From assembly GCA_036677365.1 (NCBI GenBank), contig JAVBWN010000025.1, forward strand, positions 14,301 through 78,300: a stretch of 64,000 nt of DNA, given 5' to 3'. Both the position numbers and the translations under genes were made by a program. Shown in pieces: positions 1 through 64,000 of the stretch (position 1 is the first letter of the stretch; every line of letters begins with the position of its first letter). This DNA is from Acholeplasma sp. GTDB lineage: Bacteria; Bacillota_I; Bacilli_A; Acholeplasmatales; UBA5453. The notes below the pieces were generated by a model. The model did no database searches, had not been told where the DNA came from, and saw nothing but the letters and a program-made list of their open reading frames with translations.

Positions 1-1107
1 GCAGCAAAATTATTAACATTCTCTGTGGTTTTAGGGGTTATCGTCAATGCTTTATTGTTCTTTGGAGCACCACTGATCGCTCAAATGATGGGTGCAGAAG
101 GATTGACGTTTGAATATGCAGTCACGTATTTTAGATATCGGTCATTGGAATTTACGTTTGTATATGTTTTCTTAGCATATCAAGCCATCAGACAAGCCAG
201 TGGCGATACAGCATCCCCTGTTCGTTTATCCATCATCAGTATTTTCGTAAATATGTTTTTAACTTGGTTATTTATTTCTGAATTTAAGATGGGCATAGCG
301 GGTGCAGGTTTGTCTACACTCATCAGCCAAGCCATCATCGTTCCATTTGCAGTACATGATTTGTTTTTTTCCAAAGAACACCCAAGAATTGAAGCGAAGG
401 ACCTTGGTTTTGACAGTCATATTTTAAAAGAAATTTCTAAGTTCGCGATGCCATCAGCGACTGCACAAGCATTCTCATCCTTAGGTTTCGCTGTCATTCA
501 AGCGATGATTCTCAGCTATGGTGATGTGGTATCTTCAGGGTTTTCGACGGGGAATCGAATCTCATCGTTATTGTTAAACCCTGTCATGGCGATTGGTTCT
601 GTAGTCACTGCTTATATTGGTCAAAACATTGGTGCCAATAACCCAGAACGGGCGAAAAAATCTTATGAAGTGGCGAGAAACTTGAGCGTCAGTATCATGG
701 TCATTGGCGTCTTAATCATCATTCCTTTCGCAAAACCCATCGCACAGTTCATTGTTGGTCCTAAAAATGGGGCGATTGTCGCGGTGACCGTTGAGTATTC
801 GATATGGATTTTAGGGACACAACCGTTGATGGCCATCTTCCAAACCCATTTATCGGCTTTCAATGGGTCTGGCAATAATAAATATGCCTTAATGATGACA
901 TTCACACGCTTATGGATTTTGCGTGTACCACTCGTTTTATTCTTCAAATACGCCACAGACGTTGGGTATGCTGGCATTTGGTATGCCATGGTTATTTCCA
1001 ACTTAATCATATTATTTATGGGTTCATATCTTTATCGCAAGGTGAAATTCCAAAGGAAGGTATTCATCGATGAACACGAAGAACCTCTGGACAATTTTTC
1101 AATCTAA
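1..1107 (+). CDS. MATE family efflux transporter (5'-partial)
   Basis: Frame is open from base 1. Many TM segments, with MATE motifs 'MGIAGAGLSTLISQ', 'IGQNIGANNPERAKK' and 'GYAGIWYAMVISN'. Confidence 0.9.
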   Translation, partial: AAKLLTFSVVLGVIVNALLFFGAPLIAQMMGAEGLTFEYAVTYFRYRSLEFTFVYVFLAYQAIRQASGDTASPVRLSIISIFVNMFLTWLFISEFKMGIAGAGLSTLISQAIIVPFAVHDLFFSKEHPRIEAKDLGFDSHILKEISKFAMPSATAQAFSSLGFAVIQAMILSYGDVVSSGFSTGNRISSLLLNPVMAIGSVVTAYIGQNIGANNPERAKKSYEVARNLSVSIMVIGVLIIIPFAKPIAQFIVGPKNGAIVAVTVEYSIWILGTQPLMAIFQTHLSAFNGSGNNKYALMMTFTRLWILRVPLVLFFKYATDVGYAGIWYAMVISNLIILFMGSYLYRKVKFQRKVFIDEHEEPLDNFSI

Positions 1108-1999
1108 ATTTGATTTGGTGGGTATCATCCGAACCAAAGACTACTTAGAAGCGGCCCGTCAAATGGGTAAAAACGTCATTCAAGAGACGTATCCTACGAT
1201 GGTTGTTTTGGGGTTGAGCTATCCGAAACGGATGATTAAACATACCAAAACCCATCTCGTACCTTCTTTTTATACGTTTGGTAAAGACTACCACATGGTA
1301 TTAAAAGATCGCATGCTTGAAGTGTTGAATGACTTGGGTATTGAATACCGTTTGGGTGTGGATAACCACAACCACGATGAACGGTTGGCGGCCACTTTAG
1401 CGGGTTTAGGCTTTTTTGGGAAAAACCAACTGATTATAAATGAACAATTTGGGTCTTACTTTTTCCTCGGATTGGTATTTTTGAACATCGAAATCGAACG
1501 CGAAATCAAATTATTGGTTACAGAGGATTGTGGGTCATGTCGAAAATGCATCGATGCGTGTCCAACCAATGCTTTATCCGAAACAGGATATCGTATGGAT
1601 TTGTGCATGAGTCATTACAATCAATCCAAACGTATCTTGACTGACCATGAGATGGATGCCAATTACAGTTTATTTGGTTGTGACATTTGTCAGATGGTTT
1701 GTCCAAAAAACGTGAACATCATAAAGCAAACCCACCCTGAGTTTGAGCTTTCTGGGAAAGAAATGGTATCGATTGTCGATTTGTTCAGCGATTCGGTAAA
1801 AGTATTCAAAGAAAAATACAAAGACATGCCTTATTTATGGAAAGGCAAAACCGTGTTGATGCGAAACGCATTATTGATCATCAAACGACTGAAACTAAAA
1901 GAACACATCGACTTGATTGAATCGACAAAGGATAAATCCAAAGTCGAATGGTATCAAGATACATTAGAACGTGTCTTAAAATCACTGAAGGAGGAGTAG
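1070..1999 (+). CDS. queG: epoxyqueuosine reductase QueG-like
   Basis: 'GKDYH', 'AGLGFFGKN', ferredoxin motif CGSCRKCIDACPT and GCDICQMVCP. Confidence 0.85.
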   Translation: MNTKNLWTIFQSKFDLVGIIRTKDYLEAARQMGKNVIQETYPTMVVLGLSYPKRMIKHTKTHLVPSFYTFGKDYHMVLKDRMLEVLNDLGIEYRLGVDNHNHDERLAATLAGLGFFGKNQLIINEQFGSYFFLGLVFLNIEIEREIKLLVTEDCGSCRKCIDACPTNALSETGYRMDLCMSHYNQSKRILTDHEMDANYSLFGCDICQMVCPKNVNIIKQTHPEFELSGKEMVSIVDLFSDSVKVFKEKYKDMPYLWKGKTVLMRNALLIIKRLKLKEHIDLIESTKDKSKVEWYQDTLERVLKSLKEE

Positions 2000-2000
2000 T

Positions 2001-2522
2001 ATGGAACTCAATATTGTTTTATTTGAACCTGAAATCCCACAAAATACGGGAAACATCATGCGTACATGTGTGGGCATCAATGCGAAGTTGCACTTGATCA
2101 AGCCCTTGGGTTTTTCACTGGATGAAAAGTATCTCAAAAGAAGTGCACTCGATTATATTAAAGATTTAAATTATACCATTTATGAAAATTATCAAGATTT
2201 TTCTACTAAAAATCCCGGTCAATATTTCTTTTTAACCCGCTATGGCAAAAAGACGTATTCTGAAATCGATTATACAAAAATCGAACAACCCATATACTTG
2301 ATTTTTGGAAAAGAATCCACTGGGGTAGACAGAACCATTTTGGCTGCCCATATGGACACCTGTTATCGAATCCCAACCACCGATAAAATCAGATCGCTCA
2401 ATTTATCAAATGCTGTCGCGTTGGTGGCCTTTGAAGTGATGAGACAAGTGGATTTTGAAGGCTTACACAAATATGAGCCCGAAACACTCAAAGGCAAAGA
2501 TTTCTTGGACCAATTCAAATGA
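2001..2522 (+). CDS. trmL: tRNA (cytidine/uridine-34 2'-O)-methyltransferase
   Basis: SPOUT motifs 'PEIPQNTGNI', 'FGKESTG' and 'RSLNLSN'. Confidence 0.93.
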   Translation: MELNIVLFEPEIPQNTGNIMRTCVGINAKLHLIKPLGFSLDEKYLKRSALDYIKDLNYTIYENYQDFSTKNPGQYFFLTRYGKKTYSEIDYTKIEQPIYLIFGKESTGVDRTILAAHMDTCYRIPTTDKIRSLNLSNAVALVAFEVMRQVDFEGLHKYEPETLKGKDFLDQFK

Positions 2523-3037
2523 TCTTAGTCACTGCATTTGAACCGTTTGGTGGAAAAACGTGGAATGCTTCCAAAATGATTTTAGATCGAATTCAATCCG
2601 ATGTGGATAAACTAGAGTTACCAGTATCCATCGCAAAAGTAAAAGAAGTCATCACACAGTTGGATTTAACTCCGTATCGATGCATCTTAATGCTCGGTGA
2701 AGCCAACCGTGATGTGGTATCATTAGAGCAGTATGCGTATAATGAACTGGATATGCGAATCCCTGACAATCAAGGCATTCAATTATTGAAACAACCCATC
2801 GATGAGGGGCAAACTTATCAAACTCCCATCGACTTGACACGTTTATTGAGACCTGGGGTGGTCCAATCGGAGGACCCAGGGCGTTATTTGTGTAATTATG
2901 CGTATTATCATATGGGTAAAAAACACCCAAACGTGCTATTTATCCATGTGTCAGCAACCCAAGAAACGGTTGAGTCACAAACTCAACTCATAGAGGAGAT
3001 CATTCATGAAATTAAGACCCTTTCAATCGCTCGGTGA
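2519..3037 (+). CDS. pcp: pyroglutamyl-peptidase I (C15)
   Basis: 'ILVTAFEPFGG', 'GRYLCN' (catalytic Cys) and 'FIHV' (catalytic His). Confidence 0.88.
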   Translation: MILVTAFEPFGGKTWNASKMILDRIQSDVDKLELPVSIAKVKEVITQLDLTPYRCILMLGEANRDVVSLEQYAYNELDMRIPDNQGIQLLKQPIDEGQTYQTPIDLTRLLRPGVVQSEDPGRYLCNYAYYHMGKKHPNVLFIHVSATQETVESQTQLIEEIIHEIKTLSIAR

Positions 3038-3638
3038 AGAGATTGCGAATGCAGTAAGCCATGGACTTGGCGCTGTTTTCGGTATTGTAGCACTCATTTT
3101 AATGTTATTGAAGGCAAACCACGGTAATGAAGTTTTTGGTGCGTTGGTCTTCGGTTTTAGCATCATCATCTTATATACCATGAGTACGCTTTATCACGCC
3201 TTCAAACGTGATACCAAAGTGAAACGTCTATTTAAACGATTTGACCACATTTCCATTTATATTTTAATTGGGGGAACATTCGCACCCATCTTCATCATTG
3301 TCGTTGATAAACCCATGGGGTGGTTTTTGTTGATTGGTCAATGGTTGTTGATTGCTTTAGGGGCAACCATGAAAGCCATCCACATCCACAAGTGGCAAAT
3401 CCCACATTTACTCTTATATATTATTTTAGGGTGGAGTGGTTTGACATTGATTGGACCACTATTTGAGCTTTCACAAGGGGCATTTTACTTCATCTTAGCC
3501 GGTGGCATTGCTTATACCGTCGGTGTTATTTTCTATGCCTTATCTAAAGTCTTTAAATACAGTCATTTTGTTTGGCACATCTTCGTATTTTTAGGTACTT
3601 TATTACAATTTATCGCCATTTATGCGTATTTACTCTAA
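3006..3638 (+). CDS. hemolysin III / PAQR family membrane protein
   Basis: 'EEIANAVSHG', 'STLYH', 'DHISIYILIGGT' and 'HFVWHIFV'; about 7 TM segments. Confidence 0.92.
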   Translation: MKLRPFQSLGEEIANAVSHGLGAVFGIVALILMLLKANHGNEVFGALVFGFSIIILYTMSTLYHAFKRDTKVKRLFKRFDHISIYILIGGTFAPIFIIVVDKPMGWFLLIGQWLLIALGATMKAIHIHKWQIPHLLLYIILGWSGLTLIGPLFELSQGAFYFILAGGIAYTVGVIFYALSKVFKYSHFVWHIFVFLGTLLQFIAIYAYLL

Positions 3639-3658
3639 AAAATAGCAGAATTAACTAT

Positions 3659-3676
3659 TGTGAATAAATATTCATA
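3659..3676. promoter_or_regulatory. ARG-box-like palindrome upstream of ackA
   Basis: TGTGAATAAATATTCATA matches the ArgR consensus TNTGAATWWWWATTCANW. Confidence 0.45.
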
Positions 3677-3692
3677 ATGAGTGGGAAAAATC

Positions 3693-3721
3693 TTGCAAAA
3701 GCAAGCGAATTATATTATCAT
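3693..3721 (+). promoter_or_regulatory. sigma70-type promoter of ackA
   Basis: TTGCAA-17 bp-TATCAT. Confidence 0.6.
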
Positions 3722-3752
3722 AAAGATGAACAAACAAGGAGATCATTACACT

Positions 3753-4928
3753 ATGAAAATTATGGCAGTCAATGCGGGTAGCTCTTCGATTAAATTCCAA
3801 TTGCTAGAAATGCCAGCTGAAAAACAAATCACGTCTGGGATTGTTGAAAGAATTGGGTCAGAAGAAGCCCTATTTACCATCAAATATAACGGGGAAAAGT
3901 TCGTTGAAACTTTACCAATCAAAGACCACGCCGTGGGGGTTGAACTGATTTTAGAAGGTTTAGTCAAACACAAAGTCATTGCCAACATCAATGACATTGA
4001 AGGCGTTGGACACAGGGTGGTTCAAGGCGGCGAATTCTTTAAAGATTCGACCATCATCACCGATGAAGTCTTACAAAAAATCATCGACTTGGGCGAAATG
4101 GCACCACTCCATAACCCAGCGAACGCAACAGGGATCAAAGCATTTAGAAAAGTATTACCACACGTCACACAAGTGGCAGTCTTCGATACAGTATTCCATC
4201 AAACCATGCAAAAAGATGCGTATCTTTATGGTACCCCTTATGAATGGTATACCCAATATGGCATCCGTAAATATGGATTCCACGGGACCAGCCACCAATA
4301 TGTATCAGAAAAAGCCAATCAATTGATGGGTACGACACAAACCAAAGTGGTTGTATGCCACATTGGCAACGGGGCATCGTTGTCAGCCGTTAAAAACGGG
4401 CATTGTGTTGAAACATCGATGGGATTTACACCGCTTGAAGGCTTCCCTATGGGGACCCGTTCTGGTTCGATTGACCCAGCCATCACCGCTTATATGGCAA
4501 ACAAACTCAACAAATCAGCTCAAGACATCACTGATATTTTAAATAAGAAGTCTGGTTACCTTGGTATTTCAGGTTTATCGAATGACGCTAGAGACATCGA
4601 AGCAGCCATCGAAAAAGGCAATGAAAGAGCACGTTTGGCTTTCGATATTCAAGCCAAACAAATTGCCGATTATATCGGTTCTTACTATGTTTACATGGGT
4701 GGTTTAGACGCGATTTGCTTCACCGCTGGGATTGGTGAGAACTCCCCAGTCTTAAGACAAATGATCATCGATCGTTTGGCAGTCCTTGGTGTTGAACTCA
4801 ACAAAGACCTCAACAAACTCCGTGGCGAAAGACTCATTTCAACCGAAAACTCTAAAGTCAAAGTCTTCATCATCCCAACCGATGAAGAAGTCATGATCGC
4901 TAGAGACACGATGAGATTATCACACTAA
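3753..4928 (+). CDS. ackA: acetate kinase
   Basis: 'AVNAGSSSIK', 'GHRVVQGG', 'APLHNP', 'YGFHGTSH', 'FTAGIGENS' and 'PTDEE'. Start moved to ATG 3753, which follows an AGGAG RBS. Confidence 0.97.
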   Translation: MKIMAVNAGSSSIKFQLLEMPAEKQITSGIVERIGSEEALFTIKYNGEKFVETLPIKDHAVGVELILEGLVKHKVIANINDIEGVGHRVVQGGEFFKDSTIITDEVLQKIIDLGEMAPLHNPANATGIKAFRKVLPHVTQVAVFDTVFHQTMQKDAYLYGTPYEWYTQYGIRKYGFHGTSHQYVSEKANQLMGTTQTKVVVCHIGNGASLSAVKNGHCVETSMGFTPLEGFPMGTRSGSIDPAITAYMANKLNKSAQDITDILNKKSGYLGISGLSNDARDIEAAIEKGNERARLAFDIQAKQIADYIGSYYVYMGGLDAICFTAGIGENSPVLRQMIIDRLAVLGVELNKDLNKLRGERLISTENSKVKVFIIPTDEEVMIARDTMRLSH

Positions 4929-4939
4929 TTTAAGTTTAG

Positions 4940-4969
4940 AAACGCGACCTCAGGGTGGCGTTTTTTTTT
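4940..4969 (+). terminator. intrinsic terminator after ackA
   Basis: AAACGCGACC-TCAG-GGTGGCGTTT followed by a T run. Confidence 0.8.
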
Positions 4970-4984
4970 CTATTCAAAAAGAAA

Positions 4985-5138
4985 AATTGAAACATTTAAA
5001 AAAAACTTAAAATCGGTTACACAAACCACTTGAAATTATGTAAGCGCTTGTGATAAGATGAATATACAAATTGAAATGTTTCAATTCTTTTTATGGAAGG
5101 TTTGATGTAAACCCATTCTATAGAATGTATCCGATACA
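4985..5138 (+). promoter_or_regulatory. promoter/operator region of the sugar operon
   Basis: Promoter TTGAAA(5030)-18-TAAGAT with extended TG. LacI-type palindromes AATTGAAATGTTTCAATT (5069-5086) and AATTGAAACATTTAAAAA (4985-5002). cre-like TAAAATCGGTTACA (5008-5021) and TGTAAGCGCTTGTG (5039-5052). Palindrome TGTATCCGATACA (5126-5138). Confidence 0.65.
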
Positions 5139-5158
5139 AAAATTTAAGGGAGGTTCAC

Positions 5159-6127
5159 ATGGCCACAATCAAAGATGTCGCAAAACAAGCAGGGGTATCG
5201 ATCGCCACCGTATCCTATGTTATGAACAATGATCCAAGGATTAAAAAAGAAACCGCGGATAAGGTCCTTAAGGTTGCAGAAGAAATCAATTACTTACCGA
5301 ATGGGATCGCGAGAAATTTTAAGAAGAACAAGACGAACAACGTTTTGGTGTTGATTCACAACTTTGGTGGACCGATTTACCAAGAAATCTTAGAAGAAAT
5401 CCATACCACTTTAAAGGCGCTATCTTACAAAATGATTGTTTGTAGTGGTGAACTCGCACACAATCTATTACAAGAAAAACAAGCCGATGGGGCGATCGTG
5501 TTAGACACCACCGTGGAACCAAACTTGTTAGAACGGATTGCGAAAAAAGGTTTTCCAATCATCGACTTAAGAAAAATCTATGGTCCAACTTCTGAAATCA
5601 TTGTGAAAAGCATGGATGGGTTCACACCTGTGTATGAAGTCATTAAGTTGGCGATTCATTCGGGATTTTCGAAGTTTGGATTTATGCACGGGAATGAAGA
5701 TTCTCCAGACAACATCAAACGTTATCGGGGGTTTATCAAAGCAATCCAAGAAAACCAACTTCAACCGTTTTGTGAATTAAAAGGACAATTTAGGGAACAA
5801 TCCGGCTATCAAGCCATAAAAGATTATTTTGAAACAGGCAATATCTTGCCAGAAGTACTATTTTGTGCCAACGATGAAATGGCGATTGGGGTCATCAATT
5901 ACTTGAATGAAATGAAAGTAGATATCCCTAAAGCCATGAAAATCATTGGCTTCGATAACATTGAACTGGGCAAATATATCAAGCCACAGTTGACCACAAT
6001 TGACGTCAATCGTGCCGAATGGGCAAGGAACTTGGCAGAGTCGATTGTCTCCGCGATTGAAGGAAGAACCGCTGAAATTCAAAAATACGACGCTAGATTC
6101 GCAATCATCCGTCGTGAAACATTTTAA
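5159..6127 (+). CDS. LacI family transcriptional regulator
   Basis: HTH 'ATIKDVAKQAGVSIATVSYVMN'; C-terminal 'ANDEMAIG' and 'IGFDN...LTTI'. Confidence 0.96.
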   Translation: MATIKDVAKQAGVSIATVSYVMNNDPRIKKETADKVLKVAEEINYLPNGIARNFKKNKTNNVLVLIHNFGGPIYQEILEEIHTTLKALSYKMIVCSGELAHNLLQEKQADGAIVLDTTVEPNLLERIAKKGFPIIDLRKIYGPTSEIIVKSMDGFTPVYEVIKLAIHSGFSKFGFMHGNEDSPDNIKRYRGFIKAIQENQLQPFCELKGQFREQSGYQAIKDYFETGNILPEVLFCANDEMAIGVINYLNEMKVDIPKAMKIIGFDNIELGKYIKPQLTTIDVNRAEWARNLAESIVSAIEGRTAEIQKYDARFAIIRRETF

Positions 6128-6141
6128 TGAGGAGGATTCAT

Positions 6142-7587
6142 ATGAAAAAAGTATTACTAATCATGGTTTTGATGTTTTCTGTTTCATTGCTTGTTGCATG
6201 TAACAATGGTGGCAACCATAATGATGGCAAAATCAAAATCACTTATGCCAACTGGAACTTAGGTGCACCGGATGCTGAAACCCCAAACATGGAACGTTTG
6301 ATGATTGAAGCATTTGAAGCAGCCAATCCAGACATCGATGTGGTCATTGTCGAACGTCCAAAAGTACCTGGTACAACCAATGACGTATCTTGGAGCGAAT
6401 TTTTAGCTGCAAGAGCATCCACAGAAAGCTTACCTGACGTCTTTATGGCGGATGATATTCCGTATTATGTCGTCAATGACTGGGCTTATAACATCAGTGA
6501 TATCGCGAATGCAGACCCAGAATTCTTAAACGTTTCTGAAGGTATCCGTGGGGCTGCTACATACAATGGTAAAGTCATGGCCTTACCAAATGCGGTATTT
6601 TATGCGGGTTATGTTGTCAATAAGAGTTTATATGATCAACGTGGTCAAGATTGGCCAACCACCACCACCACATTTGATGAGTTCATTCAAATGACCAAAG
6701 CGGCTGCCAACCATTCATCGACCACCAATACCGGTATTGTCGGTCTTGAAGGGATTGAACACATCATCCACTGGTACCCCGCACAACTCAATGCCAGCTA
6801 TGGTTGGTTTACAATGAATCAAAATGGATTCAACTTAGACTCCACTGAATTTGCTACAACCGTGGATTTCTATCGCAGTTTACAAACAGACACATCCTTC
6901 GTATTAGAAGCACTCCAATACGAAGCCGCTAAAGAAGATTCCACCATCGATATCGAAGCGATTTTCCAAGGGGGCAGTGCCGGTGCAGCATTCAATAACG
7001 GTGCCATTCTTGCGAAATGGTTCTATTCATGGGACTTTGGGTGGATGCAAGCAAACATCAATAATGGGACTTACACTTGGGATTTAGATTTCATTGGTAC
7101 CCCTGTCGTCAATGGCAACAAACGTGTACCAATCGTTGCTGACTTCTTTACCATTGCTTCCAATACCAAACAACCAGAAGCCGCGTATAAGCTTGCTAAA
7201 TGGATGGGCTTTGGGAAAGATGGGTACCTCAAACGCATTGAATTATCTAAAACCATTGAAGGTATTTCACAAGTCAACTTCGCACCACTTCAAAATGATG
7301 CAGACTTACTCGATGCTTACTTTGAACTTTACCCAGCATTCACAGGGTTAAGAGCAATTGTTGAAGCAGGTAATGTCGTTGTTGAACCACCAAAATTCTT
7401 GCCTGGTTATATCCAAGCCCGTTATCAAGGGACCTATGACGCTGAAAACAAGATGGGAGACATCATCAACAAGTTAAGATTCGGTGAAGTCTTGTATGCA
7501 GACGTACGCGTCAATTTAAACAACCGCGCTAATGCCATTTATAATGAAGCGAAAGCCGCGTTTGAACAAGCTTTACAATCACGTTAA
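6142..7587 (+). CDS. sugar ABC solute-binding lipoprotein
   Basis: Lipobox 'LLVAC', 'FEAANPDIDV' and 'LPDVF'. Start at ATG 6142 after GGAGG. Confidence 0.9.
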   Translation: MKKVLLIMVLMFSVSLLVACNNGGNHNDGKIKITYANWNLGAPDAETPNMERLMIEAFEAANPDIDVVIVERPKVPGTTNDVSWSEFLAARASTESLPDVFMADDIPYYVVNDWAYNISDIANADPEFLNVSEGIRGAATYNGKVMALPNAVFYAGYVVNKSLYDQRGQDWPTTTTTFDEFIQMTKAAANHSSTTNTGIVGLEGIEHIIHWYPAQLNASYGWFTMNQNGFNLDSTEFATTVDFYRSLQTDTSFVLEALQYEAAKEDSTIDIEAIFQGGSAGAAFNNGAILAKWFYSWDFGWMQANINNGTYTWDLDFIGTPVVNGNKRVPIVADFFTIASNTKQPEAAYKLAKWMGFGKDGYLKRIELSKTIEGISQVNFAPLQNDADLLDAYFELYPAFTGLRAIVEAGNVVVEPPKFLPGYIQARYQGTYDAENKMGDIINKLRFGEVLYADVRVNLNNRANAIYNEAKAAFEQALQSR

Positions 7588-7598
7588 AAGAATTGAGT

Positions 7599-7626
7599 GG
7601 GGGAAATCTACGTCCGGATTTCCCCT
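7599..7626 (+). other. intercistronic stem-loop after the SBP gene (mRNA stabiliser or partial terminator)
   Basis: GGGGGAAATCT-6 nt-GGATTTCCCCT. Confidence 0.6.
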
Positions 7627-7656
7627 TCTTCAAATGATATGCTGTGGAGGGTATGT

Positions 7657-10581
7657 ATGAATATATCGACTAAAATGCGAAAAATCATGATGTTATCGCT
7701 GGGGGGACTCCTCCTTATCTGGGTAGTCAACCTCATTGTTCAAAACCTCAACCCTGAGGTAGCGAAACCCACCTTAATTGAATATACCACCACCGCCCCT
7801 TCGAACACATACGCGGCTTTTTTACAGTCGCACGATACGACATACAACAATGATCAAAACCACACATTTCCAGCTTCATCCTTCATTTTAGAACCAGGCG
7901 AAGCCATTTCTGTGGGTGGTTTTTATGATTGGATAGACCCGACCCGAATTCAAATTGAATTAAGTGGAATGACCTCGGGCTTATATCAAGTATGGTTAAC
8001 GTATCAAGCCAACCCAGATAACTATTTGCCAATTGTCTTATCGATGACCATCGATGGGGTCTTGCCTTACCAAGAAGCCACCCAAGGGTCATTGGATACG
8101 TATTGGGTCGAAGCCGATGATACCGTACGTCAAGACCGTTATGGTAATGACGTGTCTGTTTTAAAAGCAACTTACGATGATTTTATACGTAAAACACTGA
8201 AAGACCCCAATCGTTTATATACCGAAGGGTTGTTGGTGTATTTAACACCTGCGAATTTGACCCTTGAACTGGAAAAAATCTCGGGGGCTTTGAAGTTACA
8301 AGCCATCGAACTATCACCGCTTCAAGCGTTACCAACCTATGCAGAATATTTGCCAAATGGCAGTATGGTAGAAGTTGGCAATCACCGTTTTGAAGCTGAA
8401 GATATGTTCTTGATGAACCACTCTAGCATCACGAGAGGCATTTCAAAAGACATCGGTGTATTGCCATTTTCGATTTCAAAATTAAAACTCAATGTGTTGG
8501 GCACTGAAAACTACCAAGAACCTGGTGACGCCGTGTCTTGGGTGGTCGATATAGACCAACCTGGGTATTATATGCTCACATTTAAGGTTCAACAAAACAG
8601 ACAAAAAACCACCTCTTATCGCACACTTTATATCAATGGGGAAATCCCATTTGAAGAAGCCAAACATTTGCCATTTGGGTTCAGCCGAAACTGGCAAAAT
8701 GTGACATTATCCAGTTTTGAAGATGAACCGTACCTCTTTTATTTAGAACCTGGAGACATCATCACTTTAGAAGTCGATAGCCGCTTATTCATCGATATTG
8801 GAAGAAAAATGCGCATGATTTCGGATGAAATGACCCAATTTGGTCTAGAAGTGACCAAACTCACCAGAAACAACGTGGATAAATCCATCGACTGGGATAT
8901 GATTGCGTATTTTCCCGATATTTATACGCGATTAGAATCCTGGACTTTTGGTTTAACCGAAGTGATCGACGCTTTAGATCAATTATATGGTTACAGGGGA
9001 GACTCTAAAACCGTTTCAGATTTAAAAGCAGCCCGTTCGAAAATTCAAACTTTAATCAAAGACATCGATGAAATCCCTAGACGATTGACATTATTATCGA
9101 CAGGGTCATCTTCGGCGGTGACTTTAATCTCAGGACAAATCGATGTTGTTTTACAACAACCGCTCGTCATGGATGCTTTCTTTTTACATGGCAATCACAA
9201 CTTACCAAGAGCGAATGCGCGTTTCTTCCAATCGTTAGTCATTGGTGTACAACGTTTTTTCGCCTCCTTCATCAACCCTTCTTATTCTGAAGGGGTAGCG
9301 CCAGATGAAATCGAAGTATGGGTCAATCGCTCTAGACAATACGTTGACCTCATTCAACGCATCACCGATGGTGTGTTCACAGAACAAACGGGCATCAAAG
9401 TGAAAGTATCGATCATGAATGACGATGGCAAACTCTTGCTCGCCAATTCAGCCGATAAGCAACCCGATGTCGCCCTAGGGGTATCCGCATGGATTCCAAA
9501 CGATTACGGGATGCGGGGGATGTTGGTGGATTTATCGACCATGCCTGGGTTTGAACAAACCCTCAAAGTATATAACCCAGAACAAGTGGTACCGATGATT
9601 TATGACAACCAATTGTTCGGTTTACCGGAAACTGAAAACTTTTATGTGTTGGTCTATCGTAAAGACATATTAGATCAACTCGAATTATCGGTACCCGATA
9701 CATGGGACGATGTTTTAAGCATGTTACCGATCCTGGAACGTTATGGGATGAGTTTTTATGTCCCATTGTCAAACAACAGCAGTTTGAAATCCTTTGACAC
9801 CACCGCCCCATTCATTTTCCAATTTGGGGGTCAATTATATGCAGAAGATGGGTTATCTGCGGCGATAGACAATGAAAATACCATCCAAGCGATGACGTTC
9901 ATGGCCGATTTATACCGTGAATACAGCTTATCTTATCAAGTACCGAGCTTTTTCAATAGTTTTAGATATGGAAAAATCCCTGTGGGTATCGCTGATTTTG
10001 GGATGTACCTTCAATTATTAAACGCTGCCTCTGAAATTAAAGGTTTGTGGGACATCGCTTTGGTTCCTGGGGTTGAACGCGATGGCGAAATCCATCGAGA
10101 CATGCCAGGGGCACAACAAGCCAGCATATTGTTTAAAAAGAGTCAAAAACAAGACGATGCGTGGCAGTTCATGCAGTGGTGGCACTCAACAGAAACCCAG
10201 GTGCTCTTTTCCAATACCTTAATCAATACCTTAGGTACAAGATATTTATGGAACACAGCGAATTTGGAAGCTTTTGAACAACTCAATTGGAATAAAGCCC
10301 ATCAAGCCGTGATTTTAGAACAATGGACCCATCTAAGAGAAGTACCAAAGATTCCGGGGTCATATATGGTTGAGCGTGAACTATCGAACACCTTGAATAG
10401 TGTGGTCTTCTATGACGCTAACTTAAGAAGTACGATGACCGACAGCATCCTCAAGATGAATAAAGAAATCAGTCGAAAGATGCTGGAATTTGGTTACATC
10501 AACCAAAGGGGCGAATCATTAAAACCATTCATCATACCGAATCGTGAGATCGTTGAAGGGTGGGTGAATGACCATGAGTAA
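7657..10581 (+). CDS. large membrane-anchored solute-binding protein with N-terminal CBM-like domains
   Basis: N-terminal TM; CBM6/35-like 'FEAED' and 'PGYYMLTFK...TLYINGE'; C-terminal SBP_bac_1 ('FTEQTGIKV', 'QPDVAL', '[19 protein letters not shown]'). Confidence 0.8.
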
Positions 10582-11500
10582 GTTTAAAACCTTCATTGAG
10601 GTTGAAAAACGTAAGTTCAAACAAGACGATAAGGCAGCTTATTTATTCGCACTCCCTTATACGTTGCTTTTTATCACCTTCATCGTCGTTCCGATTTTAC
10701 TCGCGATTTTATTGAGTTTTACCACCTATGACTTGGTGAGCTCACCGAAACCCATTGGCATGAACAACTATATTTATTTATTAACCAGCGATGAAGAATT
10801 CATGAAATACATCCTCGCCAACACCATCAAATTTTCCATTTTGGTTGGACCTGGTGGTTATGTTTTATCCTTCATCTTAGCGTGGTGTTTGGCACAACTC
10901 CCACACCGCTTAAGAACCATCCTCGCCGTGATTTTATATACCCCATCTTTAACTGCAGGGGTCACGATGAGTGTCATTTGGAAAGTGTTTTTCGCAGGGG
11001 ATTCGAGCGGTTATTTAAACTATATCTTATTGGAGTTGGGTTTGATTGTTGAACCGATTGCGTTCTTACAATCCCCACAATACTTATTCACCATCATGGT
11101 TTTAGTCACCCTATGGGGGTCCATGGGTGTGGGGTTCTTAGCGATGCTCGCGGGTATTTTGAATGTCGATAAAGAACTCTATGAAGCGGCTTATTTGGAT
11201 GGGGTTAAAAACCGTTTCCAGGAAGTCATCCACATCACCATTCCTTCGATGAAACCACAAATGCTATTTGGTGCGGTTATGGCGATCGTGACCGCCTTCT
11301 CCACTGGCGCGATTGGGGTACAACTGTCGGGGAGTAACCCAACCCCAAACTATGCAGGGTCACTCATAGTTAACCACATTGAAGACTTTGGTTTCATCCG
11401 TTATGACATGGGTTACGCGGCAGCGTTATCTGTGGCATTGTTATTCTTGATATATTTCTTCAGCAAGATTGCATACCGATTATTTGGAGAAAGGGACTAG
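10568..11500 (+). CDS. carbohydrate ABC permease (MalF-type)
   Basis: EAA loop '[10 protein letters not shown]'; about 6 TM segments. Confidence 0.93.
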
Positions 11501-11509
11501 GTGACAAAC

Positions 11510-12382
11510 ATGCCAAAATTTCAAGCCGTCAGAACCAATCCCGATAAATTTCATCTATCGCAATTGCCTTATTTACTCATTGTATTGCCATTTGCGGCCG
11601 TCATGGTGCTGCCTTTAGCATACATTTTTAACCACGCGTTTAAACCATTTGATGAACTGATCGAATACCCACCAAGGTTCTTTGTTCAAAGACCGACTTG
11701 GGATAATTTCATCGAACTCTTCCAAGCATCGACAACCACGGGGATTCCCGTATCTAGGTATTTATTCAACTCGATCGTCATTACACTTTTGGTTGTATTC
11801 TTATCGATTTTCCTAAGCAGTATTACAGGATATGCCTTATCTAAAATGAAGTTTCATATCAACCGTGTGTTGTCTGAAATCAACACCATCGCGATGATGT
11901 TTGTCGGTACTGCAGTCATCATCCCGCGTTATATCATCACCGAAAGTTTTGGTTTGGTGGATACCTTCTGGGTTCACATCATCCCAGCACTGGCTGTGCC
12001 GATTGGGCTATTCTTAATCAAACAATTCATTGATCAAATACCCAATGAACTGATAGAAGCGGCGAAAATCGATGGGGCGACCCACTTTACGATTTATTTA
12101 AAAATCATTTTACCGCTCATCAAACCAGCCCTCGCTACCATCGCGATTTTATCGTTCCAATCGGTTTGGAACAACGCCGATGTGTCAGCGACTTACATCA
12201 ATTCAGACAGTTTAAGAACATTTGCTTATTACATGTCGACACTGTCCTCAGCGTCTAACCAAGTGGTTGGGATCGGGATGAGTGCCGCGGCCAGCTTGAT
12301 CATGTTCTTACCGAACTTAATCATCTTTATATTCCTACAAAGTAAAGTCATGAACACCATGGCTCACTCTGGGATTAAGTAG
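11510..12382 (+). CDS. carbohydrate ABC permease (MalG-type)
   Basis: EAA loop 'ELIEAAKIDGA'. Confidence 0.93.
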   Translation: MPKFQAVRTNPDKFHLSQLPYLLIVLPFAAVMVLPLAYIFNHAFKPFDELIEYPPRFFVQRPTWDNFIELFQASTTTGIPVSRYLFNSIVITLLVVFLSIFLSSITGYALSKMKFHINRVLSEINTIAMMFVGTAVIIPRYIITESFGLVDTFWVHIIPALAVPIGLFLIKQFIDQIPNELIEAAKIDGATHFTIYLKIILPLIKPALATIAILSFQSVWNNADVSATYINSDSLRTFAYYMSTLSSASNQVVGIGMSAAASLIMFLPNLIIFIFLQSKVMNTMAHSGIK

Positions 12383-12391
12383 GAGGCCATC

Positions 12392-14410
12392 ATGAAAAAA
12401 ATCATTGGATTGATGTGCATTCTCCTGGGCTTGAGCTTCCTATTTTCACCCATTAAAACAGAAGCTTCACAAGCGACGACAGGGATTCCATACAATACCT
12501 ACACTTTAGGGGAATACAACCGTTTGGTTCAAACCCAAACCGCCTACATTCCAGTCGGCACGTTGGGTCAATTGAATTTGAAAAACCCACAGGATATATA
12601 TCAAAAAAACAACCAGTTATTTATCGCTGACACCGGCAATAAACGTGTGTTATGGGTTGAACTCGATGGGTCAATCATCGATACATTCGATTCAGCTGAA
12701 TTTGTAACACCGACAGGTGTATTTGTCCATAACAATAATTTATACGTCGCGGATAAGGATGCGAGAACGGTATTTATCATCGATATACCAAGTAAAACCA
12801 TCCAAACCCGTATCACCAAACCAACCTCACCAATTTTCGGTGCGAACAATGCGTTTTTACCTACGAAAGTCGTGGTCGGTTCGAATGACGCGATTTATGT
12901 CGTGGGTGAAGGCTCTACGTCAGGGATCATTCAACTGAATTACGCGGGAGAATTTGTTGGGTATTTGGGTATCAACAGCGTTTCCATCAGCTTTAGAAAA
13001 TTCTTATACAATTTATTCGTGAAAGATTCCGATTTGGCATCTTCACTACCACCATCGCCAACCAATGTGGCTTTGGGTCAAAAAGGGTCAATACTCACCA
13101 CGAACATCAATTTCAGTCAATCGTTCAAACGTTTGAATATTTCCGGTGTGAATACGTTGTTATCGGATACCTTGTACCCAAGTACCGCACTCGCAGATAT
13201 TTGGATGAACGATGAAAATTACATTTATATGGTATCGACTGCCGGCGACATTTATGAATATGACGCCAATGGCCGTTTGTTATTTCAGTTCAATACCAAA
13301 GACAGTTCGATGAAACAAACCTTGGGGTTGACCAATACCCCATCGGGGATTACCACCGATGAGGCGGGTAATCTGTATGTATTAGACCGGATTTATAACA
13401 ACATTCAAATCTACCAAAGAACTGTGTTTGTAGATTTGGTTCATACCGCTGTTACCTTATATAACGAAGGTAAATATTTAGAGTCTAAACCCATTTGGGA
13501 AGAAATTCTAAGACAAAATACAGGGTTCGCTTTGGCACACGCCGCTTTAGGTGAAGCGTTGGTCAAAGAAGGTAATTTTGAAGATGCCTTAGCTGCGTTC
13601 TTTGAAGCGAAGGACTTGGCTGGTTACTCGAATGCGTACTGGGAAATCAGAAATATCGCGATACAAAATTACTTAGTTACTTGGGTATTGATTGGATTAG
13701 GTTTATTTGTTGTTTATAAGGTAATGAAAAATAGCGTCGAATATCTACCACTTTACAGAACAATCCAATCGAAACTAAAAGATTTCAATCAAATTGAAGT
13801 GGTATCGCAAATTAGATTGACCAAACAAATCTTTAAAAAACCAGCGGACTTGGTCTATTATGTGAAAAGGGAAAATAAAGGTGGATACCTCAGTGGGTTT
13901 ATCATCTTACTCGCATTCATCTCGGTTTATCTAGCCGATACGTATTTGTCGGGTTTCTTGTTTAGAAATCATTTTGTCGGCAATTTAATTCAAGAACTCA
14001 GTCTCGTATTGACCCTATTTGGTTTATATGTGGTGGTCAATTACTTGGTATCCACGTTCTCTGATGGTGAAGGTCGATTCAAAGATGTGTTTGTCATGTC
14101 TACCTACGCTTTGATTCCATATATTTTATTCATGCCAGGCATGACGATTTTATCGCATTTCCTCACTTACAATGAATCATTCATCTATACGTTCTACCAT
14201 CAAGTGGTATTCTATTACACCATTTTCTTATTCATCTATACGTTAAAAGAAGTACACAATTACACCTTGTTAGAAACCATCAAGAGTATCGTACTCATTG
14301 TATTTGGGATATTTATCCTCGTATTGATGGGATTACTGATTTACGCATTTATGGGTCAAGTGTGGGACTTCATCGTTTCCATCATTAAGGAGGTGATCTA
14401 CCGTGTCTAA
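12392..14410 (+). CDS. NHL-repeat/TPR protein fused to a C-terminal YIP1-like membrane domain
   Basis: Signal peptide; NHL repeats 'PQDI..LFIADTGNKRV', 'PTGVFV..LYVAD' and 'PSGITTDEAGNLYVLD'; TPR 'AHAALGEALVKEGNFEDALAAF'; YIP1-like 'DGEGRFKDVF' with several TMs. Confidence 0.75.
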   Translation: MKKIIGLMCILLGLSFLFSPIKTEASQATTGIPYNTYTLGEYNRLVQTQTAYIPVGTLGQLNLKNPQDIYQKNNQLFIADTGNKRVLWVELDGSIIDTFDSAEFVTPTGVFVHNNNLYVADKDARTVFIIDIPSKTIQTRITKPTSPIFGANNAFLPTKVVVGSNDAIYVVGEGSTSGIIQLNYAGEFVGYLGINSVSISFRKFLYNLFVKDSDLASSLPPSPTNVALGQKGSILTTNINFSQSFKRLNISGVNTLLSDTLYPSTALADIWMNDENYIYMVSTAGDIYEYDANGRLLFQFNTKDSSMKQTLGLTNTPSGITTDEAGNLYVLDRIYNNIQIYQRTVFVDLVHTAVTLYNEGKYLESKPIWEEILRQNTGFALAHAALGEALVKEGNFEDALAAFFEAKDLAGYSNAYWEIRNIAIQNYLVTWVLIGLGLFVVYKVMKNSVEYLPLYRTIQSKLKDFNQIEVVSQIRLTKQIFKKPADLVYYVKRENKGGYLSGFIILLAFISVYLADTYLSGFLFRNHFVGNLIQELSLVLTLFGLYVVVNYLVSTFSDGEGRFKDVFVMSTYALIPYILFMPGMTILSHFLTYNESFIYTFYHQVVFYYTIFLFIYTLKEVHNYTLLETIKSIVLIVFGIFILVLMGLLIYAFMGQVWDFIVSIIKEVIYRV

Positions 14411-16673
14411 ACAAATCATCTTAAAATTATGGATCATTTTGTCTGTCCTCGCCTTGGGTGTGGGGGTAAAAATCGCCATCGATAGTGCCGTGTTGACCTC
14501 GGCAGATCAACCATTACCGAGTTTTACCCAAATCACCGATTATGTATCATCGAACCGTTATACCCAGGTGGACGATTTGAGTGTAGCCGTAAGCCCATAT
14601 GTGGTTGACCCAGAACATACCGTCATTCCGACTGAACTTGGCAATGTCTATTTGGATATGAGTTCATTGTCATTCATGATTGAAAATGAACACGGGTATA
14701 TGTTTTCAAGCACCATCGATTACGCGACATCGGGTCTTTCGAACAACTGGCAACGCCGTGTGAGAAGTGCGATTCATATTTATTCGTATAACACCAATAC
14801 CTCAAACAATGCGAGAACAGAAGAATTCATTTTATCGGAAAATACCTCTAAAACCACACGCATCATCGACAATGGGTTTGAATCAACCATTCGTTTTGGT
14901 ATTTCTCGTATCGCCATCACCGTCAAAGTATTATTCTTGAACGATGGCATCACGGTGGAAATACCAAACGAATCCATCGTTGAAACAGGCAATTTTAAAC
15001 TCGCCTCGATTTATGTGTATCCGTATTTAGGTGCGGTTAGAGAAAATAGTACCCCTGGGTATATGTTCGTACCCGACGGGGTGGGTGCACTCATTCGCTA
15101 TCCAGCCGCGTCTACGACCAATCCTTATGCAAAAGAATTTTATTCGCCAAATCTATCGTTCAATACCGAAACGAATTTAAACCGAATGATTTCTGAAGGC
15201 ACGCAACTTTACGCCCCTGTGTTTGGTTTTGTGCATGGGATCAACCAAAATGCGATGTTCGCTACCATTGAATCGGGTGCAGAAAATGGCGTATTAACCA
15301 TCAATTATGCGGGGGGACTCACCCCATATAACGCTATTTTCACCGAATTCATTTACCGCCGTATTTACAATCAACCGATCGATAAAGCCGGCAATGTCAT
15401 CACTTTGATGCAAGCCAATCGTAACCCAATCGATATCAAAATCAAATACCAGATGTTGACTGGTGAAGATGCGAATTATGTCGGGATGGCGAAAGCTTAC
15501 CGTGAACAATTGATTTCTACCAACCAACTCAACAGACAGTTACCACAAGTAAACGATTCACCGCTCAAACTCGAATCGATTGGTTTGGTGAAAAAAGATG
15601 GTATTTTGTTTGCTGATAACATCGTCATGACTACCGTTAAAGCACTCAGTGCCATGGTTCAAAGTTTATCTCTTGATGTGAATAACATCGTCGTTGCCTA
15701 CGATGGGTTTACCAACACTGGCGCATCTTGGGACGGCCCGAATTATGGTGGGTTATCCAACCGTTTGGGCAGTTCTAAAGATATTGAAACTTTAAAAGCA
15801 CAAGTAGCATCCTTGTATTTCGTGACGGATGCTTTGAAAGCCAGCAACCGTTCAGGTGACTATCAAGCCTTCACCGATTTGGCGAAAAAAATCAATGAAC
15901 AAAGTTATCGTTTCGTTGAATTAGACCACAACCGCTTTTTACTCAAACATTCTAAAGTCAAATCCAGTTATGAGTCTTCAGTCCATCGTCTATCGAAATA
16001 TGATATCGATGGGTTAGCGATGCATTCGCTTGGTAATACCTTATACGCCGATTATGGGACAGGGGTTAGTTTAGGTGATTCGATTGAGATTTTCCAAAAC
16101 ATGTTGAGTGATCGAACCGTTAAGACCGCACTGTATGATGCGTATGCTTATTTATGGGGAAGCATGGATGCGTATTTCGATATGCCGATGTATTCATCTC
16201 AATATTTAACGTTTAGTGATACCGTCCCATTCATCCCAATCGTATTGAAAGGGTCTATGGATTTATTCGGTTCGAACGCCAACTTCTATGATTACGCCAG
16301 AGATCAACTCTTAAGAAGCATCGACTATGGTGTAAACTTATCGTTTGTCGTCACACAAGCTTCATCGAAATCACTTCAAGATACCGCTTTACGACACATC
16401 TACACATCACGCTTTGAAGATATGAAACCCGCGATCGAAACTTACTACGCATTTGTCAACGGGGCATTGTCATTCGTTCAAGGTCAAACCATCGAATCGC
16501 GTGTGGTTTTACAAGATGGCGTCGTTAAAATCGTTTATGAAGACAACACCACCATTTATGTGAACTATTTAAATCAAATGGTCATCGCCGATGGCAGTGT
16601 GGTTTTACCTAAAAACTACATCGTCGTTAAAAATGGGGTAAAACTCTCTCTTACCATGGGAGGTGTCCTATGA
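14403..16673 (+). CDS. DUF5696-type membrane-anchored extracellular protein
   Basis: N-terminal TM; 'PYLGA..GYMFVPDGVGALI', 'PVFG', 'ANYVGMAKAYR' and 'VPFIPIVLKG'. Position typical for this ABC architecture. Confidence 0.75.
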   Translation: MSKQIILKLWIILSVLALGVGVKIAIDSAVLTSADQPLPSFTQITDYVSSNRYTQVDDLSVAVSPYVVDPEHTVIPTELGNVYLDMSSLSFMIENEHGYMFSSTIDYATSGLSNNWQRRVRSAIHIYSYNTNTSNNARTEEFILSENTSKTTRIIDNGFESTIRFGISRIAITVKVLFLNDGITVEIPNESIVETGNFKLASIYVYPYLGAVRENSTPGYMFVPDGVGALIRYPAASTTNPYAKEFYSPNLSFNTETNLNRMISEGTQLYAPVFGFVHGINQNAMFATIESGAENGVLTINYAGGLTPYNAIFTEFIYRRIYNQPIDKAGNVITLMQANRNPIDIKIKYQMLTGEDANYVGMAKAYREQLISTNQLNRQLPQVNDSPLKLESIGLVKKDGILFADNIVMTTVKALSAMVQSLSLDVNNIVVAYDGFTNTGASWDGPNYGGLSNRLGSSKDIETLKAQVASLYFVTDALKASNRSGDYQAFTDLAKKINEQSYRFVELDHNRFLLKHSKVKSSYESSVHRLSKYDIDGLAMHSLGNTLYADYGTGVSLGDSIEIFQNMLSDRTVKTALYDAYAYLWGSMDAYFDMPMYSSQYLTFSDTVPFIPIVLKGSMDLFGSNANFYDYARDQLLRSIDYGVNLSFVVTQASSKSLQDTALRHIYTSRFEDMKPAIETYYAFVNGALSFVQGQTIESRVVLQDGVVKIVYEDNTTIYVNYLNQMVIADGSVVLPKNYIVVKNGVKLSLTMGGVL

Positions 16674-17545
16674 AAAAGCCAATGGCTAGAGCCACCCGTG
16701 AGAATATTTATGGGTACATGTTCATCGGTATTTGGGTGTTGGGGTTCATCGTATTTATGGTCTACCCATTACTCACTTCCATTTATTACAGTTTAAATGA
16801 AGTCAGATTCACGGCGAATGGGATCAGAACCACATTTGTCGGGTTGGATAATTACTTAAAGATTTTCCAAATCGAACAAGGGTTTGTGTTTGTGGAATCC
16901 TTAACTGGGTTCTTACAACAAATGGTCTTACAAATTCCGGTCATCGTGGTATTTTCCATTTTAATTGCGTTATTGCTTAATCAAAAGATCAAAGGTAGAG
17001 GTATTTTTAGAAGTATATTTTTCCTACCTGTCATCATATCTTCTGGCCCAGTCATCAATGAACTCATTTCACAAGGGGCTGGGGGGACCAATATATTTGA
17101 TTCGTATGGTTTTATTTCAATTATCGAGTCAACTCTGAATCCTGGGTTAGCCAAACCCATCGTGGATTTATTCTCACAAATCATCATCATTTTCTGGTTC
17201 AGTGGGGTTCAAATCTTGATATTTATCGCAGGACTTCAAAAAATCGATGGTCAAATATATGAAGCCGCACAAATCGATGGCGCAGGACCGTGGCAATCAT
17301 TCTGGAAAATTACCATGCCATCGTTGTCGAGTTTGATTTTTGTCAATACGATTTACACCATTGTTCTACTGACCACATTCTCAGAGAATAAAGTCATCTT
17401 ATCGATCAAATCCAACATGTTTAATACGGTAACAGGGTTTGGCATGGCTTCAGCGATGGCGTGGATGTATGCATTGGTCGTATTCGTAACCATTGGTTTG
17501 GTCGCGTTCTTGTTTAGGACGAAGAACCCAAGAAGGAGGTTTTGA
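16670..17545 (+). CDS. carbohydrate ABC permease (MalF-type)
   Basis: 'IYEAAQIDGAGPWQSFWKITMP'. Confidence 0.93.
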   Translation: MKKPMARATRENIYGYMFIGIWVLGFIVFMVYPLLTSIYYSLNEVRFTANGIRTTFVGLDNYLKIFQIEQGFVFVESLTGFLQQMVLQIPVIVVFSILIALLLNQKIKGRGIFRSIFFLPVIISSGPVINELISQGAGGTNIFDSYGFISIIESTLNPGLAKPIVDLFSQIIIIFWFSGVQILIFIAGLQKIDGQIYEAAQIDGAGPWQSFWKITMPSLSSLIFVNTIYTIVLLTTFSENKVILSIKSNMFNTVTGFGMASAMAWMYALVVFVTIGLVAFLFRTKNPRRRF

Positions 17546-17547
17546 GG

Positions 17548-18468
17548 ATGCGAAATCGTAAAGCAACCATTCAAAAATTCTTTTTAGGGAGACATTTCAC
17601 CGATGGCATCTTATTTAAAGTTGCGATCTATGTCTTATTGATTTCGATTGGGTTTGTGTATTTATACCCAATGCTTTATATGATATCCAACAGCTTAAAG
17701 AGTCAAAGTGACATCATCAATCCGATGATCAACTGGATCCCTTCAGAGTTCTTTATGGGCAATTATCAAAGTGCATTTAGGGTATTAAATTACTTCAGTA
17801 CTTTTTATAAGAGCTTATTGGTAACATTATTACCTGCTTTGATTCAAACCGCAGTGACTTCCCTCATTGGTTATGGGTTCGCAACCTTCAACTTCAAGTT
17901 TAAAAAAGTGTGGTTGGTATTGGTGCTACTCACCTTCATCATCCCACCTCAAGTGTATATGATTCCAAGGTATGTGATGTTCTTTAGGCTATATTTATAT
18001 AGAACCCCATTTTCAATCATCTTACCGGCGTTATTTGGTCAAGGCCTCAATTCCGCCATCTTCATTTTGATTTTCTATCAGTTCTTTAGAATGATTCCCA
18101 GATCATTAAATGAAGCCGCTGAAATTGATGGGGCGAGCCAAGGGTATATCTTCTTCAAAATGGCAGTACCACTATCGGTGCCTGCGTACATCACTAGTTT
18201 CTTGTTTGGCTTGGTCTGGTACTGGAATGAAACGTATATTTCGTCTTTATTCCTAGATTCCAGCAGTGCCAATCTACAACTCAAGTTGGCGAATTTCGTC
18301 TCTGAATACCAGGCGGTATCGGGCGGGAATCAAAACTTAGTCATGCTCAATGAAGGTGTCCGCTTGGCGGCGACCTTACTCATCATCTTGCCGATGATCC
18401 TCGTCTACTTCACGATGCAACGCTGGTTCGTCGAAGGGGTCGAAAAGACCGGCATCACAGGAGAATAA
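17548..18468 (+). CDS. carbohydrate ABC permease (MalG-type)
   Basis: 'SLNEAAEIDGA' and 'QRWFVEGVEKTGITG'. Confidence 0.93.
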   Translation: MRNRKATIQKFFLGRHFTDGILFKVAIYVLLISIGFVYLYPMLYMISNSLKSQSDIINPMINWIPSEFFMGNYQSAFRVLNYFSTFYKSLLVTLLPALIQTAVTSLIGYGFATFNFKFKKVWLVLVLLTFIIPPQVYMIPRYVMFFRLYLYRTPFSIILPALFGQGLNSAIFILIFYQFFRMIPRSLNEAAEIDGASQGYIFFKMAVPLSVPAYITSFLFGLVWYWNETYISSLFLDSSSANLQLKLANFVSEYQAVSGGNQNLVMLNEGVRLAATLLIILPMILVYFTMQRWFVEGVEKTGITGE

Positions 18469-18470
18469 TC

Positions 18471-19817
18471 ATGAAAAAACTATTATTAATCGCGTTGGCT
18501 TTACTCACCATCACCGGCTTATACGGGTGTGGTGGGGGCAGTAAAGACCCATTCCCAGTCAATACGAAGAGTTACCGTACCGACGTCAGACAAGATGTCG
18601 ACGCGGTCGTGCTAGAAGAATTAGAACTCGCATTTGATTTTTTTTGGGAAACACAAAATACCAACACCACCCAAGCGGGTTATGGGTTAATTCCTGACCG
18701 CTACCATACCAATACCAATCAGATTGGTACTGTCGCGTCCATCGCCTCGGTCGGTTTTGGTTTAACCGCCATCCCAATTGGTGTTGAAAATGGCTTCATT
18801 ACGAGAGAAGAAGGCGAAGAACGCGCTTACCAAACCCTCGTATCGATGAGCAATCTCGACAGACGACATGGATTTTTCTTCCATTTCATGGACATGAAAA
18901 CCGGGGCGCGTGTTTGGGAAAGCGAAGTTTCCATCATCGATACCGCACTATTCATCAATGGGGCATTAACCGCAGGTCGTTTCTTTGGTGGTAGAACGGA
19001 AAAATTATCGAGAGAACTTTATGAAGCGATTGAATGGAATTGGTATTACGATGCCAGCCAAAGTCGTTTTTACATGGGTTATTGGCCAGAACGTGGTTTT
19101 GAAGGACATTGGGATTCATACGCTGAACAATTGATGTTGTATGTATTAGCCGCTGGCAGTCCAACTTATCCAGTGGGAAAGAGTGCCTATAACCGCATGA
19201 AGTTATCATCCACCCTACACTCTTCAACCCCAGAATACGGTGCATTTTATTCAACGCATACAGGCAGTTTATTCACACACCAATATTCACACGCTTGGAT
19301 TGATTTTTCTCAGTACAACGACGCCCAAGGGTTCAATTGGTTCACCAACAGTGTTCACGCCACAGAAGCAGCGATTGCTTACGCAAAAACACTGACAAAC
19401 ATTCACCCAGGTATCCATGAAAATTCTTGGGGCATGTCGGCAGCCGATGGTCCAAATGGTTATCGTGGTAATTATGGTAGCGGTCCATCCGCTGGCAATG
19501 CCCATTTCAACGATGGAACCGTACCAGCGTATGGTGCGATTGGGTCGATTGTCTTCAAACCTGAAGCAGCCATCGCCGCGATGAACAACTACCGCACCTT
19601 CCCACAATTTTTTAGTAAATATGGCTTTAAGGATGCGTATAACTTAAGTGTCGGCGTCAATGGTTGGTTCGCTAATGACATCATTGGCATCGATAAAGGG
19701 ATTTCCCTCGTCATGTTAGAAAACTACATGTCCGGTATGGTATGGAAAATCCACATGGAAATTGACTATATCGAAATCGGTTTAGAAAATCTTGGATTCA
19801 CCAAAGTAACAGAATAA
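18471..19817 (+). CDS. GH144 endo-beta-1,2-glucanase-like lipoprotein
   Basis: Lipobox 'LYGC'; 'AFDFFWE', 'ASIASVGFGL', 'EVSIIDTA', 'LFTHQYSHAWIDF', 'YGFKDAYN' and 'IGIDKG..LVMLENY'. Confidence 0.85.
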   Translation: MKKLLLIALALLTITGLYGCGGGSKDPFPVNTKSYRTDVRQDVDAVVLEELELAFDFFWETQNTNTTQAGYGLIPDRYHTNTNQIGTVASIASVGFGLTAIPIGVENGFITREEGEERAYQTLVSMSNLDRRHGFFFHFMDMKTGARVWESEVSIIDTALFINGALTAGRFFGGRTEKLSRELYEAIEWNWYYDASQSRFYMGYWPERGFEGHWDSYAEQLMLYVLAAGSPTYPVGKSAYNRMKLSSTLHSSTPEYGAFYSTHTGSLFTHQYSHAWIDFSQYNDAQGFNWFTNSVHATEAAIAYAKTLTNIHPGIHENSWGMSAADGPNGYRGNYGSGPSAGNAHFNDGTVPAYGAIGSIVFKPEAAIAAMNNYRTFPQFFSKYGFKDAYNLSVGVNGWFANDIIGIDKGISLVMLENYMSGMVWKIHMEIDYIEIGLENLGFTKVTE

Positions 19818-19825
19818 AAAAATGA

Positions 19826-19905
19826 CCCAATAAAGCCTAGGGTTTCAGTTGAAAACCCTAGGCAATTGGGGTAAAATATATGAGGTTAAACGTTTCAATT
19901 TAACC
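19826..19905 (+). promoter_or_regulatory. hairpin plus internal promoter and LacI-type operator
   Basis: Hairpin GCCTAGGGTTT/AAACCCTAGGC (19835-19863); promoter TTGAAA(19849)-17-TAAAAT(19872); operator-like AGGTTAAACGTTTCAATT (19883-19900). Confidence 0.65.
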
Positions 19906-19916
19906 AGGAGTGGACT

Positions 19917-21149
19917 ATGAAAAACCAATTGCTCATCGAGCGCATTCAAAAAACAGCCTTTGATTTTTTTATGGGAGAAACCAATTTTAACCCTGAACCC
20001 GGGTTCGGGATGACCGTCGATCACACCGAAAAACCCAACGTCGCTTCCATCGCTTCGGTTGGTTTTACATTATCAGCTTATGTCGTCGGTGTTTCACAAG
20101 GCTACATCGATTTAGAGGACGCTACTGAAAAGGTCATCCGAACGTTAACCACGCTGCGCGATCACGTCAGTCATTATCGTGGTTTTTTCGCCCACTTCAT
20201 CGATATCCATACCGCACAAAGACTTGGTCATTGTGAGTATTCAACCATCGATACCGCCCTCGCACTCAATGGTGTCATCACTGTCGATGCGTATTTTAAG
20301 AACGAAACGATTCATCAATTAGCGAAAGACATCATCGGTCGCATTGATTTTGATATGCTCATTCACACCCACGAAGGTAAGCCAAGGTTATACATGGCGT
20401 ATAATCCCGACAAAGATGGCGATTATGTCCATGGTAAACCGGGATTTATTCACCACTGGGGCATGTATGCAGAACAACTCATGATGTATGTCATGATTGC
20501 AGGACTCCACCACGACCACAACCTGTCCAATGCCTTATATGAAGGCTTTGACCGTATCTATAAATCGTATCAACAACACAAATTCATCATCACCCCAGGC
20601 AATACCTTGTTCGTATATCAATTTCCACTGGCTTGGTTAGATTTAAAAAACGTGATTGACCGAGACGGTATTTCTTGGTTTGATAACACCAAAAAAGCGA
20701 CCTATGCCCACCGTGCGTTTTGTTTAAGACACCAAAAAGAATTCAAGACATTCAATCAGTATAGTTTTGGTTTGACCGCCGGGTATACACCTACGGGGTA
20801 TTATGTCGCCAATGCCTTACCAAACTTGTTGGGTAAATACTATACGAATGGCACGATTTCACCTTCAGCCATTGTCGGTAGCCTACCGATGGCAGAAGAC
20901 ATTTGTCTACCGGCCATCAAGCATATGGCAAAACAACCAAAACTTTGGGGAAAATATGGTTTGGTGGGGTCTTATAACTATGAACAAGGGGTTTGGATTT
21001 CAACCAGAGATTATGCCTTAGATAAAGGCTTAGAACTCTTGATGGCCAATGCTTATTTAACAAAAGATGTTCAAAAAGCCTACATGAGTCATCCAATCAT
21101 TCAAAAAGGGATGGAGGTATTGGGATGGAAAAAAATCGAAAAGAAGTAG
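19917..21149 (+). CDS. second GH144-family beta-1,2-glucanase (cytoplasmic, no signal peptide)
   Basis: 'AFDFF', 'ASIASVGF', 'EYSTIDTA', 'YAEQLM', 'LFVYQF' and 'LDKG'; paralog of 18471. Confidence 0.8.
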   Translation: MKNQLLIERIQKTAFDFFMGETNFNPEPGFGMTVDHTEKPNVASIASVGFTLSAYVVGVSQGYIDLEDATEKVIRTLTTLRDHVSHYRGFFAHFIDIHTAQRLGHCEYSTIDTALALNGVITVDAYFKNETIHQLAKDIIGRIDFDMLIHTHEGKPRLYMAYNPDKDGDYVHGKPGFIHHWGMYAEQLMMYVMIAGLHHDHNLSNALYEGFDRIYKSYQQHKFIITPGNTLFVYQFPLAWLDLKNVIDRDGISWFDNTKKATYAHRAFCLRHQKEFKTFNQYSFGLTAGYTPTGYYVANALPNLLGKYYTNGTISPSAIVGSLPMAEDICLPAIKHMAKQPKLWGKYGLVGSYNYEQGVWISTRDYALDKGLELLMANAYLTKDVQKAYMSHPIIQKGMEVLGWKKIEKK

Positions 21150-22711
21150 TCTATCAAATCTACCCACTCTCCTTTAAAGATACCAACCATGACGGGATTG
21201 GTGATATCCCTGGGATCACCTCAGAACTCGATTACTTAAAGGATTTGGGCGTCGATGTCATCTGGTTATCCCCAGTGTATCAATCACCGATGGACGACAA
21301 TGGGTATGATATTTCGAATTATTATGAAATCAATCCGATGTTTGGTACAAAATCGGACTTAATGATTTTATTACAAACCGCCCATCAAAAAGGATTAAAA
21401 GTCATCATGGATTTGGTTTTGAACCATACCTCCGATGAACATGTGTGGTTCAAAGAAGCGCTCAAAGGCAAAGATAGCCCATATTATGATTACTATATTT
21501 GGTCCAAAATACCTTCAGACATCACTTCGGTATTCAGTGGGTCTGCTTGGCAGTTTGTACCTCATTTAAATGAATATTATTTTCACTTATTTAGTGTCAA
21601 ACAACCCGATTTGAATTGGCAAAATCGAAAACTCAGACATGAAGTTTATCAGATGATCAACTATTGGCTGGATTTGGGTTTTGATGGTTTTAGACTTGAT
21701 GTCATCGATTTGATTGGCAAAGATGTCCATCAAAAAAAACTCGCTGATGGACCTTACCTTGAAGCGTATTTAGATGAACTCTATGAACAATGTTTTAAAG
21801 GGAAAGATGTCTTTACCGTGGGCGAAATGCCTGGCATCTCATTGAAGCGAGCCAACGAAATCACAGCCAATCAAAAAGCCCTCGATATGGTGTTTCAGTT
21901 TGACCACATCGCATTGGATGAAGTACCTGGTCAAGGCAAATGGGTTTTGAAAAAGCTAGACTTACAAGCTTTAAAACAAACCTTAAATCATACCCAACAA
22001 TTGTTTAAAAACCAAGGTTGGGCGAGTTTGTTTTGGTCAAACCATGACCAACCTAGGGCGGTATCCCGCTATGGGAATCCCAAAGAGCCTTACCGTAAGG
22101 ACAGTGCGAAAATGCTTTTTACACTATTATTTGGCATGAAAGGGACACCATACATCTATCAAGGTGAAGAGTTTGGTATGACTGGGATCCAATTACCCAT
22201 CGAAGATTACCGTGACATCGAAACCAAAAATATTTATCAAGAATTAAAGACCAAAGGCTGGCCTGAAGCCGATATTATGAATTCGATTTACACAAAAGGC
22301 AGAGACAACTCCAGAACCCCGATGCAATGGAATGACATGAGATTTTCGGGTTTTTCGAGTGTAAAACCGTGGTTGACAGTCAATCCAAATTATACGTATA
22401 TCAACCGTGACTTAGATCAAAAAGATTCAGAAGGGATTTTAAAATACGTCAAAACATTACTAAAAATAAGAAAGCAGTACGATGTATTTACCACAGGTGA
22501 GTTCCATTTGTTAGAGCCATATCACCCACAATTGTTCATCTATGAACGCTTAACTCAAGAAGAACGCGTGGTTATCATTTGTAATTGGACCGAAGACACC
22601 GTACCAAACCCTGTCGATATATCTAAAATGACGGTGTTATTATCAAATAGTGACAAACATGACAGGCTAAAACCTTATTACGCAAGTATATTTTATGAGA
22701 AGAGGGATTGA
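21125..22711 (+). CDS. GH13 oligo-1,6-glucosidase-type alpha-glucosidase
   Basis: 'YQIYP.SF', 'DNGYD', 'QPDLNW'; catalytic 'GFRLDVID', 'VGEM' and 'SNHD'. Confidence 0.92.
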   Translation: MEKNRKEVVYQIYPLSFKDTNHDGIGDIPGITSELDYLKDLGVDVIWLSPVYQSPMDDNGYDISNYYEINPMFGTKSDLMILLQTAHQKGLKVIMDLVLNHTSDEHVWFKEALKGKDSPYYDYYIWSKIPSDITSVFSGSAWQFVPHLNEYYFHLFSVKQPDLNWQNRKLRHEVYQMINYWLDLGFDGFRLDVIDLIGKDVHQKKLADGPYLEAYLDELYEQCFKGKDVFTVGEMPGISLKRANEITANQKALDMVFQFDHIALDEVPGQGKWVLKKLDLQALKQTLNHTQQLFKNQGWASLFWSNHDQPRAVSRYGNPKEPYRKDSAKMLFTLLFGMKGTPYIYQGEEFGMTGIQLPIEDYRDIETKNIYQELKTKGWPEADIMNSIYTKGRDNSRTPMQWNDMRFSGFSSVKPWLTVNPNYTYINRDLDQKDSEGILKYVKTLLKIRKQYDVFTTGEFHLLEPYHPQLFIYERLTQEERVVIICNWTEDTVPNPVDISKMTVLLSNSDKHDRLKPYYASIFYEKRD

Positions 22712-22712
22712 G

Positions 22713-24839
22713 ATGAAATCCATAGAACAATTGATGCAAAATCTTACCATTGAAGAAAAAATCGGACAGTTGATGCAACTGGCACCCTTTTTCTTCATCG
22801 GTGATTTGAAAAAAGAAGTATATGGCCCCATCCAAGCGTTGGGTTTAAAAGAGTCGGAAGTCTTTTTATCGGGGTCTGTCTTAGGCATCGGTAGTGCTTC
22901 AGAAATGAAAAGCGTCCAGCAAGCTTATTTAGATAAAAGTAGACACAAAATCCCCCTCATATTCATGGCAGATATTATCCATGGCTATAAAACCATATTT
23001 CCAGTTCCCCTCGCGATGGCAGCGTCATTCAACCCTGAATTAGTTAAAAAAGCGGCACGCATTTCAGCTTTAGAAGCACAAACCGCAGGCATCCACGTGA
23101 CATTCTCACCGATGGCGGATTTGTCTCGTGATCCCCGTTGGGGCAGGGTGGTTGAAGGGTTTGGTGAAGACCCTTATTTAAACCAAGTGTATGCGAAAGC
23201 GATGGTTGAAGGTTATCAACACGATGGTATTGACAAAGTCGGTAATCTTGCGAGTTGTGTCAAGCACTTCGCTGCCTATGGTGCGAGTGAAGCGGGACGC
23301 GACTATAATACGGTCGATATGTCAAGGTTGAATTTACACCAATACTATATGTCTGGTTATAAATCAGCTGTAGAAGCTGGGGCACGTTTGGTGATGACCT
23401 CATTTAACATTTTAGAAGGCGTTCCAGCCACACAAAATAAGTATTTACTCAGAGATGTCTTAAAAGACCAATGGGGTTTTGATGGGGTGGTCATTTCAGA
23501 CTACGATTCCTTGAGACAAACCATTGAACACGGCACCTCAGAAAACGACCGTGAAGCCGCTAAAAAAGCGATTTTGGGTGGGCTAGACATTGAAATGGCA
23601 ACCTCATCTTATGTATTAAATCTCAAATCGTTAATTGAATCCAATGAAGTACCGATGGCTTTACTGGATGACTCGGTTTATCGTGTACTCAAACTCAAAC
23701 AAGATTTGGGTTTATTCGAAGACCCATTCAAAGGGGCCGATGAACTCAAAGAACAATCGTTAGTTTTATCTAAAGCGCATAAACAAATGGCTCTAGAAGT
23801 GGCGAGAGAGTCGATGGTTTTACTTAAAAATGAGGGTATTTTACCATTAAAGAAGACTCAAAAAGTGGCTTTAATGGGTGAATACGCGACTTTAACCGAT
23901 ACGATTGGTCCATGGCACTGGCACGGTCGACATGAAGACTGTATACCGCTTTATGAAGCGATATCCGAGTATACTAAACCAGTGCTCGTTTCCAATCAAA
24001 ACACGCTTTCGAACTTAAGCGTAATGGAACACAATACTTTAATGACATCGGATGTTGTTATTGTGGCGGTTGGTGAACACAAGATTGAATCGGGTGAAGC
24101 CCATTCTAAAGTCAACATCACACTAAAACCACAAGATGAATCTTTGATCGAAGCCTTATACCAATTAGGCAAAAAAGTCGTTTTGGTATTATTCCACGGT
24201 AGACCACTCGTACTATCACAGGTAGAGCCGAAAGTGAGTGCGATTTTAGATACATTCTTCTTAGGAACGATGTCTCAACAAGCCATCGCCGAAACGTTGT
24301 TTGGTTTGAATAACCCATCGGGTAAACTCACGATGAGTTACCCAAGACATGTGGGTCAAATCCCAATTTATTACAATCATTTGAATACAGGGAGACCCTT
24401 TAAAAACGATGGGAACCCATTCACATCGTTTTATTTAGATGAACAAAATACCCCACTGTATCCCTTTGGATTTGGCTTATCCTATAGCACATTCAAACTC
24501 ACTAACTTATCTGTTTCAAGCCTAACCATATCAAAAGCGGATACCATCACGGTTTCAATCGATGTTGAAAATACATCCTCGGTGGATGGGTATGAAACGG
24601 TTCAACTTTACATTAGAGATTACAGTGCAGAGGTGTCCAGACCAGTTCAAGAGTTGAAGCAATTCAAAAAAGTCTGGTTGAAATCGAACCAAAAAGCCGT
24701 TGTTTCATTCCAACTCACCGTCAAAGACTTGGGTTATGTACATTCAGATTTGAGTGTCCAAGCTGACCCTGGTAAGTTCAGCATTCAAGTTGGAAACGCA
24801 TCGAATCAGGTCTTAAAGACCGACATCACTTTGATTTAG
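22713..24839 (+). CDS. GH3 beta-glucosidase (BglX-like)
   Basis: 'EEKIGQL', 'RDPRWGR', 'CVKHFAAYG' and nucleophile 'VISDY'; C-terminal FnIII-like domain. Confidence 0.95.
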   Translation: MKSIEQLMQNLTIEEKIGQLMQLAPFFFIGDLKKEVYGPIQALGLKESEVFLSGSVLGIGSASEMKSVQQAYLDKSRHKIPLIFMADIIHGYKTIFPVPLAMAASFNPELVKKAARISALEAQTAGIHVTFSPMADLSRDPRWGRVVEGFGEDPYLNQVYAKAMVEGYQHDGIDKVGNLASCVKHFAAYGASEAGRDYNTVDMSRLNLHQYYMSGYKSAVEAGARLVMTSFNILEGVPATQNKYLLRDVLKDQWGFDGVVISDYDSLRQTIEHGTSENDREAAKKAILGGLDIEMATSSYVLNLKSLIESNEVPMALLDDSVYRVLKLKQDLGLFEDPFKGADELKEQSLVLSKAHKQMALEVARESMVLLKNEGILPLKKTQKVALMGEYATLTDTIGPWHWHGRHEDCIPLYEAISEYTKPVLVSNQNTLSNLSVMEHNTLMTSDVVIVAVGEHKIESGEAHSKVNITLKPQDESLIEALYQLGKKVVLVLFHGRPLVLSQVEPKVSAILDTFFLGTMSQQAIAETLFGLNNPSGKLTMSYPRHVGQIPIYYNHLNTGRPFKNDGNPFTSFYLDEQNTPLYPFGFGLSYSTFKLTNLSVSSLTISKADTITVSIDVENTSSVDGYETVQLYIRDYSAEVSRPVQELKQFKKVWLKSNQKAVVSFQLTVKDLGYVHSDLSVQADPGKFSIQVGNASNQVLKTDITLI

Positions 24840-24852
24840 GAGGCCATCACTT

Positions 24853-27800
24853 ATGCAACTAAAAATGGATATTAAAAAGCATTTACTCTCCAGCAATGAT
24901 TTGGTTTTTGAACTGCTCGAAAGTGGCGATTTATTTAGAATCCGCTACCACCACAATCAAATCAACCTTTTACGTGGTAATTTGATTGAAGGTAGCGTCT
25001 CAAACCTATATTTAAGACGTTTCCATGCAGGGAAATACAGCTATAAAAAACTCTTAGGGGTGCAATCCAACGCTGCTTTTGAAATCGTTGGTAATCAGGC
25101 GGTATATCAAGGCCAAGCCTTTGGTATCGATTATCAAGTGGTGTTATCACTACACGGTCACGCTTGGGTTTATGACGTTTTGTTGGGTAAAAAGACCTTA
25201 GAGGGTGTCTATGACCTATTTTATGGTCAAGATGTGGGTATCGCATCGACAGGTTCGATTCTCGCCTCTGAAGCCTATACCGCACAATACATTGACCATC
25301 AATCGTTTAAAGATCAATTCGGGTACACCATTTGTTCTAGACAAAACCAAGGCGATACCCAGGTACTTCAAATCGGTTCACTCACCAAAAACATCGGTTT
25401 CGTGACCGATGGCACACAATTCTTTGGGTTATCTTATAAAAAAACCAATGAACCCAAAGCGTTATTTGAACCTAAATTGGCGAATGAAAATTACCAATAT
25501 GAGTTTCCATACATTACCTTACAATCCGAACCATTGAAACTCAATCAACCGACCTCGGTTGTCTTTTATGGGTACTATAAACCGCTCCATGAGGGGATTG
25601 TTTCACAAAAGTTTAATGTCTTGGATGACTATAATTTCATCAAATCATTTTACCGTTTGACCCAACCGAAAAAAGTTAAACCCTTCATCGGTATGGAAGA
25701 TGTCATTGTGGGACAATCGATCGATGAAGCCACACTCAAACAGTGGTATCCAGTTCAAAATCATTTGGAAAAACAAGGTGACGTATTATCGTTTTTTACG
25801 GATCACCACACCCATGTGGTCTTACCATCAAAAGAATTGTTGGTTGAACGACCTCATGGACACATGATCATCCATGGGGATGTATTACACGTTTCTGAAA
25901 AAATCATGGCTCAAACCAACTTCATGTATGGGGTGTTCGCTTCACATGTGGTTTTAGGCAACACAAACTTCCATAAGTTGCTTGGGGTAGTCAGAAACTT
26001 CTTGAATTTAGATAAACTATCTGGGATGAGAATTTATCTTAAAAAAGAGGGCCGTTATCAAATCCTCACCATGCCATCGGTTTATGAAATATCTGTGAAT
26101 GTTTGTAGATGGGTGTATGTCTTAGAGGATGACACCATCGAAGTGATGGTATCGGCGGATAAAGATGAGCTTACACAAAAAATCACATTTAATTCTAAGC
26201 AACAAAAACCTTATGATATTTTGGTGACTCAAGCCTTGGTGATGCACCCACAAGAATATGAAGTGCCTGTACCACTCAAGATTGAAAACAATACATTGGT
26301 GATTGACACCAGTTTGAATGGGTTTATCCATGACCATTACCCAACCCTTCAATACCGTTATCGTGTAGAAGGTTTGACACTATCAGAGGCACGCTTGACA
26401 CAATTTGAAAACTTATCGAATTTCGGTGTCATCACGTTTGATTATGAACAACAAAGCCATTTTGAATTTTTCATCGATGGTACATTTGATACCTTTAAAG
26501 CGGTGGATATTGACCCAGTAGTATCACAACAAAAATTCAATGCGTTCATTGAAAGCTTAACGGGCATAAAGCTTAAACATCCAAAGTTCCAATCCAAACT
26601 CAATGTTTTAAACGAATCGGCCTTTTGGTTTACCCATAACGGCTTGGTTCATTACAGTTCACCCCACGGCTTAGAACAATCGAATGGGGCTGCTTGGGGT
26701 ACCAGAGACATTTGTCAAGGGCCAGCCGAACTCTTTATGGCCGCTTCACGCTATGACATCGTCAGAGAGATTCTCTTAAAAGTCTTTAGACGTCAATTCG
26801 TGGAAGGTGGGGATTTTCCACAATGGTTCATGTTTGATAACTATTACCGCATCCAAGCCCATGAATCCCATGGCGATATCATCATTTGGCCACTAAGAAC
26901 TTTAGGGATTTACTTGAAAGCAACCCGTGATTTATCGATTCTCAATGAACAGGTGCCTTACATGTCTAAAAAAGACAATGCTTTTGTTTGGCCTGAAAAG
27001 ACATTGTTAGATCATATTGTAAGCACACTCGACTGTATAGAAGCCTCATACATCCCCAATACCCACTTGCCACGCTATGGTGGGGGAGACTGGGACGATA
27101 CTTTACAACCAGCAAACCATGATTTAACCTCTAAAATGGTGTCTGGTTGGACGATAGCGTTATTGTATGACGCCTTAAATACCCTTGCCATTGAATTATC
27201 CGATTTACCAGTATCCAAACGACTAAACCAGATGAAAGAAGATATGCAAAAGGATTATGAAACGTATATGGTCAAAGCTGGTGTGCCTGCTGGTTTTATT
27301 GTATTCAATGACAATGGATCCATCGATTATCTACTGCACCCAAGTGACCAACAAACGGGCTTAAAATACCGTTTACTCGCACTTAAACGTCCAATCATAT
27401 CTGAAATGATCGACAAATCACAAGCAACGTCATACAAAGATTTGATTGTTAAAGAGTTGAAGCACCCGGATGGGGTCCGTTTGATGGATACTGCAGTCAC
27501 CTACCGTGGTGGACTAAAAACCTATTTCAGTCGTGCTGAAACCGCAGCGAACTTTGGCCGTGAAATTGGCATTCAATATTGTCATGCCCACATCCGTTTC
27601 ATCGAAGCGATGGCGAAGTTAGGTGAACCAAACCTCGCATTTGAAGCCTTATATACCATCAATCCGATCGATATTCAAAAATCGGTACCTAACGCAAACT
27701 ATCGTCAATCGAACGTTTACTTTTCAAGCAGTGACGCTGCTTTCAAAGACCGTTATGAAGCGAAAAGAGATTTTGAAAAAGTCCGCAAGGGCTTAATTCC

Positions 27801-28137
27801 AGTGAAAGCTGGTTGGCGTATGTATTCATCCGGACCAGGCATTTATTTGAATCAAATGGTTTCAAACGTGTTGGGATTTAAACAATACCATCAAGGTTTA
27901 TGGATTGACCCTGCCCTACCAAGTGAACTTGATGGGTTACAACTCCATTACCATATGGGACCTTACCCGCTTGAAGTGAGCTATCAGTTTGGCGATGCTG
28001 AACAAGTGAAAATCAATCACCAAACCGTCCATTCGACACCGATGCATAACCGTTATCGACACGCCGGTGTGTGGATTGAAGCAGGCTTACTCAAAGCCAA
28101 TCAAGTTAACCACATCGAAGTGACCCTTAAAAAATAA
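24853..28137 (+). CDS. GH94 1,2-beta-oligoglucan phosphorylase-like
   Basis: About 1100 aa; 'PHGLEQ..GAAWGTRDICQGP', 'GDWDDTLQP', 'RAETAANFGREIGIQYCHAHIR', 'YFSSSD' and 'GWRMYSSGPG', as in Listeria Lin1839-type enzymes. Confidence 0.88.
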   Translation: MQLKMDIKKHLLSSNDLVFELLESGDLFRIRYHHNQINLLRGNLIEGSVSNLYLRRFHAGKYSYKKLLGVQSNAAFEIVGNQAVYQGQAFGIDYQVVLSLHGHAWVYDVLLGKKTLEGVYDLFYGQDVGIASTGSILASEAYTAQYIDHQSFKDQFGYTICSRQNQGDTQVLQIGSLTKNIGFVTDGTQFFGLSYKKTNEPKALFEPKLANENYQYEFPYITLQSEPLKLNQPTSVVFYGYYKPLHEGIVSQKFNVLDDYNFIKSFYRLTQPKKVKPFIGMEDVIVGQSIDEATLKQWYPVQNHLEKQGDVLSFFTDHHTHVVLPSKELLVERPHGHMIIHGDVLHVSEKIMAQTNFMYGVFASHVVLGNTNFHKLLGVVRNFLNLDKLSGMRIYLKKEGRYQILTMPSVYEISVNVCRWVYVLEDDTIEVMVSADKDELTQKITFNSKQQKPYDILVTQALVMHPQEYEVPVPLKIENNTLVIDTSLNGFIHDHYPTLQYRYRVEGLTLSEARLTQFENLSNFGVITFDYEQQSHFEFFIDGTFDTFKAVDIDPVVSQQKFNAFIESLTGIKLKHPKFQSKLNVLNESAFWFTHNGLVHYSSPHGLEQSNGAAWGTRDICQGPAELFMAASRYDIVREILLKVFRRQFVEGGDFPQWFMFDNYYRIQAHESHGDIIIWPLRTLGIYLKATRDLSILNEQVPYMSKKDNAFVWPEKTLLDHIVSTLDCIEASYIPNTHLPRYGGGDWDDTLQPANHDLTSKMVSGWTIALLYDALNTLAIELSDLPVSKRLNQMKEDMQKDYETYMVKAGVPAGFIVFNDNGSIDYLLHPSDQQTGLKYRLLALKRPIISEMIDKSQATSYKDLIVKELKHPDGVRLMDTAVTYRGGLKTYFSRAETAANFGREIGIQYCHAHIRFIEAMAKLGEPNLAFEALYTINPIDIQKSVPNANYRQSNVYFSSSDAAFKDRYEAKRDFEKVRKGLIPVKAGWRMYSSGPGIYLNQMVSNVLGFKQYHQGLWIDPALPSELDGLQLHYHMGPYPLEVSYQFGDAEQVKINHQTVHSTPMHNRYRHAGVWIEAGLLKANQVNHIEVTLKK

Positions 28138-28144
28138 TCGAAAC

Positions 28145-28177
28145 ATAAGCATGTGCACCTAAACACATGCTTATTTT
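28145..28177 (+). terminator. terminator of the sugar operon
   Basis: ATAAGCATGTG-8 nt-CACATGCTTAT followed by TTT. Confidence 0.75.
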
Positions 28178-28209
28178 GTTATAATAATAAGTAGATGGGA
28201 CGTGTTACT

Positions 28210-29139
28210 ATGTTTATCGTCACTGGTGCGAGCGGACACATCGGTAATCAGGTGTGTCGTACGTTACTTCAACAAGGTTATGAAGTCAAGGTGCTTGCGA
28301 GAAATCCACTCAATCATTTTAGAAAACAAGCGGTGGTAGTTACGCTCGGGAATTTAACAGACCCAGCGTTTTTGAGACGTGAAATCCACATTGGTGACAT
28401 TGTCATTCACGCCGTTGGATACATCGACTTATCTAACAGTGATTATGAGACATCGGTAGAATCCAATTTGACCACTGCCCAAGTCATCGCCGATGTTTGT
28501 AAAGAACGCGGTGCGAGACTCATCTATATCTCAACCGCCGATATCATCGATAAAGAAGAAGTTGGTTTAATAGAAGAACCGGTCACCTTTAAATCAATCG
28601 ATGCGAGCGATCACTATGCATATACTAAAAAAGAAGCGACACTCTATGTGCGTAAACAAATTAAAAGTGGTTTATCTGGAGCGATTGTTTACCCAACTGC
28701 GGTCATTGGTGCGAATGATTTCAAAATGGGCCCTATCACCAAAGAAATCAAACATGTTTTGAATAGTCGTTTTTTATGCTCACTGTCGGGTGGCTATAAT
28801 TTCATCGATGTTGAGGATGTATCCAAAGCCATCATCCAAAGCGGGTTTTTACCTTACAACGATGAATTTATTCTATCTGGCTTCAATTTATCGATAACCG
28901 ATTTGTATAAACGCATTCGTAAATTCAAGAAACAAAAGAAATTTATCCTACACATCCCTTTATGGGTGGTACGCTTCTATATCCGTTTTTCAAAACGATA
29001 TTCAGCTAAAATGATCGATGTTTTGACCGAAAACCACAAATATAGTAATCAAAAAATGAAAAAAGCGTTGTTATCCGAGTTAAAACCCTTCGACTTAACA
29101 CTCGCTGATACCATCAGGTTCATTGAAACAAATCGCTAA
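28210..29139 (+). CDS. NAD-dependent epimerase/dehydratase (extended SDR)
   Basis: 'VTGASGHIG' and YxxxK 'YAYTK'. Confidence 0.9.
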   Translation: MFIVTGASGHIGNQVCRTLLQQGYEVKVLARNPLNHFRKQAVVVTLGNLTDPAFLRREIHIGDIVIHAVGYIDLSNSDYETSVESNLTTAQVIADVCKERGARLIYISTADIIDKEEVGLIEEPVTFKSIDASDHYAYTKKEATLYVRKQIKSGLSGAIVYPTAVIGANDFKMGPITKEIKHVLNSRFLCSLSGGYNFIDVEDVSKAIIQSGFLPYNDEFILSGFNLSITDLYKRIRKFKKQKKFILHIPLWVVRFYIRFSKRYSAKMIDVLTENHKYSNQKMKKALLSELKPFDLTLADTIRFIETNR

Positions 29140-29141
29140 AG

Positions 29142-29164
29142 ATGCCTTTTATCAGGCATTTTTT
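29142..29164 (+). terminator. intrinsic terminator
   Basis: ATGCCT-6 nt-AGGCAT followed by a T run. Confidence 0.6.
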
Positions 29165-29202
29165 CACTTTTACATGGTATAATCTAAAGGTAGGTGATAT
29201 TT

Positions 29203-30564
29203 ATGGAAAACAAACTCCCCATCGGTCAAAAATTGACCATAGAAGTACAAAGATTAGGCATCAACGGCGAAGGCATCGGGTATCACAACCGCAAAGCTAT
29301 TTTCGTTGATTTTGCGTTACCAAAAGAAGAAGTTGAGGTTGAAATCACTGCCGATTTTGACACTTACTATAAAGCCAATTTAGTTCAAATTGTGAAGAAA
29401 AGCCCATCCAGGGTTGAACCATTTTGCCCAGTGTATCATGAATGTGGCGGTTGTCAGTTACAGCACCTCGCTTATGATGAAACACTCAAACTCAAACGTG
29501 AGTTGATCATTCAAGCGATCCGTCGTTATGTCAAAACCCCAGTATCCTTAGATTTAATTAAAGAAACGATTGGTTCAACTCCGAACACGCATTATCGCAA
29601 TAAAGCCAGCTTACCTTTACAATACAAGTATGGTAAGAATGTGATTGGGATGTATAAACCCAACTCCAATCATTTGGTAGAAATCAAAGATTGTCCAGTT
29701 CAAGAACAGGATATCAATAAGTTTTATACCTTGATTTTAAACCAAATGGAAAAGCGTAAAATGTTGGCTTACAACAATACCTCTAAAACCGGTACGGTTC
29801 GCTTCATCATCATCCGAAGAGCAGACGCCACATCGGAGATGCAAGTCACGTTTATCTTATACAAAGAAGACCCACAAGTGGTTGAACTTGGTAAGTATTT
29901 GGTCGAAAAATTTAAAGAAATCGTATCGGTATATTCCGTCATCAATGATGACTTGAAATCCAGAGAATTTTTCACCAAAAATACCCACTTAGTGGCGGGT
30001 AAAGAAGCCATCAATGAAGTACTCAATGGGGTTACATTCTCATTAAAACCAGATGCGTTCTTCCAACTCAATACGAAACAAGCCGATCTATTATACAAAA
30101 AAGTCATTGAGTTGGGTAATTTTAAAAAGACAGACATCGTGATTGACGCTTTTAGTGGTATCGCCCCAATTGCACAATATGTGGCACCTTATGTCAAAAA
30201 TGTGTACGCGATTGAATCCGTACAAGCATCGATTCAAAGTGCGAAAGATACCATCATTCAAAACGTCAACAAAAACATTGACTTGTTAAAAGGTGATGTC
30301 ATCGAAGTCTTAAATCGTCATAAGAACATCCCAGTCGATGTCATCGTGTTTGACCCACCAAGAACGGGGTTAGGTGAAAAAGTTACAGAGTTCTTATTGA
30401 AGAAGAAACCTAAGAAGATCATTTATATTTCGTGTAACCCATCGACGCTTGCGAAAGACTTAGATGTTTTGACACAAAATTATGAAATCAAGAGTATTGA
30501 ACCACTCGATATGTTTCCATTCACTGCACATGTAGAGTCTATCACGTTGCTTTCATTAAAATAA
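29203..30564 (+). CDS. rlmD: 23S rRNA (uracil-1939-C5)-methyltransferase
   Basis: TRAM domain, 'CPVYHECGGCQLQH', 'AFFQLN', 'DPPRTG', 'YISCNPSTLAKD' and 'DMFPFTAHVE'. Confidence 0.95.
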   Translation: MENKLPIGQKLTIEVQRLGINGEGIGYHNRKAIFVDFALPKEEVEVEITADFDTYYKANLVQIVKKSPSRVEPFCPVYHECGGCQLQHLAYDETLKLKRELIIQAIRRYVKTPVSLDLIKETIGSTPNTHYRNKASLPLQYKYGKNVIGMYKPNSNHLVEIKDCPVQEQDINKFYTLILNQMEKRKMLAYNNTSKTGTVRFIIIRRADATSEMQVTFILYKEDPQVVELGKYLVEKFKEIVSVYSVINDDLKSREFFTKNTHLVAGKEAINEVLNGVTFSLKPDAFFQLNTKQADLLYKKVIELGNFKKTDIVIDAFSGIAPIAQYVAPYVKNVYAIESVQASIQSAKDTIIQNVNKNIDLLKGDVIEVLNRHKNIPVDVIVFDPPRTGLGEKVTEFLLKKKPKKIIYISCNPSTLAKDLDVLTQNYEIKSIEPLDMFPFTAHVESITLLSLK

Positions 30565-30596
30565 CACTTGTTATATACTTGACACATACTTGACAA
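30564..30596 (-). repeat. three 11-bp phased repeats next to the presumed attL
   Basis: ACACTTGTTAT ATACTTGACAC ATACTTGACAA, with ACTTG at 30566, 30577 and 30588. Confidence 0.7.
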
Positions 30597-30628
30597 CACT
30601 CTATTTTTAACTCAAATTTATAAAAATC

Positions 30629-30773
30629 AGCCATCAGATGACCTTCATAGGTATCCGATGGCTTTTTTTGTCTATATGTGCAAATTTCGTCCATTGTGGG
30701 AACATATTTTTTGTTAAAAAATGGCCTTTTTTGTCTGAATGGTTGTCTTACGCAACATATTTTTCTTGAAAAA
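30629..30773. repeat. left copy of the direct repeat flanking the cargo block (includes a terminator hairpin)
   Basis: AGCCATCAGATGACCTTCATAGGT..CGATGGCTTTTTTT and CGCAACATATTTTTCTTGAAAAA, both repeated at 38094-38181. Confidence 0.85.
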
Positions 30774-30836
30774 GTACTTAAAAATTCAAGTATACAATAA
30801 AAAAAACGGCAAAAAATGTAACAATTGTATAAAGTG

Positions 30837-30865
30837 TTGCAAATGTAACATGTCAGTGCTATAAT
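30837..30865 (+). promoter_or_regulatory. promoter of the cargo ABC operon
   Basis: TTGCAA-17-TATAAT with extended TG. Flanking AAATGTAACA repeats and the inverted repeat TGTAACA/TGTTGCA are candidate TetR operators. Confidence 0.7.
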
Positions 30866-30926
30866 TGAAATTAATGATATGACGACATCCAGTTGTGTTC
30901 AGATAATAATATGACGATAGGAGAAT

Positions 30927-31832
30927 ATGCTTATGATAGAAGTGAAAAATCTGACAAAAGATTTCGGATATAATCGGGGGGTTTTTGATATATCCTTTGA
31001 AGTTAAAGAGGGTGAAGTATTCGGTTTTCTTGGTCCCAATGGTGCGGGGAAAACCACGACAATAAGAATGCTCATGGGTTTTTCTCAACCCGATAAAGGA
31101 ACTGTATCCATTAACAGCAATGATTGTTGGAAAGATTACTCTTCGATATTGGGCGAAGTCGGTTATATTCCTGGTGAGGTTGCACTACCAGACGGACTGA
31201 GTGGACTTGAGTTCATCGATATGATGAAAAAAATGCGGCATGCAGAAGAGTCTAGGGTTACTTACTTACTGGATTTATTTGAATTGAATCCAAATCAGAG
31301 CATGAAAAAGATGTCCATAGGGGATAAGAGAAAGCTGGCAATTGTATCAGCCTTCATGTCGGATCCCAAAATTTTGATACTCGATGAACCAACCAGCGGC
31401 TTAGATCCTATCATGCAAAATAAATTTATCGAGTTAATCAAAACCGAGAAGAAAAGAGGGAAAACAATCCTTCTTTCAACTCATATATTTGAGGAAGTGG
31501 ATGCCTGTTGTGATCGATTGTCGATTATCAAGGAAGGTAAAATCATTTCAACGATTGAGACTGATATCATCAGAAATAACGAAAACAAAGTCTTTAAAAT
31601 TGAGTTTTTGGAAGATAAAGGATATGAGCAATTTATGAAATCGGATTTGAACATTATCTATAGCGATAAAACTAAAAAGAAGGTGAGAGTAGCAATCAAC
31701 GATAAAGAGATAAATCGTTTGATTAAGGAAGTCTCTGACAATCAGGTGAAATATTTTTCAGAGTCACAATTTACGCTCGAAGACTATTTCCTAAATTACT
31801 ATAAAGATAGCGAGGTTGAGTCATTCCTATGA
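30927..31832 (+). CDS. ABC-2-type exporter ATP-binding protein
   Basis: Walker A GPNGAGKT; 'LILDEPTSGLDP'. Confidence 0.95.
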   Translation: MLMIEVKNLTKDFGYNRGVFDISFEVKEGEVFGFLGPNGAGKTTTIRMLMGFSQPDKGTVSINSNDCWKDYSSILGEVGYIPGEVALPDGLSGLEFIDMMKKMRHAEESRVTYLLDLFELNPNQSMKKMSIGDKRKLAIVSAFMSDPKILILDEPTSGLDPIMQNKFIELIKTEKKRGKTILLSTHIFEEVDACCDRLSIIKEGKIISTIETDIIRNNENKVFKIEFLEDKGYEQFMKSDLNIIYSDKTKKKVRVAINDKEINRLIKEVSDNQVKYFSESQFTLEDYFLNYYKDSEVESFL

Positions 31833-32728
31833 GCATGATTGAAATTAGAAACCTGACAAAAGATTATGGATTATCACGAGGTATTTTCAACATCGATCTT
31901 GAAGTGAAAAAAGGTGAAATCTTTGGTTTTGTTGGAACTAACGGAAGTGGTAAAACAACAACGATCAGAAACATGATGGGTTTTATCAGACCGGATAGCG
32001 GAAGTGTCTACATAATGGATCATGAGGTGAACTATGACACAACTCAAATCATGAGACATATTGGATATGTGCCAGGCGAAATAGCTTTTCCCGACATAGG
32101 TGATGGGGATGCGTTCTTGAAGAGTCAAGCAGAAATGATGGGATTAAAAACCATGGAATACGCCAAGTATTTAATCAATAAATTTAAGCTAGACACCACA
32201 GCAAATCTAAAGCATATGAGCAAAGGCATGAAGCAAAAAACGGCCATCGTACAAGCGTTTATGGCTGAACCGGATATTTTAATCCTGGATGAGCCTTCAA
32301 CCGGACTTGATCCACTCATGCGAGAAACATTCGTAGATGTATTGATGGAGGCAAGACAGAGAGGTGCTACCATATTTATGAGCAGTCATGTGTTTGAAGA
32401 GGTAGAAAAAACATGTGATCGTGTCGCACTTTTGCATAACGGGAAAGTATTAGATATCGTGGATATGAAAAAGATTCGTCACAACGAAGTAAAGACATAC
32501 AAAGTTGGATTTGAAGACGAAAGAGATTATCAAAATTATGTGAATTTGAATCTCTACATAACGTCAAAAAATGATAAATATATGCAAGTAACCGTCGACA
32601 TCAAAGACGCTCAAGTAAACGAATTTATGAAGGTATTAGCGCAATTCAATTTAAAATATATCAAAGAAGTAAAATACACGCTCAAAAAGTATTTTTTAAA
32701 AAAAATAAGTGAGGACAACGAAAAATGA
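31829..32728 (+). CDS. ABC-2-type exporter ATP-binding protein (paralog)
   Basis: Walker A GTNGSGKT; 'MSKGMKQK' and 'LILDEPSTGLDP'. Confidence 0.95.
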   Translation: MSMIEIRNLTKDYGLSRGIFNIDLEVKKGEIFGFVGTNGSGKTTTIRNMMGFIRPDSGSVYIMDHEVNYDTTQIMRHIGYVPGEIAFPDIGDGDAFLKSQAEMMGLKTMEYAKYLINKFKLDTTANLKHMSKGMKQKTAIVQAFMAEPDILILDEPSTGLDPLMRETFVDVLMEARQRGATIFMSSHVFEEVEKTCDRVALLHNGKVLDIVDMKKIRHNEVKTYKVGFEDERDYQNYVNLNLYITSKNDKYMQVTVDIKDAQVNEFMKVLAQFNLKYIKEVKYTLKKYFLKKISEDNEK

Positions 32729-33612
32729 TCAGTATACCATTATTGAAACAATCCATCAAAGCGAATTGGGGTCTTTGGACAGCAACAACCCTGACATTGA
32801 TTTTGCTTTACGTCGTTATCAAATTTGCTATGGGGTTAGTCACGGTTTCAGGTGATGCAGACCCAAACATATTGATCCCATATATCATCGCCTTAGAATC
32901 CGCAGGGCTGTCACTCGACGGACTCTTTACTGCGATCGGTTTGAATCCTGACATCTTGACAGGCATTGCATCGATGGATTCAAATGTTCTGGTTAGCTCA
33001 ATTTTTTATCCTGTTGTGTCGGTGCTGATGCCCTTGGTCTACACGGTTATAGTTGGGAATAAATTGTTTGCCAGTCAAATTGATCGAGGATCCATGGCGT
33101 TTGTTTTATCCACTTCGATCAAGCGATCCAAGATAGCGTTCACGCAAATGTTCTTTTTCATCATGTCTTTAGTAGCGATGTTTATCTTAACAACCATCGT
33201 GGATGTTATCTTAGCATTAACCATCGAAAATTCATTAGCGATTGACCACGTTCTGTTGCTCAACCTAGGTCTATTCATATTCACGGTTGCCATGGGATCG
33301 ATTACGTTCATGTTTTCTGCGGTTTTCAACTATACGAAGCATTCGATCTCTTTAGGTGGAGGTGTAGCGTTAGTATTTTTCATATCTAAAATATTAGGGT
33401 TGTTTGGTTCTGATCTCTTCATGAACATGGGGATTGGTATCGAGCCCATGGGATACTTTAATAACATCACGATGATCACGCTGTTCAATACGACCTCAAT
33501 CTTGGATGGGTCATCCACCTACATCATGCACTTTGCAATTCTGTTACTCATTTCAGCGATGTGCTTTACAGTAGGCACGCTTTGGTTTACAAAAAAAGAT
33601 ATTCCAGTTTAA
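32725..33612 (+). CDS. ABC-2 transporter permease
   Basis: About 6 TM segments; 'QIDRGSMAFVLSTSIKRSKI' and C-terminal 'FTKKDIPV'. Confidence 0.88.
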   Translation: MISIPLLKQSIKANWGLWTATTLTLILLYVVIKFAMGLVTVSGDADPNILIPYIIALESAGLSLDGLFTAIGLNPDILTGIASMDSNVLVSSIFYPVVSVLMPLVYTVIVGNKLFASQIDRGSMAFVLSTSIKRSKIAFTQMFFFIMSLVAMFILTTIVDVILALTIENSLAIDHVLLLNLGLFIFTVAMGSITFMFSAVFNYTKHSISLGGGVALVFFISKILGLFGSDLFMNMGIGIEPMGYFNNITMITLFNTTSILDGSSTYIMHFAILLLISAMCFTVGTLWFTKKDIPV

Positions 33613-33645
33613 GGATCGTGCATAGTAGGATATCATGAAGGAGGG

Positions 33646-34335
33646 ATGCAATCAGTGAAAAAAATAATTATCTTTGATTTGGATGGAACTTTGAGCAACA
33701 ATGTCGATCAGTCTGAACTCATATATGAACGAATTTCAAAACGATACAAACTAAAACAACTATCCAAAGATGGAATTCGAGAATTAAAAACGAAGCCAGG
33801 TTTAAAGCGGTTGTTCGATTTAGGTGTTCCGATATATAAATTGCCTAAATTGTACAGAGAATCGCGTGATATTGCATCTGAATTTGTCGATGATTGCACG
33901 ATCATCTCAGGAATGAAAGAGCTCTTAGTGAACCTGAATGAAAGCAAGGTTAAATTAGCCATCGTTTCTTCAAATAGTGTTTCAAATATCAATAAAATAT
34001 TATCAAATAATGATATCAACACATTCTCCTTCATTGAGGGGAAGGCTAGCATGAAAGGAAAAAAACGCAAGATTAAGAAACTGCTTCGAAAACATGGATA
34101 TGATCCCGAGGACGCCATTTACGTCGGTGATGAAATTCGAGATGTCTTGGCTTGCCGATCAATTCCCATCGAAGTGATCGCGGTGACATGGGGATTTGAG
34201 ACGAAAAACGCTCTGGCAAACTCAAATCCCGATTACATTGTCGAGACGATTGAAGAATTATCCAGTTTGCTGATGAATAAAACTGGTGGTCATCGAATCA
34301 TTAAGAATCGCAGTAGAAAGGTAGAGAAACCATGA
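33646..34335 (+). CDS. HAD-family phosphatase
   Basis: 'IFDLDGTL', 'IVSSN', 'YVGDEIRD' and 'VTWGF'. Confidence 0.9.
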   Translation: MQSVKKIIIFDLDGTLSNNVDQSELIYERISKRYKLKQLSKDGIRELKTKPGLKRLFDLGVPIYKLPKLYRESRDIASEFVDDCTIISGMKELLVNLNESKVKLAIVSSNSVSNINKILSNNDINTFSFIEGKASMKGKKRKIKKLLRKHGYDPEDAIYVGDEIRDVLACRSIPIEVIAVTWGFETKNALANSNPDYIVETIEELSSLLMNKTGGHRIIKNRSRKVEKP

Positions 34336-35210
34336 GAAAAAGAATCGTGATTGACACTTCAACAGGCGGATTAGATTATTATCCATTTGAACATGGCATT
34401 GAGATATTGCGTATTAAGATCAATATCAAAGGTCAAGAGTATGAGGACGGATTAACACTAAAGGCAGATCAATTTTATGATATGCTTAAAAACGATAAAG
34501 AACTATTACCAAAGACCAGCCAACCATCTGTTGGCGATGTGATGAACATCTTTCAAAAATTCTTAGATGAAGGTGTTGAAGAGATTTTTGTAGTGACCAT
34601 ATCGGCTAAGATGAGCGGAACTTATAACTCATGCATCATGGCTGCTAAGGAGTTCGAAGGGAAAATAAAGATTAAGGTCTTTGATACGAAGACGGTCTGC
34701 TTTTCGGAAGGTATTTTCGCTTTGGAAGCTAAAAAGATGATCGACAAAGATTTTTCATTAGAAGAAATCGAAAACAAACTCAGTGACATGAGACATTTGA
34801 ACACCATCTATTTTGCAGTAAACTCTTTAACCTATCTGGTTAAAAATGGACGCTTGAGCAATGCGAAGGGCTACATAGGCAAACTTTTAGATATCAAACC
34901 GGTGTTACAGGTGCAAGAATCTGGGGAAATCGTTTCAATTGGCAACAAACGAACCATCAAATCCGTCCTATCTTCAATCACATCGTTGGTCGAAGAATAT
35001 GTCGATCATCGTCCATATCAGGCATATTTAATCTATACAGCGAACCCTAACCTGAAAGCTCATTTCGTTAGTATGATTAAAGAAAATCTCGGATTAGAAA
35101 ACCTGTATGAATCACCGTCGACTCCGGTGGTTGGTGCACATGTCGGTCCTGACGTGATAGGCATTGGGATTTTTATTGGTGATCATTTAGAGGTAGGTAG
35201 GAAAAATTGA
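34332..35210 (+). CDS. DegV/FakB fatty-acid-binding protein
   Basis: 'PKTSQPS', 'ISAKMSGTYNS', 'LVKNGRL', 'IKPVL' and 'AHVGP'. Confidence 0.93.
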   Translation: MRKRIVIDTSTGGLDYYPFEHGIEILRIKINIKGQEYEDGLTLKADQFYDMLKNDKELLPKTSQPSVGDVMNIFQKFLDEGVEEIFVVTISAKMSGTYNSCIMAAKEFEGKIKIKVFDTKTVCFSEGIFALEAKKMIDKDFSLEEIENKLSDMRHLNTIYFAVNSLTYLVKNGRLSNAKGYIGKLLDIKPVLQVQESGEIVSIGNKRTIKSVLSSITSLVEEYVDHRPYQAYLIYTANPNLKAHFVSMIKENLGLENLYESPSTPVVGAHVGPDVIGIGIFIGDHLEVGRKN

Positions 35211-35746
35211 TGAAAGAAAACATACAGGTTACTAGAAGCAAAGAGTGGATATATAATGCACTCATGTTCTTACTTAAAAAAAATGCTTTTAGAAAGATAT
35301 CTATTGATGATATTACAAAAGAAGCAGGTGTTGCAAGACCGACATTTTACCGCAACTTTGATTCGAAAGAAGATATATTGCTCGATCAAGGACGAAAAAT
35401 ATATGAACGTTTAATGTTGGATCTTGAAACGGACATGAATAATGACAATCCAATTTTCCATTCGATTAAGAAAATGGTCATAGTTTTCAATGAGTATTCC
35501 GATTTAATCGAAGTACTCATCACCAACAGCCTAGAATATCTTATCTTCCAGTCCTTTGAAGCTGAAATTTCAAAATTATTGAAAAAAGTATTTGATATTG
35601 AAAAGGAAGATAAATATAAAGCACGGTTTTTTGAAGGTGCACTCTTTTCTGTTGTGGTTGAATGGATTAAAAATTCAAAGTCTGAATCCGTTGACGAAAT
35701 GACTGAGATTATATATAATCTTGTCACATTTAATAACACCTTGTAA
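35210..35746 (+). CDS. TetR/AcrR family regulator
   Basis: 'ISIDDITKEAGVARPTFYRNFDSKEDIL'. Confidence 0.93.
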   Translation: MKENIQVTRSKEWIYNALMFLLKKNAFRKISIDDITKEAGVARPTFYRNFDSKEDILLDQGRKIYERLMLDLETDMNNDNPIFHSIKKMVIVFNEYSDLIEVLITNSLEYLIFQSFEAEISKLLKKVFDIEKEDKYKARFFEGALFSVVVEWIKNSKSESVDEMTEIIYNLVTFNNTL

Positions 35747-35933
35747 TGAATTGACCAGTAGATCGACGGCGGATTATAGATCAATCGTACAATTTTTAGT
35801 GGGATCAGCACTAATATTTAATAGCTATACTGACTTCAATTATTGATTACTTCAATCCATTTTGATAAACAAACTCGCAAGAAGTTGTATAGATTTTGAG
35901 ATGAAAACCTATTGTTTGTGAAAGGAAAAAAAT

Positions 35934-36749
35934 GTGAATAAATTAGGAATTTGTTTATCTGGTGGAGGCGCAAGAGGAGCATATCAAATCGGTGCGCTAA
36001 AAGCGCTTGAAGAACTGGGCATTTTACAAAAAGCGAGTGCGTTTTCTGGAGCTTCGATTGGAGCGGTTAATGTTACTTTTGCAGCCATTGGTTCACTTGA
36101 TTTAGCAATGGATATTTGGTTCAACGTTCCAGAAGCGCCACTGGGAGAAAAAACTGCAATTATAAAGACCATCAAGAACGAGAGATTAAGATTAATTGAT
36201 AATGGTTTGTTATCAATTAATAAGTTGAATGAGTATTTAAATGAGTATTTGAATTTTGAACTATTGACAAATAAAGATATCTATATTGCAGTCTCTGAAA
36301 CCGGTGATACTGATAAAGGATTTACTGACTTGTTGAAGTCTACCATTAAGCATTACGTTCATAGAGAATCACAAGTATCGTATGTACCACTTAAAGAGCT
36401 AGATAAAAATATGCAAATCAATACGCTTGTTGCCTCGTGCTCAATACCCATAGTGTTTCCACCTGTTATCACTAACAATAAAAAATATAGGGATGGAGGG
36501 TATTTCGATAACACCCCAGTTCAACCACTAATTGATATCGGTTGTGATGAAATCATCTGTGTCACTGTTTCAGCATTATCCTCATTGCGATCGAAAAAAA
36601 AGAAGTATAAGAATGTTAGAATACATGATATACGATCAACAAAAAGTTTAGGTAAAATACTTGATTTTACATCTATGCACTCAAGAAGAATTTATCATTA
36701 TGGATATGACGATGTCATGAATTATTTCAAAGACAAAAAAAGTGAATGA
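35934..36749 (+). CDS. patatin-like phospholipase
   Basis: 'LSGGGARGAYQIG', 'GASIG' (Ser) and 'DGG' (Asp). Confidence 0.92.
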   Translation: MNKLGICLSGGGARGAYQIGALKALEELGILQKASAFSGASIGAVNVTFAAIGSLDLAMDIWFNVPEAPLGEKTAIIKTIKNERLRLIDNGLLSINKLNEYLNEYLNFELLTNKDIYIAVSETGDTDKGFTDLLKSTIKHYVHRESQVSYVPLKELDKNMQINTLVASCSIPIVFPPVITNNKKYRDGGYFDNTPVQPLIDIGCDEIICVTVSALSSLRSKKKKYKNVRIHDIRSTKSLGKILDFTSMHSRRIYHYGYDDVMNYFKDKKSE

Positions 36750-36822
36750 AAGCTGTTGTTGAAATGCTTGAATCGACAATTGGTTTAAACATTCGAGTTT
36801 AGATATGATGAAGCAGGTGAAT

Positions 36823-38010
36823 ATGAAGCAAAGATTAGTAATATGAATTTTTACAGATGTATTTTTTCCAATGATTGATGGAGTGGTCAATGTCGTTGAT
36901 AACTATGCAAAAAAGCTATCTTTGACCGCAGATGTCTATGTTTTTTCACCTAATTATGGAGAAATAGAGAACATTGATAAATTTGCATATAAGGTTATAC
37001 GGACAAAGTCTATAAAATTGCCACTGATGGATTACAGGCTTTCGTTTCCAAGTTTTGATACTTTTTTTGAAAAGAGCATGAAAGCAATAAAATTTGATAT
37101 CATACATATTCACAGTCCATTTTCAGTAGGTAATTATGGGATTAATTATGCAAAAAGGCATAATATTCCACTTATCGCAACATTGCACAGTCAGTATAAA
37201 AAAGATTTCTACGAGCGTAGTAAAAATGCATTTATCAGTGAACTCGCAATCGGTGAATTGATGAGGAGATTAAACAGATGCGATCGACTCATTGCAGTAA
37301 ACGATGAAATTGCAAGAGTATTTTACGAGTATGGTGCGAAAAGTCTTCCTATAGTCATCCGCAATGGGACTGACTTATTGCCCTTGGAAGATGAACAGAT
37401 GGCTAATGATTTGAGAAAGATGCATCACATTCAGCATGAGGATAAAGTGCTTTTATATGTTGGCCGCTTAGACAAAATCAAAAATGTAGATTTTTTAATC
37501 GATTCTTTGACGATTCTTAAGAAAAGAGAGTTCAAATTTAAAATGATCTTTGTTGGATCTGGAATACATGAAGGTTTTATGAAGAAAAGAGTCACTTTAA
37601 ATAATCTTAATGAGAACACAATATTTACAGGTCGTATTAAAGATCGAATTGAATTATCATCTTACTACAAAGTAGCAGACCTTTTCTTATTGCCATCATT
37701 ATATGATGCTTCATCATTGGTTCAGGTTGAAGCAGCTAGTCAGCATACACCTACCTTATTTATAGAAAAAGCAGTAACAGCTAGCACTATTTGTGATGGA
37801 GTAAATGGATACCTCTCAAGCAATGCACCTGAAATGTATGCAGAAAAAATAATTGACATATTTAGTAAAGCTATATCACACAGGGAAATATGTAATAATG
37901 CTTACAGAGATCTATATCTATCGTGGAATCAAATCGTCAATGAATTATACAAAAACTACATTGATTTGATATCAGAAAAGTTAAATACAGTTAAAATGCA
38001 TAAAGACTGA
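36823..38010 (+). pseudogene. GT4 glycosyltransferase (diacylglycerol glucosyltransferase-like) with an in-frame TGA at codon 8
   Basis: ATG 36823 after AGGTG reads MKQRLVI*IFTDVFFPMIDGV, with TGA at 36844-36846 where the family has Gly. The rest is intact: 'HIHSPF', 'YVGRLDKIKN' and 'EAA'. Confidence 0.7.
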
Positions 38011-38093
38011 TAACTGCTTATCTACACATAGCAATCTAAACACTGGTAATGAAAGTTCCGAAATACACAATGCTTGACATTCTTGTCAATAAA

Positions 38094-38181
38094 AGCCATC
38101 AGATGACCTTCATAGGTTTCGATGGCTTTTTTTCGATGAGTCAGATTTTATTCATCTTCGCAACATATTTTGCTTCAAAAA
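38094..38181. repeat. right copy of the cargo-flanking repeat; bidirectional terminator between GT4 and the recombinase
   Basis: AAAAGCCATC...GATGGCTTTTTTT. 24 bp are identical to 30629-30652, and 38159-38181 matches 30751-30773 at 21/23. Confidence 0.85.
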
Positions 38182-38184
38182 AAA

Positions 38185-39903
38185 TTAGATAATAACGACT
38201 TTGTAATTCATAATTTTACCGTACTTTTCGTTATGATAAGTACCTGTTGCTAAAGGTTTTAGTGCTTCAAAAGTATGTCTATTTTCTGAGAATTCTTTAT
38301 CGGTATAATTCTTGGTTCCTGCTACACAGAAGACAATGTTTTCAGGTGTCACTGAGATGATCTTGTAAATGAATGAACGTAATGTATCACTATCAACTTC
38401 CTGGATTGGTTCTAGTAAATTGTTGAGTGTGGTTTCTATCTTTGCAAGTCTTGATCGCGTATCGTAGTTCGTTAAGTACTCACCTTCAAGTTTTCTGATC
38501 TCGGTTTTGTTATTGTGAAGCTGCAAGGTCAGTGATTGGTATTTGCTGTTGAAATCCTCCTGGGAAAGATTAGGATTCTTCACTTGAACATCAATTAGGT
38601 TTGATATCATTCTTTCAAGCTCATCGCCTTGTGTTTGAAGCTTTTGAATCTTGATTTCAACATCGCTAACTCGAATGGTCGACTTGATGATTTTCTGTAT
38701 GTTTGGGATGATATCCTTTTCCTGTAAAAACACCTCGTTGAGCATTTTCACAGTCGCACCTTCAATCATCTCTTGGTAAGTAGCTTTAGCCTTACAGTGG
38801 GCTTTACCGTCGATGTAACCACCACATTGTTGCATAACTCTTTGAGCTGGTGTACCGTAATTCCAATAGCGTCTTTTCAAGGTTCGTCCACATTCAGAAC
38901 AAACGATAAATGCTGAGAATGGATAAGTGACATTGTACTTGGCTAGGTTCTTATCCTTTCCAACTTTTACCTTGCTACGATCCTCTCTGATCCTTTGTGC
39001 GAGGAGGAATGTTTCTCTATCGATTATTGCCTCGTGTGCATTCTCGGTATGATACATTGGAGCGAGTTCTTTATTCTTTACTTTCTTATGTGAAAGGTAA
39101 TCAACTGTCAGTGTTTTCTGCTGAACCAAATCGCCGATGTATTTTTCGTTCTTTAGGATAACTGCAACGGTGGACATACTCCACTTGGATGCACCAGCAC
39201 CCGTGGTTGCTCCTATGGATTCCATGTGTTTTGCAATCTTCATCGGTCCGATACCACTCACATACATTTGGAATATCTCACGGACGATTTTAGCTTCTTC
39301 AGGAACAACGATTAAGTTGCCACTTCGTTTGTCTTTGGTATAACCTAAGAACCTGTTGTGATTCACAATTGGAACGCTATTGTTGAAGCGCTTTTGAACA
39401 TTCCATTTGACGTTCTCGCTCACGTTTCTAGCTTCCTCTTGGGCGATGGATGACATGATGGTTAATAAGAAGTCCACCTTTGGGTCTGAGGAGTAGATGT
39501 TTTCTTTTTCAAAGAAGATCTCAACATTGATTGCTCGCATCTCTCTGATGTAGTTTAAGCAATCAACTGTGTTTCTAGCGAATCGTGAGATTGACTTCGT
39601 CATGATCAAATCGATTTCACCACGCTTTGCAGCATCCATCATATTATTGAACTGTTTTCTGTGCTTGGTGGAAGTTCCGCTGATGCCCTCGTCTGCATAG
39701 ATACCACAGAATGTCCATTCAGGGTTATTTTGAATCCTTTCGGTGTATTCGTCGGTTTGAGCGATGTAACTCGTTTTCTGTTCCTCATTATCGGTGGACA
39801 CTCGAACGTAGGCACACACACGTTTTTTGAGGTTCTTGGGTATGGTTCCTGATAAATCGAACACAGGTTTTGGTTGTATGACTCTGACTTGTTTGTTTTG
39901 CAT
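38185..39903 (-). CDS. large serine recombinase (integrase)
   Basis: 'AYVRVST' (catalytic Ser), 'DEGISG', 'KSISRFARN', recombinase domain 'LKNEKYIG...HEAII', Zn ribbon 'CSECG' and a coiled coil. Confidence 0.96.
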   Translation of the reverse strand: MQNKQVRVIQPKPVFDLSGTIPKNLKKRVCAYVRVSTDNEEQKTSYIAQTDEYTERIQNNPEWTFCGIYADEGISGTSTKHRKQFNNMMDAAKRGEIDLIMTKSISRFARNTVDCLNYIREMRAINVEIFFEKENIYSSDPKVDFLLTIMSSIAQEEARNVSENVKWNVQKRFNNSVPIVNHNRFLGYTKDKRSGNLIVVPEEAKIVREIFQMYVSGIGPMKIAKHMESIGATTGAGASKWSMSTVAVILKNEKYIGDLVQQKTLTVDYLSHKKVKNKELAPMYHTENAHEAIIDRETFLLAQRIREDRSKVKVGKDKNLAKYNVTYPFSAFIVCSECGRTLKRRYWNYGTPAQRVMQQCGGYIDGKAHCKAKATYQEMIEGATVKMLNEVFLQEKDIIPNIQKIIKSTIRVSDVEIKIQKLQTQGDELERMISNLIDVQVKNPNLSQEDFNSKYQSLTLQLHNNKTEIRKLEGEYLTNYDTRSRLAKIETTLNNLLEPIQEVDSDTLRSFIYKIISVTPENIVFCVAGTKNYTDKEFSENRHTFEALKPLATGTYHNEKYGKIMNYKVVII

Positions 39904-39917
39904 TATTTTTCCTCCTT

Positions 39918-39963
39918 GGTTAGTACATATACATCACTCTAAAAGCAATGAATAGCAAGTCAA
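39918..39963 (-). promoter_or_regulatory. class-A promoter motif, copy 1 (upstream of the integrase)
   Basis: TTGACTTGCTATTCATTGCTTTTAGAGTGATGTATATGTACTAACC followed by AAGGAGG. Confidence 0.75.
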
Positions 39964-40142
39964 TTCTCAACTATTTCATTGCTTTCTGATGTAATAAAGG
40001 TTATGTTGTATTGTTGTTTCAATCTGGACAGGATTTCTTTGTATTCACTTTCAGTGAGAAGCTTTTCCATATAAAGGTTAAAAGCTATCCTAACTGAGTA
40101 ATTGTATTTCATTTGATCGGTAACGATCGTAGCCTTATTCAT
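39960..40142 (-). CDS. small SHOCT-like protein upstream of the recombinase (candidate directionality factor)
   Basis: SHOCT-like 'LYMEKLLTESEYKEI..RLKQQY'; GAAAGG RBS. Confidence 0.6.
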   Translation of the reverse strand: MNKATIVTDQMKYNYSVRIAFNLYMEKLLTESEYKEILSRLKQQYNITFITSESNEIVEN

Positions 40143-40162
40143 TGGTATCCTTTCTAAAGGAT

Positions 40163-40250
40163 AAAAAGAAAAAAAGGAATTGCCATAGCAATCCCTAGGG
40201 AAAGTGCGTGCCTTATGAGCACTGAGTTTGTGACGCTGCCTAACCTACCA
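40163..40250 (-). ncRNA. candidate structured leader/attenuator ending in an intrinsic terminator
   Basis: Hairpin GUGCU-CAUAA-GGCAC and terminator GGGAUUGC-UAUG-GCAAUUCC-U7. G-U pairs work only on the minus strand. Confidence 0.55.
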
Positions 40251-40255
40251 ACAGT

Positions 40256-40300
40256 AGTTTATCACTAACTAAAATTTAAAACTACATGCCAGTGGCACAA
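40256..40300 (-). promoter_or_regulatory. class-B promoter, copy 1
   Basis: TTGTGCCACTGGCATG-TAGTTT-17 bp-TAAACT with extended TG. Confidence 0.65.
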
Positions 40301-40314
40301 ACGTATTGTAAGGT

Positions 40315-40911
40315 TTATAAGAAGTTAGGAATTTGAAAATTCTTTGAAATTGTACCTGCATGAATACCATGTATAATAAGGTTTTCTGACTGTGCTTTTG
40401 TAAAGTTAAACATTTCATCAAGAATAAAGAAACAACCTCCGCCATCTATGTTGTAAAATATCTTAGAGACATAATGCCGGTTATAGTAGGAAAAGAGCAT
40501 CACTTGATTCTTGTGATAGGTTTGAGTGCGCCAGAAGAAGTCAATTCTATGCTCGCTATATCTCACCAGGATGACATCATCGTTCTCTGCATTGATATTA
40601 TAAGGCAGGACTTGCTTGAGTTCATTATCTACCATCTCGTAGGTCCTAAATGCAAGCGTGTGACTAATCCTGTTCGAGAATGGATTACCGGTTATGTGAT
40701 CAATCGAAACACCATAGAACTGTGATAGCTTAATTAAATCGTGTATTCCAATCTCCCTGGAGCCATTCTCGTAATTGAGATAGCCTTGGCGGGATTTTTT
40801 TATGACGCTAGCTACCTGGGTTGTTGATAAGTTGTGTGAGACACGTAAACGCTTCAAATTCTCACAGATGAACAAATTATTAAAATCATCTTCGGTGTTT
40901 AATTTAACCAT
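40315..40911 (-). CDS. XRE-family (CI-like) repressor
   Basis: HTH 'NLKRLRVSHNLSTTQVASVIKKSRQGYLNYENGSRE..LSQFYGVSIDHI'; divergent from the cro-like gene. Confidence 0.85.
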   Translation of the reverse strand: MVKLNTEDDFNNLFICENLKRLRVSHNLSTTQVASVIKKSRQGYLNYENGSREIGIHDLIKLSQFYGVSIDHITGNPFSNRISHTLAFRTYEMVDNELKQVLPYNINAENDDVILVRYSEHRIDFFWRTQTYHKNQVMLFSYYNRHYVSKIFYNIDGGGCFFILDEMFNFTKAQSENLIIHGIHAGTISKNFQIPNFL

Positions 40912-40948
40912 GGAGGTCACCTCTTCACATTCGTATATTTTCGCAAGA

Positions 40949-41109
40949 ATGATACCACAACAAATGTTTACAAGTCAATGTTACTGATGACATTAACTAT
41001 CAATTTAATCGTAAAAATGAGGGTTTTCTGCTATTTGAAAACTCTTTTTGTTGCTGTTGTGATTTCGCTTCTCCAAGTTATTTTTTGACGGATTGCTTTC
41101 TCATATAAT
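40949..41109. promoter_or_regulatory. divergent cI/cro control region
   Basis: Minus-strand TTGACT-18-TATCAT with extended TG (40978-40949); plus-strand TATAAT at 41104; near-palindrome AATGTTA-CTGA-TGACATT at about 40977-40994. Confidence 0.55.
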
Positions 41110-41146
41110 CAAGGCACCATCGAAATTGACGAAAGGAGGAAAGCAC

Positions 41147-41440
41147 ATGCCTGTCAACGGAACAGGGAAGGTTCAAAATCGCGACCATGCCACACCACTA
41201 CCAAGGTTTTATCTGATCGAACACAGAAACAATCTGGGTTTATCGGTTGAAGAAGTATCAAGGATGTTAAATCTCTCGCACTATTACTATTACCAAATAG
41301 AAAGTGGTCGAAGGGGTCAAAAACTACCGATTCCACTCGTGTTAGAACTTATAAATGTTCTACAGATCGATGCGATCAAATTTCTAGAACTAGAAAGTGA
41401 ACATGTAAAGAAACATAACGAATTCAATCGGATGAAGTAA
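41147..41440 (+). CDS. Cro-like XRE HTH protein
   Basis: 'HRNNLGLSVEEVSRMLNLSHYYYYQIESGRR'. Start at ATG 41147 after AGGAGG. Confidence 0.85.
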   Translation: MPVNGTGKVQNRDHATPLPRFYLIEHRNNLGLSVEEVSRMLNLSHYYYYQIESGRRGQKLPIPLVLELINVLQIDAIKFLELESEHVKKHNEFNRMK

Positions 41441-41506
41441 AAAAAGACGCCAAGCTTGTATTTGGGGTACAAACCTGGCCAGTAGAAAAGCGACCGCCAT
41501 TCTACA
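41439..41506 (-). ncRNA. candidate antisense sRNA
   Basis: Minus-strand TTGTTA-16-TATAAT (41540-41513), then a GUAGAA/UUCUAC hairpin and a 12-bp stem GCCAGGUUUGUA/UACAAGCUUGGC followed by U7. Confidence 0.5.
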
Positions 41507-41558
41507 ATTCCGATTATACAACTCATTTCAAAAATAACAAACCATTGAAAGGATAAAA

Positions 41559-42479
41559 ATGGACGACAAGGGCTTTTTTCGAGAGATTATCGATATTTAT
41601 ATCCAAAGATTCGATATCAAAGAAAACACCAAGCGTTCCTACGGGAAGATGCTTGCCCAGTTCGCTGAGTTCGTTGATGGCTTGCCTAACCTACCAACCA
41701 GGCAAGATGTCATGGCTTATCGTGAACAACTAAAGTCCAGGCTAAGAGCTGCATCCGTTCAAAAACACATTGTAGTCATAAGGGGATTTTATCGATGGTA
41801 CTACATTGAAGGATTTGGACCCAATGCAGCTGAAGGTGTAAAAGGTATGAAGATTGAATCCGACTTTAAGAGAGAATCATTATCTCTTGAAGCGGCTATT
41901 AAACTATTAAACAGAGCTAAACGCTATGCGAGTAAGAGCATCATTGGAAAAAGAGATCATGCTCTGATCGCACTATTATTAACAACCGGATTAAGAACGA
42001 TTGAAGTGGAAAGAGCAGATGTGGATGATATCAGCTTCGTGGATGAAACCAAGGTGTTATACATCATGGGTAAAGGTCACGATGAGAAGGATGCGTATGT
42101 CAAACTCTCTCCAGAAGTGTATGGCTTGATTGAAGAATATTTGATCGAGCGACAAGATGAATATAAACCACTCTTCATTAATCATACGAAACCCTATCAG
42201 GGAACAAGACTAAGAACACGAATGATTAGTATGGTGGTTAAAGAAATGCTCAGAGATATCGGGATCGATGATCCCAAGTATTCTGCCCATAGCCTTAGGC
42301 ATACAGCAGCTTCTTTAGCGCTGGACTTGGGTGGAGATTTAGATGCAGCACAGCAATTAATGCGCCATAAAGACATATCTACCACGAAGATTTATGCTCA
42401 CCGATTGAGCAAAGCTAAGAATCATCTTGAGTGGCAGATAAGCACAGCGCTATTCCAAACTACCAAAAAGAAAAAGTGA
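41559..42479 (+). CDS. tyrosine recombinase (XerC/D-like)
   Basis: Catalytic set intact: 'TGLRTIE', 'GKG', 'HSLRH' and 'RHKDISTTKIY'. Confidence 0.93.
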   Translation: MDDKGFFREIIDIYIQRFDIKENTKRSYGKMLAQFAEFVDGLPNLPTRQDVMAYREQLKSRLRAASVQKHIVVIRGFYRWYYIEGFGPNAAEGVKGMKIESDFKRESLSLEAAIKLLNRAKRYASKSIIGKRDHALIALLLTTGLRTIEVERADVDDISFVDETKVLYIMGKGHDEKDAYVKLSPEVYGLIEEYLIERQDEYKPLFINHTKPYQGTRLRTRMISMVVKEMLRDIGIDDPKYSAHSLRHTAASLALDLGGDLDAAQQLMRHKDISTTKIYAHRLSKAKNHLEWQISTALFQTTKKKK

Positions 42480-42490
42480 AGGGAAAACCT

Positions 42491-43234
42491 ATGATTAGAG
42501 AGTTTGAACACAATGCCTATGGCAAAGTTCGTGCCACGATAGTGGATGACGAACCTTGCTTCAACCTGAAGGATCTCTGTCGCATGTTTGAGATTAAAAG
42601 CGTATCAGAAGTCCGGACCAAACTGAACGACACCAGTATTAAGCTTGTGAGCGTTCCCCACGATAAAACACATCAAAATATGTTCTTTGTTACCGCAGAC
42701 CACCTATCTACCATATTCTTCCAATCCAAGCGCAAAGACGCAGAAGTGATTGGTGATTGGTTGTATCGAACTGTATTACCTCAGCTCATCCGTTATGGCA
42801 TCTATCAGATAGAGGATTTTGAGAATCCAGATAAGGTAATCGAGTTCCTGGATGAGTTTCAAGAATTGAAAGTAAGAGCAAACGTCCTAGAGACCACACT
42901 CAAAATGAATACTCCAAAGATTAAAGCTATTGATAACTTATTAGGCACGACGAGTTGTGTGGATCTAGATATGGTTCATGAAGTGATTCGCTTCAAAAAT
43001 ATCGGTCGTGACGTCCTACTAAAGATTCTAAGAACTGCACATGTTTTAGATGAGCAGAACATACCGTTTCAAGACTTTTGTGATAAGAAGTATTTCAGAG
43101 TTGTTGAAGCGAAAGTGGTATCGGGTGGAACTGTTATCAAGTCAACCAAAACATACGTCTATAAAGGCGGAATTACATTCATCGAAAGGATCCTAAAAGA
43201 ATACGATGGAAACAAACAACGGAAAGAAAAATGA
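42491..43234 (+). CDS. BRO-N / KilA-C phage antirepressor
   Basis: BRO-N 'GKVRATIVDDEPCFNLKDLC' and 'WLYRTVLPQLIRYGIY'; C-terminal ANT/KilAC-like 'KTYVYKGGITFI'. Confidence 0.85.
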   Translation: MIREFEHNAYGKVRATIVDDEPCFNLKDLCRMFEIKSVSEVRTKLNDTSIKLVSVPHDKTHQNMFFVTADHLSTIFFQSKRKDAEVIGDWLYRTVLPQLIRYGIYQIEDFENPDKVIEFLDEFQELKVRANVLETTLKMNTPKIKAIDNLLGTTSCVDLDMVHEVIRFKNIGRDVLLKILRTAHVLDEQNIPFQDFCDKKYFRVVEAKVVSGGTVIKSTKTYVYKGGITFIERILKEYDGNKQRKEK

Positions 43235-43397
43235 GAATGTCTATAACATCAATGAGCTTCAAGAGATACTCCAAGTCAAAAGACCGACACTTTTAAAGTA
43301 TATCAAGACTAAGAAAATCAAAGCTTTCAAGGTTGGGAACCAATGGCGAGTCACTCAAGAACACTTAGATGAATTCATTCAAAGAAACATGAAGTAG
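43206..43397 (+). CDS. excisionase-like HTH_17 protein
   Basis: 'YNINELQEILQVKRPTLLKYIKTKKIKAFKVGNQWRVTQEHLDEFI'. Confidence 0.88.
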   Translation: METNNGKKNENVYNINELQEILQVKRPTLLKYIKTKKIKAFKVGNQWRVTQEHLDEFIQRNMK

Positions 43398-43424
43398 AGA
43401 CAACTGTTAGCTGCTTCACACTTA

Positions 43425-43510
43425 CCGATAATGCTTGTGAACAGTAATGTGAACTACACAACAAGTTACTGCGAACAATGTATCAAGTATGCGTGAAGTG
43501 GCTTTCAAGT
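43425..43510 (+). repeat. 86-bp element with 11-bp periodicity, copy 1
   Basis: Aligns without gaps to 52362-52447 (63/86 identical; first 25 bp 24/25). Confidence 0.85.
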
Positions 43511-43571
43511 GTCATTTAGTAAAAGCCCTTATTGGGCGATTTTTAACTATACCTAGGGAAAGGAATAACTC

Positions 43572-44495
43572 ATGGCACGACCATTCAAACAAGGCTTACA
43601 ATACTTTCCTCTCGACGTGAATATTTTTGAAGATGAAAAGATACAGGATCTTAATCTCGCTTTTGGTTATTTAGGTGAAATCATCTATATTAGATTGCTC
43701 TCGATGATATACGCTAATGGATATTATTTGGAAAAATCAATCGCTTCACTCGCAAGAACGCTCATGAAAAGCATCGGAGCGAACTGGACACCAAACCCAA
43801 TCGACATCGAAGAGGTCATTGTCTATTGTGGGAAAGTGGGTTTATTTAACTTCGATCTGCTTAAAGAAGATGTGATCACATCAAAATCAATTCAAAAACA
43901 GTTCATTTTATCTACCAGAAGAAGAAAGAATAACGGTCAGGATAAATACTGGTTACTGGATGAAAAAACGATGTTGGAACTCAGTATTTTTAACAAAACA
44001 TCGAAAAACATTAATGTAGACAATAATGGGGTTATTGATAACACTAATAGCGTTATTGGTAGCAATAATCATGTTAATGTAGACAATAATCGAGTTAATG
44101 TCGACAAAAGTACACAAAAGGAAAAAGAAAAGAAAAAAGAAAGAAAAATTGATAAAGAGGATAAAGAAGATAAAGGGCCGTACGGCCTCCCTAAATTACA
44201 TTTTATTACCAATTCTTTAATCAAAAACAAATACATCGATGAGTCATCACTAGATATCATCAAATTTAACATCTTGTTTGAAGATTTAATCCATGGGTAT
44301 GGTTTCGAAGATGTCTTATCAGCTGTAGACTATGTGGTTAAGTATTCTAAAAACCCTAATCCACCAATTGAGGATAAGTTCGCTTTCATGAGAGAGTCAG
44401 TTCAAACAAATTTGAAGCAATTTGAATACAGGAGGAAAACAGCTAATGAGTCATTCGAATCGTGGATTAAACGAACCCTTTTACAAGTGGATTGA
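43572..44495 (+). CDS. phage replication initiator (DUF4373 / Lin1244-like N-terminus)
   Basis: 'MARPFKQGLQYFPLDV.IFEDEKI', 'GLF..LLKEDVITSKSIQKQF' and a low-complexity linker. Confidence 0.82.
   Translation: MARPFKQGLQYFPLDVNIFEDEKIQDLNLAFGYLGEIIYIRLLSMIYANGYYLEKSIASLARTLMKSIGANWTPNPIDIEEVIVYCGKVGLFNFDLLKEDVITSKSIQKQFILSTRRRKNNGQDKYWLLDEKTMLELSIFNKTSKNINVDNNGVIDNTNSVIGSNNHVNVDNNRVNVDKSTQKEKEKKKERKIDKEDKEDKGPYGLPKLHFITNSLIKNKYIDESSLDIIKFNILFEDLIHGYGFEDVLSAVDYVVKYSKNPNPPIEDKFAFMRESVQTNLKQFEYRRKTANESFESWIKRTLLQVD
44010..44114 (+). repeat. five tandem 21-bp iteron-like repeats (putative phage origin)
   Basis: Consensus close to GTTAATGTAGACAATAATNNN at 44010, 44031, 44052, 44073 and 44094, followed by an A-rich tract. 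Confidence 0.75.
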
Positions 44496-44877
44496 TGATG
44501 TAAGAAGGGCAATGAGAAAAGAAAAAGAACTCCAGGAAAAACTAGAATTCTATAATATGAAGCTTATTGGGTACAAGGGAGTATCTTATGATTTTATTGG
44601 ATCTTCTGGTTCACGTTCATCTGGTGATAGTGAATTGTTGTTTTGGTTGGATAAGATAGTAATAATAGAAAATCAAATAAGACAAGCTAATCAAAAACTA
44701 TCGGAGTATAAACTGGTAATTAAGAAACTAAATGATATTCAGAAAACTGTTCTAGAATCCATCATCAACAATCAATGGATAGAGAAGATAAAGATTGAAA
44801 TAAAACAAAGTAGAAGTCGAGTTTATCAAATAATAGATGAAATTGTAATAAGTTGGAAAAACCAAAATAATCAGTAA
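44446..44877 (+). CDS. RinA/ArpU-like transcriptional regulator
   Basis: Coiled N-terminus, 'GVSYD..GSS' linker and sigma-4-like C-terminal HTH 'KQSRSRVYQIIDE'; located at the end of the early region. Confidence 0.6.
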   Translation: MSHSNRGLNEPFYKWIDDVRRAMRKEKELQEKLEFYNMKLIGYKGVSYDFIGSSGSRSSGDSELLFWLDKIVIIENQIRQANQKLSEYKLVIKKLNDIQKTVLESIINNQWIEKIKIEIKQSRSRVYQIIDEIVISWKNQNNQ

Positions 44878-44922
44878 ATCTCATGCCAGTATCCACGCAA
44901 ATACTGAAGAGGAGATTTATGA

Positions 44923-46017
44923 ATGTTAAAAGTTGTTGAATTATTTGCTGGAATTGGCGCTCAAGCTCAAGCTCTTAAAGATGCCAATATTGAGCACGAA
45001 ATAGTTGCGATTAGTGAAATAGATAAGTACGCATTAAAAGTTTATGAAGCTTTGCATGGAAAGCCTAACAACCTAGGGAATATTAAAGAGATCGAGGTAT
45101 TACCCACAGCTGATTTATGGACTTATTCATTTCCTTGTACTGATATATCGTTGGCTGGTCAAATGAGGGGGTTTGATCGTGATTCTGATACTGGTAGTAG
45201 TCTATTGTGGGAAGTTGAAAGATTAATAAATAATGCAGCAATCAAAGGTAATCTACCTAAATATCTACTTATGGAAAACGTAAAAAACCTTGTAAGCAAG
45301 AGGTTCATAGGATTATTTAATGAATGGAAATCATTTCTTGAGTCACATGGATATAGAAATTACTATCAAGTTCTCAACGCTAAAGATTATGGTATCCCTC
45401 AAAATAGAGAGAGAGTGTTTATGGTCAGTACACTTGATACCAAGAACTATATTTTTCCAACAAAGATAAAACTTGAAAACAAGTTAAATGATTATTTGGA
45501 AAAGCATGTTTCAGAAAAGTATTTTTTGAGCGAAAGACTTATTAGAAATCTTTCGGATACAAATGATCGTAATGGATTCATTCGAGGGAATAGATTTCGA
45601 TTACATGATGAAAATAGTGAATATGCTTACACAATTAGCACATGCCCTGGTAGTAGAGCAACTGATAACTTCATCATGGTTCCTCAAAAGACAAAACAAG
45701 GATATGCATTGGCTCATGTTGGAGATGGTATATACACCAATAGAACGCACCAAAAAAGAGGAGTTGTTCAAAAAAATATGATTCCAACACTCAAAACATC
45801 GCCAAATGACATAGGAGTAGTTGTTGATAAAGATGATCTAATATCAATTAGGAGACTGACACCTAGAGAGTGTTGGAGGTTGATGGGGTGGAATGACAAC
45901 TGTATTGATGTAGTACTTTCATCTGGAACATCGGATACACAACTATATAAAATGGCAGGAAACAGTATAGTGATTAGCTGCTTACAAAACTTGCTAATTA
46001 TGTTAATGAGAATTTAG
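44923..46017 (+). CDS. phage C5-cytosine DNA methyltransferase
   Basis: 'ELFAGIG', 'SFPCTDIS', 'MENV', 'PQNRERVF', 'RRLTPREC' and 'AGNSI'. Confidence 0.95.
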   Translation: MLKVVELFAGIGAQAQALKDANIEHEIVAISEIDKYALKVYEALHGKPNNLGNIKEIEVLPTADLWTYSFPCTDISLAGQMRGFDRDSDTGSSLLWEVERLINNAAIKGNLPKYLLMENVKNLVSKRFIGLFNEWKSFLESHGYRNYYQVLNAKDYGIPQNRERVFMVSTLDTKNYIFPTKIKLENKLNDYLEKHVSEKYFLSERLIRNLSDTNDRNGFIRGNRFRLHDENSEYAYTISTCPGSRATDNFIMVPQKTKQGYALAHVGDGIYTNRTHQKRGVVQKNMIPTLKTSPNDIGVVVDKDDLISIRRLTPRECWRLMGWNDNCIDVVLSSGTSDTQLYKMAGNSIVISCLQNLLIMLMRI

Positions 46018-46121
46018 AGTGGACAGTTTGGCTAGGAGGCTTTAAAGTTTTTTATAAATGTGGTATAATCGTAAAAAGTATATTATGTTTATAATATTCA
46101 GTGAGAAAGGGGTAAATTCTT

Positions 46122-47585
46122 ATGAAATTTGATTTAGGACAAGTGTTTACTCCAGAGATTATAGCTAAATATATGGTATCGTTACTTACTGCTAATAAAA
46201 ATTCATTTGTGCTTGATCCTTGTTTTGGTCATGGAGTCTTTATTTCCGAACTCATGCATATCGGATATAATGCTATAACTGGATATGAAATTGATCCAAC
46301 ACTATACGAAAAATTTAATGAAGTAATCTCCAGGTCAAGTAATCATATTCGTCTATATAACATGGATTTTTTAAGTATAAACGATCAATCTCATTATGAT
46401 GCAATTGTCATGAACCCACCATATGTACGGCAGGAAAAAATCAACAATCTTGATCATTTTGGCATAAATAAAGATAAATTACTTTCAGATAGTTTATTTA
46501 AAGGCTTAAAAAAGACTTCAAATTTGTATATGTATTTTATACTCAAAGCTATAGACTTATTAAGAGATAAAGGCGAATTGATTGCGATATTTCCAAGCAC
46601 TTGGATGGATGATCGAGGAAATCATTATTTTTATAGTGAAGTTACAAAATCCGCATCCATTAGAAGCATTACTAATGTTAAAGGTTTTGTATTTGGAAAA
46701 GAATATACAGTTGGTGTGTCAATAGTCAAAATTGTTAAGGAGTTAGTAAGTTATACACCTATAATTTCTAGTATAAAGTCTGTTAATGGAGAAATTGTTG
46801 AATTTGAAGAAGTCAAAGCTATAGATTTATCTAATCTAAATCATATTGCACTAAACAAAATAGCCATTATTACCCGAGGAATCACAACAGGGTACAATGA
46901 TTTTTATTTTAAATCTCAGATTAGCGACTCAAGATTATTGAAAGAAATGATAACTTCATCTAAAAGTATTACTGGATATTCTACACTTGATGCAAAAAAA
47001 GATAAATTCTTAGGTTTGAGTGATCCGGAATCTATTGAAGTTAAGAAGTATATTGAAAATACTATAAAAACAGTAATGAATGATAAAACACCTAAAACAA
47101 TATATAATATGATATCCAAAGGTGTTAATTGGCCCAATTTTGGTATCTTTGATAAGCAATGCTCTGGGATTATATTTAATTATATGATAAGAGAAAATAT
47201 GAAATTTATACTTAATGACGATTGCTTAGTAAGAGACAATTTTTATATCATTAAACCAAAACATAACAAGTTCTTAATTTTGACACTTTTAAATAACCAT
47301 TTTACATATTATAGATTAGAAAAAAGTGGTAAATTCTATGGTGGAGGCATGTTGAAATTACAAAAATATGATATTAGTGAATTATGTATCGTAAATCCAG
47401 ACATAATATCCGTAAAAGACACTAATAAATTATCAAAATTAGGTTTACAACTTATCAATATAGGTGAACAAGAAATAATTGATGAGATAACTTCAATATT
47501 GTCCAAGTATGAAGCTTTGTCTGCTATAATTATAAAGGAAGAATTGCAAAAGATTAAAAATGAGAGACTAAAAAGCGGGGTGTAA
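46122..47585 (+). CDS. amino (N6-adenine) DNA methyltransferase, Eco57I-like
   Basis: 'GQVFTP', 'LDPCFGHGVF', 'MNPPYVR' and 'NLYMYF'; own TGGTATAAT promoter upstream. Confidence 0.9.
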   Translation: MKFDLGQVFTPEIIAKYMVSLLTANKNSFVLDPCFGHGVFISELMHIGYNAITGYEIDPTLYEKFNEVISRSSNHIRLYNMDFLSINDQSHYDAIVMNPPYVRQEKINNLDHFGINKDKLLSDSLFKGLKKTSNLYMYFILKAIDLLRDKGELIAIFPSTWMDDRGNHYFYSEVTKSASIRSITNVKGFVFGKEYTVGVSIVKIVKELVSYTPIISSIKSVNGEIVEFEEVKAIDLSNLNHIALNKIAIITRGITTGYNDFYFKSQISDSRLLKEMITSSKSITGYSTLDAKKDKFLGLSDPESIEVKKYIENTIKTVMNDKTPKTIYNMISKGVNWPNFGIFDKQCSGIIFNYMIRENMKFILNDDCLVRDNFYIIKPKHNKFLILTLLNNHFTYYRLEKSGKFYGGGMLKLQKYDISELCIVNPDIISVKDTNKLSKLGLQLINIGEQEIIDEITSILSKYEALSAIIIKEELQKIKNERLKSGV

Positions 47586-47587
47586 TA

Positions 47588-48688
47588 ATGAAATTTTCTG
47601 TAGTAAGCTTATTTTCAGGTGGCGGAGGTCTTGACCTTGGTTTTAAATCGAATGATTTCAGCCTTATTTGGGCTTCTGACATTGATAAAAACGCTGTTGA
47701 AACATATAAATATAATATTGGAGATCATATACACCACGCAGATATTAATAATTATCCTATTGGTCAAATACCACATGCTGATGTTTTAATTGGTGGACCA
47801 CCATGTCAGTCTTTCTCACTTATTGGGAAAAGAAATGTCAATGATGATAGAGGAAAGTTAGTGTGGAAATATCTCGAAATATTAAAACATGTTAATCCAT
47901 ATTTTTTCGTTTTTGAGAATGTTACGGGTATTTTATCTGCAAAAGACAGTGATGGAAAAAAGGTACTTGATTCATTATTAGAGGAATTCAATGAACTTGG
48001 TTATGTTGTTAAATGGAATGTTATTAATGCAGCCGATTATGGAGTTCCACAAAGACGAAAGAGAGTCTTAGTTGTTGGTTCCAAATTGGGAGATTTCAAT
48101 TTTCCGAGTCAAACACATTCTATTGATGGGATAATATTACCTAAATATGTGTCAGTTTTAGAAGCGTTAGGAGATTTACCTATAGCAACAGTTAATAGTA
48201 AATCTCAAGAGTATAATCAGAAACCACTTAATAGTTACCAAAAACGTATTCGCGGTCATGCGAAAATAGTTACTGATCATAGTATTCCCACAACAAGTTC
48301 ATTAGATGAGTATATTATTCAACATGTTAAACCAGGTGGAAACTATATGGATATACCTAAAGATGTTGCTTCAGTTCGAATAAAAAGACTACAAGAACAA
48401 GGTGGACACACAACCTGTTATGGTAGACTTCATCCAAATGAGCCAGCATACACGATAAACACGTACTTTAATAGACCCAATGTCGGTTGTAATATACACT
48501 ACAGTTACAATAGATTAATAACTGTACGAGAAGCATTGCGCTTACAAGGGTTTCCCGATGATTATCAAATTATATCCTCTAGTAAGCAAGGAAAGAATTT
48601 AATTGTTGGGAATGCCGTACCTCCAATTTTGTCAGATGTTATTGCCAGACAAATCAAAAAGCATCTTGAGGCTAATTTATGTGGATAA
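47588..48688 (+). CDS. C5-cytosine DNA methyltransferase of the R-M cluster
   Basis: 'SLFSGGGG', 'GGPPCQSFS', 'FENV', 'PQRRKR' and 'VGNAVPP'. Confidence 0.95.
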   Translation: MKFSVVSLFSGGGGLDLGFKSNDFSLIWASDIDKNAVETYKYNIGDHIHHADINNYPIGQIPHADVLIGGPPCQSFSLIGKRNVNDDRGKLVWKYLEILKHVNPYFFVFENVTGILSAKDSDGKKVLDSLLEEFNELGYVVKWNVINAADYGVPQRRKRVLVVGSKLGDFNFPSQTHSIDGIILPKYVSVLEALGDLPIATVNSKSQEYNQKPLNSYQKRIRGHAKIVTDHSIPTTSSLDEYIIQHVKPGGNYMDIPKDVASVRIKRLQEQGGHTTCYGRLHPNEPAYTINTYFNRPNVGCNIHYSYNRLITVREALRLQGFPDDYQIISSSKQGKNLIVGNAVPPILSDVIARQIKKHLEANLCG

Positions 48689-51255
48689 ACTATTCTGATT
48701 CCGAGGTTAATATCTATCATCCTCTGTGTGAAACAGCTCTAAAGTTAGCATTAAAAGAATTACGACTTAGTGATTCATATAGTGTGATTCATCATCAATA
48801 TGCCGGATCACTTGAAATGGACTATGTTATAGAGAACAATAGTACTAAGAAAATACTTTGCGTTGTTGAAGTAAAAAGAACACCAAATGACGTACAAAGC
48901 ACTCGGTTTCAATACCAAGCGATGTCGTATATTCAGCAACTTTTTTATAGATTAGAAAAGCCATATTATTTAATTACAAATTTAGAAAAAGCTTATTCGT
49001 TTAGATATGATAATCAAAATCCTCAACCATATCAACAAATGTTATCTCCAGGTTTAATATCAATTGGAGATTTTTCAAGTTCTACTAACAGTACCGAGCA
49101 CATCAAAAAGCTTGTGAAATTTTTCAAAAAATACATATATGATGTCATGGCAGATAATTACGAATATTACCTTACACTTACAAATTTTTCAAACCTAATT
49201 GAAGACATTAAAGATAGCGATACAAGTTGGAAATCCAATATTGCAGTATTATTGTATGAGTACATAAGGGGTTCATTTTATGCTATATCAAGATTTGAGT
49301 TAAGAGACATAAGAGCCTTTAACAACAATTTGAAAAAGATCTGTTTGGAAGCTTCTAAGATAAATTTCTCACAGATTTTCAATTTTGATTATCAAAATTA
49401 TCCTGTGAATTCTGTTGTAGATAACAGATTATTAGAAAGTTTATTCAATTTTGCAAAAACGAATATAAATGGTGATTTAGTTTCAAATATTATCCATTCA
49501 GTTATCTCAGAGGGAAATGAACATAACGGTGAAGTATCAACAGATCCAGAGTTAGCTAAATTTGCTTCTTTATTAGCCAAATTGTATATTGGAGAAATAG
49601 ATGAGAGTGATTATATTTGCGACCCAGCAGCAGGTAGTGGAAATTTGCTTGAGTCTGCAATTTCGGTTTTTAATATTGAACCAAAGCAAATAATCGCAAA
49701 TGATGTAAATAGAAAATACTCCGAATTATTGAGTTTGAGATTAGGACTTTCTTTGCCTAACCTTGTGAAAATTGATAATTCACCTAAAGTATATTCTGAG
49801 AACCTGGCTGATTTAGATAAATCTTTATTCACAAACGTTAAAGTTATCTTGGTTAATCCACCATATTTAGCTGGGATTTACTCTGCGCAAAGAAAGAATG
49901 AATTAGTATTAAGCATGGAAACCAAATTAAACTTTACTTCTGAGTTGAATTTTGGACAAATGGGTTTAGAGTGTATTTTTATTGAGTATTTGACTAGAGT
50001 GTCAAGTAATAACTCAGTAATTTCATGTATCATGCCAAAGCAGCTATTGGTTTCTCGAGGACCAGAGGCAATAAAGTTTCGGGAATTCTTGTTAAACAGA
50101 TTTGGATTATCTGCAATTTTTAATTATCCTGGGTCTGGACTATTTGATTCAGTAACTAAAGACACAGTAATTCTAGTTGGCCAAAAAGGAAAAATCCCTA
50201 ACAAAGTGTCTTCAATCTCATGCTTAACTCAAATAGTCGACATTGATTCAAGCTCTATGTTTGAGTATCTTGTAACGCAGCCTGATTTACCATCAAGTTA
50301 CAGATCAATTATTCCTGGTGTAGAGGCAATGAATGTTAATAGACAAACGTTAGTTGAGAGTGTTATCGATGGATGGCGATTTATTAACACTGAGTCCATT
50401 GAAGCAATAAATTTTTGTCGTGATAATTTGTTCTCTAACGAAAAACTTATTCCATTTAATACGATTACAAATCTATTTAATTCGTATAGAGGAACGATTG
50501 GAAACTCAGGCCTTAGTGACTTACTTTTCTTTAATTCTTCACACAAATACTCTCAATTATATGAGCAATATAAATTACTAACTCAAGACGGAATTTCAGC
50601 ACTTAGAAACTCTGATTCGCTTGATCAAATGATAATTAACCAGGGAGATTCGGTCATGGTAAACTGGAATAACCCTAGCTTGAATGCTTCGATTTGTAGC
50701 GTCATAGATGATTATCTTCAAATTCCATTGAGCCCTGGCAAACAATTAAAGAAGTTAAAGAATCACATGGAGATTTCTAAAATATTAATAAAATCGACAT
50801 CAAAATTATCATCACAATATTCTATAGCGATACCAAGGGATTTACGGAGAAATGGAAGAGTCTTTTTTGCAACTGTACAAATGTATTTTTCAACGAATTT
50901 TGTCGTTATTGAAATTAGTAATTTTAGAGACGGAGTTATCATTGCAAGCTGGATTTCTTCAGTTTTCTATCAATTAATTTGTGAAATTTCATCCAAAGAT
51001 AACGAAGGAACCAGAAAGATGGAAATTGCTGATTTAGATGCTACTTACATCGTTAATCCGAATAATATAAATGATGATCTTTTTAATAGAATTTTGCACT
51101 TATCAGATAGTTTAGGATTCATTGATTTACAGAATCCAGAACCTCGTGATATTGACATATTGTGGGCTAAGTTTTTATTTCAAGATGATTGGGAGACAAA
51201 ATTAGAAAAATCAGTTGAATTGTTAAGTAATCTTGCCACAAAACGGAATTTGTAG
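48679..51255 (+). CDS. type IIG restriction endonuclease-methyltransferase fusion (BpuSI-like)
   Basis: N-terminal PD-(D/E)xK 'MDYVI...VEVKRT' with a BpuSI-like start 'YSDSEV..YHP.CE.AL'; 'DPAAGSGNLL' and 'VNPPY'. Confidence 0.8.
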   Translation: MWINYSDSEVNIYHPLCETALKLALKELRLSDSYSVIHHQYAGSLEMDYVIENNSTKKILCVVEVKRTPNDVQSTRFQYQAMSYIQQLFYRLEKPYYLITNLEKAYSFRYDNQNPQPYQQMLSPGLISIGDFSSSTNSTEHIKKLVKFFKKYIYDVMADNYEYYLTLTNFSNLIEDIKDSDTSWKSNIAVLLYEYIRGSFYAISRFELRDIRAFNNNLKKICLEASKINFSQIFNFDYQNYPVNSVVDNRLLESLFNFAKTNINGDLVSNIIHSVISEGNEHNGEVSTDPELAKFASLLAKLYIGEIDESDYICDPAAGSGNLLESAISVFNIEPKQIIANDVNRKYSELLSLRLGLSLPNLVKIDNSPKVYSENLADLDKSLFTNVKVILVNPPYLAGIYSAQRKNELVLSMETKLNFTSELNFGQMGLECIFIEYLTRVSSNNSVISCIMPKQLLVSRGPEAIKFREFLLNRFGLSAIFNYPGSGLFDSVTKDTVILVGQKGKIPNKVSSISCLTQIVDIDSSSMFEYLVTQPDLPSSYRSIIPGVEAMNVNRQTLVESVIDGWRFINTESIEAINFCRDNLFSNEKLIPFNTITNLFNSYRGTIGNSGLSDLLFFNSSHKYSQLYEQYKLLTQDGISALRNSDSLDQMIINQGDSVMVNWNNPSLNASICSVIDDYLQIPLSPGKQLKKLKNHMEISKILIKSTSKLSSQYSIAIPRDLRRNGRVFFATVQMYFSTNFVVIEISNFRDGVIIASWISSVFYQLICEISSKDNEGTRKMEIADLDATYIVNPNNINDDLFNRILHLSDSLGFIDLQNPEPRDIDILWAKFLFQDDWETKLEKSVELLSNLATKRNL

Positions 51256-51324
51256 TTGTTATCATGAATCATTGTCTGATTTTTTTACAAACCTATGGAG
51301 ATTTTATTTGATTGATGAAATTGG

Positions 51325-52350
51325 GTGATTTTTATTAAATTTAAATTTGCAAAGATATCAAAAGATATATATAGAACAACTGATGAATATTTTTTTGCGA
51401 GTAAAGATTCTATTTTTGGAATTATGCCTTACATAAAGACTGAATATGATTCACATGAAAGAACACACAATTACTATGTTGGTATGACCATAAAAGAGTG
51501 TAATACTGATGAAAACGGGCATTTACAAGTAAAAAAGGTTTTGAGACAATCAAACAAGCAATTTACTTTACACACTGAATTATTAAAAGAAGTTGTCAAT
51601 ATTGAAGCAGGATTACTTGAAAAAATATCAAAGCGTGATTTTGATGAGCTTTTCAGCGATGTTTTTGATTTTGAATACGATCCCAAGGTAACGTATATTA
51701 GATTAGCAGATTTGAACAATCGTCTTAAAAAGTACTTACTGTCTTTTGACACTTTAGTTTTGGAAGAAGATGTTATTTTTAATGCAGAGTTAAAAACAAG
51801 ACATAGACTTTTATCTCGTTTCAAAGAAGAATTAGTAAAATCCCTAAATGAAAACGAGCATTACATTGAGAAGGTATTAAAAAAATACCAAGGATTTTTA
51901 CCGTTAATAATTCCTGGTCTCGATGGTGTGGCGGAGTTTCAATATGTTATCGATAATGATGAGTTTCCCGTTAATAGAATTGATATCAAGTTTGATAATC
52001 AGGTGGATTTTCCTAATATTATTGAACTTAAAAGAGCTGACACATTACTTTTCAAGAAAAACGAATATCGAAATAACACATGCAAGTTAACTTCCGAGTT
52101 TTCGAATGCAATACAGCAGACGAATATCCAACGGAATATGATGTCTGCAAAGGAAGTTAAGCCTAGTAAAGTACTAGTGAAATCTTTTTTGCTAATTGGT
52201 AATATTGAAAAAGAGGTTGAAATGCATAGTATTAGTTCCGATATAGTTAGGCTTAATTTAAATATAGTTAGGTATAATAATAAAGACTGCGACATTATTA
52301 CTTATGATCAGTTAATTAATCGTTTACAAATGTTGTTAGACAAGAATTGA
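51325..52350 (+). CDS. Shedu (SduA/DUF4263) anti-phage nuclease
   Basis: C-terminal 'ID...IIELKRAD.LLF...YRN..LTSEFSNAIQQ...LLIG...IITYDQL'. Confidence 0.78.
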   Translation: MIFIKFKFAKISKDIYRTTDEYFFASKDSIFGIMPYIKTEYDSHERTHNYYVGMTIKECNTDENGHLQVKKVLRQSNKQFTLHTELLKEVVNIEAGLLEKISKRDFDELFSDVFDFEYDPKVTYIRLADLNNRLKKYLLSFDTLVLEEDVIFNAELKTRHRLLSRFKEELVKSLNENEHYIEKVLKKYQGFLPLIIPGLDGVAEFQYVIDNDEFPVNRIDIKFDNQVDFPNIIELKRADTLLFKKNEYRNNTCKLTSEFSNAIQQTNIQRNMMSAKEVKPSKVLVKSFLLIGNIEKEVEMHSISSDIVRLNLNIVRYNNKDCDIITYDQLINRLQMLLDKN

Positions 52351-52361
52351 AAGTATCTTTT

Positions 52362-52447
52362 CCGATAATCCTTGTGAACAGTAATGCCAACTATACGGCA
52401 AGATAATATCAATTATGTATAAAGTAGTTGTCAACTATGCTTCAAGT
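52362..52447 (+). repeat. 86-bp element with 11-bp periodicity, copy 2
   Basis: Homologous to 43425-43510. Confidence 0.85.
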
Positions 52448-52490
52448 ACTATGGCAAGAAACGTTAAAAAGCGCGACTTTACTAAGATTA

Positions 52491-52535
52491 TTGTGCCGCT
52501 GGCATGTAGACAAAAATTGACATATTTCATATACT
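52491..52535 (+). promoter_or_regulatory. class-B promoter, copy 2 (late promoter)
   Basis: TTGTGCCGCTGGCATG-TAGACA-17 bp-TATACT. Confidence 0.7.
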
Positions 52536-52578
52536 ACAATTAGCGTGGAATACTGGCTTTAGATGAAGCCTAGAAGAT

Positions 52579-52612
52579 AGGAACTCTCAAATGTGAGGGT
52601 TCCTTTTCTTTT
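52579..52612 (+). terminator. terminator in the late leader
   Basis: AGGAACTCTCA-AATG-TGAGGGTTCCT-TTTCTTTT. Confidence 0.8.
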
Positions 52613-52693
52613 GCAGAAAAAAATGTAGTATTCAACCCTTGGATAACTTCAGTTTTGAATAAAATTACTGAACCCTGAAAGGTTGGAATCGAT

Positions 52694-53212
52694 GTGCCAA
52701 AGGTACTGGATACATATCAGCAATGGGAGGCTGATGGAGTACTTGATGAAAGAATAAAAAGCATTCAAGATATGGTAGCAAGGCGGATTATCCAAAAGGA
52801 TATCGCTAAAGCCATGAACTTAAGTGAGAACACTTTGATAAAATTGAAGCGTGCTCATCCAAGGCTAAATCAAGCATTTATCAATGGTGATGATGAACTT
52901 AAGTATAAACTCATGGATGCTCTATTCCAACGTGCAGTTGGTATGGAGTATGAGGAAATACAAACCATCATTGAAGAAACACCAGCGGGGACGAAGAAGA
53001 AACTTGTTAAAACTAAGAAAAGAGCTCTTCCCGATTTTAATGCTATCAAATACTTATTAATTATTAAGTTCGGACGAGAATACAACGAACGTAAAGAAGA
53101 AATAGACATCATGCTGAAACGCATAGAAAAAGGCGAGGAAACTTGGATTAATGAACATAGTGATGAAGAAACCCTCGGAGTTGTTAATATACGAAAACAA
53201 CCCAAGAAATAA
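52694..53212 (+). CDS. phage HTH protein, terminase-small-subunit-like
   Basis: HTH 'QKDIAKAMNLSENTL' plus 'ALFQRAVGMEYEE...PDFNAIKYLL'. Confidence 0.6.
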   Translation: MPKVLDTYQQWEADGVLDERIKSIQDMVARRIIQKDIAKAMNLSENTLIKLKRAHPRLNQAFINGDDELKYKLMDALFQRAVGMEYEEIQTIIEETPAGTKKKLVKTKKRALPDFNAIKYLLIIKFGREYNERKEEIDIMLKRIEKGEETWINEHSDEETLGVVNIRKQPKK

Positions 53213-54362
53213 TGATGCTGCTGTCGATGCTGTAGCTAATAGTATCAAAGAGTTCGGATTCAAGGTTCCGATAGTGATCACCAAGGATCTAGTAATAATT
53301 GCCGGCCACACTAGGCTCAAAGCAAGCCTTAAGCTGGGATTAACAAGTGTTCCTTGTATTGTTGCTGATGACCTCACAGAAGGGCAAATTAAGGCCTTTC
53401 GTTTGGCAGATAACAAGACTGCAGAACTTGCTACCTGGGATTTCAGTAAACTAGAAGCAGAACTCTCGAATATTGATATTGATATGCTTCAGTTCGGGTT
53501 TGAAGAGTTAGAGTCAGATATTCCAGATAATGCTAGTGATGATGACTTTGATCCTTCTGATGAAATAAGTGAAACACCTTATTCTGAATTAGGGGATATT
53601 TATCTATTAGCGAATCACCGAGTCATGTGTGGTGATGCAACCAAGAAGCAAGATGTTCAAAAACTCCTGGATGGACAAAAGATTGATATGATCTTTACGG
53701 ATCCACCATACAATGTGGACTATGAAGGTACAGCTGGAAAGATTAAGAATGACAAGATAGAAGATAACAGCTTCTATCTTTTTTTATATGATGCATTTAC
53801 GAATATGTTTGAAGCAACCAAAGCTGGTGGAGCCATCTATGTATGCCATGCAGATACTGAAGGAATCAACTTTAGAAATGCGTTCAAAAATGCCGGTTTC
53901 AAACTAGCCGAGTGCTTAGTCTGGGTTAAGAATGCCTTAGTACTAGGTAGACAAGATTATCACTGGAGACACGAACCTATTCTTTACGGATGGAAGGAAG
54001 GTGCAGCGCATTACTTTATTGATGACCGCACACAAGACACCATCTGGGAATATAACAAACCCAAACGAAATGAAGACCATCCAACGATGAAACCTCTCGA
54101 GCTCTGTGGAAGAGCTATCGCGAATTCATCAAGAGTGAATGAATGCGTATTGGATTTGTTCGGTGGTTCTGGATCAACTATGATCGCATCCGATCAGCTT
54201 CAAAGGAAATCATTATCAATGGAACTCGATGAAAGATTCGTAGATGTGATTGTAAAAAGATATATAAGACACAAAGGATCAAGTGACAATTGCTATCTGA
54301 TCCGAGGTGGAAAGAAGATAGAATTAAACATAATTGATAACTTTCAGAATTTGTCTCTATAG
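53151..54362 (+). CDS. ParB-N domain / N6-N4 DNA methyltransferase fusion
   Basis: 'NNPRNND..SIKEFGFKVPI..IIAGHTR', 'FTDPPYN', 'HPTMKP' and 'LDLFGGSGST'. Confidence 0.93.
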   Translation: MNIVMKKPSELLIYENNPRNNDAAVDAVANSIKEFGFKVPIVITKDLVIIAGHTRLKASLKLGLTSVPCIVADDLTEGQIKAFRLADNKTAELATWDFSKLEAELSNIDIDMLQFGFEELESDIPDNASDDDFDPSDEISETPYSELGDIYLLANHRVMCGDATKKQDVQKLLDGQKIDMIFTDPPYNVDYEGTAGKIKNDKIEDNSFYLFLYDAFTNMFEATKAGGAIYVCHADTEGINFRNAFKNAGFKLAECLVWVKNALVLGRQDYHWRHEPILYGWKEGAAHYFIDDRTQDTIWEYNKPKRNEDHPTMKPLELCGRAIANSSRVNECVLDLFGGSGSTMIASDQLQRKSLSMELDERFVDVIVKRYIRHKGSSDNCYLIRGGKKIELNIIDNFQNLSL

Positions 54363-54380
54363 TGAGCAAAACTCGTCGAA

Positions 54381-54424
54381 TTGACTTGCTATTTATAGCC
54401 TTTAGAGTGATATATATAGTAACC
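54381..54424 (+). promoter_or_regulatory. class-A promoter motif, copy 2
   Basis: TTGACTTGCTATTTATAGCCTTTAGAGTGATATATATAGTAACC. Confidence 0.75.
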
Positions 54425-54452
54425 CAATTAGGTTAGAAAAGAGGAGTTAACG

Positions 54453-54779
54453 ATGAAAGTTAAATTTGAAACGAATACATGCAAAGAACAAGTTGTACCG
54501 CAGGATAATTATGTAATTGAAAAGCTAGTTGAATTACCACTTAAGCAGTTTAATAAGTTTTTAGATAATATGCTTGGTGATTACAACTTCATAAAAGCAC
54601 ATAAAGATTTGATGTACACAGATAGCAACAACGTTTGGCACGCAATTATAGTAACCACTAAAGAAATAGACTATGGAATTCTAGTTCAAGCCGATGGCGC
54701 TAGTTATGCTAAAAACTCAGCATTTATCAGAAAAGATGAAGTTGGAGGATTCGGTGATGGAAAAGCAAATAACGCTTAG
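54453..54779 (+). CDS. small phage protein (DUF6329-like)
   Basis: 'DYNFIKAHKDLMY.D..VWHAI.V..YGILVQADG'; paralog of 55573. Confidence 0.6.
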   Translation: MKVKFETNTCKEQVVPQDNYVIEKLVELPLKQFNKFLDNMLGDYNFIKAHKDLMYTDSNNVWHAIIVTTKEIDYGILVQADGASYAKNSAFIRKDEVGGFGDGKANNA

Positions 54780-55185
54780 TCAATGGATTCAATACTTTAA
54801 TCAAGGTGAGTTCGATAATAAAGATACTCAAACACAAATCAAAGCTAGATGGTTCGATTGGTTTTGTAAGGATTCGAGTCTAGCAAATAAAACAAAAAAG
54901 ATGGGAAACATCATCAAGCAAATCAAGGCCGGTGGAAAGGTTGACCTTGAGACAAGTTATGTGTGGTTTAAGAACAACTGCCCGTTAAACGGTCCACTCT
55001 ACGATGATTTCAGAATCGCAGACATCGAAACAAATAATAATCTTATCGTAGTTCAGATTGATTGTGAATGGAATGATTTCAAGTATACAGCCTACGAAAG
55101 ATTGGATGGGTTTGAAAAACCGGTATTTGAATCAAACTCATCAAGAGAACTTGTTAAATGGTTGAATCAAGGATGGACAAAGTAA
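54757..55185 (+). CDS. hypothetical phage protein
   Basis: GGTGA RBS; 'WFDWFCKDSSL' and 'FKNNCPLNGPLYDDFRI'. Confidence 0.7.
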   Translation: MEKQITLSQWIQYFNQGEFDNKDTQTQIKARWFDWFCKDSSLANKTKKMGNIIKQIKAGGKVDLETSYVWFKNNCPLNGPLYDDFRIADIETNNNLIVVQIDCEWNDFKYTAYERLDGFEKPVFESNSSRELVKWLNQGWTK

Positions 55186-55559
55186 TGTTTAAAGAATACA
55201 ATGCTCACCCAAAGGGAATCAAAACAACCGATTGTGTGGTTAGAGCCATCAGCACTGCTATGAATAAAGACTACATGGAGTGCAGAAGAGAGCTTAACCA
55301 GTTCAAACGAGAGTGGAATTTTGCTAGTTATAAAGATACCGAATGCTTATACAAATACTTTGAGAACAGACCGCGATTGATATTTAAAGCAATCAAAGGT
55401 CAACCAAGAATCAAAGGTACTGATTTCACTGAGCTTTATCCAAAAGGAACCTTCATTCTTAAAATGACTGGACACATAACAGTATGTAAAGATGGTGTTA
55501 TTTTGGATACTTGGGATTGCACGTACCGAAGTGTTTATACTGCATGGAAAATAGAGTAG
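55185..55559 (+). CDS. hypothetical phage protein (papain-like Cys/His/Asp pattern)
   Basis: 'DCVVRAIS...GHITVCKDGVILDTWD'. Confidence 0.6.
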   Translation: MFKEYNAHPKGIKTTDCVVRAISTAMNKDYMECRRELNQFKREWNFASYKDTECLYKYFENRPRLIFKAIKGQPRIKGTDFTELYPKGTFILKMTGHITVCKDGVILDTWDCTYRSVYTAWKIE

Positions 55560-55572
55560 AAAGATTATCAAA

Positions 55573-55869
55573 ATGAAAACCAATTTTATACGTAAAGCAA
55601 CATCAACAGAACTCATTCCTCATGATGAGTTTGTTATCGAAAAACAAGTAGTCATCGATAAAGACTTATTCGAGTGTTTCATCAAGGATCCACTGAACGA
55701 TTACGATTTCATCAAAGAGAATCTAGAACATATGTATTGTGACCAAGATGAGGTATTTCATTGTATCCTGGTTACATCAGAATCCCATGACTTTGGTATT
55801 CTAATCGAAAGTGAAGGATATCATTACGCGAGATACACAGCCTATCTACCGAAGGCAGTATTAAAATAA
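55573..55869 (+). CDS. small phage protein (DUF6329-like)
   Basis: 'DYDFIKEN..MYCD..VFHCILV..GILIESEGYHYARY'. Confidence 0.65.
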   Translation: MKTNFIRKATSTELIPHDEFVIEKQVVIDKDLFECFIKDPLNDYDFIKENLEHMYCDQDEVFHCILVTSESHDFGILIESEGYHYARYTAYLPKAVLK

Positions 55870-55893
55870 CAAATACAAATCAAAGTAAATTAC

Positions 55894-55916
55894 GGAAGCT
55901 AAGGCTTCCTTTTCTT
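55894..55916 (+). terminator. terminator closing the 54.4-55.9 kb cassette
   Basis: GGAAGC-TAAG-GCTTCC-TTTTCTT. Confidence 0.7.
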
Positions 55917-55933
55917 GCTAGAAAGAGGACAAC

Positions 55934-57073
55934 ATGAAAATCATAACAAGCGAATCGGTCTTTAGCGGACATCCGGATAAAATATGTGACCAAATCAGTG
56001 ATGCAATATTAGATGCAATTCTGGAACAAGACCAAGCAGCACGAGTTGCAGTAGAAACAGCAATTAAGGATGACTTAGTGGTTATCTTTGGTGAAGTGAC
56101 AACCACTGCAACGGTTGAGTATTCATTAGTAGCAAGGCAAGTACTCAAAGATATCGGATATATAGAAGATTTTACAGTCTTAGAAAAAATATCCAAACAG
56201 TCACCAGATATTGCACAAGGTGTTAATGAAACACTAGATCATCAACAAGGCGCAGGTGATCAGGGAATGATGTATGGTTTCGCATGCAATGAAACACCAG
56301 AACTGATGCCACTTCCGATTGTAGTTGCACATGAGATTGCTAAAGAAGTAGATGCACTTAGAAAAGCTAAGTACAATCATATCTTTGGTCCAGATGGAAA
56401 ATGCCAAGTATCCGTTAGATATATTGATGGGAAACCTTTTGCTTATGACACGATTATTGTTTCAGCTCAAACGAGACCAGATGCAAGCCTATCACTCGCA
56501 AAAGAAATCATCATTGAAGAAGTACTCAAACCATTGATTGGTAAAGATCTGTCAGGTATTAATGTCTTAATCAATCCAACAGGAGCATTCGTCATTGGAG
56601 GTCCTTATGGTGATTCAGGATTAACAGGTAGAAAGATAATCGTAGACACTTATGGTGGATATGCAAAACATGGTGGAGGAGCCTTTTCTGGCAAGGACGT
56701 AAGCAAGGTTGATCGCAGTGCGAGTTATTATGCCAGATTCGTAGCAAAAGCCCTTGTGGAGGCAGAATTAGCCGACACGTGCGAAGTTTGTGTGTCTTAT
56801 TCAATAGGCGTAGCAAACCCCGTAGCAGTATCCATTGATACCTTTGGTACTGGTAAGCTATCTGATGATCAATTACTAGAACTAGTTAATCAACACTTTG
56901 ATTTCACTCCATCAAACATTCGTAAAGAACTAGAGTTTGAAAAAGTGAAGTTTCAAAAGTTAGCAGCCTATGGACACATGGGACGTGAAGATTTACTTGT
57001 TCGATGGGAGCATGTAGAAGATAAAGCAGCTGAACTAAAAGTAGCCTATGAAAAAGCCAAAGGTTCTACATAA
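55934..57073 (+). CDS. metK: S-adenosylmethionine synthetase (prophage-borne)
   Basis: 'TSESV..GHPDKICDQISD', 'GAGDQG', 'GLTGRKIIVDTYGG' and 'GGGAFSGKD'. Confidence 0.97.
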   Translation: MKIITSESVFSGHPDKICDQISDAILDAILEQDQAARVAVETAIKDDLVVIFGEVTTTATVEYSLVARQVLKDIGYIEDFTVLEKISKQSPDIAQGVNETLDHQQGAGDQGMMYGFACNETPELMPLPIVVAHEIAKEVDALRKAKYNHIFGPDGKCQVSVRYIDGKPFAYDTIIVSAQTRPDASLSLAKEIIIEEVLKPLIGKDLSGINVLINPTGAFVIGGPYGDSGLTGRKIIVDTYGGYAKHGGGAFSGKDVSKVDRSASYYARFVAKALVEAELADTCEVCVSYSIGVANPVAVSIDTFGTGKLSDDQLLELVNQHFDFTPSNIRKELEFEKVKFQKLAAYGHMGREDLLVRWEHVEDKAAELKVAYEKAKGST

Positions 57074-57344
57074 CTTCTATAAGTCACCTGCATGGCTTGC
57101 CGCTCGTGAACTAAAGATAGTGTCAGTTAATAGCCTTTGTGAACGATGTGGACAGATTGGAATTGAAGTTCATCACAAGAAAAGACTAACAGTAGATAAT
57201 GTAAATGATTCATCTATCAGTCTAAATCAAGATAACTTGGAGTTGCTTTGTAGAGATTGTCATAATAAAGAGCACAAACGCTTTAGTAAGGAAGTTAAGT
57301 TCGATTCAGATGGAAACCTAATAAATCTTGAAAAACATCGGTAA
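57048..57344 (+). CDS. terminase-associated HNH endonuclease
   Basis: 'FYKSPAW', 'CERC', 'EVHH' and 'NLELLCRDCHNKEH'. Confidence 0.92.
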   Translation: MKKPKVLHNFYKSPAWLAARELKIVSVNSLCERCGQIGIEVHHKKRLTVDNVNDSSISLNQDNLELLCRDCHNKEHKRFSKEVKFDSDGNLINLEKHR

Positions 57345-57381
57345 AATAAGTATTGTTTGATATAATATTTATAAAAGGTGG

Positions 57382-58089
57382 ATGCTCAAAGTGAAAAAAC
57401 TATTTAGTCATTTGTATAAGTATAAAAAAATATATTTGATATTATTCATAATACTCACAGTTGCGACTGGGATTACTTATATCTTTTCACGAGCACATGA
57501 TCAAAACAATAGTTTAAAAATCATTACTGATGTGTTGATTTCGATTACGTTTTCCCTTTCAGTCACAATATCAATAAGTTTCTCCTTCAATTTTAATATT
57601 TCAGGTGACCTTGTTTTAAACAAAAATATCCATGGAGTCGAAACAAATGAACTGAAAACCAGCATTAAATTATTAACAGAAATAAAAGAGAACATGAAAA
57701 CTATCAATACTACTTTGTCAAACTTGAAGAAATATGGAGAATCTAATCAAACATCTAAATTTAACAGGAACCACTTTTCAAATGTATATTCAATTCATCA
57801 AGAAATTGAGCAATCTGTGAAAGTGTTGAAGAAAGAGATTTCCGTATTAACTGATGACAAGGCAGTTAAGAGTTTTGAAGAAATGATTTTGTATATTGAA
57901 GCATTTATTAATTTTGTATATCTATCATTTTATGAGAATCAATTATTACCTTCACATAAAATACTTGTCGAAGCTCTTAGTTTAGAGCGTATGGAAGAGT
58001 ATTCAGTTGTATCAAATAAACTACTTGAAGGTTTAGCTGATGAATATAAAAGATCAATCCCCCCATTGCTAAAAAAACTAGACACATAG
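57382..58089 (+). CDS. hypothetical membrane protein (moron; 2 N-terminal TM plus coiled coil)
   Basis: AT-rich; own TGATATAAT -10 at about 57358; inserted between HNH and the cos-like site. Confidence 0.65.
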   Translation: MLKVKKLFSHLYKYKKIYLILFIILTVATGITYIFSRAHDQNNSLKIITDVLISITFSLSVTISISFSFNFNISGDLVLNKNIHGVETNELKTSIKLLTEIKENMKTINTTLSNLKKYGESNQTSKFNRNHFSNVYSIHQEIEQSVKVLKKEISVLTDDKAVKSFEEMILYIEAFINFVYLSFYENQLLPSHKILVEALSLERMEEYSVVSNKLLEGLADEYKRSIPPLLKKLDT

Positions 58090-58125
58090 GGTACCGTACA
58101 GGGTGGCAATTAAAAAATACAAGGC
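58059..58125. other. putative cos site
   Basis: CCCCCC...GGGTACCGTACAGGGTGGC, a GC-rich patch between HNH and terS, the usual position for 3'-cos phages of Bacillota. Confidence 0.5.
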
Positions 58126-58180
58126 AAAATTTTTGAAAATATGATATTTAGTTTTAGTCAGTCAAAGGAAGTGTATTTCT

Positions 58181-59167
58181 ATGTTTAGTGCGGTAAAAGA
58201 GTTTCGAGAGAAACTTCACTTAAGTCAAGATGATGTATCAAAATATCTGCAAATGGAACTTGAAGAGTATCAAAAGAAAGAACTTGAACCTCTATCGTTT
58301 CAAGCAAGTGAATTGTGGATGTTAACTGATCTTTTTCACTGTAAAATTGACGATTTACTTTCAATCACATATGATAAACAAATAGAACCTGATATAAATA
58401 GCAAAGTAAAAATACCTAAACTTGAATATAATGATGATACAATAAATGATTTGATTGATTCTGAAGGTTTCATTACATTATATAAATATCTACCTTTCAA
58501 CAACTATTTAATGGATACCATACTAAAAGAAAGAGTATATATGTCATATGTGAAAGATTTTAACGATCCATTTGAGTTAATTGGTAACCTAACTGATCAA
58601 GAAGGACATAACAAGGGGTACGTATATTATGGATCAATTGTTGTAGCTCCTTTCACATTAGTAGATAATAGCGAAGTCATGTGGGCACATTACGCACAAA
58701 ACTATTCTGGAGTTTGTATTAGGGTTAAATTAAACGTAAACACGTTAAAACAAAAAGGATATTACATAGGAAGAGTGAAGTATTTCCATGAAACGCCAAA
58801 AATTGTTAGTAAAGATGACATTTCATTTACACAAGAAGAAGCATTCACGAATTACGAGTATACAAAAACTATTTTTCAAAAAAAGCGAATTTGGGAGTAC
58901 GAACAAGAAGTCAGAATTGTCAAACAAATAGATTATCCTGAAATTAGTGATAACCCTGAAGCACTGTATTTTTCAAATGGTAGATTTGGAAGGTACAACA
59001 ATCCCCCTAATTATATTGAAGAATGCGAAATTACTGGAGTTATTATTGGTCACTTTGTACATAGTGCTAATAGAACTAAAATAATATCGTGGGCAAAACA
59101 AAAATCTATACCATTATACGTGACTTACATAGATAAGCATAATAATAAAATTGTTATTTCCGAGTAA
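58181..59167 (+). CDS. XRE-HTH fused to a DUF2971-like domain
   Basis: N-terminal 'REKLHLSQDDVSKYL'; 'LYKY', 'FNDPFE', 'MWAHYA..YSGVCI' and 'K..WEYEQEVR'. Confidence 0.75.
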   Translation: MFSAVKEFREKLHLSQDDVSKYLQMELEEYQKKELEPLSFQASELWMLTDLFHCKIDDLLSITYDKQIEPDINSKVKIPKLEYNDDTINDLIDSEGFITLYKYLPFNNYLMDTILKERVYMSYVKDFNDPFELIGNLTDQEGHNKGYVYYGSIVVAPFTLVDNSEVMWAHYAQNYSGVCIRVKLNVNTLKQKGYYIGRVKYFHETPKIVSKDDISFTQEEAFTNYEYTKTIFQKKRIWEYEQEVRIVKQIDYPEISDNPEALYFSNGRFGRYNNPPNYIEECEITGVIIGHFVHSANRTKIISWAKQKSIPLYVTYIDKHNNKIVISE

Positions 59168-59173
59168 ATTTAC

Positions 59174-59195
59174 AAACGACTTCGGTCGTTTTTTT
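59174..59195 (+). terminator. intrinsic terminator
   Basis: AAACGAC-TTCG-GTCGTTT followed by a T run. Confidence 0.8.
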
Positions 59196-59236
59196 CTTGC
59201 TATTTTCTCTCTTTAGAGTGATATATATTACTAACC
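59196..59236 (+). promoter_or_regulatory. class-A promoter motif, copy 3
   Basis: CTTGCTATTTTCTCTCTTTAGAGTGATATATATTACTAACC followed by TTAGGAGG. Confidence 0.75.
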
Positions 59237-59252
59237 TTAGGAGGTACTTATC

Positions 59253-59441
59253 ATGTTCAAAATTGGAGATAAAATCAGAATCATCGATATGAAGGGTGAA
59301 GACCATTATAACGGTAAAGAAGGAGTCATTGAATACATTGATGGACTCGATCAACTACATGGCACCTGGGGAGACTTGGCAATCATTCCAGAGGAAGACA
59401 TAATAGAGGTAATTAACAATGATATGCAGCTTGTGCAATAA
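59253..59441 (+). CDS. DUF4314-like small protein
   Basis: 'GDKIRIIDM..GKEGVIEYIDGLDQLHGTWGDLAIIPEED'. Confidence 0.7.
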   Translation: MFKIGDKIRIIDMKGEDHYNGKEGVIEYIDGLDQLHGTWGDLAIIPEEDIIEVINNDMQLVQ

Positions 59442-59814
59442 AGAAATCATGGGTGATTCACACAATGCACACCCAATCGGAAACGAAGAGTGCTGTTCAG
59501 AATGCAACAGTTCAAGAGTGATTCCCCTTAGATTGTTTCTAAGTGGGATTTATCAAAACAAGGCACTAGTATTAAATACCGATAATTCAATAGCTTTTAT
59601 AAAACCAAGAGGTACAGCATTCGAACTATATGAACTTCAAGAACAAGTCAAAGGATACATCGAGGTATATCCTTTAAGAATTCCTGGTCATATTGTTTTA
59701 GTTAATGAAGAAGGCTTGATACACAATATGGAGTTCAATCATCTAGCAGATAGAGTCTTTGGAATGAAGGCAGTAGGACCAGTTATGATTTGTCCAGAAG
59801 CTATATTCGAATGA
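59419..59814 (+). CDS. Zn-finger plus DUF3846-like protein
   Basis: 'CSLC..CCSEC', 'LQEQVKGYIE' and 'VNEEGL..MEFN..A..VGPV'. Confidence 0.65.
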   Translation: MICSLCNKEIMGDSHNAHPIGNEECCSECNSSRVIPLRLFLSGIYQNKALVLNTDNSIAFIKPRGTAFELYELQEQVKGYIEVYPLRIPGHIVLVNEEGLIHNMEFNHLADRVFGMKAVGPVMICPEAIFE

Positions 59815-59823
59815 GGTGTTGTT

Positions 59824-60159
59824 GTGTCTAGACTAAAAGATATCAATATAGAACTAGAGCGACTTCGGTCGCTTTTTTCGTCCGTTGACGAAACTAAGAC
59901 TCAACTGGTAGATAACCTACTCGAGCAAGCAGCATTCATGAAGGTTGAACTTGGTATTCTTCAAGAGCAAATCAGAAAGCATGGTGCAGTTCAAGTTTCA
60001 AGCAAAGGTGCTCAAAGACAGACAGAAGCAGCTAAATATTACACTAAACTCATCAATTCATATGGAACAGTCATCAAGACACTAAACTCAATCATGGGTA
60101 AAAATGTTATTGATGGTGACGATGCGTTCGATGAGTTTCTTAAGAAAGCAAACACCTGA
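59824..60159 (+). CDS. terminase small subunit (P27-like)
   Basis: 'LLEQAAFM..L..LQEQIRKHGAV..QRQTEAAKYY...DAFDEFL'; directly upstream of terL. Confidence 0.82.
   Translation: MSRLKDINIELERLRSLFSSVDETKTQLVDNLLEQAAFMKVELGILQEQIRKHGAVQVSSKGAQRQTEAAKYYTKLINSYGTVIKTLNSIMGKNVIDGDDAFDEFLKKANT
59858..59878 (+). terminator. intrinsic terminator embedded in the terS coding sequence
   Basis: AGCGAC-TTCG-GTCGCT-TTTTT. Confidence 0.65.
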
Positions 60160-61802
60160 TGAACTACCTAATTGAATATCTCAGCCAAATAGAAGATGGA
60201 AACATTCTGGTTGGTGAAGAACTAAAAAAACAACTAGATATATTACTCGAAGATCTAGAGAACCCAAGGTACGTTTTTGATGAAGCACCAGGAAATCTTC
60301 GTATTGATTTTATAGAAACCTTTTGTAAACACACAAAGTCACCATTTAATGGCCAATCATTTATACTTGAACTTTGGGAGAAAGCAATTATTCAGGTGGC
60401 TTATGGATTCAAACTGAAGGATTCTGGTCTGCGTAGATTCAATGAAGTCATATTACTGATTGCTCGTAAGAACGGAAAGACCACCTTTATCGCTGGTATA
60501 GACCTTGCTGAGTTTTTTTTATCAAAAGGTGGTGTTGATATCGTCTGTGCTTCCAATACAAGCGAACAAGCCAATATTCTCTTTGAGGAAATCAACAACA
60601 TGCGAGAGCAATCTCCTGCATTGTCAAATGAGAAGCGAAGTAAAAAGAATATCTTCTTTATTTATTCTCCAAGGACAAAGAATAAAATCAAAAAACTATC
60701 AGCTCAGAGTAGAAACAAAGATGGTTATAACATTGAGGTTGGTTGCATTGATGAGGTTCACGAAATGACCGATTCAAAGGTTTATGATGCGATTAAACAA
60801 AGCCAATCAACTAAGAAAGAACCCTTAATCTTCATCATTACAACCGAAGGAACGACTGTTGGTGGTTTTCTAGATAACAAATTGGATTATGCAAGGAAGA
60901 TGCTAAAAGGTGAAATAACTGATGAGCGCGTACTTCCTTGGCTATATACCCAAGACAACACTCAAGAAATATATGATGACTCCAGAAATTGGCAGAAATC
61001 AAATCCAAGTATTGGTGTTGTGAAACTGACTTCATATCTAGAAGATGTCATGAATAAATCGAAGAATGACCATTCAACTAGAGTTACGATGTTATGTAAA
61101 GACTTCAATATCAAACAAGTCGATCAAGGTGCATGGCTGTCATTTGATGACCTAAATAATGAAGCCAAGTATGAGCTAAGTACACTCAAGAACTCTTATG
61201 CAATAGGTGGAGTTGATTTATCATCCACCACAGATTTAACAGCTGCAATCCTTGTTATTCAAAGGAAAGATGACAACAAGAAATACATATTATCACAGTT
61301 CTTCATGCCAAGTGAAGTGGTTAAGAAACGCATGGAAGAAGATAACGTACCATATGATATTTGGATTAAAAGAGGATTAATTACACTGACTGAAGGCAGT
61401 CAAAACGATTTCTCTTTAGTATCACAGTGGTTTATGAGAATGATTCAAGAACACCAAATTAGACCGCTGTGGGTTGGCTTTGATCCATGGAATTCACAGT
61501 ATTGGATAAAGGAAATGGAAGACTTAGGGTTTAACATGGAAAAGGTTCGTCAAGGTGTTTATTCCTTATCGGAACCCATGAAACAACTTGAAGCTGACTT
61601 AAAGAATAAGACAATCATCTATGACAATAATCCGATTTTAAAGTGGTGTCTATCTAACACACAAGCAAAAGTAGACTTGAATGGTAATATACAACCTTCG
61701 AAACTGAATTCAAAATACAAGCGTATTGATGGAACAGTTGCTTTAATAATTGCTTACGCAGTTCTAAATAGGTATAAGATAGATTACGAGAATATGTTAT
61801 AA
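60159..61802 (+). CDS. terminase large subunit (HK97/Terminase_1 type)
   Basis: Walker A 'ARKNGKTT', Walker B 'CIDEVH', nuclease 'GVDLSSTTDLTA', 'FDPWN' and 'RIDG'. Confidence 0.96.
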   Translation: MNYLIEYLSQIEDGNILVGEELKKQLDILLEDLENPRYVFDEAPGNLRIDFIETFCKHTKSPFNGQSFILELWEKAIIQVAYGFKLKDSGLRRFNEVILLIARKNGKTTFIAGIDLAEFFLSKGGVDIVCASNTSEQANILFEEINNMREQSPALSNEKRSKKNIFFIYSPRTKNKIKKLSAQSRNKDGYNIEVGCIDEVHEMTDSKVYDAIKQSQSTKKEPLIFIITTEGTTVGGFLDNKLDYARKMLKGEITDERVLPWLYTQDNTQEIYDDSRNWQKSNPSIGVVKLTSYLEDVMNKSKNDHSTRVTMLCKDFNIKQVDQGAWLSFDDLNNEAKYELSTLKNSYAIGGVDLSSTTDLTAAILVIQRKDDNKKYILSQFFMPSEVVKKRMEEDNVPYDIWIKRGLITLTEGSQNDFSLVSQWFMRMIQEHQIRPLWVGFDPWNSQYWIKEMEDLGFNMEKVRQGVYSLSEPMKQLEADLKNKTIIYDNNPILKWCLSNTQAKVDLNGNIQPSKLNSKYKRIDGTVALIIAYAVLNRYKIDYENML

Positions 61803-61827
61803 TCACTATAAGTAAAGGGGTTGTAAT

Positions 61828-62832
61828 ATGAGTGATAGCTATTTAGTAACTGCGTTGAGGAAGTTTGGAGAGGCAAATCCTTTTAAAAAAATAGTCAAGA
61901 CCGAAATTTCATATGATGAGGACGAAACAACTGTCAGAATATTTTATGATGATAATGGGAAAACAGTTGAACACAAAGAAATTTTTAAACATCCTCTTTT
62001 AACAGACGAAGAAATCGCAAATATAAAGAAACGAGCAAAAATCTTTAAGTGGATGGACCTTGACAAAGCACAATTTATGTCAAACAAGAATGAACCAGAC
62101 AAGATTTTGATAATATATGATGATGGATGGTTTCGTGATATTTTTGTTATTGATAAATATAAAGGTAAAGCTAAAAGATTAGTAGAATCAAAACCAGAGA
62201 TGGATTTTAGAGATTTAGTGCTTTTTTCATTTTTCCCCACACCCATATCTAATTTTTACCATGATTACATAAATAGAGATAAAAGATTTTATCATAGAGA
62301 AAAGTTTGATGTGAATAGGAGATTATTCCTTTTACACTACAGTTCAAAATACAATGGTATATTACCAGATAATTGGTTGAAAGACTATGAAAGAAATAAA
62401 GGTTTGAACTACGCTGAACTATGGAAAAATGATAATTTCTTACCTGATATCAATATTAAAGACCCTATCGTTTTTGACGCTTTAATTGTAAGCAATGCAG
62501 CAGAAATCGCAAATCAAGAAGGATATCTTAAAGAACAACAGATTCACGCTGAATACAGAAGAATTTGTTACAACAGAATAAGAGAAAAATATAGATTAAA
62601 GGGACTTAGGTTCAAAAGTGAAACGAAAAATACGCATTATATTTACTCCGTGTTAAAGTACTACAGTGAGTTAAATGCTAATAATTGGTTCAAAATTCGT
62701 ATAGAAAAAATGTCTGAAATTCGCAGTATACCTCATTCAAAAATCAGAATTATTCTACAAGAACTTGTAAGAACTGGAGTATTACAAATAGACGAATCAA
62801 CCAAACCTATGAGTTACAGGGTTTTAAGTTAG
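61828..62832 (+). CDS. hypothetical moron between terL and portal, with a C-terminal winged helix
   Basis: AT-rich; own TGTTATAAT and AAAGGGG RBS; wHTH-like 'IPHSKIRIILQELVRTGVLQI'. Confidence 0.65.
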   Translation: MSDSYLVTALRKFGEANPFKKIVKTEISYDEDETTVRIFYDDNGKTVEHKEIFKHPLLTDEEIANIKKRAKIFKWMDLDKAQFMSNKNEPDKILIIYDDGWFRDIFVIDKYKGKAKRLVESKPEMDFRDLVLFSFFPTPISNFYHDYINRDKRFYHREKFDVNRRLFLLHYSSKYNGILPDNWLKDYERNKGLNYAELWKNDNFLPDINIKDPIVFDALIVSNAAEIANQEGYLKEQQIHAEYRRICYNRIREKYRLKGLRFKSETKNTHYIYSVLKYYSELNANNWFKIRIEKMSEIRSIPHSKIRIILQELVRTGVLQIDESTKPMSYRVLS

Positions 62833-62850
62833 AAATTGGAGGTCAAATGA

Positions 62851-64000
62851 ATGGCCATATTTACCAGAAAGAAAAAGGAAGGTTCATCGAATACCTTCCA
62901 GTTATTAAATCAAAACAATACATTCTTTACTCCTTTTGGAACCAACATTTCAAAAAGTGATGTCGTGAAGATATGTGTTGATCGAGTTGCGAGCCAGTGT
63001 GCCAAACTCAAACCAAGATACATTAAAACTGAATTAGACAAGACAGTGACCGAAAAACAAGGTCGACTGTCTTTTCTTTTAAAACATAAGCCGAACTCGC
63101 TAATGACTCCATATGATTTCATCTATAAAGTGATTACCCTGTTGCTGCTGAATGATAATGCTTTTGTTTATCCAATGTTTGATTCATTTAATGGAGGGCT
63201 CAAAGCACTTTATCCACTTAGACCAATTATGGTCGAAGCGCAAGTCGACAACGCTGATGGATACTACTTAAAGTTCTATTTTGAGGATGGGCAACAGTTT
63301 ATACTCCCTTATGAAAATGTCATTCACCTAAGGAAGTATTTTGCTTCCAATGATATCTTTGGTGGAACTGGATCATCAGGCGATCATGAAGCCATATTAA
63401 AAACTATCTCAATCAATGAGAATGTGCTTCAAGGGATAGATAACGCAGTCAGATCCTCGATGCAGATTAAAGGGATCATCAAGATGAACGGCATGCTTTC
63501 TGAAGCAGATAAAAAGAAACAAAGAGAGTTGTTTGACTCAGCACTCAATGATTCAATTAACAACAAAGGCAGTTCAATCATACCAGTTGATTTAAAGTCC
63601 GAGTATGTACCTTTGACGGTTGATCCCAAGTTGATCGACAAAGAAACACTCGAATTCTTACAATCCAAAATACTCGACTATTTTGGCGTATCAGCACCAA
63701 TCTTCGCAAACAAATATAGTGAAGAAGATTTCAACTCGTTTTATGAGTCAACCATTGAGCCTCTAGCTATTCAGCTATCTGAGGCTTTTTCTTTGGGATT
63801 GCTCACCGAAAATGAGTTAACTCGTGGTGAAGAGATTATTTTTTATAGTGAACGATTGCAGTATGCAAGCTGGAATACAAAAGTAAGTGCCATCGAAAAA
63901 CTGATGAGCCTAGGGATCATGACCTTAAATGAATCCAGAGCTTTGCTTGGACTAGAACCTATTGAGGGTGGAAACAAGCGACTGCAATCGCTCAACTTTG
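62851..64000 (+). CDS. HK97-family portal protein (3'-partial; missing from the ORF track)
   Basis: GGAGG then ATG 62851 reads MAIFTRKKKE..VKICVDRVASQCAKL..HKPNSLMT..NAFVYP..ILDYFGVS..GIMTLNESRALLGLEPIEGG. Confidence 0.92.
   Translation, partial: MAIFTRKKKEGSSNTFQLLNQNNTFFTPFGTNISKSDVVKICVDRVASQCAKLKPRYIKTELDKTVTEKQGRLSFLLKHKPNSLMTPYDFIYKVITLLLLNDNAFVYPMFDSFNGGLKALYPLRPIMVEAQVDNADGYYLKFYFEDGQQFILPYENVIHLRKYFASNDIFGGTGSSGDHEAILKTISINENVLQGIDNAVRSSMQIKGIIKMNGMLSEADKKKQRELFDSALNDSINNKGSSIIPVDLKSEYVPLTVDPKLIDKETLEFLQSKILDYFGVSAPIFANKYSEEDFNSFYESTIEPLAIQLSEAFSLGLLTENELTRGEEIIFYSERLQYASWNTKVSAIEKLMSLGIMTLNESRALLGLEPIEGGNKRLQSLNF

Follow-up and report, generated by a model that had tools for sequence, protein, structure and literature searches.

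The DNA analysed here, a 64,000-nt stretch of an Acholeplasma sp. contig referred to as the window, carries a prophage in which two copies of a short box flank the early region. On the left, a minus-strand unit begins past an intrinsic terminator with a gene for a small SHOCT_2 protein (39960..40142; E 2.2e-4, under the Pfam cut-off) and continues with a large serine recombinase (38185..39903), which profile matches identify as the prophage integrase. An HTH_3 repressor-like gene, also recognised by profile matches (40315..40920, minus strand), sends its transcript toward this unit. The early genes begin on the plus strand with a Cro-like HTH protein (41093..41440; profile match) and include a tyrosine recombinase (41559-42479), a 63-aa HTH_17 protein of the excisionase family (43206..43397, plus strand) and a 143-aa protein, u151, encoded by the last conserved early gene (44446..44877, plus strand) and called the 44446 protein below. 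A variable cargo block (44923..52350, plus strand) follows, with two C5 methylases, an N6 methylase, a BpuSI-like enzyme and a Shedu-like protein. In close relatives this place is taken by other genes. The cargo genes that come after the 44446 gene have promoters of their own. The interval from the 44446 gene to the second box is a hotspot where cargo genes for methylases, restriction enzymes and Shedu-type defence gather. The rightward unit opens with a terS-like gene (52694..53212, plus strand; profile match to PHROG 309), followed by a ParB-methylase gene (53151-54362, plus strand; profile match) and a SAM synthetase gene; since TerL starts only at 60159, the original prediction's term for this unit, a packaging operon, does not strictly apply.

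Both boxes lie where they had been placed. Box A, TTGTGCCACTGGCATGTAG, occupies 40300-40282 on the minus strand and begins 14 nt past the stop codon of the repressor-like gene, while box B, TTGTGCCGCTGGCATGTAG, lies on the late side at 52491-52509 on the plus strand. Box A contains a TGCC-N3-GGCA dyad centred at about -43 relative to the predicted transcription start. When up to three mismatches are allowed, the window holds three matches against 0.01 expected, a number reached in 0 of 100 shuffles, and the 16-nt core of the box occurs at only three places in the whole 1.97-Mb genome, where a reversed control pattern gives none. The third match (10098-10116, minus strand) falls within a gene for a 994-aa solute-binding protein and has no -10 at the box spacing; the surrounding stretch has an ortholog in four of nine other genomes of the genus and is nearly identical there. 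From its sequence context, this match is taken as a probable coincidence with conserved coding sequence. Upstream of box B, at 52385..52458 on the plus strand, lie direct repeats (two of TGYCAACTATRC plus TTCAAGTACTATGG) that relatives replace with CAAGTGGT repeats; no such direct repeats occur near box A.

Other identities for the box were considered and set aside. It is not the cI/cro operator: no box-like dyad lies between cI and cro (40921-41092), a region with AATGTTWAC repeats of its own. A sigma-54 promoter was rejected by eye, as TGGCAT-N5 is followed by TTTA or CAAA and not by TTGC. Two further roles for the box, as a hairpin in RNA or as the terminator of the gene before it, were likewise rejected: lineage 4 of the related phages retains just 3-4 pairs, no U-tail is present on side B, and pairing in RNA would not account for a constant distance to the -10. 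Some G.U-to-A-U changes do fit a hairpin.

The promoter layout is as originally described, with the box followed by TAGTTT or TAGACA, 17 bp, and TAAACT or TATACT. On the integrase side, a weak -35-like hexamer, TAGTTT (40279..40284, minus strand), overlaps the final 3 nt of box A, and the extended -10 TGaTAAACT (40256..40264, minus strand) takes up box positions 37-45, with a predicted start near 40249. On the late side, TAGACA, 17 bp and TATACT span 52507..52535 on the plus strand, with a predicted start near 52542. A consensus promoter scan lists the late-side promoter, which matches 10 of 12 positions; the integrase-side promoter, at 6 of 12 over its -35 and -10, is too weak for the scan. 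Promoter-like matches over the whole region (61) are not above those in shuffles (67.2), so agreement with the consensus is no proof by itself. The promoter reading is supported by the conserved spacing in related prophages: box positions 40-45 hold the -10 hexamer in all 15 promoters from eight phages, with TGn immediately before it in 11. A metagenome scan gave 31 loci, and all 26 that could be evaluated have, on the integrase side, the box followed after 17 nt by TGn and a TAnnnT hexamer. Because the -10 is fixed at box positions 40-45, the dyad is held near -43.

The poor -35 hexamers, TAGTTT and similar, suggest promoters needing help. They bear on the idea of a shared repressor operator, where a phage protein bound at the box would shut both outward promoters in the lysogen. 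A site overlapping the -35 region can block polymerase, and the boxes do flank the immunity region, but promoters in need of help argue against such a role, the cI-cro control region is without a box, and the terminators described below already silence both operons. We consider a common operator quite improbable.

The arrangement recurs in related Acholeplasma-type prophages. The exact box is found at 11 loci on seven viral contigs, four of which hold a minus-to-plus pair 8.7-12.3 kb apart; among genome contigs, 18 of 21 exact-box loci have homologous flanks, and three further pairs lie 9.6-13.8 kb apart. Diverged phages carry at least 12 box variants, including TTGTGCC...GGCATGTAG in lineage 1 and TTATGC...GCATATAG in lineage 2, and the two copies within a phage change together. 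Within five phages, boxes A and B agree at 15, 13, 14, 14 and 13 of 16 positions, against a between-phage mean of 8.3; in a sixth (L102), a shift of register by 1 nt lowers the agreement to 2 of 16. Just one of 720 possible pairings of A and B boxes reaches the observed identity sum. Such concerted change points to one phage-encoded, lineage-specific DNA-binding factor and so supports the shared trans-acting factor of the original prediction. Two box classes (G000 and G297) occur within a single host genus, which assigns the factor to the phage and not to the host. Lineage 5 (G007 and G013) and G054 have the late-side copy alone, with no integrase-side partner. Among 50,697 deposited phage records, no DNA or protein match was found.

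The boxes are inverted relative to each other with the tyrosine recombinase gene between them, and homology among relatives stops just a few bases short of box B on its upstream side. These features would suit recombination sites, either targets at which the recombinase inverts the 12-kb early region or junctions for module swaps. Yet the early region has the same orientation in all 13 loci whose gene order was examined (0 of 13 inverted), the dyad arms are merely 4-7 bp around a centre of 1-5 bp, and a fixed distance to the -10 would be meaningless for recombination, which makes this explanation highly improbable.

Each promoter is followed by a leader that ends in an intrinsic terminator ahead of the first gene, as claimed; the terminator scan places both, and both are conserved, with compensatory changes. 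Leader A contains a small hairpin, GUGCUCAUAAGGCAC, recognised by folding (40208..40222, minus strand), and ends in a terminator at 40163..40196 (minus strand; stem-loop 40196-40175 with nine pairs, then a T-run). Leader B contains a conserved block, TGGAATACTGGC, leading into the hairpin GGCUUUAGAUGAAGCC (52546..52570, plus strand; leader alignment), and a terminator at 52579..52612 (plus strand; stem-loop 52579-52604 with 11 pairs, then a T-run). A hairpin with a T-run follows all 15 promoters from the eight phages and ends at +54 to +99. In an alignment of 18 late leaders, 95.1% of cells are paired, a share that drops to 44-60% on sliding the partners, and six of seven stem pairs of terminator B show compensatory changes. 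A possible long-range helix, AUACU/AGUAU, around leader B is 95.6% paired, with just one of its five pairs covarying. Folding is stronger in the late leader than in its shuffles (z -3.96; 0 of 200), which is not so for the integrase leader (z -0.79; 34 of 200). Rfam 15 gave no match at the gathering score in the window; its sub-threshold matches fall on the terminators only (21.2 of 50 bits and 20.8 of 42 bits). Contigs from four of 17 RNA-labelled runs, compared over 37500-57499, have a flat depth that marks neither starts nor ends nor levels of transcripts.

The late leader is conserved well beyond the box, at about 74% DNA identity versus 45-57% amino-acid identity for its first gene, and it is also present in phages that lack the box. 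In these sister phages it is preceded instead by TGAACC direct repeats beside a DUF1492 (LtrB-type) protein; the DUF1492 proteins score 23-32 bits against a cut-off of 21.5. At the position where a pause element might lie, leader B reads AATACT in 11 of 18 sequences and AGTACT in 7, and manual reading of leader A finds GGTAGGTT or GGTAAGTT, a TAnnnT hexamer, in 18 of 26 loci. Judged from these alignments, a -10-like pause element appears not to be universal.

Past terminator B, the leader alignment shows a further conserved block, TTTTGCAGA-N6-TGTAGTATTCAAC (52609..52636, plus strand), in which TGTAGTA is invariant in 17 of 18 late leaders. This block could speak for action at a distance in the manner of RinA, with true promoters beyond the terminators, the box as a remote site, and the adjacent -10-like hexamer no promoter at all. 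There is a precedent: in phages phi11 and 80alpha, the RinA-dependent 5' end, reported after removal of 5'-monophosphate RNA, lies beyond the terminator, 23 bp before terS and more than 155 bp from the sequences that RinA needs (PMC3152322). However, the spacing from box to -10 is fixed at 15 of 15 and 26 of 26 promoters, the promoter scan finds nothing between either terminator and its first gene, and the TAGTAT hexamer behind terminator B is lost in four of 18 leaders (TAGTAA in three, TAGAGC in one). Remote action is therefore unlikely here.

Taken in order, these elements outline a mechanism to which we give a probability of about 0.5 as a whole: a lineage-specific phage regulator at the box, two outward promoters, and a required passage of the terminators. 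The box would be the DNA site of this one phage-encoded regulator, with its dyad centred near -43 and the -35 position directly downstream. The promoters it serves would be of the host sigma-A type, with an extended -10 and a poor -35, flanking the early region and facing outward, and each would give a leader of about 55-100 nt that ends at the terminator. Terminator A would also stop transcripts from the repressor gene, and terminator B those from the early and cargo genes. With leader and upstream transcripts both blocked, expression of the SHOCT-integrase and late operons would need promoter firing plus terminator passage, the latter by the polymerase that started at the box promoter itself. 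We infer that the factor acts positively and that read-through depends on it; one phage protein probably switches the integrase and late operons on together.

Plain activation without antitermination is a possible but less favoured account, in which a class-II-type activator sits at the box and the terminators serve as insulators, leaky enough for activated transcription to pass. The centre near -43 and the poor -35 suit an activator touching polymerase, each terminator is the first one after its upstream gene, and Ltr proteins are described as activators (PMC3753634, PMC3152322). Against this, a strong, conserved hairpin plus T-run after every one of the 15 promoters would waste most activated transcripts, and insulation alone would not call for the degree of conservation seen in the late leader.

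The 44446 protein had been put forward as RinA/ArpU-like and as the reader of the box, and these two claims fared differently. On the first, the N-terminal part of the protein is an invariant helical hairpin, and its other end, a helix-turn-helix resembling sigma region 4, is hypervariable; in a predicted structure, residues 58-143 fit sigma region 4 with Z 8-9.6 (3mzy_A: Z 9.6, rmsd 1.6, 69 aligned), and the nearest language-model (Atlas) clusters are DUF1492, DUF722 and Sigma70_r4 phage proteins at 0.95. On the other side, it has no Pfam, NCBIfam or PHROG match, Foldseek with the model returned nothing at E<=0.001, and hhalign against the sister-phage DUF1492 proteins is weak (probability 10%, E 0.0032). 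By its modelled fold and architecture the protein looks Ltr/RinA-like, so the claim is partly supported. On the second, its DNA-reading end varies among phages whose boxes are identical, which does not support it as the reader, and this variable end shows no consistent pairing with promoter spacers or upstream repeats.

The recognition helices of Cro and HTH_17 and the N-terminus of the 44446 protein all follow the box class, and because the module is inherited as a block, covariation cannot single out the binder among the three. The HTH_17 protein is as good a candidate as the 44446 protein. As a rough division, the HTH_17 protein and some further protein would each have the same minority share of the likelihood, and the Ltr-like 44446 protein one marginally smaller.

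The overall layout resembles both lambda pR'/tR' and the RinA/Ltr-terS cassette. In lambda, the Q binding element lies between -35 and -10. That of AlpA in P. aeruginosa has the same placement (PMC9371919), unlike the box, which is upstream of -35. Lambdoid Q systems (pR', Q binding element, sigma-dependent pause element, tR') and AlpA share with this locus a promoter-linked DNA element, a short leader, an intrinsic terminator and late genes; AlpA controls two units of this build, and both proteins read DNA through a C-terminal helix-turn-helix resembling sigma region 4 (10.1101/651190, PMC9371919). The -10-like pause element that Q and AlpA need is, by contrast, not consistently present here. 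GafY and GafZ of the Caulobacter gene transfer agent cluster likewise combine a promoter activator with an antiterminator acting past terminators, but the proteins are unrelated, the GafZ element lies between -10 and -35, and IHF is involved (PMC11150451).

The Ltr superfamily (RinA, ArpU, LtrA/Sigma70_r4, LtrB/DUF1492 and LtrC, upstream of terS in phages of Gram-positive bacteria) also offers parallels: a small regulator encoded by the last early gene with a C-terminal sigma-4-like helix-turn-helix, a short phage-specific recognition block heading an otherwise exchangeable control region, and a terminator between regulator gene and terS, here 52579-52612 (PMC3753634, PMC3152322). The modularity of the late leader, which stands behind different recognition blocks in sister phages, has a counterpart in experimental results for that family (PMC3753634). 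The present system differs in having a dyad at a fixed distance from the -10 in place of 7-nt direct repeats beside the regulator gene; the repeats that do exist at 52385-52458 do not track the variable helix-turn-helix end. About 4-10 kb of variable cargo separates regulator gene and site, and the 44446 protein matches no Ltr profile. A second copy also heads the integrase operon, whereas in the account given for phi11, int is not under RinA control (PMC3152322).

Phage Mu provides another comparison, since its Mor and C proteins are class-II-type activators with dyad sites near -43.5 at several promoters with a poor -35. The locus shares with Mu a dyad at about -43, weak -35 hexamers and one factor for more than one promoter. 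We know of no promoter-proximal terminators at the Mu promoters.

What is known of the late switch in temperate phages of Gram-positive and wall-less bacteria comes mainly from Ltr activators. This phage group is an unusually clean natural data set, with its box variants at an invariant distance from the -10, a matching second copy of each in its own phage and a conserved terminator behind. Together, these make activation versus antitermination directly testable by specificity-swap reporters. The group also revives, outside phi11, where it was refuted, the old idea that one regulator couples integrase to the late genes.

A wider and tentative reading is that late regulators of the RinA/ArpU/LtrB type are promoter-loaded processive antiterminators, similar to Q, and that the serine integrase operon is gated in the same way here. 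It is drawn from a common order of elements (recognition block, -10, leader of about 60-100 nt, intrinsic terminator, operon) found in the dyad-box cassettes, in the TGAACC-repeat/DUF1492 cassettes and in the rinA-terS region of Staphylococcus phage 80alpha, where two TGGCAGT repeats, a TGaTAGTGT motif and a terminator (1836-1859 of L148) precede terS. If true, it would explain why more than 155 bp separate the sequences bound by RinA from the mapped 5' end of terS, a distance that, according to the authors who mapped it, implies more than direct contact (PMC3152322), and it would tie integrase supply to the late-gene switch in this phage group. The set of papers searched contained no relevant one linking RinA or terS with antitermination. 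Profiles of the Q family match none of the window's proteins; one sister-phage DUF1492 protein does give a weak Phage_antitermQ match (E 0.0014), under the cut-off.

A single phage factor that would act on two matching boxes, each heading a promoter and a short terminated leader, is well supported by comparison with related phages, in which the boxes change together, the promoter geometry is constant and the terminators are retained. The original prediction went further, proposing that this factor is most likely the protein of the 44446 gene (u151) and that it co-induces the integrase and packaging operons, probably by read-through; neither that identity nor the read-through mechanism is established. 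The two boxes themselves lie where they had been placed, box A on the integrase side at 40300-40282 (minus strand) and box B on the late side at 52491-52509 (plus strand), and differ at one base over 19 nt. At up to three mismatches, the window holds three matches versus 0.01 expected, and none of 100 shuffles reaches three. The 16-nt box core occurs at just three places in the whole 1.97-Mb assembly, namely box A, box B and a look-alike, TTGTGCCCCTGGCATGTCT, at 10098-10116 (minus strand), antisense inside a gene for a 994-aa solute-binding protein. This stretch was recovered, near-identical, in four of nine other genomes of the genus, and no -10 follows it at the box spacing. Its conservation as coding sequence in related species marks the look-alike as a coincidence, and it was rejected as a third site of the system.

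The element carrying both boxes is a prophage, next to host genes for a patatin and a glycosyltransferase that end at 38010. Left of box A come leader A, a SHOCT_2 gene (40142-39960, minus strand) and a large serine recombinase gene (39903-38185, minus strand). Between the boxes, a repressor-like HTH_3 gene (40920-40315, minus strand) is followed by plus-strand early genes encoding a cro-like HTH protein, a tyrosine recombinase, Ant, HTH_17 (63 aa, 43206-43397), a Lin1244-type replication protein and u151 (143 aa, 44446-44877), and then by a cargo block (44923-52350) with two C5 methylases, an N6 methylase, a BpuSI-like enzyme and a Shedu-like protein. Right of box B lie leader B and genes for a terS-like protein (PHROG 309), a ParB-methylase, a SAM synthetase, an HNH protein, TerL (60159) and a portal protein. 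This unit is the late region, as predicted, but the genes that open it are not for packaging, TerL coming only at 60159. The tyrosine recombinase gene (41559-42479) sits in the early operon although the prophage already has a large serine integrase. A hairpin, AUCCUUUAGAAAGGAU, at 40147-40162 (minus strand) overlies the ribosome-binding site of the SHOCT gene and may add translational control; a single run X3 contig, in which 39960 abuts 40133, suggests a variant without that gene. In phage lineage 1 (that of the window) and in lineage 2, the early rightward promoter region also contains TATAAT-N3/4-GGCACCA (window 41058-41075; about 8545-8560 in lineage-2 locus L077), an element conserved where the cro transcript is predicted to begin.

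Close relatives share the exact box. A scan found it at 11 loci on seven viral contigs, four of which carry minus-then-plus pairs 8.7-12.3 kb apart, and at 21 loci in species-representative genomes, with pairs 9.6-13.8 kb apart on three genome contigs. Flanks homologous to side A or B surround 18 of the 21, whose record titles read Acholeplasmataceae, Tenericutes or Bacillota, with one short contig labelled Spirochaetae; the flanks of the other three, from Betaproteobacteria, are unrelated, and these loci were rejected as chance matches. Among five relatives fetched in full, the proteins from integrase through HTH_17 are 88-100% identical, and in kin this close identical boxes say little by themselves. 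The cargo between u151 and box B differs in these near-identical phages (L041-L045), marking 44923-52350 as a hotspot, and homology returns a few bases ahead of box B.

Diverged phages are more informative. Reached by searching with leader B DNA and with u151 and by scanning metagenomes with the cro-like protein, they keep the gene order with proteins just 30-65% identical, and their boxes are unlike those of the window, yet alike within each phage. Boxes A and B are TTATGCACTAAGCATATAG and TTATGCTTTAAGCATATAG in L077, TTGTGCTTAAAGCTTATAT and TTGTGCTAAAAGCTTGTAG in L099, TAGTGCTTTGCGCTAATTC and TCGTGCTTTACGCTCATGG in L076, and TTGTGCCACTGGCGTGTAG and TTGTGCCATTGGCTTATAG in L097. Over 16 positions, identity between the boxes of one phage is 15, 13, 14, 14 and 13, and 2 in L102, whose register is shifted by a 1-nt indel; the between-phage mean is 8.3. 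The observed within-phage sum is reached by one of 720 pairings, the true pairing alone. The arrangement recurs in related prophages, with boxes matched within each phage. At least 12 box variants occur when metagenome and other loci are included, most reading TT[GA]TGC-N5-GC[AT]T[AG]T, with two outliers (TAGTGC... and TTGT[AC]TACC...). Two box classes exist inside one host genus (G000, G297), which points to a phage protein as the box reader. Lineage 2 has a third, palindromic and promoterless copy (L077 5582-5598; L078 702-718) about 160 bp inside the prophage left end, with ATGTGGAAACAT repeats on either side; between this copy and the integrase gene, L078 has a 4.5-kb insert. In L018, recorded as Acholeplasma oculi ATCC 27350, three nucleotides are inserted ahead of the -35-like hexamer at box B and the leader is cut short; this copy looks decayed.

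With the initial T of the box as position 1, all 15 promoters of eight phages have their -10 hexamer at positions 40-45, in forms that include TAAACT, TATACT, TAGACT, TATGCT, TAGAAT, TAAAAT, TAGAGT and TATAAT. TGn stands at positions 37-39 in 11 of the 15, and the -35-like hexamer at 17-22 is of uneven quality (TAGTTT, TAGACA, TTCACA, TGGACA and others). The metagenome scan gave 31 loci, 26 of them evaluable (a repressor-gene stop and enough flank), and all 26 show the box, 17 nt, TGA or TGT and a TAnnnT hexamer, so the spacing expected to be conserved in homologous prophages is constant in both sets. The dyad centre lies about 43 bp upstream of the predicted start. Neither an RNA hairpin nor a recombination site would call for a constant distance to a -10, and the box is therefore read as a protein site at a sigma-A promoter dependent on an extended -10. 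Inversion of the early region is unsupported, with none of 13 loci inverted.

Termination of both leaders, also predicted, is upheld at all 15 promoters: a hairpin and T-run follows each, with its end between +54 and +99. On the late side, an alignment of 18 leaders has 95.1% of cells paired versus 44-60% with partners slid, compensatory changes at six of seven terminator pairs, and a covarying AGAAG/CUUUU extension (GC 12, AU 5). Transcripts from upstream, coming from the repressor gene on the left and the cargo genes on the right, meet each terminator as their first. As at lambda pR'/tR', this placement would stop all polymerases except those modified at the neighbouring promoter. Such a layout falls short of proving antitermination: strong activation combined with a leaky terminator would give the same sequence picture, and plain activation from the box is a possible reading. 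The box might likewise act remotely, on promoters that lie downstream of the terminators; the promoter scan found none between either terminator and its first gene.

Several proteins could read the box. The 123 u151 homologues carry neither a functional name nor a Pfam domain; in alignment A3, the first ~78 residues are near-invariant, with VRRAMRKEKELQEKL fixed, and the last ~60 hypervariable. The u151 model (pLDDT 83) has a long helical hairpin, then a three-helix HTH. Foldseek returned no match at E<=0.001, its weak top rows being sigma factors, and a wide structural search gave sigma region 4 at Z 8-9.6, a middling score with the same family all down the list. A protein-language-model search set u151 beside DUF1492, DUF722 and Sigma70_r4 phage clusters, and hhalign against DUF1492 proteins of sister phages was weak (probability 10%, E 0.0032, 71 columns). 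The predicted RinA/ArpU likeness therefore holds for architecture and gene position but not for family membership. Ltr proteins read DNA with their C-terminal end, according to PMC3753634; that end of u151 differs among phages with both boxes identical, which counts against its reading the box. HTH_17, cro and the u151 N-terminus all shift with box class; since the early module passes on as one unit, covariation cannot tell them apart. With no box in the region that controls them, cro and the repressor are less likely to be the binder; a shared repressor site at the box is possible. HTH_17 belongs to the excisionase family, and this, with the lineage-2 copy near the prophage left end, gives it a small edge as candidate reader.

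The window system is a variant of the Ltr- or Q-kind late-switch cassettes, unusual in its matched second copy ahead of the integrase operon. In sister phages L085-L087, three or four TGAACC-type direct repeats precede the same leader, and a DUF1492 protein (135-139 aa; 23-32 bits versus a cut-off of 21.5) is encoded just upstream. PMC3753634 equates DUF1492 with the LtrB family of late activators, reports a terminator between regulator gene and terS, and uses reporter swaps to demonstrate that the repeat block is a portable specificity module, active when fused to unrelated control regions. PMC3152322 states that the sequences RinA requires lie more than 155 bp upstream of where the terS 5' end maps, a distance its authors found hard to explain, and that rinA, originally reported as an int regulator, was refuted as such for phi11. 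Read directly, phage 80alpha (L148 1722-1907) has, after the rinA stop, two TGGCAGT copies, TGaTAGTGT, a terminator (1836-1859) and terS, matching the window in the order of its elements.

Among 307 genomes of the order, 52 have a match to leader B DNA at E<=0.01 (22 below 1e-7), and the u151 family occurs in 19; the late leader is older than the box. It forms a conserved element of about 100 nt across the order (52546-52636; L057-L088), absent from Rfam and better conserved than the gene behind it, with TGGA[AG]TACTGGC, a small hairpin, CUAGAA, the terminator and UUUUGCAGA-N6-UGUAGUA in order. A possible closing helix, AUACU/AGUAU, is near-invariant and so can be neither confirmed nor dismissed. 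Upstream of box B (52385-52458) lie direct repeats, TGYCAACTATRC in the window and three or four copies of CAAGTGGT in relatives (L041 9251-9309); none occur near box A, and their spacing matches that of Ltr-type repeat sites.
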